A stretch of DNA of 55,611 nucleotides. Origin: Ignisphaera sp. Lineage in GTDB: Archaea; Thermoproteota; Thermoprotei_A; Sulfolobales; Ignisphaeraceae. The DNA lies in the NCBI GenBank assembly GCA_038821645.1, contig JAWBDT010000013.1, positions 1-55,611 of the forward strand, given 5' to 3'. Position 1 is the stretch's first letter, and the number at the start of each line of letters is the position of its first letter. The notes under the pieces were generated by a model, which worked only from the letters and a program-made list of their open reading frames with translations, was not told the origin of the DNA and made no database searches. The position numbers were made by a program, and so were the translations under genes. Shown piece by piece: positions 1 to 55,611 of this stretch.

Positions 1-634
1 TTTCTCAAACTTCTCATATAAAACAGATAGATAATTCTGTATTTAGACTTTGATTAGATCCAAGACTAAATACCGTTAAACCAATGATTCCAAGAAAACC
101 CAAGTGATTCAATAAGATTCTCTAGATTCTGTTCAAAACCTTTAAAGGTCTACCTCTATTCAATTTACATAGCTTTAGTTTATGATTAATACTTAATCTT
201 GTTATCTCACCTAGAGCAGATACACTAACACATAACCCAATACCTAGACTAGGGTGACTGAAAATTAATATAGTATTCATTTGTTTAGATAGTTGAAATC
301 TCTAGAACAGATCTCGATAATAGAGTTTGAGAGGAGAAGTTGTTGAAGAAATGTATTCAAGGTTAATAACTATGCTGTTCATCTATAGCGGTAGTGGTTG
401 TCTATGTCCATCATCTAGGTTATTTTAGTTTCTTAGGTTTTCTGATACAGAAATAACCAGAAGACCAAGAATTGAACAATCTATGTATAGTCTATATAGT
501 TTTTTGCAATAGGTTACGATATATACTGAGTCTTCTAACCGTCTTAGATATTCATTAATATCTGCTACATCAATTATGTTGATTAAAGGTTAAGATTTTG
601 CAGAAAATGTATTGTGAGTGTATTGGGTGGTGAT

Positions 635-2461
635 ATGGGTGGAATTTTTGGTATTGTTTCTCGTGATAAACGTAATATTGTTGATATAGTTGTTCGTGGG
701 GTCAAGGTGCTTGAGTATAGAGGTTTTGATGGTAGTGGTCTAGCTGTACTAGTTGATGGAGATATCAAGATATTTAAAGATGCTGTAAAAATCGATATAC
801 TGAAGGAGAGGTATAGACTTAATGAAATCTCTAGTTGGATTGCTTTAGGACATACTAGATATGCTACCCATGGAAAACCGCATAAAGAGAATACTCAGCC
901 TCATAGCGATTGCTATAACCATATAGCAGTTGTTGGAGATGGTGCTATTGCAAATTATGAGAAACTGAGGGACGAGGCTATATTTAGAGAACATAGAGTT
1001 GTTTCACGTTGTGATTTCGAGATTGTTGCTCATCTAATTGAGGATGAGCTTAAGAAAGTTTCTAGTTTCTTAGATGCATTGATTAATGTGGTGAAAAAGG
1101 TCTCAGGCTTCAATAGTTTTGCTGTTCTATATCCTAAATGCAACTGTATTGCTGTATATACATCATTAGCACCAATATTTTTAGGAGCATCAAGTAACTT
1201 ATTTGCGGTATCCTCTGGCAAAGGCGCTCTATATGGTGTAGTAGATTCGTATACTGTTCTAGAGAGAAATGAGGTAGCGATAATTACTGAAGAATGTATT
1301 GAGATTTATAATGCTCTAGATGCTAGAAGAATACAGAAAGACTTTAGAAAACTTGATATAGATCCCAACTATATTGATAAAGACGGATATCCTCATCACA
1401 TGCTTAGAGAAATATATGAAATACCTTACTCTATATCTAGAACAGTATCATCTGTACAGGAGAAGTATCTAACACTTGCAGCAAGACTTATTTCAGATGC
1501 TAAAAACCTCTTCATTATAGGTAATGGAACAAGCCTTCACGCAGGTCTAGTCGCCTCCTACTATTTCTCTGAACTTGCTGACATAAACTCAATTGTTGTA
1601 AGTGCAGCAGAATTCCCGTTATACTATGTAGATAATGTTTCTCCAGGTACTGTAGTTGTAGCTATTTCGCAATCGGGTGAAACAAGAGATGTTATACAGT
1701 CTGTTTATGAAGCTAAGATCAGAGGCGCAACTATTGTGGGTATAACGAATCATATAGGCTCTAGACTAGCCAATCTATCTAACCTCTATCTACCTGTAGC
1801 AGCAGGACCTGAAATCGCTATTCCTGCTACAAAAACCTTCACATCAACACTAGCTCTTCTCTATATGCTATCACTAAAAGCCTCAAGCTATATAGGGAAG
1901 ATGACTGAATCTGAATATAGAGAACGTATAGATGGATTAAGATCTTTTAGCGAAATGCTGATGAATCATATGCATAGAATAGATGTAGAATCATCAAATG
2001 CAGCTAAATATATAGTTGACTGTAGAAGTGGGTACATCACATCAAGAGGCATAACCTATCCAATAGCTCTAGAAGGAGCCTTAAAGTTTAAGGAAACAGC
2101 ATATATCCATGCTGAAGGTGTAGAAACTGGCGAATTTAGACATGGTCCTCAGTCACTGATAGAGAGAGACATATTTACAATATTTCTTGTACCAGTTGAG
2201 AAATCAGCTATACCCTCTACCTATGAGCTTATCCAGCTTGCTCTCAATAGAGGTGCTAAAACAATTGTTATAGGATTCAATATAGAACAACAGCTAGACA
2301 ACATTCAGAAAGGTATCGTGATCCAGGTACCATATTCTGAAAGACATCTAGCACCTATAGTTATGACACTACCGCTTCAGTTCATGGCATATAGATTAGG
2401 TGTATTATTGGAAAGACCTATAGATACACCAAGATATTTATCAAAGACTGTAGCTCACTAG
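635..2461 (+). CDS. glmS: GlmS-like protein (Ntn glutaminase domain + 2 SIS domains) lacking catalytic Cys1; probable GlcN-6-P deaminase/isomerase
   Basis: ATG at 635 after GGTGGTGAT gives MGGIFG (canonical MCGIFG); motifs LEYRGFDGSG, GHTRYATHG, SQSGET, ATKTFTS, LKFKE, GEFRHGP and C-terminal PRYLSKTV. Confidence 0.9.
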   Translation: MGGIFGIVSRDKRNIVDIVVRGVKVLEYRGFDGSGLAVLVDGDIKIFKDAVKIDILKERYRLNEISSWIALGHTRYATHGKPHKENTQPHSDCYNHIAVVGDGAIANYEKLRDEAIFREHRVVSRCDFEIVAHLIEDELKKVSSFLDALINVVKKVSGFNSFAVLYPKCNCIAVYTSLAPIFLGASSNLFAVSSGKGALYGVVDSYTVLERNEVAIITEECIEIYNALDARRIQKDFRKLDIDPNYIDKDGYPHHMLREIYEIPYSISRTVSSVQEKYLTLAARLISDAKNLFIIGNGTSLHAGLVASYYFSELADINSIVVSAAEFPLYYVDNVSPGTVVVAISQSGETRDVIQSVYEAKIRGATIVGITNHIGSRLANLSNLYLPVAAGPEIAIPATKTFTSTLALLYMLSLKASSYIGKMTESEYRERIDGLRSFSEMLMNHMHRIDVESSNAAKYIVDCRSGYITSRGITYPIALEGALKFKETAYIHAEGVETGEFRHGPQSLIERDIFTIFLVPVEKSAIPSTYELIQLALNRGAKTIVIGFNIEQQLDNIQKGIVIQVPYSERHLAPIVMTLPLQFMAYRLGVLLERPIDTPRYLSKTVAH

Positions 2462-2740
2462 AAATACAAACCATTTTAAATCTATATTTTCTGGAATTCC
2501 ACAACTTTACCAAGACTCTGAGACTTAGAATCAATAGCTGGTTCTACTACCGAGGGCTATTCTTCAGAAGGTGCAATATCTAGAGACAATCACATATAAT
2601 GTTTCAATAGAAAGAGGAATTTAAATGCTTAGCTATATACTATATAGGATAACTGGTTAAAGCTCTATAACAAGCTCTATCTACTGTATCATTAGTGGAA
2701 GGATCTTGTGTATTGTAGAGTAGATAATGTAATGCTTAGT

Positions 2741-3952
2741 TTATTTATCTAGTACTTTCTCGCCTTCGATATAGACTTTTCTAATCCTATAGTTTTCATC
2801 TATAGCCACTATATCGGCTAGATACCCTATCTCTATCTTACCTACCTTAAGCTTTGATTCTAGATCTAAGCTTTTAACTGGTATTGTGCTACTCATTTTA
2901 GCTACATCTACTATGTTAAAGCCTAGATCTAGAAGATTTCTAAAAGCTTTATCCATGGTCAGTACGCTTCCAGCTAACACATCTCTGTCAAATAACTTAG
3001 CTACTCCTTGTTCAACACGTATCCTTAGATCCCCAAGACTATACTCACCATCGCTTAATCCTGTAGCTGCTATAGCATCTGTTATCAATACTATTCTATC
3101 TGTACCTGCATACTTTACTACATGTCTAATTATAGCTGGATGGAGGTGTACATAATCAGCTATAATTTCTAGATATACTGAAGGATTCTCGATTAGAGCT
3201 AAAGCTATACCTGGGTCTCTGTGATGAAACTTCTTCATACCGTTGAATAGATGTGTAGCCTTGGTTACACCACTCTCTATAGCCTTGACCCCTTCTTCAT
3301 AAGAAGCATTTGTATGACCAGCACTAACAACTATACCGATCTGTTTTACATAACGGATAAAGTTGATACAGTTCTCAATCTCTGGAGCTACTGTGACTTG
3401 GATCACACTATTGTTAGAAGCTTCAACAAGTTCTCTAAGTTCTTGAATACTTGGCCTCCTGATGTATCTAGGGTTATGTGCTCCAGCCATTTCCTTATTG
3501 ATGTAGGGACCTTCTAGATGGAGACCAAGGATTCTAGCACCATGTACTGGTCTCCACATAGCTTTAGCGTTATGTATAGCTTTACATACAGCTAGAAGAG
3601 TATCGTGAGGTGCAGAAACAGTTGTTGGAGTAAAAGAGGTTACACCGTATTTGACAAGTCTATGCCCAATCTCTAGAAGAGCTTCAGGTTCTGAATTCCA
3701 TGTTACATCAATTCCTTCAACTCCATGTATATGTGTATCAATAAATCCTGGTAAAACAGTATAACCATCTAAATCCTCACTCTCGATGTTTGGATATGGT
3801 GGAGATCCTCTACCTATATCTATGATTCTGCCTCTATCTATCACTACATATCCATTATCAATAACTCCACATTCTCTAACTATTTTAGTATTCCTCAACA
3901 CATACATATACGCAACACTATATCTATATCGTTTTAACCGGTTTACAGTCAA
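2741..3952 (-). CDS. nagA: N-acetylglucosamine-6-phosphate deacetylase (start may be ATG at 3907)
   Basis: PGFIDTHIHG, HLEGPY, GHT, THLFNGM, ITDA, LAGS motifs. Confidence 0.93.
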   Translation of the reverse strand: MTVNRLKRYRYSVAYMYVLRNTKIVRECGVIDNGYVVIDRGRIIDIGRGSPPYPNIESEDLDGYTVLPGFIDTHIHGVEGIDVTWNSEPEALLEIGHRLVKYGVTSFTPTTVSAPHDTLLAVCKAIHNAKAMWRPVHGARILGLHLEGPYINKEMAGAHNPRYIRRPSIQELRELVEASNNSVIQVTVAPEIENCINFIRYVKQIGIVVSAGHTNASYEEGVKAIESGVTKATHLFNGMKKFHHRDPGIALALIENPSVYLEIIADYVHLHPAIIRHVVKYAGTDRIVLITDAIAATGLSDGEYSLGDLRIRVEQGVAKLFDRDVLAGSVLTMDKAFRNLLDLGFNIVDVAKMSSTIPVKSLDLESKLKVGKIEIGYLADIVAIDENYRIRKVYIEGEKVLDK

Positions 3953-3953
3953 T

Positions 3954-4910
3954 CTATACTTCTAGACTCATTATCAAGTAATGCTTTATCCGCGTAATAC
4001 CGGGGACTTGGGTATAGAAGAACAAGTGTGTAGTCCAGGTTACCACAGAGTATCTATGGCCAGCAAGCTTCATTTCGCTTAACGCTCTAAACAGCAAGAC
4101 ACTACCGATACCTAAACCCCTAAACTTTCCATCAACACCTATAGGCCCAAACTCGTTCCTCCCCATTCTGTTATATACAGCAAAACCTATGAACTCGTTA
4201 TTTGTTTCAGCCAACAATATTGATGGAGGATTATTCCTAAATGCGTAAAGAGTCTCTACACCCCAAAACGGGTTACCAAAAGCCTCCTTAACCCATTTAA
4301 CTATAGCCTCTTCATCAGATTCGCTACCTCTTCTAATCGTTATCCCCTTACTTCTTATAGCCTCTTCTATCTTCATGATTCTTCGTGGGTAATAGAATTG
4401 CGTGAGATCAACTTCATAATTCACATTTTCTGAGATCTTCTTAAAGCCTAGTTCTTCGAAGAATTCTATATAGTCTTCATACAGCACGTTTACTCCAGGC
4501 ATGAAATAGAATGGTGCATAAGCATATAGAATCACCTTCTTCTTGCCTAAGCCATCTAGTGAATTCAGGAAGAACTTCATAAGATCTAGCTGTATATTCT
4601 TCAATAGGTCTCTATCTAGATCAGGATCTACAGCAAAATCTTTAACCCATATAGTGTCTCTAGAATTCTCTACAGCCTCTATAGGCTCCTTCGATATATC
4701 TACTCCTACCAGAAACCCTAGAACATGGCCCTTACCATCTATAGCTACATATATTAGATCTTCTCTAGCATTAGGATCTTTAGTCACAAAATTTAGGAAA
4801 GGGTATGTATCTACAGTATCGTAGGTGAATGCTTTATTATGAATTCTACACATCTCTAGAAAAATATTCTTATCTCTCAGCTCCAGATACGTAGATATCC
4901 TATAGTACAT
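3954..4910 (-). CDS. Tandem GNAT N-acetyltransferase
   Basis: C-terminal acetyl-CoA motif FGPIGVDGKFRGLGIG; N-terminal degenerate GNAT (FAVDPD...FFEELGF); 318 aa. Confidence 0.8.
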   Translation of the reverse strand: MYYRISTYLELRDKNIFLEMCRIHNKAFTYDTVDTYPFLNFVTKDPNAREDLIYVAIDGKGHVLGFLVGVDISKEPIEAVENSRDTIWVKDFAVDPDLDRDLLKNIQLDLMKFFLNSLDGLGKKKVILYAYAPFYFMPGVNVLYEDYIEFFEELGFKKISENVNYEVDLTQFYYPRRIMKIEEAIRSKGITIRRGSESDEEAIVKWVKEAFGNPFWGVETLYAFRNNPPSILLAETNNEFIGFAVYNRMGRNEFGPIGVDGKFRGLGIGSVLLFRALSEMKLAGHRYSVVTWTTHLFFYTQVPGITRIKHYLIMSLEV

Positions 4911-5041
4911 ATACTCGAAACCCTTTAGAGAACTATGTTCAGCAAAATTAAAATAGTTATTTTATCACTATAGATACGGTTTTAGTTTAGATCGAAGATA
5001 GGGTACCTAATTATTGTAGCTTTATATGGTGAGTGTAGAGA

Positions 5042-6748
5042 TTGAATAGAGGTAGACCAATTCTAGTCCCTGAACCTAAGAAGATTAGATTTAGCGGTAG
5101 ATGGTATAATTTCAATGGATTTACGAATATGTCTAGTTTCCTGATGAAGGAGTTTGGTGTTTCTTTAGGTAGATGGGAGATAATTAGAGAAGGAGTTGAT
5201 GTAGATAAAGTCTATATAGTTGTTGAAGAGAATAGGGTTAGATTCTATGGTGATGAGAGAATAGCTTATGCAACAATACTTCAGCTTGTTAAACAGTATA
5301 GAGATAGGTTACCTGAGGTAGAGATCGAGGAGAAGATGAGCTTCAGGTTCAGAGGTTTTCATCTCGATGTTGCTAGAGGAGGTGTTCCTACTGTAGAGAC
5401 TTTAAAGAAAATACTTAGGTTGCTTTTCTTATTGAAGTACAATTATTTTGCACTATACCTAGAAGATCTGTTTCCTTGGAACAAGTATCCAGATATAGGT
5501 GTTCTGAGGGGGAGGTATACTGAAGATGAGCTTAGAGAAGTAGTAGAATATGGTCTCAAACTCGGTATAGAAGTGTTTCCCTCTCTAGAACTCTGTGGAC
5601 ATATGGAGAACATATTATTGTTACCTTCATACAGTATGCTTAGTGAGTGGTGGCACCCTAGAGAAGGGGTGATAAATGTTATCGATAATAGAGCTAGAGA
5701 GTTTGTTCACAATCTTCTTGAAGAAGTTCTGAACTTTTTCCCAGGAAGGTATATACATATCGGTGGTGATGAGGTATGGGCTTTAGGTAGAGGAAGATCT
5801 CTAGATGTAACAAGAGAGTTCAGAGGGCCACAGCTATATGAGGAATACTATAGAGAGCTAATCAATATAGTTAGATCAAAAGGCAAGATTCCTATGATAT
5901 GGGGAGACATGATAATGTCTGCTTACATGAGGGAGGATGAAGCTAGATACTGGAGAAAACTCATAGAGAGCAGTATTTGGAGAGACACAATAATCGTTAA
6001 CTGGGACTATGGTGTTAATCCCAAGAACTATTTTGTGGAGAAGATAAGAATCCTCAGCACAAGAGGATTAAAACAAATAGTGGCTCCAGGTCTCTGGAAC
6101 TGGAATAGATTCTATCCAGACTTTATAACAGCATTAAGCAACATAGAGAGTTTCTTATCAGCAGCTAGAGAAGAAGGTGTAGAAGGTTTTCTAATTACTG
6201 CATGGGGAGACGATGGAGCAGAATGTCTCTTCTCTTTTCTAGAACCTCTACTACTAGCATCAATCGAGATAGCAGAAGGTACTGGTGAATGGGAAGATAA
6301 GTGGGTATCACTAATAGGTGAAGATCCCAAGGTACTCAATGTTAGAAAGATATTCGGTAAAGTTTCTACAGTAGTCCATAGATGGAGAGAGTATTGGGGT
6401 ATATGGCTTCCAAAACATGTGCTATTCAAAACCGATATACTTAAGCTTGTAAAGTACTATAGTAGAGAAGATATAGAAAAACTAGTGCCCCAGCTCGAGG
6501 AAGCTATAAATATGTCGAAAGATGTAGAACTACCACCCGATCTAGACTTCATGAAACGATTCTATATAGCTACACTAAAAGCTATCAAGAACAACATATC
6601 TGTTCAAGATTACATAGAACTCTCTAATATCTATACAAGACTATGGCTTAACGAGAGAAAAATCCAAGGACTTGATGCAATAATCAAAAAGTTTTGGGGT
6701 GCGGCAGGAGTAACAAGAATAGAGAATATCAATGCTCAGGACCTATAG
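5042..6748 (+). CDS. GH20 beta-N-acetylhexosaminidase
   Basis: RGFHLDVAR, ELCGH, catalytic HIGGDE, WGD, NWDY, TAWGD motifs. Confidence 0.9.
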   Translation: MNRGRPILVPEPKKIRFSGRWYNFNGFTNMSSFLMKEFGVSLGRWEIIREGVDVDKVYIVVEENRVRFYGDERIAYATILQLVKQYRDRLPEVEIEEKMSFRFRGFHLDVARGGVPTVETLKKILRLLFLLKYNYFALYLEDLFPWNKYPDIGVLRGRYTEDELREVVEYGLKLGIEVFPSLELCGHMENILLLPSYSMLSEWWHPREGVINVIDNRAREFVHNLLEEVLNFFPGRYIHIGGDEVWALGRGRSLDVTREFRGPQLYEEYYRELINIVRSKGKIPMIWGDMIMSAYMREDEARYWRKLIESSIWRDTIIVNWDYGVNPKNYFVEKIRILSTRGLKQIVAPGLWNWNRFYPDFITALSNIESFLSAAREEGVEGFLITAWGDDGAECLFSFLEPLLLASIEIAEGTGEWEDKWVSLIGEDPKVLNVRKIFGKVSTVVHRWREYWGIWLPKHVLFKTDILKLVKYYSREDIEKLVPQLEEAINMSKDVELPPDLDFMKRFYIATLKAIKNNISVQDYIELSNIYTRLWLNERKIQGLDAIIKKFWGAAGVTRIENINAQDL

Positions 6749-7305
6749 ATACCGTAGCCATGTGAAATGATGTTTAACAATATAGCAGTAGAGTCTAGTT
6801 AAAGACACCTACATATCTCTTAATATATTGGTCACTGTGAGTTGTTTTAAAATTTTGTTGATTTCTGGATTATACTTTGTTATTGTTTTTGTTGGTTTAT
6901 CTACTTTTGTTGTTCATTATCTTATTTTAGAGATGTTTATTTGAGGTGGTATGTTAATGGTTTAAGGTTTATTTAGATAGATTTGTTGGTTAACTATCTT
7001 ATGCTTGAGACTAATGTGTTAAGAAGCTTTACTCTAGTTACTGAATTACGTGTATAACTTATGATGGATTTCATTGCCGTAATTCTATATGATTTACCTT
7101 TGTAGAGAACATGCTTTTGCTAGGTCTTGCTCTTTCCATTGAGTAACCTCTGCATCTCAATCTATGTAGATAACTTAATAAATGTTTTGATAAGGATTTA
7201 TGTAATAGGACTTCTAGTTTGGTTTGAGATTTTAGAGATAGATAAACAGTTTAATACTACTTTAATCTGTTATACATTATATGAATAACTAGTATCGTGA
7301 TATAT

Positions 7306-7689
7306 ATGGTATCTCGCTTTAGGGATTGGTTAAGACAGTCAGAGAGAAATATGGTATCTGCTGTAGCTAACTATCGTGAAGGAATATATGAGGAAGTATG
7401 TTTTGAATCACATCAAGCTGCTGAAAAAGCTATAAAAGCGCTTTTGAATTATCTCAATAAGGAAAGAAGAGGCCATTCTTTGCTATTCCTTGCATCAGAA
7501 GCATCAATTGAAGTTCCAGAAGAAGTTAGGCGATGTATTTTAGATCTAGATAAACACTATATTCCATCGAGGTATCCAGACATATTTGATGAAGGAGCTC
7601 CACTAGACTACTATACTAAAGAAGATGCCGAGAAATGTCTTTCTTGTGCAAATAAGGTAATTGAGTGGGTGAAATCTATTGTTAAATGA
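7306..7689 (+). CDS. HEPN domain protein (HEPN-MNT toxin-antitoxin-like pair)
   Basis: HQAAEKAIKA...GHSL...YIPSRYPD typical of archaeal HEPN; overlaps MNT gene. Confidence 0.88.
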   Translation: MVSRFRDWLRQSERNMVSAVANYREGIYEEVCFESHQAAEKAIKALLNYLNKERRGHSLLFLASEASIEVPEEVRRCILDLDKHYIPSRYPDIFDEGAPLDYYTKEDAEKCLSCANKVIEWVKSIVK

Positions 7690-8077
7690 TTTAAATACAT
7701 TAGTAGAGAAATATAGGAAGAAACTAGCATTAAGACTTGTGATACTCTTTGGCTCTAGAGCAAGAGGAGACTATACAGATAGAAGCGATATAGATATACT
7801 AGTGGTTGCAGATGATCTACCTAAAGATCCTAGAGAATCATTTGCACTACTTCGCGATACTAGTTTCGTAAATGTTAATCCAATTGGCTTCAATACGGAA
7901 AGCTTTCTTAAAAAACTTAAGGATGGTAGCGCATTCGTTATTGAGGTAATAGAGGATGGAAAGATACTATACATAGATAACGAATTCCTAGATAAGGTAA
8001 TGAAAATATATAGAGATGTAAGAAAAAGATACGCTAGACAAGGAAAGACATGGTACTTGATTTCATCGAAACAATAA
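7679..8077 (+). CDS. Minimal nucleotidyltransferase (MNT)
   Basis: LFGSRARGD...SDIDILVV (GS-x10-DxD). Confidence 0.9.
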   Translation: MLNDLNTLVEKYRKKLALRLVILFGSRARGDYTDRSDIDILVVADDLPKDPRESFALLRDTSFVNVNPIGFNTESFLKKLKDGSAFVIEVIEDGKILYIDNEFLDKVMKIYRDVRKRYARQGKTWYLISSKQ

Positions 8078-8120
8078 GGCTATAGATTAAGTTATCTAAG
8101 TGTCTAGGATAGTGTTGCTT

Positions 8121-9053
8121 ATGGCTAGACCAAGGATAATGCTTAGTGAGTGCTTAGGAGTAAAGTCTGTGAGATATGATGGAAACATAGTGTTTGATTC
8201 ATTTATAGAAATACTTAAGAAGTACGTAGATGTTGTACCTATTTGTCCCGAGGTAGGCATTGGGCTTGGGATTCCTAGAAACCCCTTAGTTCTGCGTAAA
8301 GAAAACAACAATATTGAGCTAATTGATACAGGAACAGGATCTATATACACTAAGCTTTTAGAGAAATTCGCTATAGATGTTTTAGACAAGACAGATGTCG
8401 ATGGAGTTGTACTAAAGTCTGCTAGTCCTTCTTGTGGTGTAGGTGATGCTAAAATATATGGACCAGATAGAAGGGTTGTAGGAAAAGGAGATGGGATATT
8501 TACAGCTACAATAAAGAAGCTTATGCCATGTATTCCGATAGAAAGTGAAAAGAGGCTCTATGCTTACGAAATTAGGGTCAGATTTCTGACGAAGATTTTT
8601 TCGTTTGCTGAACTTAGATCAACACTATCTAACTTAAAATCTATTGAGGAACTTGTAGACTTCCATAGAAAATACAAATACCTAATTATGCTACACAGTC
8701 AAGAGAGTTTAAAAAACTTAGGAAGATTAATTGCAAAAAGAAAAGAATACGTATCTGAGGAGCTAGCTAATAGGTACAGAAAGGAGTTTACGAAGGCATT
8801 GTGTAGAAATCCATCACGAAGATCTTACGTGAATGTGTTTATGCACATATACAGTCATTTAAAGAAAGATTTGAATACAAATGAGAGGAGATACATCATA
8901 GATTTGATCGAGAGATACGGAAACTGTAAAGAAAATCTGAAAACCATTATGATATACTTTCGGGGCTTTATACACAGATTTGAGGATAGTTATCTAGCAG
9001 AACAAAGATTTCTCTTTCCATATCCTGAAGAACTAGATTCTATCTCTCAATAA
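8121..9053 (+). CDS. DUF523 (2-thiouracil desulfurase-like) + DUF1722 protein, YbgA-like
   Basis: SECLG..RYDG, CPEVGIGLGIPR, LKSASPSCG; C-terminal FHRKYKYLIM and YLAEQRFLFPYP. Confidence 0.85.
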   Translation: MARPRIMLSECLGVKSVRYDGNIVFDSFIEILKKYVDVVPICPEVGIGLGIPRNPLVLRKENNNIELIDTGTGSIYTKLLEKFAIDVLDKTDVDGVVLKSASPSCGVGDAKIYGPDRRVVGKGDGIFTATIKKLMPCIPIESEKRLYAYEIRVRFLTKIFSFAELRSTLSNLKSIEELVDFHRKYKYLIMLHSQESLKNLGRLIAKRKEYVSEELANRYRKEFTKALCRNPSRRSYVNVFMHIYSHLKKDLNTNERRYIIDLIERYGNCKENLKTIMIYFRGFIHRFEDSYLAEQRFLFPYPEELDSISQ

Positions 9054-9535
9054 GCTTAAACGTTTAAAATCATTATACTACTAACATTAGATTCAGGTAG
9101 ATGGGTAAATTAGTAAAAAGGCACTCTATAGATGTACCTCGTATAAAATCATTACGAGATTCATACAAATTTAACTGGAGCTATGATTCTAGAACCCTCG
9201 GAAATCGTGTCATGGAAATCTTAAGAATATTTAAGAATATATAGAGAAAGTTATTACGAAAATAGGAAGTTTTTTATTTTTCTTCAGCGGTATCGATAAT
9301 GTGTAGACATGTAGTTGATCAATTCAGATGAACTGAGCTTCATGGGACTAGCTACAAGATGGTACCAGTAAAACTGGTTTGATCACGAGGTAGAAGGTTC
9401 GGGATACAGATAGTGTCTAGATTTAAGAACGTGAACGAATACAATGGAGTTCGATCTATGGTTTGTCTAAATTGCGTGGTACTGAGTGTGATTTGTGTTT
9501 CAGTCTCTTTGTTTATTAAGAAACGGTATCGATCA

Positions 9536-10627
9536 TTAGATTCTCTTTGAAGCTTCCCTATATATTGGGTCTAAGAATACATATTCATCATTTTCCTTAG
9601 TTATTATGCTGAAATTCTCTAGGTTTTTGAGTATGTAGTATAGTCTAGCGTTTGCTAATACCTTACCGGTTTTTGTCTCGATGTAGTTCTTAATACATTT
9701 CCAGGTATTACAGTCTATAGCTATAGCTCTAAGAACATATAGATAGAGTTCTGAGTATTTCTTGAGTTTCGATATCTCTGATAACGCTAATGTGATGGCC
9801 TCCTCAAATACTTCTTCAAGTACATCAAATCTTTTCTTTTGAACAACTGTATAACCATATAGTGCTAACCAGCCTGGTATACCATCAAGTTTCTCGACAA
9901 CAGTCTCTAGGACTTCTTTTGGCGGCGAAAAACCTATCTCATTGAAGCCTACCTCGAGAAACTCTAGCGATTTTTCTTTTGAGAATCTATCTACTGTTAC
10001 TATGTTTTTTACTCTTCCATAGAGCGGGCTTTCAGGATCGCTGAAACCTAGAAATTCGTGTAGTAAACCTACTTCAGAACCAGTTAGAATAAACTTTATG
10101 TTATGTAATGTATCGTAACTCCATGCAATAATTTTCCTTATATCAAGCTTTCTATAACCAGAAAGGAACCTAAGCTCTTGAGCTTCATCAAAAACAACTA
10201 GAAATATTGTTTCATGTTTTTCTGCATATCTATCTAGTTGCTCTAGTATGGAGGAGAAAGATACATCTCTAGAACTATATTCAAACTCTATACCTATCTG
10301 CGAAATTCTAACACCTTTAATCTTCTTAAGGTGATCCTTAAGCTTATCCACTAAACCTCTATACTCGTTAAATCCATCTGCTATAAGTCTAAGAAAACCA
10401 GCTCTAGAGTAACCGTAATCAGAAAGTTTTCTAGCATCTAGATAGAGAGAGGGATATCTATACTCATTCATAAAGGTCCTAATTAGAGAAGTTTTACCAC
10501 TACGTCTAACACCAATACAAAGCGTTATTAGAGGTCCATGTTCAATACTATTCTTGAGCTCCATTAACTCGTTCTCTCTATCGAATAGATCTTTTCTAGA
10601 CTCTTTCGGCTTAGGATCAAAAAGCAT
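9536..10627 (-). CDS. Archaeal ATPase (ATPase_2-type, C-terminal wHTH)
   Basis: MLFDPKPK..LFDRE, Walker A GVRRSGKTS, Walker B VFDEAQ, LTGSEVG, DGIPGWL. Confidence 0.9.
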   Translation of the reverse strand: MLFDPKPKESRKDLFDRENELMELKNSIEHGPLITLCIGVRRSGKTSLIRTFMNEYRYPSLYLDARKLSDYGYSRAGFLRLIADGFNEYRGLVDKLKDHLKKIKGVRISQIGIEFEYSSRDVSFSSILEQLDRYAEKHETIFLVVFDEAQELRFLSGYRKLDIRKIIAWSYDTLHNIKFILTGSEVGLLHEFLGFSDPESPLYGRVKNIVTVDRFSKEKSLEFLEVGFNEIGFSPPKEVLETVVEKLDGIPGWLALYGYTVVQKKRFDVLEEVFEEAITLALSEISKLKKYSELYLYVLRAIAIDCNTWKCIKNYIETKTGKVLANARLYYILKNLENFSIITKENDEYVFLDPIYREASKRI

Positions 10628-10637
10628 TAACTACACC

Positions 10638-10665
10638 AGTGTAACTAGTTACACTAGTGTAACTA
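10638..10665. promoter_or_regulatory. Overlapping palindromes (AGTGTAACT/AGTTACACT/AGTGTAACT), putative operator of the ATPase gene
   Basis: Perfect 18-bp (10638-10655) and 20-bp (10646-10665) palindromes between minus-strand TATA (~10678-10686) and ATG. Confidence 0.6.
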
Positions 10666-10890
10666 CTTCTCAACTCGCTTAAAATACCTTTTAATATATA
10701 AGGATTAACATTGGTAGTTTCATCTAGCTAGAGACCAAGGAGCTACACATCGATACGCTAGCACCCAGCAACCCATATTATTGAAACACCTTAATACTCT
10801 AATGTGTTTATTGACTATTCATGTTGTAGTGTACTGAGATGGGATGCAAATGAAGAAAGTTTTTATATCGCGTTTTCTGTGGCATGTAAT

Positions 10891-11655
10891 GTGATACCGT
10901 TGATATGTATTGAGAAACCTCTAACTTTCCCAAGTAGCGGCTATGAGCTTTCAGCATACATCCATATACCTACACAAAACCCATCATCAGTTGTATTAAT
11001 GCTTCACGGATTTACTGGCAACAAAATAGAAGCAAATAGGTTATTCGTAGATATTTCAAGAGTTCTCTGCAATATAGGTTTAACTGTTCTTAGATTCGAT
11101 TATAGATGCCATGGCGAAAGCCCATTACCTTTTGAAGAATTCAAGCTGGATTACGCTATCGAGGATGCTGAAAATGCTCTGAAATTCATTGAGACTCTCT
11201 ATAAACCTAAGAAGATAGGTTTAATTGGGCTCAGCATGGGTGGTCATATAGCAATTAAAATCACGGCAAAATACCAGAACAAAATCTCGTCAACAGCTCT
11301 TCTTGCACCAGCTATAGATTTCACCAAACTTATTGAAGCGAAAAACATGATACCAAAAATTAACGGGTACTATATCTTTGGCCCTCATCGTCTTAAGGAA
11401 GAAGGGTTAATGAGTATAGCTAAATCAAATGCTATGGATTTAGCAGAAGCAATATCTACCCCAATGCTTATAATACATGCTAAAAACGATAGCGTTGTAC
11501 CCTATACACAGTCTGAAGCCTTCTTCAACAAGCTAAAGTCTACTGATAAGAGGTTAGTGTTACTTGATGAAGGTGAACACGTATTTGTTACATATAGAGC
11601 AAGAACCAAAGTTATTGAAGAACTTATCGATTGGTTTAAATCAAGAATGGTGTAG
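10891..11655 (+). CDS. Alpha/beta hydrolase (esterase/peptidase S9-like)
   Basis: HGFTG, GLSMGG nucleophile elbow, D..VP, GEH; TATA at ~10856-10867 argues for start near 10891-10900 rather than 10804. Confidence 0.88.
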   Translation: MIPLICIEKPLTFPSSGYELSAYIHIPTQNPSSVVLMLHGFTGNKIEANRLFVDISRVLCNIGLTVLRFDYRCHGESPLPFEEFKLDYAIEDAENALKFIETLYKPKKIGLIGLSMGGHIAIKITAKYQNKISSTALLAPAIDFTKLIEAKNMIPKINGYYIFGPHRLKEEGLMSIAKSNAMDLAEAISTPMLIIHAKNDSVVPYTQSEAFFNKLKSTDKRLVLLDEGEHVFVTYRARTKVIEELIDWFKSRMV

Positions 11656-12079
11656 CTGTAACTATTTCCTATAACTACATCAATTTGTTTTTATCACTTG
11701 TTATGAGCTATACCTTAATCATGTACTGTTTCTCGTTCTACTGCTAAGACAAAAGCTTGTGTAATGATGTTGATTCTTTATCACAAGTGTTGCTCTATCT
11801 TAACAAGACTCTAGATCATTGTCTATGTAGTATTCACTTCGTTTAGCTTCTTAAACTTTTCTTCACAAAGCCTAGAGTAACCTGAGAATTCTGGAATCTC
11901 TCTTCAAAATCGCGATATAGTGCTAGAAGAACTGTATACACTAATTCTGATTATTTTGAATTCCTAGAAGTTCTCAAGATGAATTATGTAGATACAGGAA
12001 AAGATTTTAATCATTGTGCAACATACATATTTTATTATAATTATAAACAGAATGTCAATGGCATCTATAGGTGTAAAGA

Positions 12080-13618
12080 GTGGCTTCAGATATAGATCCT
12101 TTAACCATAATGCTTGAAAATATTGCTACAGATCCCTACGACATTTTGAAGTCTATTCCAGCTCCATACAAAGGCCCATTTAAACCTTCCTGGAGTTCCT
12201 TGAAGAACTATAGAGTCCCTAAATGGTTTATGGACTCTAGATTTGGTATATTTATTCATTGGGGTGTGTATTCTGTTCCTGCTTTTGGTAGTGAATGGTA
12301 TCCTAGAAACATGTATATACCTGATAGACCTGAGCATAGATACCATGTAGAGAATTTTGGTTCTCTAACCATATTTGGATACAAAGACTTTATACCGATG
12401 TTTACAGCAGAAAACTGGGATCCAGATGAATGGGCGAAACTATTTAAGAAAAGTGGAGCTAGATTTGTTGTTCTTGTTGCTGAACATCATGATGGTTTTG
12501 CTCTATGGGACTCTAGCTACACTAGATGGTGTTCAGCTAGAATAGGGCCTAAGAGAGATATTGTTGGAGAACTTAGAGAAGCTGTTGAAAGACAGGGACT
12601 AGTATTTGGTATATCATATCATAGAGCTGAACATTGGTGGTTCTTTGACCAAGGCATGAAGATAGAATCTGATGTTAAAGACCCAAAGTACTTCGATCTG
12701 TATGGTCCTGCACAACCGGCATCACTAGACCCTAGAGCACCTCCATCAAAAGATAACATCCCTCCAAACAAAGAGTTTCTTATGGATTGGCTCTTCAGGT
12801 TAGTAGAAATTGTTGAAAAGTATCGTCCATGGCTAGTATACTTTGATTGGTGGATTGCAAATCCATCTTTTCAACCCTATCTAAAAGCTTTTGCAGCATA
12901 CTACTACAATAGGTGTTATAGATGGGGTATAGAGCCTGTTATAGTATATAAGCAGAAGGCATTTGAGGAAGGAACAGCAGTACCGGATCTTGCAGAACGA
13001 GGTACGATAAAGACTATATATCCATCTATATGGCTTGCAGATACATCAGTAGACTACAGATCTTGGGGATTTATAAAAGATGCAGAATACAAGTCTCCCG
13101 AAATACTGATAACACATATGGCTGATGTTGTTAGCAAAAATGGAGTATTTCTTCTTAATATAGGGCCTAAACCAGATGGCGAAATAGCTGAAGAAACTAA
13201 AAGAATACTTCTGGATATTGGAAAATGGTTCAAAGTATATGGAGAGAGCATCTATGGTGTAAAACCATGGAAAGTCTATGGCGAAGGACCTACAGAAATA
13301 AGTGAGGAAGGATTCTTCATAGAGAAAAAACTTGTGTTTACTGATGAAGATGTTAGATACACCTTTAGAGAACACTATCTTGGTTATAACCACATATATG
13401 CAATAGTACTTGGAAAACCAAAAGAAGAGATAATGCTAAAGATTTTTACAAAATACATTAAGCTAATAGAAGACGAGATAGTGGATGTAAATGTAGTGGG
13501 TGTTGAGAAGAAAGTAGAGTGGAGTATAGATACAGAAGGCTTAAAAATAAGATTACCAGTAGATGAAATCAAGATATATCCATATGTTATCAGGATTATT
13601 GTTAAGAAAAACACTTAA
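12080..13618 (+). CDS. GH29 alpha-L-fucosidase
   Basis: PKWF..RFGIFIHWG, AEHHDGF, YFDWW nucleophile, LLNIGP. Confidence 0.93.
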   Translation: MASDIDPLTIMLENIATDPYDILKSIPAPYKGPFKPSWSSLKNYRVPKWFMDSRFGIFIHWGVYSVPAFGSEWYPRNMYIPDRPEHRYHVENFGSLTIFGYKDFIPMFTAENWDPDEWAKLFKKSGARFVVLVAEHHDGFALWDSSYTRWCSARIGPKRDIVGELREAVERQGLVFGISYHRAEHWWFFDQGMKIESDVKDPKYFDLYGPAQPASLDPRAPPSKDNIPPNKEFLMDWLFRLVEIVEKYRPWLVYFDWWIANPSFQPYLKAFAAYYYNRCYRWGIEPVIVYKQKAFEEGTAVPDLAERGTIKTIYPSIWLADTSVDYRSWGFIKDAEYKSPEILITHMADVVSKNGVFLLNIGPKPDGEIAEETKRILLDIGKWFKVYGESIYGVKPWKVYGEGPTEISEEGFFIEKKLVFTDEDVRYTFREHYLGYNHIYAIVLGKPKEEIMLKIFTKYIKLIEDEIVDVNVVGVEKKVEWSIDTEGLKIRLPVDEIKIYPYVIRIIVKKNT

Positions 13619-14040
13619 CCTGAATACAAAATCACATACTATCTCGCATAGATCTCGACATCAATACTAAACCCTATAGTTTATTTTCATAACGTTTTTC
13701 AGAATTGATACATATATCACACCTAATTAAATCAATAAATTCAGATGTTCTGAATTACTCAAATTGACTCTAGCCATAGGGTTTCGAACAACTTAGACGT
13801 TCTAGTCATACAGCGAAACTAAATACTTGCTATTATCCTACTTCAATATAATCTAAATGAGTTAATGATGTTAATCAAGAAGAAAAGTAGAAAGAAATAA
13901 CAATTCTTTTCGAATCTGTATAAGACTATCATAGGTGTTATTAAATTAGTGAATATTGCTACGAGGAATAATATCACGATAAGAAAACGTCATTCTTGCA
14001 AAATTGAGGAAGACAACTTGAGTAACTAAAAGTTTAAATT

Positions 14041-14070
14041 TGTGCACTTATTTATGTATTAATGTGCACT
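14041..14070 (+). promoter_or_regulatory. Tandem TGTGCACT boxes just downstream of a BRE/TATA (AAAAGTTTAAA), putative operator
   Basis: Identical 8-mers at 14041 and 14063 (22-bp spacing), each with a GTGCAC palindrome. Confidence 0.4.
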
Positions 14071-14071
14071 G

Positions 14072-14434
14072 GTGAATAATGTGGCATGCTTCATTACACC
14101 ACTACTAGTTGGTATTAGTGTATATATTTTGGGAAAGAGATTAAGGATATACAATAGATTGAGACTCGATATATTGGTTTATCTCCTAATTGGTGGAGCT
14201 CTAGTTCTTGCTGCTGAACATGTTTGGCATGGCGAGATAGTTCCGTATCCACCATTTTTAACAGCTATGAAGAGTGTAGAAGAGATCTCTATAGCGTTAC
14301 ATGAAATTAGTACTGTAGGGAGTACAATGACTTTTGCTGTAGCTATGTTATGGCTCGGAACTTTATACATCTCAAGAACTATTGTAGTTAAAACCTCATC
14401 TATAGCGAAGATTGGTGTAACATCAAGAGCCTAG
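14072..14434 (+). CDS. Small membrane protein (about 3 TM)
   Basis: Hydrophobic segments; AEHVWHGE..PYPPFLTAM motif. Confidence 0.7.
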   Translation: MNNVACFITPLLVGISVYILGKRLRIYNRLRLDILVYLLIGGALVLAAEHVWHGEIVPYPPFLTAMKSVEEISIALHEISTVGSTMTFAVAMLWLGTLYISRTIVVKTSSIAKIGVTSRA

Positions 14435-14442
14435 CGAATGGT

Positions 14443-14712
14443 GTGTCTATGTATTTTATAGCGCTTTCACTACTTGCAATTATTTCAAGTTTTCTATGGT
14501 ACAGAAATAGGGAGAACAATAGGTATAGACTAGATGTATTATCCTTAATATCTGGTGGAGCTGCAGTAATGTTTTTAGTTGATTCTCTTTATAGATACCT
14601 AGAGGAAGGTATCTTTATAGAATTCTCGACTGAGACACTAACATTAAGTGGGCTACTTGTGTTGGTAGCAGTTTCTCTATGGCTTGTGACACTCATAATT
14701 AAAAGAATATAA
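14443..14712 (+). CDS. Small membrane protein (about 3 TM), resembles upstream ORF
   Basis: Hydrophobic; RLDVLSLISGGAAV vs RLDILVYLLIGGALV. Confidence 0.7.
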   Translation: MSMYFIALSLLAIISSFLWYRNRENNRYRLDVLSLISGGAAVMFLVDSLYRYLEEGIFIEFSTETLTLSGLLVLVAVSLWLVTLIIKRI

Positions 14713-14819
14713 ATAGTATAGATCAATCAAGATCAATATGATAGTAATATCGATGGTTTATTGATATAGATATTTGTGTCTAATGTCTGAGGTTCATAAT
14801 GCTTATAGCGTAGTTTTGT

Positions 14820-15572
14820 GTGGAATCATTTAGGTGTAGATACTTGTTGGAACGGTTTTCTAGAAAACATCTAGGTAGGGTTACAGGTATTGGTTACACT
14901 TTGGAAGGTAAGTACAATAAGAGAATTCTCAATGTGTTAGCTGATGAACATCTATTCTATGAATCATTCATAATTTTGTATGGTTTCGCTAGACAGAAGA
15001 TTTATACGAAATTGAAGGCATTCTATACGAATACTCCATATGATCGTGGAGCAGTATTTCTATATGGTTCTACAATAGTTCAAACACCTATAACACTTTT
15101 CGTAAATCTTGAGTCTAGATGTATTAATGAAAGTGATGTTGAAAGAGCTATTGAGTTAATTAATTCTGGTCGCTATTCTCTATATATCTCTACACCATTT
15201 ACATCTAATGAATTAACATCATTATATAGGGAGAGGATACAAGGTATACTGAAGGATCTTGGTGTAGGGAGAGGACTGATACATCCTTCTTATTCACTTG
15301 TGGTAGGAAGTAATAGACTGTTTAGAGATTCATTAAATAGTCTATTGGGTTCAGAAATCTTAGTAGCCTTAATGACGGAAGTAGTAGTAGGTAGAGATAG
15401 TATTATGATTGAAAATAATGAATGTATAGATCAAGTATCTAGAAAGATTAAGGGTTTTGAGAAAATATATATTGAAAAACTTGCTAAAGATGTACTAGAT
15501 ATGCTTGAAGCTAGAAAAGTTATTGATTTAGAGCAGAAGAAAAGATACTTGAACATGTTGGTGAGAACATAA
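14820..15572 (+). CDS. Hypothetical protein
   Basis: 250-aa ORF ending 1 nt before the RCK gene. Confidence 0.65.
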   Translation: MESFRCRYLLERFSRKHLGRVTGIGYTLEGKYNKRILNVLADEHLFYESFIILYGFARQKIYTKLKAFYTNTPYDRGAVFLYGSTIVQTPITLFVNLESRCINESDVERAIELINSGRYSLYISTPFTSNELTSLYRERIQGILKDLGVGRGLIHPSYSLVVGSNRLFRDSLNSLLGSEILVALMTEVVVGRDSIMIENNECIDQVSRKIKGFEKIYIEKLAKDVLDMLEARKVIDLEQKKRYLNMLVRT

Positions 15573-15573
15573 A

Positions 15574-16293
15574 ATGAAGATATTTATCGCTGTCAGTAGA
15601 AGATATGCTAGATCGTTAATTGAAGTAATATCTTCACTCAAACCCAAGCCTTATGTAGTAGTAATGAGTTATGATGATGATGTCGAGATTTTGGCTAGAT
15701 CTATGGGTTTTGAGTTTATGAAGATAAAAGATATAGAGAAAATCTATACATATGAGAAGCTGGAAGAGTTTGATGTAGCTATAGCTGCTTTAGATGATGA
15801 TGTAATGAATGTAGCATGCATAAGAATTGCCAAATCTATGGGTATACCTATAGCTATGTCTCTTATGCATAACGAGATGAATAAAGATTCTCTTATGAGA
15901 GAGGGAGTACAAAATATTATAAACTTGAACAATTTCATAGCAGAGAACATAAAGTTTGCCCTAATGTCTGATGTATGGATAACGATAGAGATAGTACCTA
16001 TGTATAGAATAGTTGCAGCATTACATAAATTAGTTAAAAGGAGTGTACTTGGGCTAGATTTAAAGGTGCTGAAGGAAGCTATAGATATTCGAGATGTAGG
16101 TGTATTCGCTATAGATAGCATGGGTAGATTTATAGGTGAGGATAGAGTTCTAGAAAGCGGCGATATAATAGTTGTTATTGGTGCTGAAGATAAGGTTCTA
16201 AAGACTGTTACTAATATCGAGAAAATTTTCAGAAGATATGAACAGATCTACAGCATTAGGTATTCAGATATTCAGAGGATTGGTTATGGGTGA
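15574..16293 (+). CDS. TrkA/RCK-domain protein (degenerate nucleotide-binding motif)
   Basis: DVAIAALDDDVMN..C..AKSMG; RCK_C-like DRVLESGDIIVVIG. Confidence 0.75.
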   Translation: MKIFIAVSRRYARSLIEVISSLKPKPYVVVMSYDDDVEILARSMGFEFMKIKDIEKIYTYEKLEEFDVAIAALDDDVMNVACIRIAKSMGIPIAMSLMHNEMNKDSLMREGVQNIINLNNFIAENIKFALMSDVWITIEIVPMYRIVAALHKLVKRSVLGLDLKVLKEAIDIRDVGVFAIDSMGRFIGEDRVLESGDIIVVIGAEDKVLKTVTNIEKIFRRYEQIYSIRYSDIQRIGYG

Positions 16294-16299
16294 ATCCTA

Positions 16300-17052
16300 A
16301 TGAACGAACTATGGCACATGTTTTCACCTTATATCAGTAGAATTATAGCAATTGCTGTAGTAGTTATTGTGGTGTACATTCTAGTCAAGGTGTTAACGAA
16401 GTTGGCGAGCCTCATCTTGAAGGGTGTTGAGCCTAGTTATACCGTAAGAGTTGTAGAGTCAATTAAGATAGGTCTATACGTAATAGCTGCAATAATAGTT
16501 GCAGCTATTCTAGCACCTGAAACCCAGGTGTTTGCTGGTCTTCTCTTTTTGATAGGATTGTCATTAATGTTCATGTTCATTGATGTTTTAAGAAATCTCG
16601 GAAGCGAATTCTATATAAGGTCTAAAGGTATTGTTAGAAGAGGTGAATGGATAGAAGTAGATGGTGTAAGTATAAGGGTAATAGATTTTGATGCTGTAGG
16701 TATTCTAGGCGAAACACAAAAGCTTGAGAAAGTCTTCATACCCTATACAAAACTTTTGAACAGTATCACAATAAATAGGGTTACACCATTTGGTTTACTT
16801 GTCAGAATTTTTGTAGATATTCCTCAAACCTATGGTATAGATAGTGCAAGAAACAGCGTGATTGAGGCATTGAAAATAGTTGAAGAGGATCTAGCTACAG
16901 AACCTGATGTAACCTATGTAGGAAGTAAGGGAGGTATGCTGAATTTTGTTGCAGAATTCCATATAATAAACTATAGAAAATTAACAAAAATACTTTCGGT
17001 AATCGAGAAAGAGATTAAGAACAGGATACCTGAAGCAGTTATACGGATATAA
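16300..17052 (+). CDS. Small-conductance mechanosensitive channel (MscS family)
   Basis: 3 TM helices then RGEWIEVDG...VFIPY..L...I.N beta domain. Confidence 0.8.
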   Translation: MNELWHMFSPYISRIIAIAVVVIVVYILVKVLTKLASLILKGVEPSYTVRVVESIKIGLYVIAAIIVAAILAPETQVFAGLLFLIGLSLMFMFIDVLRNLGSEFYIRSKGIVRRGEWIEVDGVSIRVIDFDAVGILGETQKLEKVFIPYTKLLNSITINRVTPFGLLVRIFVDIPQTYGIDSARNSVIEALKIVEEDLATEPDVTYVGSKGGMLNFVAEFHIINYRKLTKILSVIEKEIKNRIPEAVIRI

Positions 17053-17121
17053 CTACATTGCAACACTGCTGTTATTATTGAACGTGGGTGAATAAAGTTA
17101 CCGAGCTCTGATCATAGAGAA

Positions 17122-18312
17122 TTGATATGGATTAAGTACTACTGGATATGGGTTATACACTCAATTTTCTACAGCTTTGCATTCACATTTTCTACAGCAT
17201 TCTATCAAGCATATGCTATAAGGGTTTTAGGCTATAGTGTAGATGAGTTAGGCAATATAACATTCCTGAATCTTGCAGCAATATCTTTGGGTAGCTTTGT
17301 ATCACCTATTCTTGTAAATAGGTATAGGCATAGAAGAGTTGTTTTATGGAAGGTTTTCACATCGTTAAACATAATTTCGTGGTCGTTATCTGGATTCTCA
17401 GATATTGTATCACGCTATATGTTATTCTTTTACATAGCTTTAGCACAATTTACTGGTGCTATAGGTGGAATGGCTTATTCAGATCTAATAGCAGATATGA
17501 TACCAAAGGAGAAATCTATAAAGATCTTTAGCAAAGTGAACACATATACAACGTTATCTTCATTAGTATCTCTATCTATATCAGTATCTATATTTGTTGG
17601 TCTTGGAAGCTCTATTGTGTCATACAGAATATGCTATTCTATGACTATAGTATCTGCAATAATCTCTGCAGCATTTCTATGGAAAATGAAGGATCTAGTC
17701 CAAAAGAAGAATGAAATGACATCTGTAAAATATGTGATTAAGGTATACAGAGATATTGTTCGCAAAGATGTTGCTAGAGGCTATGTAGTATTCATTTCTT
17801 TATTTACATTCTTTGCTAATATGCCGGCAGCTCTATGGAACTACTACATAATAAAGGTATTCAATGGAACAGAACTATGGATCTCGGTGAATAATATAAT
17901 GAACTTAGTTGCAGGTACGTTAGGTAATTATCTTTTGAGTAAGGTTTCACATAGACTCAATCCGAAGAAGACGATAGTATATTCAATCATACCTATATCT
18001 TTTGTACCTACAATCTTTCTGTTCTCGTCTACATTATCTGCGCAAGCTGTGATGAATCTTTACTCAGGCTTGAGTTGGACGGGATTTAATCTGATTGTGA
18101 ATATCTACAACCTTTATCTCGCCGGAGAGAAAAGAGTATACATGATAGCTCTTCTAGGTGTTCTAAACAATCTAGCAGCTTCTATAGCCTCAAGATTAGG
18201 CTCAGCTATAGCTTCTATAAATCTTCTAGCAATGCAGATGGTATTCGTAATGTCAACCATAGGTAGATTGTCGATGTACTTCTACGCTAGAAAAAACCTG
18301 CCCAACATATAG
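17122..18312 (+). CDS. MFS transporter
   Basis: About 12 hydrophobic segments; RYRHRR loop; IADMIPKE. Confidence 0.8.
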   Translation: MIWIKYYWIWVIHSIFYSFAFTFSTAFYQAYAIRVLGYSVDELGNITFLNLAAISLGSFVSPILVNRYRHRRVVLWKVFTSLNIISWSLSGFSDIVSRYMLFFYIALAQFTGAIGGMAYSDLIADMIPKEKSIKIFSKVNTYTTLSSLVSLSISVSIFVGLGSSIVSYRICYSMTIVSAIISAAFLWKMKDLVQKKNEMTSVKYVIKVYRDIVRKDVARGYVVFISLFTFFANMPAALWNYYIIKVFNGTELWISVNNIMNLVAGTLGNYLLSKVSHRLNPKKTIVYSIIPISFVPTIFLFSSTLSAQAVMNLYSGLSWTGFNLIVNIYNLYLAGEKRVYMIALLGVLNNLAASIASRLGSAIASINLLAMQMVFVMSTIGRLSMYFYARKNLPNI

Positions 18313-18405
18313 CGTAACACTATCCAGTTATCCCCAAGCAGTACATGAAGTAAGTTTTAAGTCTCTGTAACATGCTATCTAGGTGTAATATATGGAGCAG
18401 TAAGG

Positions 18406-19131
18406 ATGAACGAGATGTTGTTTAGAAGACCAAACATATGGGATAAACCTATCACATTGTTTACTGTAGATGGAATTACTGTACATATTGTTCAGTCAAG
18501 AGATTCCACTCATACCATTTTTAAAGCGACATATGGTGCAGAAAAACTTTTGATACCATTGAAGGGGTCTGTAGAGTTTATGGATATATACGCTAACGAG
18601 AAAGATATAATCTATATTCCGAGAAGATATAGCGATGTGGAGTTATCATATGAAAGAGGTTCAGTAATATATTTAATTGAAGTAGTGTCAAATAGCGATT
18701 TCGAGCCTTATGTCAAGAGGTTTAGCGAAGCTCGGTACATAGATGTAGGTGACGGTTTATCGCGTAGGAGAAGGTACATACTAATCGATGTAAATGACAG
18801 ATCAGAAAAGTTTTTAGCTGGATTTACAGAATGTTGCTCAGGTTGTTGGGGTTCATATCCACCGCATAGACATGATGATAAGTATGAGGTATTTGTTTAC
18901 TATGGTTCTGAACATGGTTTCGGAATCCAGCTACTTATTGATGAAGATATTCAAGAAGCATACATAGTGAGAGATTTTGATGTGTTTCTAGTTAAATATG
19001 GATACCATCCAAATGTTTCGATACCTTCAACAAGACTGAATTATCTCTGGGTAATGATATCTGTTAAAGGTGCTAGAGATTTCTCTATGCATATTCATCC
19101 CATGTTTAGCGAAGATAGAAAACATAAGTGA
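18406..19131 (+). CDS. IolB/KduI-family cupin (5-deoxy-glucuronate isomerase-like)
   Basis: WGSYPPHRHD..E, GFG.Q, GYHP, YLWVM. Confidence 0.8.
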   Translation: MNEMLFRRPNIWDKPITLFTVDGITVHIVQSRDSTHTIFKATYGAEKLLIPLKGSVEFMDIYANEKDIIYIPRRYSDVELSYERGSVIYLIEVVSNSDFEPYVKRFSEARYIDVGDGLSRRRRYILIDVNDRSEKFLAGFTECCSGCWGSYPPHRHDDKYEVFVYYGSEHGFGIQLLIDEDIQEAYIVRDFDVFLVKYGYHPNVSIPSTRLNYLWVMISVKGARDFSMHIHPMFSEDRKHK

Positions 19132-19290
19132 TACAGTATAGAAATTTGCAAAGAGGTATAGAAAGATTAGGTAAAACACTTAGCTATAAACACATTCTTA
19201 GAAACAGATTAAACCATTAAAAATATAACACGCTGAACATATAGTGTGTGTTTAGAATGATATATATATAGCACTCTCGATACAGTAGAA

Positions 19291-19359
19291 CCGCAATGGC
19301 TAATGAGGTTCGATGGGCGGACTGAGAGATGATGAATTACTGTAGAACTAAAGCCGCGG
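19291..19359 (+). ncRNA. C/D box sRNA, predicted guide for 16S Cm1402
   Basis: Terminal stem CCGC..GGCT/AGCC.GCGG; guide CGATGGGCGG (19311-20) + CTGA (19322-25) + ATGATGA (19329-35); 10-bp match to 16S 21932-21941. Confidence 0.75.
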
Positions 19360-19415
19360 AAATAGAGAAAACCTAATATAAAGATTTTTATTTTGAGTCC
19401 AAGAATAGATGTTTA

Positions 19416-19489
19416 GGGCCCGTAGCTCAGCCTGGTGGAGCGCCCGGCTGATAACCGGGAGGTCGGGGGTTCAAATCCCCCCGGGCCCA
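19416..19489 (+). tRNA. tRNA-Ile(GAT)
   Basis: Full cloverleaf GGGCCCG...CGGGCCCA; anticodon arm CCCGG CT GAT AA CCGGG. Confidence 0.97.
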
Positions 19490-19596
19490 TTACTTTTAGT
19501 AGCTATACTAGATCAGCTAGATCGGTTAATAGTATTTATAAGCTACTCACCAACAACATATATATGGTTGTTAAAAGAAAGAGATATCAAAATTAA

Positions 19597-19706
19597 GCGG
19601 GGGTGCCCGAGCTCGGCCAAAGGGGGCGGGCTCAAGTATTTTATCGCTTGATGTGGGAGAGACCCGCTGGCGTAGGCCTGCGTGGGTTCAAATCCCACCC
19701 CCCGCA
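19597..19706 (+). tRNA. tRNA-Leu(CAA) with ~25-nt intron (about 19637-19661, position 37/38)
   Basis: GCGGGGG...CCCCCGCA, long variable arm, GCGGG CT CAA G [intron] A CCCGC. Confidence 0.93.
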
Positions 19707-19842
19707 TCACAATTATCAATATAATAGTTCTGGTAAGAGGCTATAGATAGTTATAGGTATGAATCTGATAAAGTGATGTAGCATTGATGCTAATATTTCT
19801 GTAGTTTTTAGCAGATTAACTCTAGATAGGGTTGTTGTAGAT

Positions 19843-20043
19843 ATGAATTACAGTCAAGAAAATGAAGAGACTTGTGGATGGATAATGAAGTGTACTATCT
19901 GTGGAACACTCTGGATTCTAGAAGTCAGTTTTGACATAAGAGATACCAAAAGACTTTATCATTTCTGTAGAAAATGTAGATCCAATACGTTTCACGAAGT
20001 TTTAGGGAGAAAGGAAAAGAGATCAAAATCTGAAACTAAATAA
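19843..20043 (+). CDS. Small Zn-ribbon protein
   Basis: CTIC...CRKC...TFH. Confidence 0.7.
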   Translation: MNYSQENEETCGWIMKCTICGTLWILEVSFDIRDTKRLYHFCRKCRSNTFHEVLGRKEKRSKSETK

Positions 20044-20083
20044 TGCTTTTAACCCTAGTTGTATTATTAACATTATTTGTGGT

Positions 20084-20159
<76 letters not shown>

Positions 20160-20301
20160 AACATCATTCTATGCAACATCATGAAAGTATGTCTTTTAGT
20201 GACTTGTAGTATTGATATGTTCATGTAAACAAGTTTTAGCTTAGCTAAACTTTATCCAAATATAGATATCATCATATGTAGTTTAATTGTTTTTGTATAA
20301 T

Positions 20302-20313
20302 AAAGCTTATAAG
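20302..20313 (+). promoter_or_regulatory. BRE/TATA promoter upstream of rRNA leader
   Basis: AAAGCTTATAAG ~35 nt before the GC-rich leader. Confidence 0.6.
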
Positions 20314-20499
20314 GTTGTACAGACAAAGTTAGGTATCGCGACATACAATCCCGCGGTCCGGCGGCAAAGCTGGACGCGGAGCCATGCTCCGTGAATGAAG
20401 GACTTGAACTCCAGCCGCGGGTATAGTTACTCAATAACATAAAAAGGGATATAATCATGGGGATCCGATTCAACCCGGGGAACTAACCCGGGGAGATCG

Positions 20500-20549
20500 G
20501 ATCTCACAGGATGTTCGCAATCCAGATCACAAAGCAGTACGCTACCGCA
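20500..20549 (+). other. 5' arm of 16S processing stem with bulge-helix-bulge
   Basis: Pairs with 22086-22136; TCAC/GTGA helix flanked by AAA and AGT bulges. Confidence 0.9.
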
Positions 20550-20571
20550 GCCCCGCGGCCTTGCGGCCGCG

Positions 20572-22076
<1,505 letters not shown>

Positions 22077-22085
22077 AACAGGGCA

Positions 22086-22136
22086 TGCGGTAGCGTACTG
22101 CGTGAAGTTCTGGATTGCGAACATCCTAGTGAGATC
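22086..22136 (+). other. 3' arm of 16S processing stem
   Basis: Reverse complement of 20500-20549 with BHB. Confidence 0.9.
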
Positions 22137-22190
22137 TAGAACCCCATGGATCTGGGGTTCTAGATTGATTGCGTGAGTGTTATACAATGA

Positions 22191-22228
22191 GCGCTATGCA
22201 GACCCAGCGTAAACCAGCCCCGCCTCAT
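22191..22228 (+). other. 5' arm of 23S processing stem with BHB (pairs with about 25311-25348)
   Basis: GCGT/ACGC helix with AAA and ATT bulges. Confidence 0.88.
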
Positions 22229-22230
22229 GT

Positions 22231-25308
<3,078 letters not shown>

Positions 25309-25360
25309 TTATGGGGCGGGGCTGGACGCATTTGGGTCTGCATAGCGTGAGTAGGGATCT

Positions 25361-25396
25361 ATCTTTCTTTGTTTTTTGTGTTTGTTTCTGATTTTG
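25361..25396 (+). terminator. Oligo-T terminator region of rRNA operon
   Basis: TCTTTCTTTGTTTTTTGTGTTTGTTTCTG after the 23S stem. Confidence 0.6.
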
Positions 25397-25507
25397 AATT
25401 GATTGCTATGAATTTATTACGTATTATGTACTTAGCTAATGTGGATTGTGTGCATCTGTATGTTTTTAAGTTGGGTTAGCTTTACTAATGTGATGGGTGG
25501 TGAAGAG

Positions 25508-25804
25508 ATGTCGATGAGTACATCGAAGAAAACAGTAGATGAAAAACATAAAGAGACTAAAAAACAGTGGGTTCAGAAGATGATCAGAAGTGCAAAACTT
25601 CATCACAAAATATGTCCCTTCTACGATAGGAAGAAGAAGTTCTGCTTTATCAAACTTGGCGAGAGATGTCCTTATGACGGTAAATTTGACAACTGTTCAG
25701 TATTTGTTGAGTTTCTGGAGAGAAGGTATGATGAGATTGTTGAATCAGGTAAACCTTTACCAATAGATTTCGAGGATCCTTTGGTTCAGTTTGGTGTTAC
25801 ATAG
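25508..25804 (+). CDS. Conserved Cys-rich hypothetical protein
   Basis: SD GGTGGTGA before ATG 25508; CPFYD...C...CPYDG...C. Confidence 0.75.
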   Translation: MSMSTSKKTVDEKHKETKKQWVQKMIRSAKLHHKICPFYDRKKKFCFIKLGERCPYDGKFDNCSVFVEFLERRYDEIVESGKPLPIDFEDPLVQFGVT

Positions 25805-25816
25805 GTAGATAAAGAG

Positions 25817-27736
25817 ATGGATACTGTTAATCCTTTTGAATATGCTAGACTATGTATAGCTCAAGAAATATCGAGAGCTCTAGGAATATCCATAAATGGT
25901 ATACTCCAAGGATTTGAAATTCCTAGAGAAGAGTATGGAGATCTCTCAATAGTGTTACCTAAAACAGGAATCAATCCGAGTCTAGCTGAAAAAGTTGTTG
26001 AAGCTACTAGAAGATGTAGTATTGTTTCTAATGTTCATAGAGTCGGTATATACGTGAATATACATTTCGAGAGAAGGCTCTTCACCAAAGCTTTATTCAA
26101 TTCACTAGTCAGTAGTAGAGAGAGATTCGGAATCTATGTAGATCCTAATCCAAAGAGAATTGTGGTTGAATTTGTTTCAGCAAACCCTCTACACCCTCTA
26201 CACATAGGTGCTGCAAGAAATGCTGCTCTAGGCTGTTTTCTAACCAACATACTTAGGTTTTGTGGAAATAGAGTTCAAACGAGATTCTATATCAATGATG
26301 TTGGTAGACAAGTAGCGTTACTAGCTCTAGGAGCTCTACAGCTTCGTAATGCTTTACCAAACAAAATGAAGCCTGATCACTGGATAGGTCTTGTTTATGC
26401 TATAACAAATACTGTAGCAGAGATTAAGAACATAAAGAAGAAACTTGAACACGCTAGTGTTAGAGAAAGAGAAGAACTACAGAAAGAGCTAGACGAGCTT
26501 CTAGTTGATGCATCAAAATTGAGGAAACAAGCACCAGAGATATTCGACACCATAGCTGAAAAACTGAAGGATATTGATATAGATGCCGAAGTATCTAAGG
26601 TAATGAAGAGCTACGAATCTAGAGATCCTGAGATAAGCAGGTTCATAAGAGAACTCGTATCTATATGTATAGAGGGCTTTAAACAGACTTTGAGTAGATT
26701 TGGTGTAGAGATAGATGTTTGGGACTGGGAAAGCGATCTAGTTTGGAGTGGTGAAGTAGATAATATAATAGACTCTCTAGAGAAAAGTCCTCTAATAGTT
26801 GTACATAAAGGTGTTTCAGCTCTAGACATAGGGAAAATAGCTGAAGATCTTACTCTAAGGAAGGCTTTATCGATAGATAGAGACCTAGAGATACCGCCAC
26901 TAATATTCAAGAGAAGTGATGGAACAACACTCTATACCGTAAGAGATATAGCGTATACATTAAGAAAGTTCCGTGAATTTCAGGCAGATAAAGTCATAAA
27001 CGTTATTGCATCAGAACAAAAGCTACCACAAGCACAACTAAAATTAGCTCTATACGTCCTAGGGTACAAGAGAGAAGCAGAAAACCTCATTCACTATAGC
27101 TACGAGATAGTTACTATCGAGAACATGAAGATGAGTTCGAGAAGAGGAAGACTAATTTCGTTGGACGAGATACTAGATACAGCTAAAGTTAGAGCACTAG
27201 CAGAACTAGAGGCAAGAGGAAACAAATCTGAGGAGATAGCCGAAAAAATAGGTGTAGCAGCTGTAAAGTTCTATTTACTATCATCATCACCATCAAAACC
27301 ACTAAAATTTTCATGGAAATTAGCTCTAGACTTCGAAAAGAATTCAGCTCCATATCTGCTATACACATTCGCTAGAACTGAAGGAATATTTAGAAAAGCT
27401 TCAGAATACGGTATAGATATAGATCCTGTAAAACTTCTAAATAAAGCTAACGAAGGTTTTGGATCTACAGATCAGAAGAGGTGGAGATTAGTTAAACTTG
27501 TGTCACAGTTCCATGATATTGTATACAACACTTACATGAGCCTAGATCCATCAATTCTAGTCGTCTATACCCTAAAGCTAGCAGATGAATTCAATTCGTG
27601 GTATAACGATGAACCTATACTACTTGAAGAAAACGATAGCATAAGAGCATCAAAGTTATTGCTTACATATGGCGTGAATATAGTCCTTAAGAATTCGCTT
27701 AGAATCCTAGGTATAGAACCTCTTGAGAAAATATAG
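25817..27736 (+). CDS. argS: Arginyl-tRNA synthetase
   Basis: VEFVSANP.HPLHIG, KRSDGTTLY..RDIAY, KMSSRRG, PYLLY...R. Confidence 0.96.
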   Translation: MDTVNPFEYARLCIAQEISRALGISINGILQGFEIPREEYGDLSIVLPKTGINPSLAEKVVEATRRCSIVSNVHRVGIYVNIHFERRLFTKALFNSLVSSRERFGIYVDPNPKRIVVEFVSANPLHPLHIGAARNAALGCFLTNILRFCGNRVQTRFYINDVGRQVALLALGALQLRNALPNKMKPDHWIGLVYAITNTVAEIKNIKKKLEHASVREREELQKELDELLVDASKLRKQAPEIFDTIAEKLKDIDIDAEVSKVMKSYESRDPEISRFIRELVSICIEGFKQTLSRFGVEIDVWDWESDLVWSGEVDNIIDSLEKSPLIVVHKGVSALDIGKIAEDLTLRKALSIDRDLEIPPLIFKRSDGTTLYTVRDIAYTLRKFREFQADKVINVIASEQKLPQAQLKLALYVLGYKREAENLIHYSYEIVTIENMKMSSRRGRLISLDEILDTAKVRALAELEARGNKSEEIAEKIGVAAVKFYLLSSSPSKPLKFSWKLALDFEKNSAPYLLYTFARTEGIFRKASEYGIDIDPVKLLNKANEGFGSTDQKRWRLVKLVSQFHDIVYNTYMSLDPSILVVYTLKLADEFNSWYNDEPILLEENDSIRASKLLLTYGVNIVLKNSLRILGIEPLEKI

Positions 27737-27742
27737 CATGAG

Positions 27743-27985
27743 ATGTTTAAAATGGTTAATAGAGATTCATGTTCTGAGACAAAGTCTATACTCGATATAG
27801 AGGGCTATGGACAAGTCGGTATGGTGGTTGGTATAAAGATGGAGAAATGTGGCAAGAATAGAATTAGGCTTATAGTAGAACTTACAAATAAGCAGAACAT
27901 ATGTAGCCCATGTATTCCAGAAGCTATAGCTAAACAAAGTATGAAGGTTCTAGAGCTTTATTCAAAAACTATAAAGCTTGTATAA
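27743..27985 (+). CDS. Hypothetical protein
   Basis: 80-aa ORF directly after argS; CSPC motif. Confidence 0.55.
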   Translation: MFKMVNRDSCSETKSILDIEGYGQVGMVVGIKMEKCGKNRIRLIVELTNKQNICSPCIPEAIAKQSMKVLELYSKTIKLV

Positions 27986-28006
27986 CGATGATAGATATAG
28001 AGATAG

Positions 28007-28066
28007 GTGATGATTGGTATTACCTCGTAGCGTAATATGCGCGATGAAGAAGACGCCAGAAGCTGA
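28007..28066 (+). ncRNA. C/D box sRNA, double guide to 16S helix 18/530 loop
   Basis: GTGATGA 28007; TTGGTATTACC pairs 16S 21057-67; ATGAAGA 28044; GACGCCAGA pairs 16S 21039-47 (one G-U); CTGA 28063. Confidence 0.75.
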
Positions 28067-28149
28067 AGTAGCGTATCATGATTTAGATATGTTTTTAAAC
28101 CTAGTAAGTAGAAAGGATAAAGCCCAGCTCAGATTCGAGGTGTCTCTTA

Positions 28150-28434
28150 ATGCAGTTCTGCCCTAGATGTGGAGGTCTGTTAGTACCTCAAAAGAAAGGC
28201 GAGGAAGCTATTCTTAGATGCTCTAAATGTGGATACGAGATACCGCAACAGGGAATAGGATACAGATTAGCTACACAACAACCACCACCAAAAGTTTTAA
28301 CAACATCTGTTGTAAGTGAAGAGAAAAAAGGAGGAAGAAAGAAGGAGGAACTAGAACAAGAGAGAGAAGAATACTATAAAGAGCTCTTCATGGAGCTCCT
28401 CCGCGAGGAGGAGTACGGTGGTGAAGAGACATAG
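28150..28434 (+). CDS. TFS/RpoM-family protein with N-terminal Zn ribbon only
   Basis: [12 protein letters not shown].....RCSKCGYE; acidic helical C-terminus with no second Zn ribbon. Confidence 0.8.
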
Positions 28435-29384
28435 CGTTAAAATATATAATAGATCTTGTTGAAAGATCGGAAAGAATATCAAGCGATATAGCGCAGAATA
28501 TCAAAGACCGTTTTTCTGTACATGAGAAAATAGTTGTAATGTACTGTGGTACAACAAGAGGATTAGCAACCTATATAGGCACTCTTCTCAAGATCTCTAA
28601 ACCCAGTCTCAACATACTTATGCTAGATGCTGAATACTGTCACAATATTGTGGTGCCATACATAGCTGAAGACATAGATAAAGTTGTTCTAGTATCAAGT
28701 CCAGCAAGTGTCAATTGTGTGTATAGAGTGTTGCAAACAGTATCAACTATGGGATTAGATACATTAATGATTCTACCAACAACTGTAGCATCGTTAATAA
28801 GAGGAAAGATGAACATTAGTTCAGAAAAACTAGAGATTATAGAGATAGAGAGCACCATCTATAGGGTAACAGTTCTGCAAACTTTCTTGCGTATAGCTCT
28901 ATATATTGGTGGAAAGCATGTAGCAAGAATACATAGGATAGAAAAAGAACTAGAGTTAAAAAATATTGTTAATGAACTCATAGAAAAATATTCTCATGAA
29001 CTATCTATGTATAGAGATGTGAAGCACGTAATAGTATCTAAAGCTCTTACTATCGTAGGAGAAGAACTTATTGATAGAGGTGTACAAGTAGCTATCATAA
29101 ATGAACACTTTGGTTTACAAAAAATTGAGACACCTCTTTTTCTAATATATACATCAGTTGAAGAACACATAGTAAACGAATTTGTTTCAAATCTAGTGAG
29201 AATTGGTGTAGAACGGAGTAACATTATACATTTGAGAATAAACGTAGACCCTTTTACTGCACCTATATATAGCATGATAATCATGTACTACATAATGTCT
29301 AGTAAGGATAAGGTCAACGATAAACTTAAAGCCCCAGAGTACAGATCTACTATGAATGTGACAACACCTGTAGTGCCGGGGTAG
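28431..29384 (+). CDS. Hypothetical protein (first ATG 28539; probable ATA start at 28431)
   Basis: Frame open from 28425; SD GGTGGTGA at 28417-24; stop codon lies inside tRNA-Asn. Confidence 0.6.
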
Positions 29385-29447
29385 CTCAGCTGGTAGAGCG
29401 CGGGGCTGTTAACCCCGTGGTCGGAGGTTCGAATCCTCCCCCCGGCG
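29375..29447 (+). tRNA. tRNA-Asn(GTT)
   Basis: Cloverleaf; CGGGG CT GTT AA CCCCG; discriminator G. Confidence 0.97.
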
Positions 29448-29492
29448 CCTTCTTGATGTTCTTTCCCATAAGATTCATTCACCCTGTATCTG

Positions 29493-29541
29493 ATGATGAA
29501 GCTCGAAAGGGTTGAAATGTGATAGACTCGCGCAGGTCTGA
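29493..29541 (+). ncRNA. C/D box sRNA with probable tRNA targets
   Basis: ATGATGA - AGCTCGAAAGGG - TTGA - GTGATAG - ACTCGCGCAGGT - CTGA, with 12-nt guides. Confidence 0.75.
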
Positions 29542-30166
29542 AGTACTGAAGGTTTTTCTTGGGATAACTGGTGCTAGTGGATGTGTGCTTGCTATAAGGT
29601 TTGCAGAACTACTGAAGAAACTGAACTCATATATAGTAGCATCATACACTTCTAATGCTCTTCTTGTAGCAGATAGCGAGTGTGTATCTAGAGAATGGTT
29701 CATATCCAAACTAGGTGAATATGTAGATGAGTTGTATGATGAAAATAGAATCGATGCATCTATAGCCAGTAGTAGCAACACTCTTGATGTATATACACTT
29801 ATTCCTGCATCTATAAAAACTCTAGCACTGATTGTAAATGGAATTGGGTCGAACCTTATTACCAGAGCTATACTTAATGGGCTTAGAATGAAGAGGAAGG
29901 TAATAGCTATTGTTAGAGAATCTCCTCTTGGTGAAATAGAGCTCAAGATATTGTATAGAGCAGCTAGAGCTGGAATAATCATTATACCAGCTGTAATAGG
30001 TTTCTATGCATATCCACAAAACTTAGGAGATATAGTAGACTTTATAATCGGTAAAGTATTTGATGTTCTTGAGCTACAGCACAGTCTCTATAGGAGGTGG
30101 AAAAGCGCTAAAGAATCTAAAACACAAGATCCTTGCCAAATCCTTTACGGCTCAAAAGATTCTTGA
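29519..30166 (+). CDS. ubiX: Flavin prenyltransferase UbiX/Pad1
   Basis: GITGASG, ASSS, PASIKTLA, NLITRA, RESPL, P..GFY. Confidence 0.9.
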   Translation: MIDSRRSEVLKVFLGITGASGCVLAIRFAELLKKLNSYIVASYTSNALLVADSECVSREWFISKLGEYVDELYDENRIDASIASSSNTLDVYTLIPASIKTLALIVNGIGSNLITRAILNGLRMKRKVIAIVRESPLGEIELKILYRAARAGIIIIPAVIGFYAYPQNLGDIVDFIIGKVFDVLELQHSLYRRWKSAKESKTQDPCQILYGSKDS

Positions 30167-30623
30167 GATTCTTGTTATCTTCACTTCTTTCTAACTCTTT
30201 CAGAAACATATCCTCTTTTTGTGTATCACTTTTTGTAGCAGCAAGACACTTACCATCAGGCAACAGGTATCTTTGTGAACATGATGAATATTGACACTTA
30301 TACGAGATACAAGTATCGTTAACCCATGTACAGAAAGCTGTAGGCTTTCCATTAATAAGTTTAACCATAAGCGCTTTTTTAGTACACCTAAAGAGTGGAC
30401 ACATAGGATTACACATACCATTTACAGGTTTTGGTTGAACATCTTTACGTTCTTCATATTGTTGATGCCTAGAGGGTCTAGAGAAATGATTATCTCTATA
30501 TCGATGTTCCTCTACACGTTTTCTTTCTCTATAATCTCTGAAATGTGAAGACTTTTGTTTACTATACCTACTGTCTTTAGAATGCTTTATAGCTGATTCA
30601 TCATCTTTCAAAGGATCCACCAT
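30117..30623 (-). CDS. Cys-rich hypothetical protein
   Basis: Charged N-terminus then CNPMCPLFRC...CTW...C...CQY..C...LLPDGKC. Confidence 0.7.
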   Translation of the reverse strand: MVDPLKDDESAIKHSKDSRYSKQKSSHFRDYRERKRVEEHRYRDNHFSRPSRHQQYEERKDVQPKPVNGMCNPMCPLFRCTKKALMVKLINGKPTAFCTWVNDTCISYKCQYSSCSQRYLLPDGKCLAATKSDTQKEDMFLKELERSEDNKNLKNLLSRKGFGKDLVF

Positions 30624-30667
30624 AACTTTAAGTATCTAGACTTTCGGGTTTCGCCTAAGGTCTACTT

Positions 30668-31234
30668 CTACAACTTAATCCACTTAAAAACTATATAACG
30701 TATATTGTTGTCATCTCTATCCACGATAGCTAGTACAGAGTGCTTCCTTACACTATGGCTAACTCTACCAAGAGCTACTATATCTGTAGGCTTGATTTTG
30801 TGTTCTTTAGCTACAACAGTAATAACATAAGGTGCATGTTCGTATCCTGGTCCCACAGTATATACAGTAAAATCTGCTCCATATTTAGTTCCACCTCTTA
30901 TTATATAGTTACGATCCCTTAGATATTCATAAACACGATATTTAACATCAAAATCATGTGAAACACTTTTACAGAAATCCCATAGCTTATTACAGTCGAT
31001 GGACTCACCATTGATATTTACCTCAGCTAAACCCTTTTTACAGAGATAGAGAGTTTCATACATAGATAAAACTAGAGGTTCTTGATAGCTTTGATCAATC
31101 TTGGGTTTCGAAATAGATAACGGTTTGCCATAGAACTGCTTAAACAAGGTATTGCTCTGAATTTTATCTAATACTAAAGATTTCCTACCAACAACATCTA
31201 TCTTAGCTATGTAGTTCTTATCGTATATAGCCAT
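30668..31234 (-). CDS. endA: tRNA-splicing endonuclease, catalytic (alpha) subunit
   Basis: Catalytic Y/H/K in KYGADF.VY..GPGYEHAPY...RVSHSVRK; FYGKPLSISKPK loop. Confidence 0.93.
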   Translation of the reverse strand: MAIYDKNYIAKIDVVGRKSLVLDKIQSNTLFKQFYGKPLSISKPKIDQSYQEPLVLSMYETLYLCKKGLAEVNINGESIDCNKLWDFCKSVSHDFDVKYRVYEYLRDRNYIIRGGTKYGADFTVYTVGPGYEHAPYVITVVAKEHKIKPTDIVALGRVSHSVRKHSVLAIVDRDDNNIRYIVFKWIKL

Positions 31235-31887
31235 ACAATTTTTTCACCTAGATTAACAAGGTCTTGTATAATGTCACCAAGTAATAAAATCAAGGTATTT
31301 ATATGGATAGAGTTTGGCTTAAGATCATGAGACTGACTTAAATAGATACCTCTATACATCTCAATTATGTTATCTCCATCTCTAAAGATCTTCGATACCT
31401 GTTCTGCACCTTTAACAGGATTCTCTATGAAGTATCTAAGTGTATCACTTAAGCATGTCAAGTAATCTCCTATATTTTTGATAATGCTCTGAATAGAGAG
31501 TATTGTTGATTCATCTATTGTTGTTTGTCTCAAACTGAGTAGCTCTAACTCTAGGATGAATTTATATAATGAATTTGAAAACACCGTTATAGAATCCAGT
31601 AAGCTTACATAATAATTGGTACCTATCATAGAAACTGCTACCTTGGCTACATAGCGAGCAAGATTATAACGTATATTGCGAACTGTTTTGAATTCTTCAA
31701 CTACTTTACTTGCTCTAGTTCTAGCGACTTCAAATTTCTGGTCGAATAAATGGTTCACAATATGTTGTGATTCTTGGACAATCCATAGAAGCTTAACTAC
31801 ATAGTTACGTATCTGTTCGATCAGATTTTCTTCAGCTAGAGAAATTTTGATTCTCTCAATTTCAGGTTCAACTATTTCGCTAGTCAT
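31207..31887 (-). CDS. PhoU/DUF47-like helical protein
   Basis: All-helical pattern; weak resemblance only. Confidence 0.5.
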   Translation of the reverse strand: MTSEIVEPEIERIKISLAEENLIEQIRNYVVKLLWIVQESQHIVNHLFDQKFEVARTRASKVVEEFKTVRNIRYNLARYVAKVAVSMIGTNYYVSLLDSITVFSNSLYKFILELELLSLRQTTIDESTILSIQSIIKNIGDYLTCLSDTLRYFIENPVKGAEQVSKIFRDGDNIIEMYRGIYLSQSHDLKPNSIHINTLILLLGDIIQDLVNLGEKIVWLYTIRTT

Positions 31888-31991
31888 TATTGTAACACCA
31901 TTCCATGAAACAAACCATCTAATCATAAAAGTGTAAACATAGTATATAAGTTTTTAGATTAGAACAAACTCGTATACAGTATACTCAATAT

Positions 31992-32432
31992 TCATCTAAA
32001 TAGAAAGGTGCTACACTTCTCAACATTATCTAGCACTTCTTTAGCTACATTCTTTAGGTGCTCTAGACGCATAAGATGTGCATTCACGTCTTCGATTTGC
32101 TGTTCATTAGAAAACTCTTTGGCATATTTAAGCCAAATTACACGTTCTTCTTCTACAGATACCTCATATATGTAGAAGGTTATTGTAGCTATTGATTCAA
32201 TTTCCTCGATTGATAGATTTTTCGAAGAAAGTGAATCGCTTATGAATCTAAGTATTTCTTCTAACCTTTTAGACAATTTGGCTAGATTTAAGAGTCCTTC
32301 GTTTAGTTTATCTAACTTCTTTCCTTGAGACACCCTTTTTAATACAATTTTGCATCTCTCTACATATCTACTATGTTTATAGACAGTATCTTCAAGCATC
32401 TGGACAATGTTCGTTCTATTCATTTTGATCAA
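31992..32432 (-). CDS. Hypothetical helical protein
   Basis: 146-aa ORF in the glyS-endA gene run. Confidence 0.6.
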   Translation of the reverse strand: MIKMNRTNIVQMLEDTVYKHSRYVERCKIVLKRVSQGKKLDKLNEGLLNLAKLSKRLEEILRFISDSLSSKNLSIEEIESIATITFYIYEVSVEEERVIWLKYAKEFSNEQQIEDVNAHLMRLEHLKNVAKEVLDNVEKCSTFLFR

Positions 32433-32435
32433 CTT

Positions 32436-32834
32436 TTATGCACTTCTTATTGTACAAATACTCTTATCAGCTATACCATGCATTTTCATGAGTTCTGGAT
32501 TAACATAAACAACATCACCAGATACATCATCAACTATTATGGCCTTGAATCTAAATCTTCTACGTCCAGCAACTGATATTTCGATAAAATCTTTTACTCC
32601 AAGCTCCTTAGCCAAACCACTAGATATTTTAGCTTCATCTTTACCTATAGAGGAATCATAGATAAGTCTAATCCTCTTCTCCTTGACAACTTTCTTATGT
32701 TTTGAGAAAATAGCACCAGGTGGGGGTACTACAGCTAATAGCTTCTTGATATCTGTTTTCTCCTGTTTTTCTTCATCTTCATAACTCTTTGTTTCAACGT
32801 TCTCGACATCTTCTTTATCTGTATCCATATACAT
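32436..32834 (-). CDS. Hypothetical protein, possibly double-psi beta-barrel (CDC48-N-like)
   Basis: AKIS..LAKELGV...VYVNPELMK.HGI pattern. Confidence 0.6.
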   Translation of the reverse strand: MYMDTDKEDVENVETKSYEDEEKQEKTDIKKLLAVVPPPGAIFSKHKKVVKEKRIRLIYDSSIGKDEAKISSGLAKELGVKDFIEISVAGRRRFRFKAIIVDDVSGDVVYVNPELMKMHGIADKSICTIRSA

Positions 32835-32875
32835 CCCGATACATGTGTCTAGAATGGGTACACGATATAAAGATT

Positions 32876-34639
32876 TTAATCTTTTGGTTCAATAACTTGG
32901 TAACTCAAGCTAAATATATCGTATCCTTCTAGACCTATGTCTAAAACATTTACAAGATCCTGTAATGGAACTCTTACCTGTCTTCTAGTGTCTCTATCTC
33001 TGACAGTTACTGTAGATCCTGTGCTTATACTCTCATAATCTATTGTAACAACAAAAGGTATACCTATTTCATCAGCTATAGCATACTTCTTACCTATAGA
33101 TTCTCCCTCTAATATGAGTACATAGTACCTAGATTTTATCATCTCATAGATCTTAGATGCCATAGATTTAAAAAGCGGTTTATCTACAAGGGTGGCTATA
33201 CCCACCTTTATAGGTGCCAACTTCTTAGGTAGAGATAGAACGATCCTCCCATTCTCTAGCTCTCTATATGCATACTCGAGAGCTATATACATAAGTCTCT
33301 CAGCTCCAAAGGAGGGCTCAGATACATGTGGTATAAATTTCTCTACCCATACTTTTTCCACACTATCCTCAACTACAAATACAGACTTTGGTATAGTAAT
33401 ACCATCAATAACAACATTATCACCTACAGCTGATTCCAATACTTTAAGAAGCTCTTCTGAAGAATAGTTAGATAGAACCTTGAACACTTCTCCTGCTCGT
33501 GGGCCATAGATATTCAGAATAAGCTTCTTATCATATCTAGCTATACGTTTTTTGATTACCAGGGGCTCTTTAAGTTGACGAAGAGCATAGAGATCAGATC
33601 CACTATACTTGGCATGTCTCTCGAGATCATAGCTATGTCTATAGGCATGTCCTGAAACCTCTAGCTTACCCCACTTATCTACAATAACTATTTGATCGAA
33701 TGTTTGTCTAGAGTAGTGTGCTCTTTCTGAAGGTAGTTTCTCCTCGAAATAGTTATTTTCATCAGATACACCTATCATTGATATAAATCTCTTCGATACA
33801 CACATCCAGTAAGCAAGCCACGGACTTATAATGATGTTCTCTCTAAAAGCCTCGGTAGGAGAAATGGTTATTGGTTTAGATTCTCCACGAGCTCTTTGTT
33901 CAGCTGTCAAAATCCTTACCTTCTCATTACTACACTTCTCTTCAAGAATAGAACAATCCAGATTTTGTGCATCATAGAAGAACTCTATCTCCATTATTGT
34001 AAATTCTCTCAATCTTATAGGTCCTTGCCTAGGGGAGATCTCATTTCGTGCCACTCTACCTATCTGTGCAATACCGAACGGAAGACGCTTCTTCATTAAC
34101 TCATAGATACGTTTGAAGTTTATGAACATTCCTTGAGCTGCTTCAGGTCTTAGATAAGCTAAGTTTTCTGGTGAATAGGGTCCTACAAATGTTTGAAAGA
34201 GCAATAGGAAACGTCTAACTTCCGAGAGTCTTCCTCCACAAGCGGGACAAACAATGCCATGATCTTTTATAAGTTTTCCTAACTCTGTTTCGCTTAATCC
34301 TTCAGCTGATATACCAAGAGTTTCCTCGATAAGGTGATCAGCTCTATAGACACGACGACAAGAGAGACATTCTACAGCATAATCTGTAAAACTTTCTTCA
34401 TGTCCACTTGCTCTAAAAACTATAGCGGGATTTATTATCGGTGTCTCTATCTCTACAACAATATCTTGATGCTGTTTAACAAACACTTCACGCCATAGAT
34501 TCACTATATTGTTCTTCAGCAAGACACCGAGAGGCCCCAAATCATAAAATCCAGCTTGTCCTCCATATATCTCGAATGAAGGCCATATAAATCCTCTTCT
34601 AAGGGCTAGATTCATGACCTTATCGTACTTTGTACTCAC
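32876..34639 (-). CDS. glyS: Glycyl-tRNA synthetase (alpha2 type)
   Basis: RRGF..PSFEIYGG, YLRPEAAQG, RNEISPRQG..RLREF, EPSFG. Confidence 0.96.
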   Translation of the reverse strand: MSTKYDKVMNLALRRGFIWPSFEIYGGQAGFYDLGPLGVLLKNNIVNLWREVFVKQHQDIVVEIETPIINPAIVFRASGHEESFTDYAVECLSCRRVYRADHLIEETLGISAEGLSETELGKLIKDHGIVCPACGGRLSEVRRFLLLFQTFVGPYSPENLAYLRPEAAQGMFINFKRIYELMKKRLPFGIAQIGRVARNEISPRQGPIRLREFTIMEIEFFYDAQNLDCSILEEKCSNEKVRILTAEQRARGESKPITISPTEAFRENIIISPWLAYWMCVSKRFISMIGVSDENNYFEEKLPSERAHYSRQTFDQIVIVDKWGKLEVSGHAYRHSYDLERHAKYSGSDLYALRQLKEPLVIKKRIARYDKKLILNIYGPRAGEVFKVLSNYSSEELLKVLESAVGDNVVIDGITIPKSVFVVEDSVEKVWVEKFIPHVSEPSFGAERLMYIALEYAYRELENGRIVLSLPKKLAPIKVGIATLVDKPLFKSMASKIYEMIKSRYYVLILEGESIGKKYAIADEIGIPFVVTIDYESISTGSTVTVRDRDTRRQVRVPLQDLVNVLDIGLEGYDIFSLSYQVIEPKD

Positions 34640-34749
34640 AAATATGCACCAGTATTGTCTTCTGTAGAGCTAAAGTTATACTGAACAGAGTATTAAGGTT
34701 ATTATAGGTAATAATGGTGGGATAAGCATTATAGTACAAGGTGTAGATC

Positions 34750-35688
34750 ATGTATTCCAAGATGTATTTAACTGACATAGAATCTGGAGAAGCATTTTTA
34801 GGTTTTAATAAGAATAAGAATGAGACGCCATTTACAATCTTGGGCATTCCTTTAGATATGTCTTCATCGTTCAGAGGTGGATGTGGTATAGCGCCAAGAA
34901 GGATTAGATTTGTATCTAGATCACTAGAGTTGTGTTCAACAATGACTGGAATAGATGTAGAGTCTATAGGATTTGAGGACGTAGGTGATGTAGTATTGTC
35001 TCCAGGTGATATGCAGAGTTCATTGAAAAGAATAGAGTATGTGGTAAGAGAACTTCTCAAAGATAAAGATAGGATACTAATAGCTATTGGTGGTGAACAC
35101 ACAATAACTCTACCCATTTTCAAGAGTCTAGCTTCAGAAAGATCACAGTGCCTGGTTGTATTAGATGCACATGCAGACCTAAGAGATGAATATCTAGGAT
35201 CAAGATATAATCATGCTACAGTAATTAGAAGAACTATTGAAGAAACCAAGAGCAGGATAATACTGATAGGTGCTAGAGCTCTAAGTAGAGAAGAGATAGA
35301 AGCATATCATCAGCTGAAGGAGTATATAACCATCATTAGGGTATGGCAAGGAAATATCCATTCAAATATAGAGAAAGAACTACTACATGAGTTAGAGAGT
35401 TGTAGCAGGTTACACATATCGATAGATATGGATATACTTGATCCAACATACGCACCTGGTGTACAAACACCAGAACCCTTAGGACTGGATCCAGCTACAC
35501 TACTCAAAATACTGTCACTAGTTGCTAACAATAGGGTACGTGTAATCGATTTAGTAGAGGTATCGCCTATATATGATCAATCAGATGTAACATCATTTCT
35601 TGCAGCAAAAATAATCATAGAATTAACAGCAACAATATACAAAAATATTTATGGAGATAGAGCAGAAAAGTATATGTGTAGGATATAG
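34750..35688 (+). CDS. speB: Agmatinase
   Basis: GGEH, DAHAD, SIDMD..DP..APG..TPE, VEVSP. Confidence 0.9.
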   Translation: MYSKMYLTDIESGEAFLGFNKNKNETPFTILGIPLDMSSSFRGGCGIAPRRIRFVSRSLELCSTMTGIDVESIGFEDVGDVVLSPGDMQSSLKRIEYVVRELLKDKDRILIAIGGEHTITLPIFKSLASERSQCLVVLDAHADLRDEYLGSRYNHATVIRRTIEETKSRIILIGARALSREEIEAYHQLKEYITIIRVWQGNIHSNIEKELLHELESCSRLHISIDMDILDPTYAPGVQTPEPLGLDPATLLKILSLVANNRVRVIDLVEVSPIYDQSDVTSFLAAKIIIELTATIYKNIYGDRAEKYMCRI

Positions 35689-35693
35689 AAATA

Positions 35694-35923
35694 TGGTAGC
35701 CGGGCGGGGATTCGAACCCCGGTCACGGGGGCTCTTCTCTTAACCGCCGCCACCCAGGCAGAGCTAAGCATTATCAGTATAGGTTGATAGGTATTTAAGT
35801 TTTCATAGATCTTCTAAAGATGTAGAGTTATTCTGAATCAATATATTGAATAAGAACAATTTTGTGTGGGTGGCGGCGGTTAGATCCAAAGCCCCGCATC
35901 CTTGGCCGCTAGACGACCCGGCT
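35694..35923 (-). tRNA. tRNA-Gln(TTG) interrupted at 37/38 by 154 nt (35732-35885); candidate split tRNA (5' half 35886-35923, 3' half 35694-35731 incl. CCA)
   Basis: AGCCGGG...CTTTGG | CCCCCGTG...CCCGGCTACCA; BHB CUUU/GAAG; 16-bp complementary flanks 35741-56 and 35867-82. Confidence 0.93.
35792..35804 (-). promoter_or_regulatory. BRE/TATA inside the tRNA-Gln intervening sequence (putative promoter for the 3' half)
   Basis: Minus strand GAAAACTTAAATA, ~35 nt upstream of the 3' complementary leader. Confidence 0.7.
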
Positions 35924-35953
35924 ACTTCAGGAGATAATTTATTGTTAGCTAAG

Positions 35954-35966
35954 GTTAAAAACTTTT
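35954..35966 (-). promoter_or_regulatory. BRE/TATA for tRNA-Gln 5' half
   Basis: Minus strand AAAAGTTTTTAAC ~30 nt upstream of tRNA position 1. Confidence 0.65.
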
Positions 35967-36043
35967 GTAGTTAGTGATAGCTTAGAGAGGATTATAGAAA
36001 AATTTATAAGCTTTTCGCTCAAAGATTTAAGAGGTAGACTCTT

Positions 36044-36991
36044 ATGGTAATAAGACCTTCAGAACCTTCTCCAGAAGATATTGTTTCGAGATGTCCTAGC
36101 GGTAATATTGTGTATGATGAAATTAGTGGTGAATGGATTTGTGCAGATAGTGGTGAAGTTATTTCCGAACATGTTATTGATAGAGGACCAGAATGGCGTG
36201 CTTTTACTGCAGAAGAGAAGGAGAGGAGAAGTCGTGCTGGAAGCCCTATTAATATAGCTCTACAAGATAGTGGGCTATCGACCATTATAGATTGGTATGA
36301 TAGAGATGCATCAAGTAGGAAGCTAGATCTCAAGAGAAGACTCGAACTCATTAGGATAAGAAGATGGCATAGTAGGACAAGGATCCAGAGTGCTGTAAGT
36401 AGAAATATCTTGCAGGCTCTAAATGAGCTTGAGAGAGTGGCAGAACAACTCAATTTACCTAGGTTTGTAAAAGAGGAAGCTGCAATAATATATAGAAGAG
36501 CCATAGAGAGAGAACTTGTACGTGGAAGAGCGATAGAGAGTATGGTTGCAGCAGCACTTTATGCTGCTTGCAGAATACATGGTGTACCTAGAACTCTTGA
36601 TGAGATTTCAAAATATACAAAGAGTAGTAGGAAGGATATTGCTAGATGTTACAGACTTCTTGTGAGAGAATTAAGCCTCAAGATACCTATTGTAGATGCT
36701 ACAGAATATGCTCAAAGAATAGCATCAATGCTGGGTCTTAGTGGAGCTACAGCAAAACTTGCAGTAGATATTATCCAGAAGGCTAGGGAACTAGGTATAA
36801 CAGCAGGCAGAGATCCTGCAGGAATTGCAGCTGCCTCAGTATATATAGCGGCTCTTATAAATGATGAGAGAAGAACACAGAAAGAAGTTGCAGCAGCTGC
36901 AGGTGTAACTGAGGTAACAGTCAGAAATAGATATAAAGAACTTACAAAGGTGTTGAACACTCTCAAGATAAATAGTGAGGAAGAGACATAA
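36044..36991 (+). CDS. tfb: Transcription initiation factor B
   Basis: [11 protein letters not shown]-reader, two cyclin repeats, [22 protein letters not shown]. Confidence 0.96.
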
Positions 36992-37000
36992 ACATTGAAT

Positions 37001-37147
37001 TCAAATTGCTTTCAATATCTTTATCTCGCTACTTCTACTTTTTGCTATAACTCTATATCCGCAATAGGGACATCTAATACTCAACATGACTTTTAACTCT
37101 GATTCATCAAATTCTTTGTAGCATTTTATACATATGTACTTGACCAT
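37001..37147 (-). CDS. rpoP: RNA polymerase subunit Rpo12 (P)
   Basis: MVKYICIKC...IRCPYCGYRVI.K.R......KAI. Confidence 0.9.
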   Translation of the reverse strand: MVKYICIKCYKEFDESELKVMLSIRCPYCGYRVIAKSRSSEIKILKAI

Positions 37148-37233
37148 ATCATTCAACCTTGTGTACACATCATATAGAAAACTAGTCAAATTTTTAAACT
37201 GTTACGCTAGAAACTGTATGGGCATGCAAACCA

Positions 37234-37554
37234 ATGAAAATAGATACACTATGTATGGGATTACCTCCAGAACTATGTGCACAACTTGAAACAGAGTCAC
37301 AAATCATAAAGATAAAATTAGAGCGCAGAAAAATGAGTAAGGTTGTGACAGTAATAGAGGGTATAGATGATAAAGCTTTTGATCTAAAGAAGCTTGCTTC
37401 TTACTTAAAGACGAAGTTAGCTGCCGGAGGTACTCTAAAAAATGGTAGAATAGAGATACAAGGAGATCATAGATCTAAAGTAAAGAAGATATTGGTTGAA
37501 GAGTTAGGATTCAATCCCGATAACATAGTATTCATAGAAGAAGGAGGATCATAA
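37234..37554 (+). CDS. Translation initiation factor aIF1 (SUI1)
   Basis: [35 protein letters not shown]. Confidence 0.93.
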
Positions 37555-37689
37555 TTCGGTAAAAGAGTAAGGTTAGTGAAGCACAATAGCTCTGGTTCCA
37601 GTAATGAACTATACGATCAATTCAAAGTTTTTGTCCCACTCAATATGGACTTGCTTCCTTGTGTTAAGTTCTGTCTACACTTAAAGTAG

Positions 37690-37739
37690 TCAGGGCGAGA
37701 GCTCTTCATCATGAATCAGTCGGTTTGCGTAATCATCAT
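37690..37739 (-). ncRNA. C/D box sRNA, double guide to 23S helix 89 region
   Basis: Perfect boxes ATGATGA-TTACGCAAACCGA-CTGA-TTC-ATGATGA-AGAGCTCTCGCC-CTGA; matches 23S 24880-87 and 24857-65. Confidence 0.9.
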
Positions 37740-37765
37740 TCAACTCAATACATACATCACAATAC

Positions 37766-38662
37766 TTATCGTTTAACTAGATACAAAACGTATTTGGCTA
37801 AATGTATTGCTGGATTAATTCCTGTAGCTTTTTGAATACCTCTCCATTGCGGAGATGCATTAACCTCAAAAATTACGTATCCTCTCTCAGTTTCAGCTAC
37901 ATCTATCCCGGCATAGTGAAGCTTTAGAACTTTCATAACCTTGAAAACAATGTTGTAGAGTTCTTCATCAAGATTAGATATAGGTATTGGTTTAGCTCCT
38001 TGAGCTACATTGGTTTTCCATTCATCTTTCGAGCTTTGTACGCGATAGTAAGCTGCTATAACTTCGTTACCTACGACAAGAATTCTTATATCTCTACCAG
38101 GTTTTTCTACGTATTTCTGAAGATATATAGGTTGTTTAAGTTGTGCTAAGGTTCTGGCTATTGTGTAAGTTACATCAGGATTTTCAGTCATAACTATTCC
38201 GAAACCCATACTCCCTATCACAGGCTTTATGATAGTCTTACCCCATTGTTCTGCAACTTTTAACGGTAACATAAAATCTTCTGTTACGAGGGTCTTAGGT
38301 ACCGGTAGACCAGCTCTATTTAGAAGTAGTAAACTGTAGTACTTATCTCTAGCTATAACAATAGAGTCTACTGGGTTGATCACAGGAGTGCCAAGCAATT
38401 CTAGGTGCCTAAACACATTACATCTTCTAAGGAAATTCTCTAGAGTTACTGTTGAACCTAGATCCCTTAGAATCACACCATTGAATTCTATAGGTTTTGA
38501 TGTAGCTAAATGTAGTACTGTATCATATCCTTCACCAAAGACTGAAACAAGTTCGGAAGGTCTTACATATACTGCTGAAGCACCTAGAGATTCTAGAGCA
38601 AGTATTATCTGTCTAGCACTCCATGGTGGTATTGCTCTATCAGCTACAACAGCTATCTTCAT
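37766..38662 (-). CDS. RimK/LysX-family ATP-grasp ligase
   Basis: DKY, KPVIGSMGFG, LQKYV....RDIR, WKTNVAQG, GIDV, FEVN. Confidence 0.88.
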   Translation of the reverse strand: MKIAVVADRAIPPWSARQIILALESLGASAVYVRPSELVSVFGEGYDTVLHLATSKPIEFNGVILRDLGSTVTLENFLRRCNVFRHLELLGTPVINPVDSIVIARDKYYSLLLLNRAGLPVPKTLVTEDFMLPLKVAEQWGKTIIKPVIGSMGFGIVMTENPDVTYTIARTLAQLKQPIYLQKYVEKPGRDIRILVVGNEVIAAYYRVQSSKDEWKTNVAQGAKPIPISNLDEELYNIVFKVMKVLKLHYAGIDVAETERGYVIFEVNASPQWRGIQKATGINPAIHLAKYVLYLVKR

Positions 38663-38739
38663 GAATATCACTTCAATGGTTTTAAGTTCAATAACTACAG
38701 ACCTTAGCTAAGTTTAAGAATCTAGATGAAGTACTTTAA

Positions 38740-39378
38740 TCAGAAATGTACACCAAATAATTGCATTATTCGAAATACCAATAATATCGATAGAGAGATT
38801 ATAAGAGATATAGGTATTGAATCTAAAGCCATATATCCTCCTATTACTAACACCTTACCTTCGCTCTCTAGAGATCTGTACATGAATATAGCTGGAAGTA
38901 TATCAGAACCTAGAGCTATCCCCATAATTGTTGAAAAAGGTAATATGTAGTAGATATCTTCACTATGCGTTATAACCATTGAGAGAAACACAAATGATAA
39001 CGAGTATCTAATCACATTAACAAGAATCATCTTCTCTGTCGTGTATGTATGTACTACGGCTATAGCTATAGCTAGTGATAGTAACAGAATTAAGTATTGT
39101 ATCTGTATAGCTCTACATATCATCAGTATTAATGTAGAGTATAATGGAAGTAAGAAACCACAATAGTTAATGGCGATACCATTGATTAAGGGTAGACGTA
39201 TCGATCGACACACCTTCCTAGGGTTTGCTATACATGGTACCATTATAGCTAAAAAGGTGATAGTCAGTATATTCAAACAGTTCAGTAATAAACAGTAAGC
39301 AGTATACACCGTTAGTAGCAATATCATCATAATTCTCTGAATGAACCATAGATTTAGCTTATTTTTCTTCATTGTCAA
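38740..39378 (-). CDS. Membrane protein (DUF1614-like)
   Basis: IAINYCGFLLP, GSDI, IGG...LD motifs; hydrophobic. Confidence 0.6.
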   Translation of the reverse strand: MTMKKNKLNLWFIQRIMMILLLTVYTAYCLLLNCLNILTITFLAIMVPCIANPRKVCRSIRLPLINGIAINYCGFLLPLYSTLILMICRAIQIQYLILLLSLAIAIAVVHTYTTEKMILVNVIRYSLSFVFLSMVITHSEDIYYILPFSTIMGIALGSDILPAIFMYRSLESEGKVLVIGGYMALDSIPISLIISLSILLVFRIMQLFGVHF

Positions 39379-39500
39379 TCATAACTAAAGATTAATGAAA
39401 TAACACCATATAAGTACATCACCACTTATCAAAGGTCTAGTAGCCGATATACACAAATAGAAGCTTCATTGTGTAATTTGTTTAAGTACCTTAAGCATCT

Positions 39501-40214
39501 TCATATATCTACATCTATAACTGTTATGCGTTTAGTGGCTGGAAGAGATACATTAAAAATCTTGGTGGTATTAATTACAGCATAAGTTTTTGTAGAATTA
39601 TGTGCATGACCATGGATAGATATATCAGGTCTAAGACTGCTGTCTATATACTCAATTATCTTATAACCCAAAAAATCATGAATCTGTGGTAACTCTCCTT
39701 GCAGAGTTATAGACGTCGAGGCGTAATGTGTTACAAGTATCGATAACCTATATTCTCTGCATATCTTCAGTAGCTCCCTAATTTTTCTAAGCCTATTGAT
39801 GTACAAATTATCTATGTTTGGAATATTCTTTTTCTGCCATATGGTTGGTTTCTTAAGCACTCCCCGACTACCCACAATACATATTTCTGTGCCTCTAATC
39901 TCTATGACAGTATATTCATCATCTAGCCATAGAACCTCTGGATACATCTCTCTGTATTTATGTTCAAAGCCTATGTACTCTTCATTACCGAATACAGCTA
40001 CTATTGGACTATCTACAACACATCTATCGATAAGCTTATTGAGAACAGAAATAACGGGCTTCATATTGTTTATAGAATTCTTTTCCACTATATCGCCTGC
40101 AAGTATTATCAAATCGACTTTTTGATTTGCAAGTCTTAACGTAGTTATAGAGGCAAAGAAAAGCGGAAGATATCTAGGACTATGGATATCAGATACCGAT
40201 ACTATGTGCAACAT
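39501..40214 (-). CDS. Calcineurin-like metallophosphoesterase
   Basis: SDIH, AGD, GNE, THY, HGHAH. Confidence 0.88.
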   Translation of the reverse strand: MLHIVSVSDIHSPRYLPLFFASITTLRLANQKVDLIILAGDIVEKNSINNMKPVISVLNKLIDRCVVDSPIVAVFGNEEYIGFEHKYREMYPEVLWLDDEYTVIEIRGTEICIVGSRGVLKKPTIWQKKNIPNIDNLYINRLRKIRELLKICREYRLSILVTHYASTSITLQGELPQIHDFLGYKIIEYIDSSLRPDISIHGHAHNSTKTYAVINTTKIFNVSLPATKRITVIDVDI

Positions 40215-40298
40215 AACTAAACACCACCATAAGATAAGTTCATTAACACTTAAAATAGATTTGTATTTTCTCAGCACTATAAAGAGGTGTAAGATAGT

Positions 40299-40520
40299 AT
40301 GATAAAGCCTAGAGGTTGTAATGCCTCTGGTCATAAAGGATGGATTGAACTTAAGTGCAGATTATGTGCTAAAAAGCTCTACATAGGTGATGATACAATA
40401 TATGTGTGTCCTAAATGTGGTAGCAAATATGAAGCGTACTTCTGTATTGCAGACGCTAAAAAACTTCACATGAAGTGTCCATATTGTGGTTCAGATCTGA
40501 ATCTATTACTGAATATCTAA
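40299..40520 (+). CDS. Small Zn-finger protein
   Basis: CRLC...CPKCG...C..D...CPYCG. Confidence 0.75.
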   Translation: MIKPRGCNASGHKGWIELKCRLCAKKLYIGDDTIYVCPKCGSKYEAYFCIADAKKLHMKCPYCGSDLNLLLNI

Positions 40521-40667
40521 TGAATCTTGTTAACAAAACTAATGAAACGAAATATCATTGTTAAATTAAATCTATTATTTAGTGTTTTGTTTCTTCGTTA
40601 ACTAAGTGAGCATGTTGATTCAAAATATGATTAGTAATTTGGATATTCTGAACTAGGTTGAAAGTAG

Positions 40668-41024
40668 ATGAGTAATGTTGATGTTCAAAAGATAATCATA
40701 GATAGTCATAGAGAAATCGCTATAATCAAGATAAATCAAGCCACAGTTATAGCCATTATAGATGCTATAGCAAAGGCTACGAAAAAAGAGGAATACACTG
40801 AGTTGACAAGCTTTAGTACAGTTGAAATAGGTAAACGGAAAATTGAGCCGATCCATATGTGTGAAAATGCTTACAGTTACATGCTGTATGAAGAAGCACT
40901 ATGCTTAAAAAACCAAGATATATGTACAGTCATATCCTATATAGCATATATAGTGTGTAATGAGGGGAGTTGTGAGGAAGAAAGAATCATCAATACAGTT
41001 AAGTGTATTGCATCCAGATATTAA
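40668..41024 (+). CDS. Hypothetical protein
   Basis: 118-aa ORF with upstream AGGTTGA. Confidence 0.55.
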   Translation: MSNVDVQKIIIDSHREIAIIKINQATVIAIIDAIAKATKKEEYTELTSFSTVEIGKRKIEPIHMCENAYSYMLYEEALCLKNQDICTVISYIAYIVCNEGSCEEERIINTVKCIASRY

Positions 41025-41090
41025 AATGGATGCTTCCATCGAGAAAGAGACTTAGCCTTTAAATTCTGTAGCGATACTCAAAAGTTATAA

Positions 41091-41423
41091 ATGGGTGTGA
41101 AGATGAGACAAGAACTTGCATTAAAAAAGCTTATCGAATATGTAGCTAGAAGGGCATCTTTATTAAGTCAAAAGTATGAATTAAGAGAACTTATAACACC
41201 TTCTATTGTATCAATGATGGATAAAGCAATAGACAAGATGGTGGCGACTATAGTTAAGAGAAATGGAGGACTATGGTGTAATCTTTGTGACAAAGGACCC
41301 TTCACAAAGAGAGGATTTTATCTACATCTTGTACGAGTTCACTCAAGAGATATAGAGTTCATGGTTAAAGAAGAGATGAAGAAACTTCTAGAAGCGGTAA
41401 ACCGTAAAACCTCACCAGCTTAG
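41091..41423 (+). CDS. C2H2-type Zn-finger protein
   Basis: CNLC..GPFT..G.YLHL.RVH. Confidence 0.75.
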   Translation: MGVKMRQELALKKLIEYVARRASLLSQKYELRELITPSIVSMMDKAIDKMVATIVKRNGGLWCNLCDKGPFTKRGFYLHLVRVHSRDIEFMVKEEMKKLLEAVNRKTSPA

Positions 41424-41443
41424 ATTTGTTTTAGGAGCTGTGT

Positions 41444-42082
41444 ATGGTGAGAGTGTACGCTTTTGATGTAGATGGAACATTAACACCGATTAGAAGTTGC
41501 TGGAGATTCATTCACAATATTCTCAATACTGTGCACAGATCTAGAAACTATTCAAAGTATTTCTTTGAAGGTTTGTTAAGCTATGATGAATGGGTAGCAA
41601 TGGAGCTAAATCTATGGAAAAATATAGATGTTGAAGTCTTCAAAAGAATTGTGTATGCTATTCCATGGAGAAACGGTATAGAGGATTTAGTAGAATTTAG
41701 GCATAAAAAGTCTAGAGATGTATTTATAGCTGTTTCAGGGGGATTTAATTTCTTAGGTGAAAGAGCAGTACGTGAACTCAAATTCAATTCATATATAGGT
41801 GTAGAGTTAGAAATATTGAATGGAAGACTTACAGGTTATGCATTGAGTTATCCAGATTTCAATGGTAAAGGTACGGAATTGATAGAGTATCTGCGTAGCA
41901 ATAGTATAGAGTATAGCGAATTGATATGTATAGGTGATAATATTAACGATATCGATATGTTTAGATACTGCGATGTATCCATAGGCTTCTGTCCTTCAAA
42001 AAACTTGAGAAGAGATTATGTCAATATATTCATTAATTCATGTAGCATAAGGAATCTTGTAAATATACTTTATACAATTTAA
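41444..42082 (+). CDS. HAD-superfamily phosphatase (phosphoserine phosphatase-like)
   Basis: FDVDGTL, VSGG, K, IGDNINDI. Confidence 0.88.
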   Translation: MVRVYAFDVDGTLTPIRSCWRFIHNILNTVHRSRNYSKYFFEGLLSYDEWVAMELNLWKNIDVEVFKRIVYAIPWRNGIEDLVEFRHKKSRDVFIAVSGGFNFLGERAVRELKFNSYIGVELEILNGRLTGYALSYPDFNGKGTELIEYLRSNSIEYSELICIGDNINDIDMFRYCDVSIGFCPSKNLRRDYVNIFINSCSIRNLVNILYTI

Positions 42083-42152
42083 TGTAGCTATATCTACTGT
42101 ATACTGTAATCACTTTAAGCCTTAAGTACTAGTTACATTAGTACTAGTTAGG

Positions 42153-43484
42153 TTGGTGTATATACTCTTGAGTTCGAGGAAATTATTTTATGTATGTATA
42201 ATCATAATGCTATTGTTTGTCACTCTAGACATAGCGAGCTGTATTTCTGAAGAAGTGTTTGAAAACACCATCAAGATACGAGATAAAGAGATTGTTTGGA
42301 GTTATCGTAGTAGATCAAATAAAGCTAATGGCTACTCAAGCTCTACACTTGTGGTAAATCCATCAAGTATTGAATACCAAATCGAAACGTTATTGAATCT
42401 GGATATAGATCAGAGAGCTATGTTAAATTTATCATATGTTTTTGTAGGTAGTGAAAGATTATTCTATCAGTTTATTTATACATCTTCTAATCTCTCTATC
42501 TCTATTGACGGTAATATAGTGGTAAATAAGGACTACATAATTGTTCAATGGTTTAGATTAAAAACATGTATTCAGATTAATTCTAGTGACTCGTCTTTTA
42601 GGTATATACAAATAAACAATTACGTAAAGGAGGCTATAGAGAAGCTTAACTTATCTATGATCGAGAGTTTGAATACTTTAATGACGGTATTGAGAACAAA
42701 AAATGAAGTATGTGAATACATAATCATATATGATCTCTATATAGATAAGATCAAGTATATCAATTATTTGAACTTAAATGACAGTACGAATACTTGTTTT
42801 AGCAGAATACCTATGTATACTTGGATTGAAGTTAACGAAGTTGTGAAAGATGGTAAGCATAATACAAGGTATAGGATAGAAAGTATAAATGGTGATGATG
42901 TAGTATCAGCTGGAAACTCTTTGCCTTGCATGGTTCCTGTAATCGGTATAGTTAATGATATCATCAAGAATCTTGAAATACGGACACTATTTGTAGAGCT
43001 TAGCATCATGAATAAATTTGACATCATAAAAAAGATGAAAGAGATGCATAGAGAGTATATCGATAAAGGAATAGAGATTTACACATTAATGAGTCGTTCA
43101 GTTATGGATAGATATAATATAACTAAATCTGTCATAGAGATACAATATCTTTCATATCCCTATGAAACAATAGTAACAACATTAAGTAATATAGATACGA
43201 CTGCTCTCAATAAAGATTATGCACGTACTCTATTAACCGAGATAATCACAATTTACAGAAATGTTTATCATAATAATACAATAGACTGGGTAGATATATT
43301 AGCTACAGCAAAAATAGAACAGATGTATACAGTTACCTTAGATAATAACCACCAAAAATATACCTCAACATCTGTTTCTCCAGAACAAGCATTAGTTTTA
43401 GTGCTTGTAACATTAATATCTGTTGTAGTTCAAGTAATGGTAATACTATTTATAATTTTGAAAATATTTAAAAAGACAACATAA
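42153..43484 (+). CDS. Surface protein with N-terminal signal and C-terminal TM anchor
   Basis: Hydrophobic N- and C-termini, basic tail KIFKKTT, several NxS/T sites. Confidence 0.65.
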   Translation: MVYILLSSRKLFYVCIIIMLLFVTLDIASCISEEVFENTIKIRDKEIVWSYRSRSNKANGYSSSTLVVNPSSIEYQIETLLNLDIDQRAMLNLSYVFVGSERLFYQFIYTSSNLSISIDGNIVVNKDYIIVQWFRLKTCIQINSSDSSFRYIQINNYVKEAIEKLNLSMIESLNTLMTVLRTKNEVCEYIIIYDLYIDKIKYINYLNLNDSTNTCFSRIPMYTWIEVNEVVKDGKHNTRYRIESINGDDVVSAGNSLPCMVPVIGIVNDIIKNLEIRTLFVELSIMNKFDIIKKMKEMHREYIDKGIEIYTLMSRSVMDRYNITKSVIEIQYLSYPYETIVTTLSNIDTTALNKDYARTLLTEIITIYRNVYHNNTIDWVDILATAKIEQMYTVTLDNNHQKYTSTSVSPEQALVLVLVTLISVVVQVMVILFIILKIFKKTT

Positions 43485-43569
43485 AGTCCATCATTTACGC
43501 ATCACCTTATGTCTCTATACTACTCTCTACCTATCTATTGTATTAATCTACATTTTCTCTATATCATAC

Positions 43570-44418
43570 TCAATATACACCTATGCTAATTAGAGCTTCC
43601 ATTCGTTGTCCATTTATGAATCTAGTTTCGACTCCTCTAGATTTCAGTATACTATCTATGTATTCTTTGTTGAGACGCTCTACCGGATTGTATTCTTTGG
43701 ATCCTAAAACGAAGTTACATGCATATCCAAATGATGGAATCCATACTTGGTATTCTAAATAATATCTATATACGTTCTTAATAGAATTAGCTATGGAGTT
43801 ATAAACATCTCTGTAAAAGAATGCTGAACCAGCTTGTGTAACGACTACACCATCACTACTTAAGATTCTATATACATCTCTGTAGAAATTCTCGCTATAG
43901 AGTGGTTTAGCTATATCGCTCGAATATGGATCCGTTAGATCTAGTATAACGACATCGTATATTTCTTTTGTTTCAGAAACAAACTTTAAGCCATCTTCAA
44001 TTATTATCCTAGCTCTTGAATCATAGAAAGCATTTCCATGAAACGAAGGTAGATGCTCTTTCGAAACCTCAATAATATCTTCATCTATATCAACCATAAC
44101 GGCTAATTCTACTGTTTTATGTTTTAGAACTTCACGTAGTGTAGCTCCCTCACCTCCACCAATTATCAATACTTTAGTTGGGTTGGGGTGGAGCACCATA
44201 GCTGGATGAACTAGAGATTCATGGTATATATGTTCATCTGCTTCACTACTTTGGATATATCCATCGAGAATAAGGCTCCGCCCAAAATCTTCCACATCAG
44301 CTACTATTATTTCCTGATATTTGGATCTCTTTACAACATGTACCTGTTTAACTTTTAAACTCATTGTACTTCCTCTTCCTATACCTTGGATAATAACTAG
44401 ACCAAGCAACTTTATCAC
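43570..44418 (-). CDS. speE: Polyamine aminopropyltransferase (spermidine synthase family)
   Basis: SKYQEI, LDG.IQ...DE..YHE, GGGEG, VDID, DLTDP. Confidence 0.92.
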   Translation of the reverse strand: MIKLLGLVIIQGIGRGSTMSLKVKQVHVVKRSKYQEIIVADVEDFGRSLILDGYIQSSEADEHIYHESLVHPAMVLHPNPTKVLIIGGGEGATLREVLKHKTVELAVMVDIDEDIIEVSKEHLPSFHGNAFYDSRARIIIEDGLKFVSETKEIYDVVILDLTDPYSSDIAKPLYSENFYRDVYRILSSDGVVVTQAGSAFFYRDVYNSIANSIKNVYRYYLEYQVWIPSFGYACNFVLGSKEYNPVERLNKEYIDSILKSRGVETRFINGQRMEALISIGVY

Positions 44419-44540
44419 CTTGTGTTAACAGTATTCCGGAAATCACATAATAGTTCTAGATTAATAGTTTTTTTGTTGAACCATTAAGTATAAAAATCTA
44501 GCTAGAGTTAATAGTGTTCAGCTGTAAAATAATTCAATAG

Positions 44541-44589
44541 ATGATGTACATGCTAAATACTGAAAAATGATGAAGGGCCAAAGCGCTGA
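44541..44589 (+). ncRNA. C/D box sRNA, predicted guide for Um34 of spliced tRNA-Gln(UUG)
   Basis: ATGATGT-ACATGCTAAATA-CTGA-AAA-ATGATGA-AGGGCCAAAGCG-CTGA; GGGCCAAAGC complements GCUUUGG|CCC. Confidence 0.88.
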
Positions 44590-44633
44590 TTCTAAATTTT
44601 AATTACTATAAGGGGATCAAGAGTTAGCGATAT

Positions 44634-45308
44634 TCATCGACATTTTTTTATAGCTAAACCTCTTATGAGTTGTGATTCGTATCTACTTAACTCAACTCTT
44701 TTACCATTTATTAACAAGGATATCATCATAGGTGATGTAGATTCTATACATACCTTCTTACTCACCTCGATACCTAGACTGATGATCTTTGCAAGAAGAG
44801 AGCTATCAAATGAACATAAAATACGTGTAATGATTATCTCTGTTCCTTCAACAAACTCTGTTAACGGTAGATCGCTCACGTTTTCTACAACTGAACCTGG
44901 TATAGGGTTTCCATGTGGGCATCGACTTGGTTTTTGCATATATACCCAAAGTCTATCCAATATTTCATCCGGTAGATGTTCAAACATATGTGCATATCTA
45001 TGGGATTCTATAAGATCGAATCCTAAATGGAGATGCAGAAAGGTTTCAGCAATTCTATGTTTCTTAACAGCATCTTCAGCCAATCTTCTACCTTTTTTTG
45101 TTAGCTTAACACCTTCATATGGTATCCATCTGATATAGTCTCCTTCAGCTAATTTCTTCAAAGTTTTAGAAACAGTAGCAGGCGTTACATTAAGCTCTGA
45201 TGCAATATCTTGGGTTTTAGCTACACCATATATTTCCTCAAGTCTGTATACAGCCTTAAGATAATCTTCTAGAGTCTTAGTTTGTATCTTGAAATGTTTC
45301 ATAACCAT
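44634..45308 (-). CDS. DtxR/MntR metal-dependent repressor with FeoA-like C-terminal domain
   Basis: EDYLKAVY, HTH, KHRIAETFL, FEH, CPHGNPIP. Confidence 0.92.
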   Translation of the reverse strand: MVMKHFKIQTKTLEDYLKAVYRLEEIYGVAKTQDIASELNVTPATVSKTLKKLAEGDYIRWIPYEGVKLTKKGRRLAEDAVKKHRIAETFLHLHLGFDLIESHRYAHMFEHLPDEILDRLWVYMQKPSRCPHGNPIPGSVVENVSDLPLTEFVEGTEIIITRILCSFDSSLLAKIISLGIEVSKKVCIESTSPMMISLLINGKRVELSRYESQLIRGLAIKKCR

Positions 45309-45511
45309 ACTCAGCTCCAGTAGAAGTCATAGTGTGAAGCTATATAAACATTGAAACTGTAAATGATGATAATGAGGTATCTTTAACTATTGACAAGGGT
45401 ATATTCGTAGTACTCTTATGTTTATGTATCTCAGTTCTTAATAACTACTCTGTAGGATAAAGCAAAATGTTGAAGTATCAAGGTTACTAAAATTAAGCAA
45501 AGGTTATAGTT

Positions 45512-45877
45512 ATGGGCATCTCTATTCATGTACATGAGAAGATTAAAGCTGTACCAAGACTCATAAGCAGTATAGTGGGTAGTGGGTTAAGGAGTAGCTT
45601 AGACATAGATAAAGACTCTACATCCTTAAAAGAACTTAGCGAAGCAGTAAAAGATATAGCCGGAGTACTTATGAACATTGTTGTTATTGGTAAAGAGAAG
45701 AGAAAAATATGTAGATATTTTGATCCTGTGAAAGGCATATGCAATTTCTTGAAGTTAGACAACAACATTCCTACACTAACAACTATACCCGATGGAAACA
45801 TATTAAAAATACTTGTTTCATCTCATCCCGAAATCTGTGCTGTATGTCCTTATTGGTCTACTGAAAAAGTAATATGA
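45512..45877 (+). CDS. Hypothetical Cys-containing protein
   Basis: CRYFD...C...HPEICAVCPYW. Confidence 0.65.
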   Translation: MGISIHVHEKIKAVPRLISSIVGSGLRSSLDIDKDSTSLKELSEAVKDIAGVLMNIVVIGKEKRKICRYFDPVKGICNFLKLDNNIPTLTTIPDGNILKILVSSHPEICAVCPYWSTEKVI

Positions 45878-45957
45878 TTATTAAAAGTGTTTCTTGTGTT
45901 AACATTTAGCAATGTTTTTATCTATATAAACAATTTTATAAGGTATAGGTGTAGATT

Positions 45958-46638
45958 ATGTTGATTGTGGCTCTAGATCCACCTCTAAATGTTGATGCAG
46001 AGAAATGGGTTACACAGAGATATGAAGCATTAAGGGATATAGTGAAGGGATTCAAGATAGGATTACCAGCTATAGTTAAACACGGTACTAATTGGTTAAG
46101 TAAACTATTTGGAGTTTATGATGGTTTAGCGATAGCAGATCTTAAGCTAGCTGATATAGGAGATGTAATGGCTTTAACAGCAGCAATACTAAGGAATGTA
46201 GGTTTCAATGCTATTATTGCTCACGCATTCGTAGGGTACGAGAAAGGTATAGATGTACTTGCTAAAATATGTGAAAAAGAGGGTATTAAGTTGATACTAG
46301 TTGTGTCTATGTCTCACGAAGGTTCTAAAGAATTCATAGACAGACATATAGATGAATTCATAGATATAGCAGAACGTGTTGGTAGTTGGGGTGTTGTAGC
46401 ACCAGCTACACGACCTAATGTAATACAATTCATTAGGTCAAAAGTTGGATCGAAGATAAAGATAGTTTCACCTGGAGTAGGAGTGCAGGGAGCAGAGCCT
46501 GGGACAGCTCTCTGTGCTGGTGCTGACTATGAGATAGTTGGTAGAGCTATTACGTATTCAGATTTAGGGAAAGTGAGAGAGATAGCATATGCTTTATTAG
46601 AGTCTCAGAAGAAGAGGCTATCTTTATGTCGTGGCTAG
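45958..46638 (+). CDS. pyrF: Orotidine-5'-phosphate decarboxylase
   Basis: VALD, DLKLADIG, SPGVG.QG, IVGRAI. Confidence 0.95.
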   Translation: MLIVALDPPLNVDAEKWVTQRYEALRDIVKGFKIGLPAIVKHGTNWLSKLFGVYDGLAIADLKLADIGDVMALTAAILRNVGFNAIIAHAFVGYEKGIDVLAKICEKEGIKLILVVSMSHEGSKEFIDRHIDEFIDIAERVGSWGVVAPATRPNVIQFIRSKVGSKIKIVSPGVGVQGAEPGTALCAGADYEIVGRAITYSDLGKVREIAYALLESQKKRLSLCRG

Positions 46639-47222
46639 CTTTAGAGCTATTTAGAAAAGGTATGATAAAGATAGGTAAATATAGACTTACTTCGGGTCTA
46701 GAAAGTCCATTCTATATAGATTTGAGACAACTCTACAGCTATCCTGATATTATTGAAAAACTCGTAACAGAATTATGTTCTGCTTGGGATTTAAGTAGCT
46801 ATGATGTTATTGTTGGTATAGCTACCTCAGGTCTAGTGTTAGCGTCATTCATAGCATGTAGGCTTAAGAAACCTCTATCTTATGTTAGGATAGACAGAAA
46901 GATCCACGGTACACAGTCTATTGTTGAAGGTGTTGTAGAATCAAAAAACTGTTTAATAGTAGATGATGTAGCAACTACTGGAGGATCTATAGAACATGCA
47001 TATAACGCCATAAAGGAGGTTAGGGGTATGCCAACAGCAGCATTAGTGGTTGTAGATAGAGAACAAGGAGCAAGAAAGAAGATAGAGTCACTCGGTATGA
47101 AATTCTATAGCTATATTAATGTATCAAACATCTTCAAGTATCTTTATGAAAAAGGATTAATCGATACAAGAACCTATGACGAAGTTATTAACTATATTAA
47201 GCGTTTTAGTCAAGATCTATAG
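46626..47222 (+). CDS. pyrE: Orotate phosphoribosyltransferase
   Basis: LTSG.ESPFYID, RK.HG, IVDDVATTGGS, VDREQG. Confidence 0.95.
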   Translation: MSWLALELFRKGMIKIGKYRLTSGLESPFYIDLRQLYSYPDIIEKLVTELCSAWDLSSYDVIVGIATSGLVLASFIACRLKKPLSYVRIDRKIHGTQSIVEGVVESKNCLIVDDVATTGGSIEHAYNAIKEVRGMPTAALVVVDREQGARKKIESLGMKFYSYINVSNIFKYLYEKGLIDTRTYDEVINYIKRFSQDL

Positions 47223-47254
47223 ACAGTGCCCAAAGAGTTCATCATTGTAGACAG
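47223..47254 (-). ncRNA. Possible C/D-like sRNA half antisense to pyr operon
   Basis: ATGATGA-ACTCTTTGGGCA-CTGT; guide matches 23S 24672-80; D box non-canonical. Confidence 0.35.
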
Positions 47255-47301
47255 AAATGTTTTATAGTTTACAGATAGTAGCATTAGATTTGGGCATAAA
47301 G

Positions 47302-48231
47302 ATGATCACATCATTTAAAAATAGAGATGTGGTATCAATACTGGACTTCACTAGGGAAGAACTCGAGACATTGTTTGAGTATGCAGATAAATTCCGCAAA
47401 GTTGAGGGAAAACTGAATCTACTAAACGGAAAGGTGGTTTCTCTCGCTTTTTTTGAACCATCTACTCGTACAAGGCTCAGTTTTGAAGTAGCAGCAAAAC
47501 GTCTAGGTGCAGATGTTGTATCAATCATAGGTGAGGAAGCCTCCAGTATAGCTAAAGGCGAAAACTTGGCAGACACAATACGTATGCTTGATGCATATTC
47601 CAATATTATAATTCTAAGACATAGATATGAAGGAGCAGCAAAATATGCTGCAGAAATAGCCGAAAACCCTGTTATCAATGCTGGCGATGGTATTCAACAT
47701 CATCCAACACAAGCTATGATCGATCTATATACAGTAAAGACACTCTTCGGATCAATCGATGGATTAGTGTATGTTGTTTTAGGGGATCTTAGATATGGAA
47801 GAGCAGCAATGTCATTCATATATGGTCTTTCTCTATATAAGCCCAAGAAGTTGTATGTAGTTGCTCCTCAACTATTACGTATACGTAACGAAGTTCTACA
47901 AATACTGAAAGAAAGAGGTCTACCTATCGAAGAGAAAAATGATGTGAGAGAAATAATCAGTGAAGCAGATGTTCTATATGTTACACGTATCCAGAGAGAA
48001 AGGTTTCCAGATCCTATGGAGTACGAAAAAGTTAGAGGTTCGTATATTGTTACACTAGATCTTCTAGAGAAAGGTAAGTCTACATTAAAAGTTCTACACC
48101 CTCTACCAAAAGTAGATGAAATAGACCATAAAGTTGATACATCAAGATATACAGCCTACTATCTTCAAGCTAGATTAGGTGTACCAGTAAGAATGTCTTT
48201 ATTATCCCTAGTTTCTGGTGTAGAGATATGA
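47302..48231 (+). CDS. pyrB: Aspartate carbamoyltransferase catalytic subunit
   Basis: [24 protein letters not shown]. Confidence 0.96.
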
Positions 48232-48710
48232 GTTCAGAAAACATACACACGTTGGTGGTTCCAAAAATACTGAATGGAACTGTCATCGATCATATACCAG
48301 CAGGTAGAGCTCTAGACATACTAAAGGTATTGAATATAACTGGAGGAGAAGGCTGGAGAATAGCGGTACTATTGAATGTTGAGAGCAAGAAGTTAGGTAG
48401 AAAAGATATAATAAAAATAGAGCGTAGAAAATTAACTTCAGCAGAAGTAAACGTCATAGCACTCATAGCTCCTACAGCAACTATAAACATTATCGAGAAT
48501 TTTGTTGTAGTCGAGAAGTTTAAGGTAAATGTGCCAGAGGTTATAGAGGGTGTAATTAGATGTCCGAATCCTACATGTATATCGAATAAAGAACGAGAAC
48601 CAGTAAAGTCTAGGTTTAGAACATTATCAAAGGATCAGCTTATATTTCGTTGCGAATATTGTTCAACCATTGTAACTAGAGATGATATACTAAAGCTTAT
48701 CATAAGATGA
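48228..48710 (+). CDS. pyrI: Aspartate carbamoyltransferase regulatory subunit
   Basis: [29 protein letters not shown]. Confidence 0.96.
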
Positions 48711-49495
48711 ATGTTATGTCTATTAAACCTGCCAAAATATTAAGAATAGATAGAATAGCTGAAAATACGTATCTCTTAGCTGTAGAATTATTTACGCATA
48801 TGGACAATATTTCTCCGTTCAATTTTTTTATGGTTTGGGTACCTCGCGTAGATGAAATACCCTTAAGTGTAGCATTTTTGAATAACAACATTATATATTT
48901 TCTATTCAAAGTTAAAGGTCTAGGTACAGAAACACTCTCTAAAATGTGTAAAGGTGAGATAGTAGGTTTAAAGGGGCCTCTAGGTAGAGGTTTTATCGTT
49001 GAAGACTATACGAAAAGTGTACTAGTGATAGCTGGAGGTATAGGTATAGCTCCCATCCCTTTCTTCATATATAGGTCAAAATACAAGAAGCTCGATGTTG
49101 TATGGGGAGTTAAACGAAGAGAAGAACTTTTTGATTTAAATATATTTAATCAAGATATTGGAGATAGGTATAGATTATTTATGGCAACAGAAGACTGTAG
49201 CTATGGTTTTTGTGGAACAGCTTTAGAGAGGCTAAAGAATATTCCACTAGAAGATTATGACATCATATTAGCAGTAGGACCACAACCTATGTTGAAAGGT
49301 GTATGCGAATACATAAGAAACACTAACCTAGAAGCATATGTAGCTCTTGAAACAATGGTTAAATGCGGCATAGGTCTATGTGGTAGTTGCTTCATTAGAT
49401 CATCAAACAAGCTTCTCTGTATAGATGGACCAGTATTTAGATGTGATGAGGTGATACAGCATCTTGGAAAGACTAATAATAGCAAAAACATATGA
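48707..49495 (+). CDS. pyrK: Dihydroorotate dehydrogenase electron transfer subunit
   Basis: GPLGRGF, AGGIGIAP, KCGIGLCGSC...C.DGPVF. Confidence 0.92.
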   Translation: MNVMSIKPAKILRIDRIAENTYLLAVELFTHMDNISPFNFFMVWVPRVDEIPLSVAFLNNNIIYFLFKVKGLGTETLSKMCKGEIVGLKGPLGRGFIVEDYTKSVLVIAGGIGIAPIPFFIYRSKYKKLDVVWGVKRREELFDLNIFNQDIGDRYRLFMATEDCSYGFCGTALERLKNIPLEDYDIILAVGPQPMLKGVCEYIRNTNLEAYVALETMVKCGIGLCGSCFIRSSNKLLCIDGPVFRCDEVIQHLGKTNNSKNI

Positions 49496-50735
49496 AGATG
49501 GTTATTTGAAAGAGATAATGGTGTTAGTTAATAAAGGTATTGTTGAAAGAAGATTTAACTATATCGACAAGAATCTATGTAGAGATTATGAATGTATAGA
49601 TCTTCGTGCTAAAGGCATACTTCTCCCAGGGTTCATAGATATCCACGTACATTTACGTGGACTTAAACTTAGTTATAAAGAAGATGAAGAAAGCGGTACG
49701 AAGGCTGCTTCTAGAGGTGGTTTTACAGCTGTTGTAGATATGCCTAACACTTTACCACGAATAGATAACAAACAAGCTCTTCAAGAAAAAATAGAAGCAC
49801 TTAAGCTAAAGAGTAGAGTTGATTTTGGAATCTATGTATCTCCAGCAAAAGACTATAGGGAAATGTATGACATGTTGTATGAAGAAGGTGTTGTAGGTGT
49901 AAAATTCTTTCCCCAAGATCTTCACCTATTCCCCAAGATCCTCAATATTACTAGTTCCAGAGATCTAAATAGAATAGTGATTGTTCATGCAGAACATCCA
50001 TATATGGTGAATGATTGTGAAGCTGGTTCTAGATGGATGTGTAGACCTATTGAAAGCGAGCTTTCAGCTCTAGATATTGTTCACATGCATGTTAAAGAAA
50101 ATATGAAGATCCATATCACACATATAACAAATGTTCTAACACTATCTTTAGCAAAAAGATATAAATTCACTACAGATACTTGTCCACACTATCTCTACTT
50201 AGATTCTTCTCACGAGAAGGAAATGGGCTGTATAGCTAAAGTAAATCCTCCTCTTAGAACTCCTTCAACAAGATACTCATTATTGAAACTACTGAAAGCA
50301 TTTGATGCAGTTTCCTCTGATCATGCGCCTCACAGTTTCGATGAGAAACTTCTTGATTTCTCGATGTGTCCATCAGGTATAGCTTCTCTAGAATTGACTG
50401 CTTCCTTAATCCTAAACTTAGTAAATTTAGGTGCTATAGATCTAGATGACGCTGTAAAGCTCTTATCTCGAGGTCCCTCCAAAATACTTGGACTCAAGAG
50501 ATGGGGATGTACGTATATTGGTTGTATAGCTAGTTATACTGTAGTGGATATGAATAAAGAATTTCGTGTTGATCCTGAAACATTTTATTCGAAATCTAGA
50601 TTTTCGCCCTACAAAAAGAATGTATTAAAGGGTGTAGCTACAGCAACTATAGTCAGAGGCGGTATTGTTTATATCGATGAAGGATATGAAGAGAAAATCG
50701 AACCTGAACCTTTAACAAAGTTTATGGTGAATTAA
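49464..50735 (+). CDS. pyrC: Dihydroorotase
   Basis: DIHVHLR, DMPNT, CPHYL, KVNPPLR, SDHAPH. Confidence 0.93.
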   Translation: MERLIIAKTYEDGYLKEIMVLVNKGIVERRFNYIDKNLCRDYECIDLRAKGILLPGFIDIHVHLRGLKLSYKEDEESGTKAASRGGFTAVVDMPNTLPRIDNKQALQEKIEALKLKSRVDFGIYVSPAKDYREMYDMLYEEGVVGVKFFPQDLHLFPKILNITSSRDLNRIVIVHAEHPYMVNDCEAGSRWMCRPIESELSALDIVHMHVKENMKIHITHITNVLTLSLAKRYKFTTDTCPHYLYLDSSHEKEMGCIAKVNPPLRTPSTRYSLLKLLKAFDAVSSDHAPHSFDEKLLDFSMCPSGIASLELTASLILNLVNLGAIDLDDAVKLLSRGPSKILGLKRWGCTYIGCIASYTVVDMNKEFRVDPETFYSKSRFSPYKKNVLKGVATATIVRGGIVYIDEGYEEKIEPEPLTKFMVN

Positions 50736-50737
50736 TT

Positions 50738-51643
50738 GTGCTGGAAACAGTTGTAGCCACAATAAGTCTTAGACATCCTGTAATGAATGCTAGTGGTATA
50801 CTTGGAACACATAGAGAACATATATCAAGACTTGTAAGTTATGGATTAGCTGCTGTAGTTACAAAGACCATAACCCCAGAACCTAGGGAAGGTTATAATC
50901 CACCAATAATAGTTGAGCTACCTACGGGTGGATTAATTAATGCTGTAGGTCTAGAGAATCCTGGCAAAAATATTATTAAAGAGCTTGTAGAGGAAGCTAA
51001 AAAATATAGCATACCTATTATAGTTAGTATTGGTGGTAGAAATGAAGATGAATTCATTGAGGTTGCTGTAGAAGCAGATATGAATAAAGCTGATGCTGTA
51101 GAGCTTAACTTAAGTTGTCCTCATACCAAAGGATATGGCGTCGAGATAGGGGTAGATCCTAAAAATGTGTACTCAGTAGTTAAAGCAGTTGTTTCAACAA
51201 TAAAGATACCTGTTGTAGCTAAACTAGGGTTAAGCGATAGAGTAGTTGAATCAGCAGAAAAAGCATTAGAGGCAGGAGCCAAAGGTTTAACGCTCATAAA
51301 CACAATAAAGGCTATATATATAGATGTATATTCTTTAAAGCCTGTATTAACGAATATCTATGGAGGTCTTTCTGGTACCCCAATACATCCTATAGCTGTC
51401 AGAATTGTCTATGATGTGTATAAAGAAACTAAAGCCGATATAATAGGATGTGGAGGGGTAGTAAACTGGCAAACAGCAGCAGAAATGATTCTAGCTGGAG
51501 CAAAAGCTATTCAAGTAGGAACAGCATTAATGCGTGATCCAAAGAGAATTGTAGAAGATATAGTTAAAGGATTGAGTGAATGGCTAGAAACAATAGGAAT
51601 AAAAGAAATTTCACAAGCAGTTGGTCTCGCTCATAAGGTGTAA
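50738..51643 (+). CDS. pyrD: Dihydroorotate dehydrogenase family 1B catalytic subunit
   Basis: NASG, NAVGL.NPG, ELNLSCPH, GGLSG. Confidence 0.95.
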   Translation: MLETVVATISLRHPVMNASGILGTHREHISRLVSYGLAAVVTKTITPEPREGYNPPIIVELPTGGLINAVGLENPGKNIIKELVEEAKKYSIPIIVSIGGRNEDEFIEVAVEADMNKADAVELNLSCPHTKGYGVEIGVDPKNVYSVVKAVVSTIKIPVVAKLGLSDRVVESAEKALEAGAKGLTLINTIKAIYIDVYSLKPVLTNIYGGLSGTPIHPIAVRIVYDVYKETKADIIGCGGVVNWQTAAEMILAGAKAIQVGTALMRDPKRIVEDIVKGLSEWLETIGIKEISQAVGLAHKV

Positions 51644-51647
51644 AGAT

Positions 51648-52481
51648 GTGTCTATACTCGTTATAGCAACATTAAACACGAGTTTAGCGATGGAGATAAA
51701 TCGATACATTAAAGAGTTGAGTAATAAATATTCATATATAGTGACATATGTATGGGAATACTTGCCTCAACACTCTCTAGAGATACAATATTTCCATAAA
51801 CCATTGGCTAAACTCGAGAAAGACTTTGAACAAATAGTAAAACTAAAGGAATTGATAGTATTTGTGAACACTATTTGCATAGATTCTGTAAGACAACAAT
51901 TAATGAATTACATAGACAGTAAAGTGGATAACGTTGTACTAATTGATTATTGTCTCAATCATGTTTCTTGTTATAAGAATCTACTATCGCTACCTCCGTA
52001 TATTACTATCGTAAAAACATTCATAGACCGTATAACCACAATTTTTTCAAATATCGACGAAATATTGATACGTATAAAGATATGCAGAGAATGCTTGAAG
52101 ACTCTTTCTATTCTACATAATATCGATACTATCAAGACTATAGATCTGTTCCAAGAACTAATAAGACAAGTTATTAAAAATCATTACAGAATAGAAATTT
52201 CAATTAATACGATTACAGAATTTCTTTTAACTGCAAGAGGGATAGTGAAGGGGTACAGAGAAGAGAGAACATATATGTATAGAGTTGAGATATCTGAAGA
52301 ACATACGAATAAAAGCTACATGCTACAACTTTTAGCAATCCTATTGTTAATAACCGATGGATATAATAAAGCTATGAGAAACATCTGCATCTCAGACATT
52401 GGTCTAGATGAAGGACTTTACTCAATCTTCTTTGCATATCTTGTTAAACATGGTGCAAACATCTCTGTGAATATACTCTAG
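51648..52481 (+). CDS. Hypothetical protein at end of pyr operon
   Basis: Long ORF; AGGTG SD before GTG 51648. Confidence 0.55.
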   Translation: MSILVIATLNTSLAMEINRYIKELSNKYSYIVTYVWEYLPQHSLEIQYFHKPLAKLEKDFEQIVKLKELIVFVNTICIDSVRQQLMNYIDSKVDNVVLIDYCLNHVSCYKNLLSLPPYITIVKTFIDRITTIFSNIDEILIRIKICRECLKTLSILHNIDTIKTIDLFQELIRQVIKNHYRIEISINTITEFLLTARGIVKGYREERTYMYRVEISEEHTNKSYMLQLLAILLLITDGYNKAMRNICISDIGLDEGLYSIFFAYLVKHGANISVNIL

Positions 52482-52666
52482 ATAATGTTATATTAATGAT
52501 GTAGTGACACAATACTTTTAATTGCTAAATACTAGCTAAAGATGTTTCACAATATATAGTGTTGTTTCAAAATCCTATAGAATTACTTCTATTGAGGCAA
52601 TTTTAATTTATTTACCAGCTATAGACATATTTACCAATACAAGGATAAATAGTTTGGGATAACGAT

Positions 52667-55171
52667 ATGGAGTCTAAAAAACGTATAGCCATATATGTGG
52701 TAGTGATAATTGTTTTGGCTAGTATTACTATATATAGCTATTATTATCTAGTGAGAGAAAAAGATAAAGAGATAACTCCAAAGACATTACCAACAGAATC
52801 CATATCTCTAGTCACAGAAACAATACTTGTGGAGATTTCAACACCTACAACGAATACCATCAAAGAAGAGGAAGATATCACAAAAACTACATTAACTACA
52901 CCTACAACTTTTCCACAAGAAACGATAACCACAGTTATTAACCATACTACTAGTCAACCACCTTTATATCACCTATCGACAGAAACCTTTCCACAGGAAA
53001 AGGGTTTAGCTATGAATATAATCTATTATCCCAAAACAGTTATTTCGTGTTACGAGAAAATCGAAGTAATGTTCAATATATCGAACCTAATGTACAGAAA
53101 TCCATACAACTCAAGCGACATAGATGTTGTAGGATACATCTATACACCAAATAACGAGGTTATCAAAATTCCAGCGTTCTACACAAGGAACTACACGATT
53201 CAAAGTATGGGATCGAGGGAACATATAGTTTTATTCAATACGCCACCTCTCTGGGCATTACGTTTTACACCAAAAGTCTCTGGAGAATATAGGGTAGTTA
53301 TAGAGGCTAGAAACAGTAGTGGGGTAAAAATTTCGAGTGAAGAGCTGAAGATACAGGTTTCTGAATGTAGAAACAAAAGAGGATTCATATCAATTGATGA
53401 ATCAAAGAAATTCTTGGTGTTTGAAGACGGATCTTCAGAAATAATGCTAGGCATAAACTTAGCTTGGCCTCCAAACAAACTTGAGGCTATATCCTTCTAT
53501 AGCTCATGGTTCAAAAGACTTAAAGAACTAGGTGTTAAGGTTGTACGCATAGGTCTTGTTCCATGGTCTCTAAATCTAGAATGGAGTAATTTGAATCGCT
53601 ATAGTTTAGCAGATGCAGCAAGAATAGATGAAATCATCAGATTGGCAGAAGAACATGATATCTACATAATATTTGTGTTTATGTGGCATAACGAACTTGC
53701 AGATGATTGGGGAAACAATCCATATAATGCTTTAAGAGGAGGGCCTATAAAGAATCCTGAAGAATTTTGGAGTAATCCCATAGCCATAGATATATTCAAG
53801 AATAAGGTGAGGTACATAATCGCTAGATGGGGTTATTCGCCACATATACTTGCATGGGAATTAGTCAATGAAGCTGATCTAACATCAAACTTCTTTAGCA
53901 TTAGAGATGCTTTTGTTAATTGGGTTAAAGAGATAAGTAGTTATGTAAAGTTACTTGATCCCTATAAACGACCTGTAACTGTAAATCTTGCAGACTATAA
54001 CTCAGAACCAAGAGTATGGAACATAGAGAGTATAGATTTGATAACAGTCCATAGATATGGACCCACAGGGTTTAAGGATATAGGATCCTCAATACCAAGT
54101 ATAATAGATTCTCTATGGAATACCTATAGAAAGCCTGTAGTGATAACAGAGTTTGGTGTAGATTATAGATGGATAGGGATGCAGGGATTTACCGGAATTC
54201 CGTATTGGGCTATAGATAGAGAAGGTATAGGTCTTCATGAAGGATTATGGAGTTCCACTTTATCAGGATCTCCTATATCGGCCATGAGCTGGTGGTGGGA
54301 TACACAAATAGAGAGATACAACCTGTTCTATCACTTTAAAGCTTTATCTGAATTCCTAAAAGGTGTTGACCCAGTAAAAGGAAGACTAAGTAGATTAAAT
54401 GTATATGTAGAATCAGCTTCAACTATCGAAGGCAATACAACTTCCTTAATACTTTATCCAAGTGCTGGATGGATCTGGGTTTCACCAGTAAAACAGAACA
54501 TCTACACTATACACCCTAACGGAAAGATAGAGGGTGATACATCGCTACTTAGTGGCTTTGTGTACGGTAAAGGACATAACCAGCGGACTCTGAATCCCAT
54601 ATTCATAGTTACGTTTCTCGATAGAGGTAGAATGATCTTGAATGTAAATTCTGTAGGAAGAGGATCAGCAGTAGTATCGATATATGTCAATAACACAAAG
54701 ATAGAGGAGAAAGTGTTACCCGATATAGATGGTAAAAGTGATGAAGATGCTAATGAGTATAATATCGACATTACAATAGATTTTGAACCTGGTACATATG
54801 AGATTAGAATAGATAATGAAGGTATAGATTGGTATACATGGAACTACATAGTATTCGAAAACACTATATACGCTTCAGCAAAGGTGCAGGCAATAGGTTT
54901 AGGTAATAAGAGTTTTGCAATAATGTGGATAAGGAATACAGACTTTAACTGGTGGAATTATGCAGTATTAAACAAATCACCTATACCTCTAAAGAATGTA
55001 GTGATTTCAGTAGAAGGTTTAGAAGATGGTATGTATGTAGTTGAGTTTTGGGATACATTTAGAGGAGAAGTAGTAGAAAGTAAAGAGGTAATGGTTACTC
55101 AAGGAAAAGCACGCATATCAATAGATAGTTTAGAGAAGGATCTAGCTTTAAAGATGTATAAAACAGAGTGA
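52667..55171 (+). CDS. Membrane-anchored multidomain clan GH-A glycoside hydrolase (DUF5060-like domain + TIM barrel), cellulase/mannanase-like
   Basis: N-terminal TM, Thr/Pro-rich linker, NPY..D.....PAFY...W.LRFTP...GEY, YIIARWG, WELVNE (E402), ITEFG (E495), WWWD. Confidence 0.85.
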   Translation: MESKKRIAIYVVVIIVLASITIYSYYYLVREKDKEITPKTLPTESISLVTETILVEISTPTTNTIKEEEDITKTTLTTPTTFPQETITTVINHTTSQPPLYHLSTETFPQEKGLAMNIIYYPKTVISCYEKIEVMFNISNLMYRNPYNSSDIDVVGYIYTPNNEVIKIPAFYTRNYTIQSMGSREHIVLFNTPPLWALRFTPKVSGEYRVVIEARNSSGVKISSEELKIQVSECRNKRGFISIDESKKFLVFEDGSSEIMLGINLAWPPNKLEAISFYSSWFKRLKELGVKVVRIGLVPWSLNLEWSNLNRYSLADAARIDEIIRLAEEHDIYIIFVFMWHNELADDWGNNPYNALRGGPIKNPEEFWSNPIAIDIFKNKVRYIIARWGYSPHILAWELVNEADLTSNFFSIRDAFVNWVKEISSYVKLLDPYKRPVTVNLADYNSEPRVWNIESIDLITVHRYGPTGFKDIGSSIPSIIDSLWNTYRKPVVITEFGVDYRWIGMQGFTGIPYWAIDREGIGLHEGLWSSTLSGSPISAMSWWWDTQIERYNLFYHFKALSEFLKGVDPVKGRLSRLNVYVESASTIEGNTTSLILYPSAGWIWVSPVKQNIYTIHPNGKIEGDTSLLSGFVYGKGHNQRTLNPIFIVTFLDRGRMILNVNSVGRGSAVVSIYVNNTKIEEKVLPDIDGKSDEDANEYNIDITIDFEPGTYEIRIDNEGIDWYTWNYIVFENTIYASAKVQAIGLGNKSFAIMWIRNTDFNWWNYAVLNKSPIPLKNVVISVEGLEDGMYVVEFWDTFRGEVVESKEVMVTQGKARISIDSLEKDLALKMYKTE

Positions 55172-55611
55172 ATATAGAATACAAAGCAGATATCAATGTT
55201 TCAACACTTTTATTATCTATTTTGTTTGTATTCACAATATCTCTACATAATATTACAATATTGAACTCTATAGATGGTTGGATACCAATAGATATATTTA
55301 AATAGATATATTTAATAAGGCTCTCTACATGTATAGTTTATGTTACATTTATCAAAATCATTAATTAGGTGATTTATAGAATATGAATAGGGTGTATCTA
55401 TTTCCTAACTTCTGTGAAGAACAATCATAACCTCGGAGAACCCGAGATTGTTGAAAAACGCTGAGAGTTAAGCAGAGCGTTTCTTGTACATGTAGGAGTA
55501 GTTTGTTAAGTCTATAACCTTAGATGTATCCGTTTTGTATCGGTGTTCTTGTCTTAATGTTATAATTACATGTAAACCCATCTTGCTTAAATTCTCGAGA
55601 ATTTCGGGGAA

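Follow-up and report, generated by a model that had tools for sequence, protein, structure and literature searches.

Full-length archaeal GlmS paralogues with glycine in place of the glutaminase nucleophile: a conserved clade with a probable role in glucosamine-6-phosphate breakdown

The glucosamine-6-phosphate (GlcN6P) synthase GlmS/GFAT (EC 2.6.1.16; TIGR01135) requires Cys1 for the release of ammonia from glutamine. In the Escherichia coli enzyme, Asp123 binds the alpha-amino group of glutamine and, in the E. coli structures, Trp74 and the C-terminal tail form the ammonia channel. Thermococcus GlmD is an SIS-only relative of GlmS that acts as a GlcN6P deaminase; GlmD (Thermococcus/Pyrococcus; NF041128) and NagB-II (Shewanella; NF046059), which are ~320–340 aa long and have no N-terminal domain, possess a catalytic domain that shares homology with the isomerase domain of GlmS. 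A full-length GlmS fold is not known to act as a deaminase, and a literature search with few subscription journals in its scope found no paper on a Cys-less GlmS protein.

The window, which is the whole analyzed stretch of 55,611 nucleotides (contig JAWBDT010000013.1 of Ignisphaera sp. assembly GCA_038821645.1), encodes a full-length GlmS paralogue with Gly at the position of Cys1 (Gly1-type). The gene, its diagnostic positions, and its neighbors are as follows:

625–634, forward strand: Shine-Dalgarno-like GGGTGGTGAT, directly 5' of the ATG at 635 (read from sequence)
635–2461, forward strand: Gly1-type (Cys-less) full-length GlmS paralogue, 608 aa plus stop (ORF translation, Pfam, NCBIfam, HMMER)
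635–1360, forward strand: Ntn (class II glutaminase-like) domain, residues 1–242 (Pfam GATase_6/7; structural match to 1xff_A)
638–640, forward strand: codon GGT for Gly2, which aligns with the Ntn nucleophile Cys1 of E. coli GlmS (HMMER)
857–862, forward strand: Arg75-Tyr76, the counterparts of E. coli Arg73, which is retained, and of the channel gate Trp74, which is replaced (alignment)
935–943, forward strand: G101-D102-G103, replacing H97-N98-G99 of the oxyanion hole (alignment)
1004–1021, forward strand: SRCDFE, replacing SETDTE; Asp127 is the kept E. coli Asp123 (alignment)
1376–2458, forward strand: two-SIS isomerase domain, residues 248–608 (Pfam, alignment, structure model)
2741–3952, reverse strand: nagA, GlcNAc-6-phosphate deacetylase, convergent with the paralogue across a gap of ~280 bp (Pfam Amidohydro_1)
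3954–4910, reverse strand: 318-aa protein with a GNAT domain, encoded immediately upstream of nagA in the same orientation (no NCBIfam match)
5042–6748, forward strand: GH20 beta-N-acetylhexosaminidase-family protein, divergent from the GNAT–nagA pair (Pfam Glyco_hydro_20, 4.8e-25)

The Shine-Dalgarno-like sequence supports ATG 635 as the start, from which the protein begins MGGIFG; most homologues also start with MGG, and extending the frame to GTG 614 adds no Cys. Residues were mapped by aligning the protein in HMMER with GlmS of E. coli (1jxa/4amv; E 3e-82); the two share 31–32% identity over 604 residues. The initial annotation, made from the letters alone, had described a full-length GlmS with Gly for Cys1, GDG and CDFE motifs, and retained SIS-domain residues; translation and alignment confirmed each of these features. 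All GlmS isomerase-site residues (E. coli Ser347-Thr352 loop, Lys485, Glu488, His504, and Lys603) are present, as SQSGET (S345–T350), K484, E487, H503, and K604 (2444–2446). The His86 position is occupied by Gln, a residue found there in 19/128 Gly1-type sequences (His in 102/128), and the tail after the catalytic Lys consists of the four residues TVAH, modeled at pLDDT <50.

Pfam assigns the protein GATase_6/7 and two SIS stretches, with no match to PF01182. Based on NCBIfam, it scores 481.7 bits against the glmS model TIGR01135 (cut-off 418.05), 64.5 bits against GlmD NF041128 (cut-off 580), and 121.1 bits against NagB-II NF046059 (cut-off 430); the AgaS and FrlB models give weak matches, far below those of the GlmS models. 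The genome does carry a second, Cys1-containing glmS, the existence of which the initial annotation had raised. This canonical gene (G000:C1:119916-121685(-)) starts TTG-TGC, encodes the N-terminus M-C-G-I-I-G, has the motifs HNG and SETDSE, and specifies a protein with only 34% identity to the window protein. A 388-aa ORF adjoins the canonical gene. The window had been noted to hold no gene for the NagB step, and this now extends to the whole 97.8%-complete genome, in which there is no match to PF01182 and no SIS-only GlmD-like deaminase gene was found. A ROK kinase is present in the genome.

By its sequence, the window gene is a member of an archaeal clade that is conserved and consists of full-length paralogues of GlmS. 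In an alignment of 269 full-length sequences, position 1 is Gly in 128 rows, Cys in 138, and a gap in three (two truncated rows and one row cut one codon short). In a tree of an 80-row subset, one branch (SH-aLRT 100) separates the 36 rows of Gly1-type from all others, which amounts to a single change. Asn98 is replaced by Asp in 124/128 Gly1-type rows (Asn in 138/138 canonical rows) and Trp74 by Tyr or Phe in 126/128 (Trp in 138/138); the oxyanion motif reads GDG in 100/128 and xDG in 124/128, against HNG in 136/138 canonical rows. Kept positions include R73 (128/128), G99 (128/128), and D123 (127/128), together with S303, S347, Q348, S349, T352, K485, E488, H504, and K603 (124–128/128). After Lys603, canonical proteins have a tail of five residues in 138/138 rows (typically SVTVE), whereas Gly1-type tails range from three to nine residues in 51 variants. 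The N-domain of Gly1-type proteins is conserved but under relaxed constraint, which fits a kept structural or regulatory module.

Next to the paralogue, nagA is bona fide (TIGR00221: 319.5 bits, cut-off 225.65); the two genes are convergent, do not form one operon, and are not co-transcribed. The GlcNAc-catabolic cluster proposed in the initial annotation is present insofar as nagA, the GNAT gene, and the GH20 gene are there, but it is small and has no adjacent kinase or transporter. In a small share of metatranscriptome run X20, short contigs that are 90–99% alike cover parts of the paralogue and nagA; such contigs show neither level nor strand, and libraries of this kind can contain DNA, so any hint of expression that they offer is weak, and stretches without coverage carry no information.

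The proposed linkage of Gly1 homologues to nagA was borne out across the order. Among 301 genomes sampled, 72 have both a Gly1-type gene and NagA (threshold E≤1e-30), 37 have the Gly1-type gene only, 22 have NagA only, and 170 have neither; NagA is therefore found in 72/109 carriers vs 22/192 non-carriers, counts that span related, non-independent genomes, so a Fisher p value overstates the association. The paralogue and nagA lie ≤1.2 kb apart in 29 of the 72 genomes, from six families and in tandem, divergent, and convergent orientations, and 4.5–10.1 kb apart in five further genomes. The paralogue also occurs in four further families of the phylum; outside the order, tandem nagA–paralogue pairs were found in 3/5 genomes tested, including 3/3 in one family.

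Amino-sugar catabolic contexts occur in other carriers. One relative (G120) has the order PTS EIIC, paralogue, nagA, AnmK, beta-lactamase-family protein, GH84, and another (G177) has NagK-like kinase, AnmK, nagA, paralogue. The paralogue–nagA pair lies beside a GlcD-like FAD oxidase and a DeoC aldolase in G103 and is adjoined by an Opp-type ABC transporter in G105. In G174, an SIS-only GlmS-like gene lies within the same cluster as the paralogue, which raises redundancy against the deaminase reading. At 13/19 relatives’ loci, most of them from the same genus, no nagA was found within ~8 kb, and the paralogue is flanked there by an unnamed ORF of 225 aa and a gene resembling dCTP deaminase.

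The AF2 model of the window protein has pLDDT 94.5 and pTM 0.94. Its N-domain aligns with the E. coli glutaminase domain 1xff_A (Z 36.5, rmsd 1.4 Å, 236 residues); the Ntn domain is catalytically dead, yet folded. The C-domain aligns with GlmS isomerase domains at rmsd 1.9–2.3 Å (1moq is among the domain matches), with the Pyrococcus furiosus GlcN6P deaminase 2cb0 (Z 40.3, rmsd 2.4 Å, 324 residues), and with NagB-II 8fdb (Z 37.4, rmsd 2.6 Å). At full length, the model fits none of the GlmS/GFAT crystal forms (TM 0.54–0.57), whereas the genome’s canonical GlmS, modeled in the same way, fits GlmS/GFAT structures with TM 0.85–0.90. Among the full-length structures, the lowest rmsd to the model (10.7–13.5 Å) is given by chains of 3ooj, the E. 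coli GlmS C1A mutant, which is likewise full-length and nucleophile-less, albeit a laboratory mutant; because these chains also reach only TM 0.54–0.57, the predicted arrangement is not the C1A form either. The N-domain is accordingly predicted, from an AF2 monomer model alone, to pack on the isomerase domain in a manner unlike that of GlmS.

Compared with GlmS/GFAT, the window protein shares the two-domain architecture, length, isomerase-site residues, and N-domain fold; however, it has no Cys1, Asp for Asn98, Tyr for Trp74, and a short, variable C-tail, it sits in a separate clade, its predicted packing is unlike that of every full-length structure, and its gene is linked to nagA rather than to genes for UDP-GlcNAc synthesis. 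Like GlmD and NagB-II, it stands in for NagB beside nagA; unlike those enzymes, it has 608 aa with an N-domain and descends from full-length GlmS by inactivation, not truncation. NagB itself has the same proposed reaction and pathway position in an unrelated fold.

The family is a conserved and mislabeled archaeal one that most likely breaks down GlcN6P rather than synthesizing it from glutamine, and the window protein is probably a reversible GlcN6P deaminase/isomerase that needs no glutamine and supplies the NagB step. With Gly for Cys1, Asp for Asn98, and Tyr/Phe for Trp74, glutamine hydrolysis would be lost, while the sugar-phosphate aminotransfer/isomerase site is complete (Lys603 Schiff base, Glu488, His504, and phosphate loop). 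The reaction would be GlcN-6-P + H2O <-> Fru-6-P + NH3, the EC 3.5.99.6 chemistry of SIS-only GlmD/NagB-II. In the putative route, GH20 would free GlcNAc, the ROK kinase would phosphorylate it, NagA would give GlcN6P, and the window enzyme would give Fru6P. The dead Ntn domain, with its Arg73/Asp123 pair for alpha-amino-acid binding, is kept as a folded module and may serve as a structural or ligand-sensing part; given its predicted non-GlmS docking, ammonia is probably no longer fed through a channel. A further reading, which we regard as possible but doubtful, is that the Ntn domain has been re-purposed: with the Arg73/Asp123 pair retained and a conserved Asp at the oxyanion position and a new docking gained, glutamine, glutamate, or ammonium would be bound but not hydrolyzed, making the protein a nitrogen-sensing, allosteric, reversible GlcN6P deaminase/NH3-dependent synthase and the sole GlcN6P route in Ignisphaera relatives without canonical GlmS.

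If the deaminase reading is true, the family represents a third architecture for GlcN6P deamination, after NagB and SIS-only GlmD/NagB-II. It is also a natural experiment on what the glutaminase domain of an amidotransferase does after the loss of catalysis. Homologues are publicly annotated as “glutamine--fructose-6-phosphate transaminase,” and the curated glmS model accepts them. As a result, reconstructions of >100 thermophilic archaeal genomes may credit a biosynthetic GlmS that is incapable of hydrolyzing glutamine and miss a catabolic deaminase, and some genomes without any canonical GlmS would wrongly score as having one. The AnmK, GH84, GH20, and PTS neighbors in relatives point to hot-spring archaea that scavenge GlcNAc and bacterial cell-wall sugars.

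With the same chemistry running the opposite way, the protein would be a GlcN6P synthase that depends on ammonia, serving as an anabolic isozyme to save glutamine or to act when ammonium is plentiful, with the dead pocket (Asp98) as a possible ammonium entry; we consider this unlikely. Three near-complete relatives (G001, G002, and G012; 97–99% complete) and the 86%-complete G024 have the paralogue but no canonical GlmS in searches with canonical queries, and in G001 the canonical GlmS is reduced to a 77-residue remnant with a stop. Synthesis from NH3 is therefore possible in the three near-complete relatives, where the paralogue may run in that direction; however, the genomes lacking canonical GlmS carry NagA in two copies, through which salvage could supply GlcN6P. 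The 37 NagA-less carriers also speak for synthesis, as they hold the gene in housekeeping contexts, beside a Trp/Tyr-tRNA synthetase, OMP decarboxylase, tRNA-editing domain protein, or phosphoesterase; in 5/5 such carriers that were re-tested, the nagA HMM gave nothing over the cut-off. So does an N-domain in which the Arg73, Asp123, and Asp98 positions are conserved rather than decaying. Against this, canonical GlmS is kept by 103/109 carriers, the paralogue lies repeatedly beside nagA and amino-sugar catabolic genes, the channel-building C-tail and Trp74 are not conserved, and the domains are predicted to be arranged otherwise than in the channel-forming form of GlmS. For the window enzyme, we infer the deaminase direction.

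A different substrate is less probable again: the protein could act on GalN-6-P (AgaS-like, to tagatose-6-P), as a fructosamine-6-P deglycase (FrlB-like), or as a GlcN6P/GalN6P epimerase. GH20 enzymes free GalNAc as well as GlcNAc, the C-domain model can be superposed on structures of tagatose-6-P isomerase and FrlB (Z 30–39), and the weak FrlB and AgaS model matches point the same way; moreover, a route from GlcN6P to GalNAc is reportedly documented in a Sulfolobaceae species, going by the title of a paper. However, every sugar- and phosphate-binding residue of GlmS is kept, GlmS models outscore those for AgaS and FrlB by far, and in three genus-mates the galacto branch is already covered by a separate SIS-only gene with GatZ/KbaZ-like, PfkB, and BadF-type kinase genes.

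For the epimerase, the candidate was Sulfolobus tokodaii ST2245, which is reported to convert GlcN6P to GalN6P and might correspond to the Gly1-type paralogue; a literature word search for ST2245 or its enzyme returned nothing usable. Some 350–490 kb separate the canonical gene from the Gly1-type gene in four complete genus-g48 genomes, and G206, from the same genus, carries P0120 at 100% identity. In G105, a 40-kb stretch searched ~40–80 kb beyond the canonical gene contains no GlmS-like gene, only a PGI/PMI-type SIS protein. The candidate was dropped because ST2245 misfits the position of the paralogue, a test that depends on an assumed locus numbering.

It is very improbable that the protein is a silent pseudoenzyme, whether a modulator of canonical GlmS (in a heterodimer, for example) or simply a glutamine sensor. 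Such a role would suit a protein that has lost the nucleophile but still has the amino-acid-binding Arg73/Asp123, and that coexists with canonical GlmS in nearly all carriers; however, near-invariant isomerase catalytic residues are unexpected in a silent protein, the gene persists where canonical GlmS is absent, and identity to the canonical paralogue is low. That the protein is instead an ordinary glutamine-dependent GlmS, with a Gly that stems from an incorrect start or from faulty assembly or sequencing, has a TIGR01135 score over the cut-off and the public GlmS names of homologues in its favor but is refuted by conservation, as Gly is found in 128/128 members of the clade and correlates with N98D and W74Y/F, and further opposed by the absence of an in-frame Cys upstream, the agreement of independent metagenome contigs, and the true Cys1 GlmS elsewhere in the genome.

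An error at 638 (TGT vs GGT), which the initial annotation had named as a risk, is likewise excluded by the occurrence of Gly in 128 of the 269 aligned sequences, and it is this conservation, rather than the metagenome contigs, that carries the argument. The hot-spring metagenome contigs, from three further studies, span 500–4000 and differ from the window at 4, 11, and 42 letters; among the 40 differences listed, none falls at 635–643. Metagenome contig X2 is near-identical to the window and may be the source of the window DNA.

The gene that the initial annotation described as a full-length glmS with a dead glutaminase domain forms an open reading frame 608 codons long:

635-2461, forward strand: Gly1-type GlmS paralogue gene, start MGGIFG

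The sequence GGGTGGTGAT lies at 625-634, directly 5' of the ATG at 635. Extending the frame is possible only from GTG 614, which would lengthen the protein by MSVLGGD without supplying a cysteine. In Pfam, the protein matched SIS twice (E 5.9e-44) and, weakly, the class II glutaminase families GATase_6 (1.1e-10) and GATase_7 (7.6e-08). The protein scored 481.7 bits against the NCBIfam glmS model TIGR01135, above the cut-off of 418, and far under the cut-offs of the SIS-only deaminase models (NagB-II, 121.1 bits, cut-off 430; GlmD, 64.5 bits, cut-off 580). Alignment to E. coli GlmS (E about 3e-82), whose numbering is used here, bore out each residue reported initially: Gly (codon GGT, 638-640) replaces Cys1, G-D-G at 935-943 replaces H97-N98-G99, SRCDFE replaces SETDTE with Asp123 retained, and the SIS residues are intact, including SQSGET, Lys485, Glu488, His504 and the Schiff-base Lys603 (K604, 2444-2446). 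Two further changes are Trp74 of the channel gate to Tyr and His86 to Gln. As read from this alignment, the protein keeps a GlmS-type isomerase site intact, and every residue dedicated to hydrolysing the amide or gating ammonia is lost.

Among the best 120 relatives in 5.8 billion clustered proteins, none has Cys1, and those reaching the N-terminus start MGG or xGG; named sources of Gly1-type relatives include Ignisphaera, Infirmifilum, Thermofilum, Staphylothermus, Zestosphaera, Acidianus and Sulfurisphaera. A word-index-free search of 1.84 billion representatives ranked a handful of extra Gly-type representatives above ordinary (M/V)CG GlmS, and a representative from the search of that set adds Caldivirga. 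We aligned 269 sequences of 560-640 residues, in which the nucleophile position is Gly in 128, Cys in 138 and a gap in three (two truncated rows and one that starts a codon late). A sequencing error at 638, against which the initial annotation had cautioned, is excluded by the presence of Gly in 128 of 269 aligned full-length sequences with correlated changes at Asn98 and Trp74. Asn98 is Asp in 124/128 Gly1-type rows and Asn in 138/138 canonical rows, Trp74 is Tyr or Phe in 126/128 and Trp in 138/138, and His97 is Gly in 101/128 and His in 136/138. Arg73 and Gly99 are kept throughout (128/128 and 138/138 for each), as is Asp123 in 127/128 and 138/138; nine isomerase-site residues are kept in 124-128 of the 128 Gly1-type rows and in canonical rows (lowest Ser303, 106/138). 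Past Lys603, canonical GlmS has five residues in all 138 rows (SVTVE in 98/138), whereas the Gly1-type tail has 3 to 9 residues in 51 variants.

We thinned the alignment to 80 rows for an unrooted maximum-likelihood tree (IQ-TREE quick, LG+G4, trait columns left in), in which a branch with SH-aLRT 100 separates the 36 Gly1-type rows from the rest. The Gly1 state is a single change on this tree, and the Gly1-type proteins are one old clade. At 40-50% isomerase-domain identity, mean N-domain identity is 0.338 in Gly1-type proteins vs 0.426 in canonical GlmS, and 21 N-domain positions are ≥95% conserved among Gly1-type rows; by these alignments, the Gly1-type N-domain changes faster than that of true GlmS, yet is far from decay. 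One clade member (locus L078, G257:C6:59355-61142) reads M-S-G-I-F-G, with Ser instead of Gly at the nucleophile position; Ser is the nucleophile in some other Ntn hydrolases.

An AlphaFold2 monomer of the window protein (49-row clade alignment, no templates) had mean pLDDT 94.5 and pTM 0.94, with only the last four residues <50. The modelled N-domain matched the E. coli glutaminase domain 1xff (rmsd 1.4 Å over 236/238 residues), and this conserved domain is folded in the predicted model. The modelled C-domain matched GlmS isomerase domains (rmsd 1.9-2.3 Å) and the solved P. furiosus GlcN6P deaminase (rmsd 2.4 Å, Z 40.3). The whole-chain model fits none of the full-length GlmS/GFAT structures compared (TM 0.54-0.57, rmsd 10.7-17.3 Å), whereas the host's canonical paralogue, modelled alike as a control (49 rows, pLDDT 93.9, pTM 0.92), fits E. 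coli GlmS 1jxa (TM 0.90, 3.0 Å), 2j6h (TM 0.85, 3.8 Å) and human GFAT-1 (TM 0.88-0.90). Based on this difference, the dead N-domain is predicted to pack on the isomerase domain otherwise than in the channel-forming arrangement of GlmS.

That canonical paralogue is the second, Cys1-containing glmS whose possible presence the initial annotation had raised. The window is the beginning of contig C13 in the host assembly, which has 31 contigs at 97.8% completeness; the paralogue, at C1:119916-121685(-), is full-length with 34% identity to the window protein, starts TTG-TGC-GGT (M-C-G-I-I-G), contains HNG and SETDSE, and ends AKTVTVE. Classical NagB (PF01182) was not found in the 97.8%-complete genome (control positive in 8/14 named genomes), and a search for an SIS-only GlmD-like gene with the GlmD model matched only the host's two full-length GlmS genes, both under the cut-off. 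Beside the Gly1-type gene, the window contains:

2741-3952, reverse strand: nagA, bona fide (TIGR00221, 319.5 bits vs cut-off 225.65)
3954-4910, reverse strand: GNAT-domain protein, 318 aa, upstream of nagA on the same strand
divergent from the GNAT gene: GH20 hexosaminidase-family gene

Since nagA is present and neither NagB nor a GlmD-like gene was found, the host would be able to make GlcN6P from GlcNAc6P, with the window protein as the only deaminase candidate recognised. A ROK-family kinase gene lies on a different contig, and no BadF-type GlcNAc kinase was found in the host genome. The GNAT acetyltransferase gene next to the deacetylase gene has a C-terminal GNAT domain and no NCBIfam match, and it ends one base ahead of the nagA start.

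When 301 genomes sampled from the order were scored against the window protein, the matches separated into two groups with a gap between them: a Gly1-type group (≥412 bits, ≥40% identity, aligned from residue 1) and another (≤375 bits, ≤38% identity, aligned from residue 3). The genome G221 was counted as a carrier on a partial match under the 412-bit line (345 bits, 44% identity, from residue 1). Gly1-type genes occur in 109/301 genomes, all but six of which have a canonical copy too, and NagA occurs in 94/301 (E≤1e-30). The co-occurrence expected by the initial annotation is seen: NagA was found in 72 of 109 carriers (not found in 37) vs 22 of 192 non-carriers (not found in 170), an odds ratio of 15, although the genomes are related rather than independent, so that the p value overstates the association. 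The two genes lie ≤1.2 kb apart in 29 of the 72 genomes having both, in tandem, divergent and convergent arrangements within six families (f1, f3, f6, f8, f10, f13), and 4.5-10.1 kb apart in five more. Beyond the order, a further four families of the phylum carry the Gly1-type gene (15 genomes, E≤1e-115). In one of these families, nagA precedes it by 24-32 bp on its own strand in 3/3 genomes examined; in another, nagA is present yet distant in 2/2.

Physical linkage thus recurs, and it extends to other amino-sugar catabolic genes around the annotated pairs:

G120 (locus L093): PTS EIIC, anhydro-MurNAc kinase, beta-lactamase-family protein, small SIS protein (PRK02947-type), GH84 N-acetylglucosaminidase
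G177 (L091): NagK-like kinase, AnmK
G174 (L092): PTS enzyme I, SIS-only GlmS-like gene
G103: GlcD-like FAD oxidase, DeoC-type aldolase
G105: Opp-type ABC transporter

The first three clusters, from hyperthermophilic archaea, look like scavenging of bacterial cell-wall sugars; PTS components are rare in archaea. One in-frame stop (TAG or TAA) is present in each of the NagA matches G043:C1:886753-887913, G206:C1:2565267-2566373, G029:C6:38203-39357 and G039:C45:6765-7919, and in G043 and G206 the stop-bearing NagA adjoins the Gly1-type gene.

Several observations argue against a simple nagA partnership. The window pair is convergent and therefore not one transcript, and nagA is in only 6/19 relatives' loci (about 8 kb each side). 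In most genus-mates, the Gly1-type gene is bordered by a 225-aa ORF on one side and a dCTP-deaminase-like gene on the other, DUF763 and glycogen-synthase-like genes are close by, and nagA is elsewhere in the genome. NagA was not found in 37 carriers, and the nagA HMM was above its cut-off in 0/5 re-tested (92-99% complete); the Gly1-type copies there adjoin Trp/Tyr-tRNA synthetase and OMP decarboxylase genes, a tRNA-editing-domain gene, or a phosphoesterase gene. The conserved ~225-aa ORF (loci L034-L045 of Ignisphaera relatives) has no Pfam match and is directly upstream on the same strand in most genus-mates; the window contig begins too near the Gly1-type gene to reveal its presence. At L041, a DUF3786 ORF of like size adjoins the Gly1-type gene, downstream and convergent.

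The window protein most likely functions like GlmD/NagB-II, and it descends from GlmS. The enzyme would bind GlcN6P, open the ring via His504, form a Schiff base at Lys603, isomerise through Glu488, and release ammonia and Fru6P; this would be the reverse of the second GlmS half-reaction and the same chemistry as in the SIS-only enzymes. Bacteria pair GlmS with NagB, and a Gly1-type protein beside true GlmS would parallel that pair. Arg73 and Asp123, which in E. coli GlmS hold the glutamine alpha-carboxylate and alpha-amino groups, are kept, and a conserved Asp occupies the former oxyanion Asn position, so a ligand-sensing or purely structural role of the N-domain is plausible from sequence. 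The protein differs from GlmS in the defining Cys1, Asn98, Trp74 and fixed C-tail, and from GlmD/NagB-II in architecture and score cut-offs. We found no published account of such a Cys-less GlmS in the literature searched, where subscription journals are sparse.

The reaction would be reversible in principle, with ammonium and sugar-phosphate levels setting its direction. Using the canonical protein as query, no Cys1 GlmS was found in genus-mates G001, G002 and G012 (97-99% complete) or family-mate G024 (86%), and G001:C16:21894-22121 is a 77-residue canonical remnant with a TAG stop. In these genomes the Gly1-type protein may have to work in the synthetic direction; alternatively, salvage may supply GlcN6P. 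Each has a Gly1-type gene, two NagA copies and an SIS-only GlmS-like gene; the last of these, with GatZ/KbaZ-like, PfkB and BadF-type kinase genes on its flanks, looks like a candidate galactosamine/tagatose branch. The SIS-only protein (~355 aa; L084 in G012, L085 in G002, L086 in G008) does not reach the model cut-off for GlmD, NagB-II or AgaS, and in G008 a GH38 mannosidase gene also flanks it.

Window DNA was matched (at least half of sampled words) in hot-spring metagenome runs of seven studies besides that of the possible source sample, and contigs from three of the seven cover 500-4000. A contig from run X2 is near-identical to the window and may be the source DNA itself. Short contigs from a metatranscriptome run over parts of the Gly1-type gene and nagA weakly hint that both are expressed.

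Apart from GH29 and MFS genes, the remainder of the window carries housekeeping genes, such as those for pyrimidine synthesis and tRNA synthetases:

7297-8077, forward strand: HEPN protein (130 aa) overlapping a nucleotidyltransferase (132 aa)
8100-9053: 2-thiouracil desulfurase/DUF1722 gene, next after that pair
12080-13618, forward strand: GH29 alpha-L-fucosidase
17122-18312, forward strand: MFS transporter (17122-19131 with a KduI/IolB-family protein)
45958-51643, forward strand: pyrimidine biosynthesis operon

Together with the GH20 gene, the GH29, MFS and KduI/IolB-family genes suggest glycan scavenging. The pair at 7297-8077 resembles a HEPN-MNT toxin-antitoxin pair, and the operon encodes OMP decarboxylase, a phosphoribosyltransferase, aspartate carbamoyltransferase catalytic and regulatory chains, a dihydroorotase-like protein and dihydroorotate dehydrogenase subunits.

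Follow-up and report, generated by a model that had tools for sequence, protein, structure and literature searches.

The tRNA-Gln(UUG) gene of this Ignisphaera genome is interrupted by a 154-nt spacer. Because the spacer carries a strong GC clamp and an apparent second promoter, the tRNA is probably made from two pieces. The gene lies in a window of 55,611 nucleotides, which is the whole stretch of DNA that was analysed (contig JAWBDT010000013.1 of assembly GCA_038821645.1, positions 1 to 55,611). We hold with moderate confidence, on the features of the sequence, that the locus is a split tRNA with adjacent halves like the tRNA-Asp of Aeropyrum. Whether tRNAs began as two halves or were broken up at a later time is debated, and split tRNA genes stand at the centre of that debate. 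To our knowledge, the described "recently split" tRNA genes whose halves are adjacent number no more than a handful, and just one of them has proof from RNA. The present locus would add a new isoacceptor and a new genus to these cases, and a two-piece tRNA-Gln bears on the question of how split tRNA genes arise.

Layout of the gene and its bulge-helix-bulge

The gene and the elements discussed below are all read on the minus strand, in the following order from the 5' end of the transcript.

35952-35965, minus: BRE/TATA ahead of the 5' half, AAAGTTTTTAACCT; 9.9 bits, beginning 42 nt before the mature 5' end
35886-35923, minus: 5' exon of tRNA-Gln(UUG), positions 1-37, 38 nt, with the anticodon UUG at 35889-35887
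35885-35732, minus: spacer of 154 nt that interrupts the gene
35883-35891, minus: 5' side of the bulge-helix-bulge (BHB), read by hand; CUUU (35891-35888), the bulge GG-A (hyphen at the splice site), then UC of the 3-bp UCU/AGA helix
35867-35882, minus: 5' strand of the GC clamp, TAACCGCCGCCACCCA; a perfect 16 bp with 35756-35741
35849-35859, minus: T-rich tract, TTGTTCTTATT, 8/11 T; perhaps a weak terminator for the 5' half
35790-35803, minus (sense): internal BRE/TATA, AAAACTTAAATACC, 11.8 bits; candidate promoter for the 3' half
about 35769 (35765-35770), minus: predicted start of transcription for the 3' half, placed by the usual distance from TATA to start; about 12 nt before the 3' clamp
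35741-35756, minus: 3' strand of the GC clamp, TGGGTGGCGGCGGTTA; a perfect 16 bp with 35882-35867
35731-35740, minus: 3' side of the BHB, read by hand; AGA, GAAG (35737-35734), the bulge AG-C
35694-35731, minus: 3' exon, positions 38-73 and an encoded CCA

The two exons are colinear, on the same strand and 154 nt apart. An earlier note on this DNA had set out the exons, the spacer and the elements around them, and all of these sequence features lie where it had placed them. The gene is missed by ARAGORN with default settings, by Rfam at the gathering threshold and at E up to 10 (35400-36300), and by RF00005 across the whole genome, which gave 42 matches. With introns allowed, ARAGORN agrees on the gene ends, c[35694,35923], with the intron misplaced and the isotype miscalled as Leu. 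An essential tRNA gene is thus missed by standard tRNA finders in genomes of the Ignisphaera type. When the genome was searched with the 351-nt locus, only the locus itself and two exon matches in Gln(CUG) were returned, and the absence of further copies removes the reading as a repeat or transposon copy. The 5' exon is the same as that of the Gln(CUG) gene on contig C5 apart from the first anticodon base. The locus was found again, as identical spacer contigs in the runs of two studies and in two JGI metagenome contigs, and is therefore not an assembly artefact.

Escape from the standard finders, together with a spacer gained relative to the intronless genes of close relatives at the same locus, would suit a decaying or non-functional tRNA gene that was broken by an insertion. 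We regard such decay as very improbable. The locus is the sole Gln(UUG) gene found in an assembly that is 97.8% complete, where a second copy in a gap is possible, and CAA accounts for 62% of the Gln codons in 644 long open frames of the genome. The exons are perfect. Between the present genome (G000) and that of a sister species (G004; other G and L numbers denote further genomes of the order) both the 5' exon and the 3' exon minus CCA (35 nt, 35731-35697) are 100% identical. The BHB and the clamp have also been kept through compensatory and pairing-preserving changes. The sole copy found, the demand for CAA decoding, the identical exons and these changes together indicate that the gene is needed and under selection.

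The BHB that had been proposed at 37/38 is borne out by hand reading of the sequence, which gives the canonical 3-4-3 hBHBh' form. The 5' splice site falls between 35886 and 35885 and the 3' splice site between 35732 and 35731, both read by hand. The central helix of 4 bp pairs C32-U35 (35891-35888) with GAAG (35737-35734) and lies next to the anticodon stem. The minimum-energy fold from ViennaRNA adopts a neighbouring register that is without the 3' bulge of the BHB. The GAAGAG-C junction also occurs in orthologues with short introns. In G004 a G-to-A change at 35737 turns the U35-G pair of the central helix into U35-A, so that pairing is kept.

The claimed GC clamp is likewise 16 bp long, perfect and in place. 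Its 5' strand has a C-to-U change at 35872 in G004 and in run X6, which is compensated by a G-to-A change at 35751 of the 3' strand (C-G to U-A). By calculation, the predicted dimer of the two halves is stable at 85-95 C (ddG -19.1 and -15.4 kcal/mol). The continuous precursor is also predicted to fold well, to a spliceable form (-87.4 kcal/mol, z = -5.95, none of 200 shuffles as good). Since the continuous precursor of these colinear halves, which stand 154 nt apart, folds to the same substrate, the clamp is not diagnostic of a split gene. The closeness of the exons and the fold of the full precursor favour an ordinary, unusually long cis intron. Under such an arrangement there would be one transcript from the upstream promoter across the whole spacer, the clamp would bring the BHB strands together, the endonuclease would cut out the intron, and the internal TATA would be silent, either a chance match or the relic of a mobile element's promoter. 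We consider a cis intron a real possibility, though an unlikely one.

Candidate promoters and other signals in and near the spacer

Promoters were scored with a matrix trained only on the 42 tRNA upstream regions of G000. By this measure the separate promoter described ahead of the 5' half is a genuine match (9.9 bits, 35965-35952), and 13 of its 14 positions are identical in G004. The internal BRE-TATA of the earlier note is also real (11.8 bits, 35803-35790) and outscores 34 of the 42 tRNA promoters of the genome as well as the gene's own upstream site. Sites of at least 11.8 bits occur at a rate of 4.4e-5 per genome position. This score was reached anywhere in the 110-nt core by 16 of 2000 dinucleotide shuffles, and 4 of 2000 had such a site 30-50 nt before the clamp. 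The BRE points the site towards the 3' half, with 11.8 bits in sense against nothing above 5.3 bits in antisense in the whole 154-nt spacer, and this speaks against a silent TATA within a cis intron. The relic of an antisense gene's promoter is disfavoured as well, since the BRE has the wrong orientation for it.

The internal BRE/TATA is an island of conservation within the spacer. It is identical at 14/14 positions between G000 and G004, while the spacer stretch upstream of it is identical at 42/67 (63%) and the stretch downstream at 25/33. The comparison is one of two haplotypes, each re-found once in metagenomes, and to that extent leaves room for a cis intron; perfect conservation amid diverging neighbours argues against one. 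Judged by its sequence, the putative internal promoter is supported beyond chance, conserved, and recurrent in other lineages.

A U-rich stretch had been reported after the 5' half as well. It is present (35859-35849), but it is weak as a terminator and contains no T5 run. Nor is it conserved in G004, where the aligned stretch is not T-rich and a T5 run stands about 55 nt further on. Its content of 8 T in 11 is matched by 3.5% of random windows and by 9% of tRNA trailers. The lack of a T5 run and of a conserved terminator after the 5' clamp is a point in favour of a cis intron. Terminators appear to be weak in this genome in general, since a T5 run lies within 30 nt of the 3' end in only 3 of 43 tRNA genes.

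The spacer might also be kept long by a functional small RNA encoded in it, such as the C/D box guide that the tRNA-Trp introns of euryarchaea contain. A CUGA motif at 35778-35775 would fit, but Rfam, scanned permissively over 35400-36300, returned 7 weak matches, with no C/D family in the spacer on the strand of the gene. No C box is visible, and the sole C-box-like stretch, TGATTCA, is not conserved in G004. A C/D box RNA in the spacer was rejected on the Rfam scan and the unconserved TGATTCA, and we give a functional small RNA as the cause of the spacer's length hardly any credence.

For the split gene, which is our preferred reading, we infer from the sequence that the internal promoter fires, that the 5' transcript ends within the spacer and that the halves anneal. 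The promoter at 35965-35952 would drive the 5' half with a trailer that contains the 5' clamp strand. The BRE/TATA at 35803-35790 would start a second RNA near 35769, which would begin with a short leader and continue through the 3' clamp strand into the 3' half. The two half RNAs would anneal through the 16-bp clamp, the acceptor stem and the anticodon stem, and thereby form the canonical BHB at 37/38. The splicing endonuclease would cut the annealed BHB and the RtcB ligase would join the halves of tRNA-Gln. Genes for EndA and RtcB are present, and that of the splicing endonuclease is inside the window. Should transcription from the first promoter read through the spacer, the result would be a 230-nt precursor with the same substrate fold. 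Because of this shared fold, a cis route probably exists beside the trans route for tRNA-Gln(UUG), as is reported for the tRNA-Asp of A. pernix.

Long spacers in the tRNA-Gln genes of relatives

The earlier note had proposed an independent splitting event. The event does not stand alone: long spacers recur in tRNA-Gln, and genes with spacers of 145-761 nt, for both UUG and CUG, occur in at least 10 of the 325 genomes of the order. The figure is a lower bound since only some spacer lengths were searched, and the order-wide survey covered spacers of 140-170 nt. At one syntenic site, between arginase-family and TFB genes, the spacers of relatives measure 0, 14, 16, 18, 24, 37, 154/155, 755 and 761 nt, with intronless tRNA-Gln genes there in close relatives. 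The 154-nt spacer is a gain in the lineage of G000 and G004. The locus thus offers a graded natural series of spacers at one syntenic site.

The spacers of G009, G014, G040 and G127 are 175, 761, 755 and 167 nt long. In blastn comparisons among the long spacers, similarity was found only within G000/G004 and within L021/L022, and tblastx of the G014 against the G040 spacer gave nothing better than E = 0.41. The best sense promoter match in the whole spacer reaches 12.4 bits in G009, 10.1 in G014, 12.5 in G040 and 14.2 in G127, and in all four it begins 34-36 nt before the 3' clamp; the corresponding distance is 47 nt in G000 and 44 nt in G004. Score and placement together were equalled by 2, 14, 2 and 0 of 2000 shuffles, respectively. 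The recurrence of this placement in four other lineages is further evidence against a cis intron. The site in the G014 spacer is palindromic and scores higher in antisense (14.4 bits) than in sense (10.1 bits). G009 and G014 have a T5 run immediately after the 5' clamp. In the genus g34 (three genomes, L021-L023) only weak sites of 0.0-7.4 bits were found with the G000-trained matrix; like the higher antisense score in G014, they count against the split reading.

Archaeal rRNA introns with a BHB carry LAGLIDADG homing endonucleases, such as I-DmoI of the Desulfurococcus mobilis 23S intron. The spacers of G317 (667 nt) and G040 (755 nt) resemble these introns in being bounded by a BHB and in containing LAGLIDADG homing-endonuclease genes or their relics; they differ in that the host is a tRNA and the frame is antisense. 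General background on archaeal BHB introns with homing endonucleases is given in PMC6125680. The frame of G317 (146 aa) matches Hom_end at 30.3 bits (cut-off 21.1) and LAGLIDADG_3 at 27.2 bits (cut-off 22.5). The frame of G040 is decayed, with 2 in-frame stops, and its LAGLIDADG_3 match of 19.1 bits is below the cut-off of 22.5. With the G040 fragment as query, the PDB sequences yielded a single match, which is irrelevant (E = 0.45). An endonuclease relic in the G014 spacer was rejected, as none of the six frames matched. The 154-nt spacer of G000 has no stop-free frame of 35 codons or more, and blastn detected no similarity between it and the endonuclease-bearing spacers of G317 and G040.

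In both G317 and G040 the corresponding region of the spacer sits just upstream of the antisense endonuclease frame. A TATA at this position of the spacer could therefore have begun as the promoter of a mobile element's gene, and a TATA left behind in a cis intron could be accounted for by the start of these antisense frames close to this end of the spacer. The BHB boundaries and the LAGLIDADG domains of the G317 and G040 spacers suggest a spread of the tRNA-Gln spacers as mobile inserts. The 154-nt spacer may derive from a mobile BHB-bounded insert like the endonuclease-bearing kind of these two related genomes. A more specific proposal, which we put forward tentatively and consider distinctly doubtful, is that a mobile BHB cassette repeatedly invades tRNA-Gln at 37/38 in Ignisphaera and in related archaea of the Desulfurococcales type, with some copies still carrying the antisense LAGLIDADG frame. 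Such a cassette would supply its own long GC clamp as well as a sense-oriented promoter that serves the 3' half, and would split the gene in one step, and the 154-nt spacer would be a miniaturised survivor. If this is true, the mobile cassette is a concrete and still active mechanism for the origin of split tRNA genes. Because tRNA-Gln also exists in endonuclease-bearing versions, hot-spring Ignisphaera allows a direct test of how an intron or mobile insert becomes a split gene.

Relationship to known split and interrupted tRNA genes

[quoted passage not shown] The Ignisphaera tRNA-Gln shares with it halves that lie on one strand and are separated by somewhat more than 100 nt, the 37/38 junction with a canonical hBHBh' followed by a GC stem (14 bp there, 16 bp here), and a strong mid-spacer BRE/TATA with a start shortly before the 3' complementary region. 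In both cases there is one such gene per genome, and the tRNA-Asp was first annotated as having a very long intron. The two differ in that the present gene is Gln UUG, belongs to Ignisphaera and has a spacer of 154 nt (121 nt there), and in that the tRNA-Gln family is affected repeatedly across the order. The tRNA-Asp of A. pernix was proved by RNA, whereas the case for the tRNA-Gln is one of sequence. Of the recently split architecture, the canonical BHB, the GC stem and the mid-spacer BRE/TATA are all present as in the Aeropyrum tRNA-Asp; the proposed U-rich terminator is weak and unconserved.

Archaeal tRNA introns as of 2011 are given as 11-129 nt long with a median of 15 in the same paper (PMC3218864), and 154 nt exceeds this range. 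In the 2011 survey a single intron lacking a C/D box RNA was longer than 100 nt, and it proved to be split (PMC3218864). Both points weigh against an ordinary cis intron.

A split tRNA-Gln(UUG) is known from Nanoarchaeum equitans, reportedly from the work of Randau et al. in 2005. It is the same isoacceptor, and in PMC3218864 and PMC4390854 its halves are described as joining through complementary GC-rich leader and trailer sequences and a BHB. They are described there as lying tens of kilobases apart on opposite strands, with the join at 32/33, whereas the Ignisphaera halves are adjacent, on the same strand and joined at 37/38. A split tRNA-Lys(CUU) is likewise found in archaea of the Desulfurococcales type, in Staphylothermus marinus and S. 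hellenicus, and has a canonical BHB (PMC3218864). The same source gives it a perfect 13-nt pairing in trans with a compensatory change between the two species, as in the clamp here. Unlike those of Ignisphaera, its halves are separated by about 4.8 kb in which genes lie, and they join at 30/31 (PMC3218864).

For the tRNA-Thr(GGU) of Caldiarchaeum subterraneum, Sugahara et al. 2012 (PMC3293823) present a comparable model of quick intron gain and splitting by insertion of mobile DNA. The element described there is 1.8 kb long, bears a recombinase and scatters the fragments, whereas the tRNA-Gln spacers are short, exact at 37/38 and keep the halves together (PMC3293823). A split or long-spacer tRNA-Gln in this archaeal group was not found described in the literature searched, in line with the earlier note, to which no such split of a Desulfurococcales tRNA-Gln was known.

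Some further observations concern the metagenome data and the rest of the genome. A search for the locus in sequencing runs found it in no RNA run. DNA contigs of 4 runs contain "joints" that skip about 147-155 nt; they are not assignable to this organism, because the exons are common to many members of the community and the flanks of the contigs are undefined. Run X11 has a hole over the spacer, which carries no weight. Orphan 3' parts of tRNAs on contigs C25 and C27 of the present genome were rejected as split halves, since they adjoin open frames on small contigs and look like copies of attachment sites.

The tRNA-Gln(UUG) gene and its exon junction

The gene for tRNA-Gln(UUG) is encoded on the minus strand at 35923-35694. 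The earlier note had proposed adjacent halves 154 nt apart, joined through a 16-bp GC clamp and a bulge-helix-bulge (BHB) at 37/38, and both the halves and the junction were confirmed.

35923-35886, minus strand: 5' exon, 38 nt, through position 37
35885-35732, minus strand: spacer, 154 nt
35731-35694, minus strand: 3' exon, CCA encoded

Manual reading shows a canonical hBHBh' at the junction. An anticodon stem of CGGGG/CCCCG is followed by a central 4-bp helix, formed by C32-U35 (35891-35888) and GAAG (35737-35734), and the two bulges of 3 nt each, GG/A and AG/C (slash at the cut), place cleavage at 37/38. A 3-bp helix separates the BHB from the clamp, whose 16 bp (35882-35867 with 35756-35741) are free of mismatches. 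The minimum-energy fold of the precursor (-87.4 kcal/mol, z = -5.95, equalled by 0 of 200 shuffles) retains the acceptor stem, anticodon stem and clamp and puts the 4-bp helix in a neighbouring register. The gene is missed by default ARAGORN and by Rfam at two thresholds, and is not among the 42 matches of RF00005 over the whole genome. With introns allowed, ARAGORN recovers its exact ends, c[35694,35923], misplaces the intron and calls the isotype Leu.

The gene is genuine and needed. The genome (G000; 31 contigs totalling 1.57 Mb, 97.8% complete, 35% GC) was searched with the 351-nt locus, which found itself and a single further Gln gene. The latter, Gln(CUG) on contig C5, is interrupted by a 21-nt intron; the exons of the two genes differ solely at the first anticodon base. 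Of the Gln codons in 644 long open frames, 62% are CAA. Contigs identical in the spacer are present in sequencing runs of two different studies and a variant form in a third, and each of the two spacer forms also occurs on one JGI metagenome contig. Genes for the splicing endonuclease and RtcB are both present. The catalytic subunit of the former lies in the window at 30698-30952 (minus strand; Pfam tRNA_int_endo, 97 bits, 191-aa frame), some 5 kb away from the tRNA-Gln gene.

Promoters, conservation and termination

A 14-column promoter matrix was built by expectation-maximisation from the 70 nt 5' of each tRNA gene that Rfam finds in the genome (42, the tRNA-Gln(UUG) locus not among them). 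Its consensus is AAAGCTTAAAAACC, starting mostly 37-59 nt 5' of the mature end. The internal BRE-TATA that had been claimed is borne out by the spacer site AAAACTTAAATACC (35803-35790), which scores 11.8 bits, above 34 of the 42 training promoters. The separate promoter of the 5' half (35965-35952) scores lower, at 9.9 bits. The genome-wide frequency of sites scoring 11.8 bits or more is 4.4e-5 per position. Of 2000 dinucleotide shuffles of the 110-nt spacer core, 16 reached 11.8 bits at any position and 4 did so at 30-50 nt from the clamp. Antisense sites across the entire spacer reach at most 5.3 bits, which orients the BRE toward the 3' half. From the usual TATA-to-start spacing, transcription of the 3' half is predicted to start at about 35769, about 12 nt 5' of the 3' clamp.

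The sister species (G004) has an orthologous tRNA-Gln with a 155-nt spacer, 86% identical across the 351-nt query.

Identity of locus elements, window genome versus sister species
Exons: 38/38 (5') and 35/35 (3', minus CCA)
BHB and clamp strands: 18/19 and 23/25
Spacer from 5' clamp to promoter site: 42/67 (63%)
Internal promoter site: 14/14
Promoter site to 3' clamp: 25/33

The clamps differ at a single pair, where both bases have changed and pairing is kept (U for C at 35872, A for G at 35751), and a change at 35737 turns U35-G into U35-A. Since everything searched yielded just two spacer haplotypes, this evidence of conservation is real but thin.

[quoted passage not shown] Northern blots there showed two half transcripts, and RT-PCR detected rare read-through. 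For the window locus, the best-supported reading is a gene split into adjacent halves, which we favour with some reserve; a cis read-through route probably exists beside the trans route. In the lists of known split tRNAs consulted in PMC4390854 and PMC4090602, Gln enters from Nanoarchaeum equitans alone, where the joint is at 32/33, whereas the junction here is at 37/38.

Termination of the 5' half is the weak point of the split reading. A TTTTT run immediately follows the 5' clamp in congeners G009 and G014, and CT-rich tracts do so in G040 (family f7) and loci L021 and L022 (genus g34). The U-rich stretch that had been noted after the 5' half is present in G000, as just TTGTTCTTATT, but the aligned stretch of G004 has nothing comparable. 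The absence of a T5 run is uninformative, as just 3 of 43 tRNA genes of the genome have one within 30 nt of the 3' end (median longest T run, 3). The comparison of T runs in G000 and relatives demonstrated no terminator. A long intron spliced in cis only is the less likely reading, though a serious one; archaeal tRNA introns spanned 11-129 nt as of 2011 according to PMC3218864.

Recurrence and origin of long spacers

Adjacent-halves split tRNAs are a known type, of which the window's tRNA-Gln would be a further example. Added interest comes from the repeated long spacers in tRNA-Gln and from relatives that bear endonucleases. In a literature search of open-access main texts, no match paired a split tRNA with Ignisphaera, and among the matches listed none described a split or long-spacer tRNA-Gln in Desulfurococcales or an archaeal tRNA intron bearing a homing endonuclease. 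Inspection of 41 relatives, with a pattern search for spacers of 140-170 nt across 325 genomes of the order, gave long-spacer tRNA-Gln in at least 10 of 325, G000 and G004 included.

Long-spacer tRNA-Gln genes in other genomes
G009, same genus: UUG, 175 nt
G014, same genus and same syntenic locus: CUG, 761 nt
G040, another family (f7): CUG, 755 nt
G317, family f7, as G040: UUG, 667 nt
G127, another family (f10): CUG, 167 nt
G108, G110 and G111, genus g34: UUG, 145-169 nt

All long-spacer tRNA-Gln genes have a 12-25-bp clamp adjoining a BHB; blastn found no similarity among the spacers except in the close pairs G000/G004 and L021/L022. On the G000 matrix, the best sense matches over the whole spacer of G009, G014, G040 and G127 score 12.4, 10.1, 12.5 and 14.2 bits and start 34-36 nt 5' of the 3' clamp, with score and placement equalled by 2, 14, 2 and 0 of 2000 shuffles, respectively. 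However, the G014 site is palindromic and scores higher in antisense, the best G317 site has 7.5 bits (at 40 nt), and the g34 trio reaches only 0.0-7.4 bits on this matrix; two of the trio have a CTTTATAAAG box 45 nt 5' of the clamp.

The tRNA-Gln gene is flanked by genes for an arginase-family protein (34750-35688) and for TFB (36044-36991), both on the plus strand; tRNA-Gln genes have the same neighbours in G004, G014, G015, G017, G020, G023, G030 and G040. Relatives were surveyed at this site through the TFB gene. In the three closest (89% TFB identity) the Gln gene there lacks an intron, with anticodon UUG in two and not readable by script in the third; others have 0, 14, 16, 18, 24 or 37 nt. 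The 154-nt spacer is therefore a gain. The 37-nt hairpin intron of G030 (L019) shares its stem with the clamp of the 755-nt spacer of its congener G040, so the latter arose by insertion into a short-intron loop.

In the G040 spacer (L007:766-1520; tRNA-Gln(CUG), TFB-adjacent), two LAGLIDADG motifs lie in an antisense frame that is broken by two in-frame stops and matches LAGLIDADG_3 below the cut-off (E = 0.0016). At the G317 locus (L080:1175-1914, minus strand of the locus), tRNA-Gln(UUG) has its 667-nt spacer at 37/38 with a 25-bp clamp; an open 146-aa antisense frame lies above the Pfam cut-offs for Hom_end and LAGLIDADG_3, with the first LAGLIDADG motif just upstream in a different frame. 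The G014 spacer shows no LAGLIDADG endonuclease relic. Because the window's spacer has neither a reading frame nor similarity to the G040, G317 or G014 spacers, a mobile-cassette origin for it is conjecture only.

TFB-adjacent tRNA-Gln genes (L001, L002, L008, L010, L012, L020, L029-L051) read UUG or CUG, depending on the genome. This variation and the one-base difference between the G000 Gln genes suggest that anticodons have switched, or that gene conversion has taken place between the two genes.

Other tRNA-related observations

Directly 3' of the other tRNA-Gln locus is a conserved C/D-box-like ATGATGA...CAGAGGGT (G000 C5 ~11990-12010, L004, L015-L018). An intron-containing tRNA at 19597-19706 (plus strand; 110 nt, Rfam 40.8 bits), missed by default ARAGORN, sits upstream of the 16S-23S operon (20572-25315) with tRNA-Ile on one side and tRNA-Ala on the other; the operon's 23S match has 3092 nt against a 2987-position model. 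On small contigs of G000, tRNA 3' parts abut open frames (C25:10615-10650 and C27:9330-9395, minus strand) and are probably attachment-site copies of integrating elements; one is Glu(UUC)-like from about position 27, and the assembly yielded no complete Glu(UUC) gene. Rfam misses a tRNA-like gene at C3:63373-63529 (plus strand) whose acceptor, D and T arms are good and which includes some 80 nt of additional sequence; ARAGORN's call of Phe, with an intron of 70 nt, is tentative as to anticodon and intron position.

What the first reader, a model, noticed from the sequence alone, without database searches (positions are those of the whole stretch)
44541..44589. C/D sRNA whose guide reads the splice junction of the interrupted tRNA-Gln
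Seen: the D guide AGGGCCAAAGCG pairs 10 bp with GCUUUGG|CCC, which exists only after the two tRNA-Gln exons are joined (the precursor gives 7 bp). The N+5 rule points to wobble U34. Known: Sulfolobus sR14 guides Um34 in tRNA-Gln(UUG). Inference: this independently supports the junction call and a functional spliced tRNA, and suggests methylation follows splicing. The D' guide (ACATGCTAAATA) has no target that I can find in this window.
Basis: partly seen in the sequence, partly recalled or inferred. Interest (0 to 1): 0.72.

Follow-up and report, generated by a model that had tools for sequence, protein, structure and literature searches.

The report
Guide RNA methylating tRNA-Gln wobble uridine
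This is an ordinary archaeal box C/D guide RNA, a relative of Sulfolobus sR14, that should direct ribose methylation of the wobble uridine of tRNA-Gln(UUG); because this organism's tRNA-Gln gene carries an intron, the full guide match exists only after splicing.

Summary
Window 44541-44589 (+) is a four-box C/D sRNA with two 12-nt spacers. Positions 2-11 of its D spacer (GGGCCAAAGC) pair perfectly with G31-C40 of spliced tRNA-Gln(UUG), and position 5 faces U34.

The tRNA gene is at 35694-35923 (-). It carries a 154-nt intron in a strict bulge-helix-bulge motif at 37/38.

The guide core is widely conserved. It was found in 33 of 41 related genomes, 17 of 17 in the genus, and in Sulfolobaceae copies of Rfam sR14. 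Um34 has been observed in S. acidocaldarius tRNA-Gln(UUG) (PMC7668247).

However, 25 of those 41 genomes have an uninterrupted tRNA-Gln(UUG) gene with the same mature sequence. The guide therefore reads the mature anticodon arm. Spanning a splice junction is a by-product of lineage-specific intron gain, not a special adaptation.

Methylation after splicing is a reasonable inference, since the precursor offers only 7 contiguous pairs, but it is not shown. The D' guide is conserved within the family and has no perfect target. Its best candidate is the tRNA-Pro(UGG) D arm.

Verdict: a new member of a known kind, of modest interest.

The parts
44537..44592 (+). Whole box C/D sRNA (approximate RNA ends; core 44541-44589)
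   Evidence: Extent of the Rfam C/D model alignments. It lies in the 215-nt gap between a spermidine synthase gene (43570-44418, -) and a DtxR-type repressor gene (44634-45308, -).
44541..44547 (+). Box C (ATGATGT)
   Evidence: The variant ending in T is the C box of 10 of 25 four-box candidates in this genome.
44548..44559 (+). D' guide, 12 nt (ACATGCTAAATA)
   Evidence: The core CAYGCTAAA is conserved in the genus and family. No perfect stable-RNA target was found.
44560..44563 (+). Box D' (CTGA)
44567..44573 (+). Box C' (ATGATGA), 3 nt after D'
44574..44585 (+). D guide, 12 nt (AGGGCCAAAGCG). Positions 2-11 (44575-44584) pair with G31-C40 of mature tRNA-Gln(UUG). 44581 faces U34.
   Evidence: The 10-nt core is the same in 33 of 41 related genomes, while positions 1 and 12 vary.
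44586..44589 (+). Box D (CTGA)
35886..35923 (-). tRNA-Gln(UUG) exon 1 (positions 1-37). Guide footprint G31-G37 = 35892-35886; U34 = 35889.
35732..35885 (-). 154-nt intron at 37/38 with an 18-bp G+C-rich outer helix
   Evidence: Strict hBHBh' motif, fold, and no Rfam family. DNA contigs of co-occurring relatives join 35731 to 35886 exactly.
35694..35731 (-). tRNA-Gln(UUG) exon 2 (positions 38-76, CCA encoded). C38-C40 = 35731-35729 pair with guide GGG.
30698..30952 (-). tRNA splicing endonuclease gene (context: the enzyme needed before the full target exists)
   Evidence: Pfam PF01974, 97 bits.

Best explanation
This is the Ignisphaera-lineage counterpart of Sulfolobus sR14, a trans-acting box C/D sRNA. 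It should assemble with L7Ae, Nop5 and fibrillarin. Positions 2-11 of its D spacer pair with nucleotides 31-40 of tRNA-Gln(UUG), and fibrillarin methylates the 2'-OH of the wobble U34.

Shown here: the RNA's anatomy, the complementarity, its conservation, and the presence of the protein genes.

Inferred: expression, the methylation itself, and the order of events. In this genome the only tRNA-Gln(UUG) gene has a 154-nt intron between 37 and 38. The 10-bp duplex can therefore form only after the endonuclease and RtcB ligase have joined the exons, so Um34 is most likely added after splicing (my estimate about 0.7 for that step).

The junction-spanning is a consequence of an intron gained inside an old guide footprint. 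It is not a dedicated junction sensor.
For: - Anatomy: four boxes, 12-nt spacers and a 3-nt D'-C' linker. There are 25 such elements in the genome against 0-1 in each of 10 simulated genomes.
- Target: the only perfect core-10 match in the rRNA and mature tRNA set is spliced tRNA-Gln(UUG). The chance rate is 0.7-0.9%. No comparable match exists in 5S, SRP or RNase P RNA or in rRNA.
- CUG isoacceptor: it differs only at position 34, which would put an A.C mismatch at the target site.
- Conservation, first pattern: a pattern forcing only TGATG..CCAAAG..CTGA hit 30 of 41 genomes. In 29 of these the unforced flanks GGG and C are also identical. The 2 other rows lack a C box.
- Conservation, further copies: three more genomes have the guide with a degenerate C' box. 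G036 has it with a CGGA D box.
- Pattern of variation: only spacer positions 1 and 12 vary, while flanking DNA is unrelated between species. Positions 2-11 are exactly those that pair in solved C/D RNP structures (PMC9670817, passages).
- Wider distribution: a genome-collection scan gave at least 119 hits. Of the 80 listed, 72 are Thermoproteota of the Desulfurococcales/Sulfolobales type and 8 are bacterial, about the chance level.
- Link to sR14: Rfam sR14 hits above cut-off (6 of 101 genomes, all in the family that includes the S. acidocaldarius control) carry [A/G]GGGCCAAAGCT.
- Literature: Um34 and a predicted U34 guide for S. acidocaldarius tRNA-Gln(UUG) (PMC7668247); Pyrobaculum sR27:U34Gln (PMC6009581).
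- Machinery in this genome: fibrillarin, Nop5, L7Ae, EndA and RtcB.
- Order of events: in 7 of the 8 related genomes that have both the sRNA and an interrupted gene, the joined exons read GG^CCC. The exception is G033. Intron starts differ (AUC, ACA, AGC, UCC, ACG, ACC) while the guide does not change.
- Energetics: naked-RNA duplex energy is -21.2 kcal/mol for the mature target and -12.3 for the precursor at 37 C, and -5.0 against -0.8 at 90 C.
Against: - No expression or modification data. The one RNA run that held part of the stretch gave no cover at the sRNA, and the contig data cannot show RNA ends.
- The Rfam sR14 model scores only 20.5 bits here against a cut-off of 38.
- The precursor is not devoid of pairing: 7 pairs, then 3 more after one mismatch. 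The computed cost of opening the target is somewhat higher in the mature tRNA (11.3 kcal/mol) than in the precursor (8.5-10.6) at 37 C. Pre-splicing action is therefore not excluded.
- In G033 the mature tRNA has A38, yet the guide is unchanged. Nine of ten pairs with an internal mismatch are evidently tolerated, or the guide is idle there.
- The mature target includes both strands of the anticodon stem (G31 with C39; C40 with G30, which lies outside the footprint), which must be opened.
- The assembly is 97.8% complete, so an unassembled intronless copy cannot be ruled out.
Confidence: 0.85

Rival explanations
1. The sRNP methylates U34 on the intron-containing precursor, before splicing. This is the order reported for Haloferax pre-tRNA-Trp and recalled for pre-tRNA-Met. 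It would use the 7 exon-1 pairs plus the 3 pairs that intron bases 2-4 can add.
For: The precursor duplex of 7+3 pairs is predicted at 37 C. The guide's first base A (44574) can pair with intron base 4, and the close relative G004 shares both that A and the intron start. G033 shows that an imperfect duplex is compatible with keeping the guide.
Against: - At 70-90 C only the 7-bp part is predicted, with -4.8 and -0.8 kcal/mol.
- U33-U35 sit in the central helix of the BHB motif.
- Spacer position 12 does not pair in solved RNPs (PMC9670817).
- Guides do not co-vary with intron starts across 8 interrupted genomes.
Confidence: 0.12
2. The tRNA-Gln match is coincidental and the D guide's true target is another RNA, such as rRNA or an mRNA.
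For: Several 10-of-12 matches exist elsewhere in the genome, as expected for 3.1 million positions.
Against: None of these matches lies in a stable RNA. The core is invariant across families, as is its tRNA target G31-C40, even where the rest of the anticodon stem differs, as in Sulfolobaceae. The modification has been observed in Sulfolobus (PMC7668247).
Confidence: 0.02
3. This is an addition rather than an alternative. The D' guide is also active and directs methylation in the D arm of tRNA-Pro(UGG). It would pair with G10-G18 with one mismatch at U17, and N+5 falls on U13. That would make this a two-tRNA guide.
For: It is the best stable-RNA match for the D' guides of four genomes. The tRNA-Pro(UGG) D arm is identical in 22 of 24 family genomes. 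Guide positions that vary in the family (1, 2 as Y opposite G10, 9 as Y opposite U17, and 12) are those that need no Watson-Crick pair, while positions 3-8, 10 and 11 are invariant and paired. Sulfolobaceae sR14 D' spacers contain GCTAGAC, the complement of the D arm of tRNA-Gln.
Against: There is an internal mismatch and an A/U-rich duplex in a hyperthermophile. A match with at most one mismatch somewhere in 7.9 kb is not rare by my estimate (no tool result). Um13 is not a modification I know of. The C/U variation at position 9 would fit a target with G there better, but no such RNA was found.
Confidence: 0.25
4. The element is a decaying or silent copy with no function in this organism.
For: No RNA evidence was obtained.
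Against: All boxes are intact and the guide core is identical to that of 32 other genomes, while the flanks have diverged completely.
Confidence: 0.03

Closest known systems
Sulfolobus sR14 (Rfam RF01145), the guide predicted for U34 of tRNA-Gln(UUG) in S. acidocaldarius
   Same: The 10-nt D-guide core GGGCCAAAGC is identical in all 9 Sulfolobaceae copies fetched. The target string G31-C40 is the same, and so is the predicted product Um34, which has been observed in S. acidocaldarius (PMC7668247).
   Different: - This copy has canonical C (AUGAUGU) and D (CUGA) boxes, whereas Sulfolobaceae copies use GUGAAGA and CAGA/CGGA.
- The D' guide is unrelated apart from a GCUA core.
- The Rfam score is below cut-off.
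- The Sulfolobaceae tRNA-Gln(UUG) genes fetched are uninterrupted (4 of 4), so the junction issue does not arise there.
- The name sR14 for the tRNA-Gln guide comes from the Rfam family label plus the guide sequence. I did not see it spelled out in a paper.
Pyrobaculum sR27 (U34 of tRNA-Gln)
   Same: A C/D sRNA guide with a single tRNA target at the wobble U of tRNA-Gln (PMC6009581, passage).
   Different: It comes from a different order, and I did not see its sequence. The paper's supplements were closed, so homology is untested.
Haloferax/Pyrococcus pre-tRNA-Trp intron guide and Haloferax sR-tMet
   Same: Box C/D-guided 2'-O-methylation of position 34 in an intron-containing tRNA (PMC4033218, passages).
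   Different: In tRNA-Trp the guide is the intron itself, so the precursor is the substrate. That the sR-tMet guide needs intron sequence is my recollection, not seen in a call. Here the intron contributes nothing to the conserved duplex and interrupts it, which implies the opposite order.
Protein-only Nm34 methyltransferases (bacterial TrmL, eukaryotic Trm7-Trm734)
   Same: The same chemical outcome at the wobble ribose (PMC4033218).
   Different: They use no guide RNA and have unrelated recognition.

Membership tests
Archaeal box C/D sRNA (class) | Boxes C (RUGAUGA), D' (CUGA), C' and D (CUGA) in that order | tested here: met
   ATGATGT / CTGA / ATGATGA / CTGA. There are 25 such elements in the genome against 0-1 in simulations.
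Archaeal box C/D sRNA (class) | Compact size with spacers of about 12 nt | tested here: met
   Both spacers are 12 nt, the D'-C' linker is 3 nt and the core is 49 nt. The criterion is as described in PMC9670817.
Archaeal box C/D sRNA (class) | Guide complementary to a stable RNA, with the target opposite position 5 upstream of box D | tested here: met
   A 10-bp match at positions 2-11 to mature tRNA-Gln(UUG), with position 5 opposite U34.
Archaeal box C/D sRNA (class) | Partner proteins L7Ae, Nop5 and fibrillarin encoded in the genome | tested here: met
   PF01248 103.7 bits, PF01798 253 bits and PF01269 352 bits. The Nop5 and fibrillarin genes are adjacent.
Archaeal box C/D sRNA (class) | Expressed as a small RNA that binds the proteins and directs methylation | not testable with these tools
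   Only contig-level public data were available, and none covers the locus in an RNA library.
Rfam RF01145 (sR14) | Score at or above the curated gathering threshold (38 bits) | tested here: not met
   20.5 bits and 19.8 bits in the genome search. Another sRNA in the window scores about the same (19.6 bits), so at this level the model is not specific.
Rfam RF01145 (sR14) | D guide that targets U34 of tRNA-Gln(UUG) | tested here: met
   The core GGGCCAAAGC is identical to that of the 6 above-threshold and 3 near-threshold Sulfolobaceae copies.
Rfam RF01145 (sR14) | Shared D' guide and box variants of the seed family | tested here: not met
   The D' guide differs. Sulfolobaceae copies have C box GUGAAGA and D box CAGA/CGGA.
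Archaeal tRNA with a canonical BHB intron (for the target gene) | Two 3-nt bulges separated by a 4-bp helix, flanked by helices, at 37/38; the spliced product folds as a tRNA | tested here: met
   The strict motif has h = 7 bp and h' = 3 bp before a bulged A, then 15 more pairs. The spliced form is tRNA-Gln(ttg). The same site is used in 8 of the 10 interrupted genes examined, G000 included, by the strict test.

The most novel reading that the evidence does not exclude
Some Ignisphaera-type lineages gained an intron at 37/38 of their only tRNA-Gln(UUG) gene. In these, the ancient sR14-type guide can form its 10-bp duplex only on ligated exons. Um34 is then obligatorily a post-splicing mark, the reverse of the Haloferax tRNA-Trp and tRNA-Met order. 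Closely related species with and without the intron (3 interrupted, 13 uninterrupted in the genus) would form a natural experiment on how guided methylation and splicing are ordered. A bolder extension is that the same RNA also marks the D arm of tRNA-Pro(UGG) through its D' guide.
Probability: 0.6. Interest if true: 0.4.

Novelty: new member of a known kind. Interest (0 to 1): 0.3.

Why it matters
The finding annotates an sRNA that Rfam thresholds miss, and it assigns that sRNA a target with strong comparative support. It also corrects two tRNA calls: ARAGORN reads the two Gln genes as Leu(taa) and Ser(gga).

It shows that the sR14-type U34 guide is older and more widespread than the Sulfolobaceae seed family suggests, reaching across Desulfurococcales-type lineages.

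The intron inside the guide footprint gives a simple, testable prediction about the order of tRNA maturation steps in a hyperthermophile. It does not reveal a new mechanism.

Tried and rejected
- **Unconstrained split-target search.** I searched all guides against all interrupted tRNA genes without constraining the split site. I replaced it with a strict BHB finder and defined spliced forms.
- **Public reads.** Of 24 runs listed, I laid 2 RNA and 2 DNA runs, all kept as contigs.
  - RNA run X22 gave nothing.
  - RNA run X17 covered 14 of 30 bins but not the sRNA. Its only joint at the tRNA carries 13 other letters, so it is another organism's short-intron gene.
  - This gives no evidence either way on expression or splicing.
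  - The DNA joints 35731 to 35886 come from intronless relatives in the same communities.
- **Rfam on the intron.** No credible family, and no C/D element inside the intron.
- **D' guide targets.**
  - There are two perfect 12-mers in the genome besides the gene's own antisense (C3:80283, C12:28903). Shuffled guides give a mean of 0.57, and 12% reach 2 or more, so this is chance level.
  - No TTTAGCGTG-type site lies in a tRNA-like context.
  - Nothing was found in 5S, SRP or RNase P RNA.
- **tRNA-Pro(UGG) as a second D-guide target.** It gives 9 of 10 pairs, with an A.G mismatch next to the target base (sequence, pairing read by eye). I judged this unlikely.
- **Covariation test with the U32 variants of tRNA-Gln(UUG).** G001 keeps the G opposite U32, giving a G-U pair. 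No guide was found in G031. The test was uninformative.
- **Literature.**
  - Searches for a described case of a guide spanning an exon-exon junction, or for 'methylation after splicing' in archaea, found nothing relevant. This covers only the held library.
  - Ziesche et al. 2004 (Mol Microbiol) is not held, and I know it only through citations.
  - Supplements of PMC6009581 and PMC7668247 were closed. They may list guide sequences and tRNA-Gln data.
- **Promoter.** A/T-rich TATA-like elements lie about 40-55 nt upstream of box C in several genus members (by eye). In a 35% G+C genome this is weak evidence, and I did not count them.

Full report
**What is there**

Window 44541-44589 (+) reads ATGATGT / ACATGCTAAATA / CTGA / AAA / ATGATGA / AGGGCCAAAGCG / CTGA. 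These are boxes C, D', C' and D with two 12-nt spacers and a 3-nt linker, the compact layout of archaeal box C/D sRNAs.

The window is archaeal, with 16S and 23S rRNA matching the archaeal Rfam models. The genome has 35% G+C, is 1.57 Mb in 31 contigs and is 97.8% complete.

A regex for the four-box layout finds 25 elements in the genome. Ten first-order Markov simulations of the genome gave 0-1 each. The C box ending in U is used by 10 of the 25.

Rfam recognises the element only below its thresholds: snoPyro_CD at 29 bits, sR14 at 20.5 bits.

The RNA lies on the + strand in a 215-nt gap between two minus-strand genes, a spermidine synthase and a DtxR-type repressor.

**The target gene**

The interrupted tRNA-Gln is not the intron-containing tRNA that Rfam reports at 19597-19706, which is tRNA-Leu(CAA). 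It lies at 35694-35923 on the minus strand.

- Exon 1 (38 nt) ends ...GGGGCUUUGG.
- Exon 2 (38 nt, CCA encoded) begins CCCCCG.
- The intron between them is 154 nt.

My strict bulge-helix-bulge finder places a canonical hBHBh' exactly there. The central helix is C32-U35 with GAAG. The bulges are GG|A and AG|C. The exon helix is 7 bp, and the outer helix continues for 18 pairs with one bulged A.

The joined exons are called tRNA-Gln(ttg) by ARAGORN. On the unspliced gene, ARAGORN's intron mode calls Leu(taa).

A second Gln gene at C5:11873-11969 is identical except for C34. It is the CUG isoacceptor, with a 21-nt intron at the same site. No other copy of either exon exists in the assembly.

**The pairing**

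Guide bases 44584 down to 44575 pair with G31 through C40, ten Watson-Crick pairs. Seven fall in exon 1 (window 35892-35886) and three in exon 2 (35731-35729). The base next to box D (44585) and the first spacer base (44574) are unpaired.

The fifth base upstream of box D, 44581, faces U34 (35889).

In the precursor only seven contiguous pairs remain. Three further pairs, one of them G-U, are possible with intron bases 2-4 after a G.A mismatch.

A perfect match of spacer positions 2-11 somewhere in the 7.9-kb set of rRNAs and mature tRNAs occurs at these rates:

| Query set | Perfect matches |
|---|---|
| Shuffles of this core | 689 of 100,000 |
| Random cores of guide composition | 1,766 of 200,000 |
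| Real guides in this genome | 11 of 50 |

There is no comparable match in rRNA, 5S, SRP RNA or RNase P RNA.

**Comparative evidence**

A pattern that fixes only TGATG, CCAAAG and CTGA matched 30 of 41 related genomes, with 0 reversed-pattern control hits in 40 of them. In 29 genomes the unforced neighbours GGG and C are identical as well. The two other rows have no C box upstream.

Three more genomes carry the guide behind a degenerate C' box, and G036 carries it in front of a CGGA D box. In total 33 of 41 genomes have it, including 17 of 17 in the genus. The 8 without it include three assemblies of 55-79% completeness.

Only spacer positions 1 and 12 vary. The flanking DNA is unrelated between species, except in the closest relative G004.

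In solved C/D RNPs, positions 2-11 form the 10-bp duplex and positions 1 and 12 do not pair (PMC9670817, passages read). The invariant block is therefore exactly the part that can pair.

A scan of one genome per species found at least 119 occurrences of the C'-guide-D string. Of the 80 listed, 72 are Thermoproteota labelled Desulfurococcales, Desulfurococcaceae, Ignisphaera, Sulfolobales, Staphylothermus, Thermosphaera, Thermogladius and similar. Eight are bacteria, roughly the chance expectation for 19 fixed bases by my estimate. Matching coordinates show that the window's genus is the one labelled Ignisphaera.

**Link to sR14**

The Rfam sR14 model scored above its cut-off in 6 of 101 genomes of the order. 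All six are in one family, in which 10 of 10 genomes scored at E of 0.01 or better. Among the named controls it scored only in Sulfolobus acidocaldarius.

All nine copies fetched from that family read [A/G]GGGCCAAAGCU before a CAGA or CGGA D box. The tRNA-Gln(UUG) genes of four of those genomes contain the same GCUUUGGCCC, although the rest of the anticodon stem differs.

Wolff et al. [quoted passage not shown] 2004. They call this 'a situation indeed observed', and they list Um34 in tRNA-Gln(UUG) (PMC7668247, passages).

Lui et al. 2018 list sR27:U34Gln in Pyrobaculum (PMC6009581, passage).

**What the intron means**

Across the 41 genomes the state of the tRNA-Gln(UUG) gene is as follows:

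| State | Genomes |
|---|---|
| Uninterrupted, identical mature anticodon arm (two have U32) | 25 |
| Intron at 37/38 of 14-175 nt | 9 |
| Apparently doubly interrupted (G027) | 1 |
| Exon 1 only, no exon 2 within 2.3 kb (G034) | 1 |
| No match found | 5 |

- Within the genus, 13 are uninterrupted, 3 are interrupted (G000, G004, G009) and 1 was not found.
- The four Sulfolobaceae genes are uninterrupted.
- Metagenome DNA contigs that join 35731 to 35886 are such intronless alleles.

The guide is thus an old reader of the mature anticodon arm, and introns have been gained inside its footprint in some lineages.

Eight genomes have both the sRNA and an interrupted gene. In these the guide core never changes, while intron starts differ. 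The joined exons read GG^CCC in seven. G033 has A38, which leaves a G.A mismatch.

This supports the junction call, though the BHB motif and the intronless orthologs support it more directly. It also supports the idea that the mature tRNA is the substrate.

Nearest-neighbour energies favour the mature target:

| Temperature | Mature target (kcal/mol) | Precursor (kcal/mol) |
|---|---|---|
| 37 C | -21.2 | -12.3 |
| 70 C | -11.1 | -4.8 |
| 90 C | -5.0 | -0.8 |

Opening costs are similar: 11.3 kcal/mol for the mature tRNA against 8.5-10.6 for the precursor at 37 C.

In the precursor, U33-U35 lie in the central BHB helix.

The genome encodes the splicing endonuclease (in the window, 30698-30952), RtcB, Nop5, fibrillarin and L7Ae.

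Splicing before methylation is the more likely order, about 0.7 by my estimate, but nothing here shows it.

**The D' guide**

Its core CAYGCUAAA is conserved in the genus and in parts of the family. Other families have unrelated D' spacers or a self-complementary GGGGACCUC-type insert.

- It has no perfect target in stable RNAs.
- Its two perfect genomic matches are at chance level.
- The best candidate is the D arm of tRNA-Pro(UGG), G10-G18, with one mismatch at U17 and N+5 at U13.

That arm is identical in 22 of 24 family genomes. The guide positions that vary are those that need no Watson-Crick pair. I rate this candidate at about 0.25.

**Verdict**

The finding is a real and well-conserved box C/D sRNA. 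It works like Sulfolobus sR14 and is most likely a distant ortholog of it, with U34 of tRNA-Gln(UUG) as target.

It is a new member of a known kind. The junction-spanning is incidental but gives a clean, testable prediction on the order of splicing and guided methylation.

Noticed in passing
window 35732-35885 (-): The tRNA-Gln(UUG) intron is unusually long at 154 nt, with an 18-bp G+C-rich outer helix. G004 has a 155-nt homolog. G009 has a 175-nt intron of different sequence but the same long-helix design. No Rfam family or C/D element lies inside it.
   Followed up: partly
window 35694-35923 (-) and G000 C5:11873-11969: ARAGORN in intron mode miscalls the two Gln genes as tRNA-Leu(taa) and tRNA-Ser(gga). 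Without intron mode, and in the Rfam tRNA model, the UUG gene is missed altogether.
   Followed up: yes
window 37690-37739 (-): This is a second four-box C/D sRNA candidate, with spacers TTACGCAAACCGA and AGAGCTCTCGCC. It has no perfect 10-nt or 9-nt core target in the stable-RNA set.
   Followed up: partly
G000 C11:8278 (-) and C11:57295 (+): Two other sRNAs have D' spacers with perfect 10-nt cores on the anticodon arms of tRNA-Lys(UUU) and tRNA-Val(UAC). By my hand count, N+5 is U34 in both. This suggests a set of wobble-U guides in this organism.
   Followed up: partly
L035 (G027): The tRNA-Gln(UUG) gene appears to carry two short introns, after position 32 and after position 37. Both lie inside the footprint of that genome's unchanged guide. 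This was read by eye, and the strict BHB test did not confirm it.
   Followed up: no
L037, L199 (G034): Exon 1 of tRNA-Gln(UUG) is present, but no exon 2 lies within 2.3 kb downstream. This could be a very long intron or a split gene. No sR14-type guide was found in this 99%-complete genome.
   Followed up: no
L036 (G033): The mature tRNA-Gln(UUG) would have A38 instead of C38, while the guide keeps G opposite it.
   Followed up: partly
L200-L208 (Sulfolobaceae sR14 copies): These copies use non-canonical boxes, C as GUGAAGA and D as CAGA or CGGA. Patterns requiring CUGA therefore miss them.
   Followed up: no
many loci, e.g. L004, L082, L087: In Desulfurococcaceae-type homologs the D' spacer region is replaced by a longer self-complementary element, GGGGACCUCC...GGAGGUC. 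Its role is unknown.
   Followed up: no
window 19416-25315 (+): tRNA-Ile(GAU), an intron-containing tRNA-Leu(CAA) and tRNA-Ala(UGC) lie upstream of a 16S-23S operon whose spacer has no tRNA.
   Followed up: no
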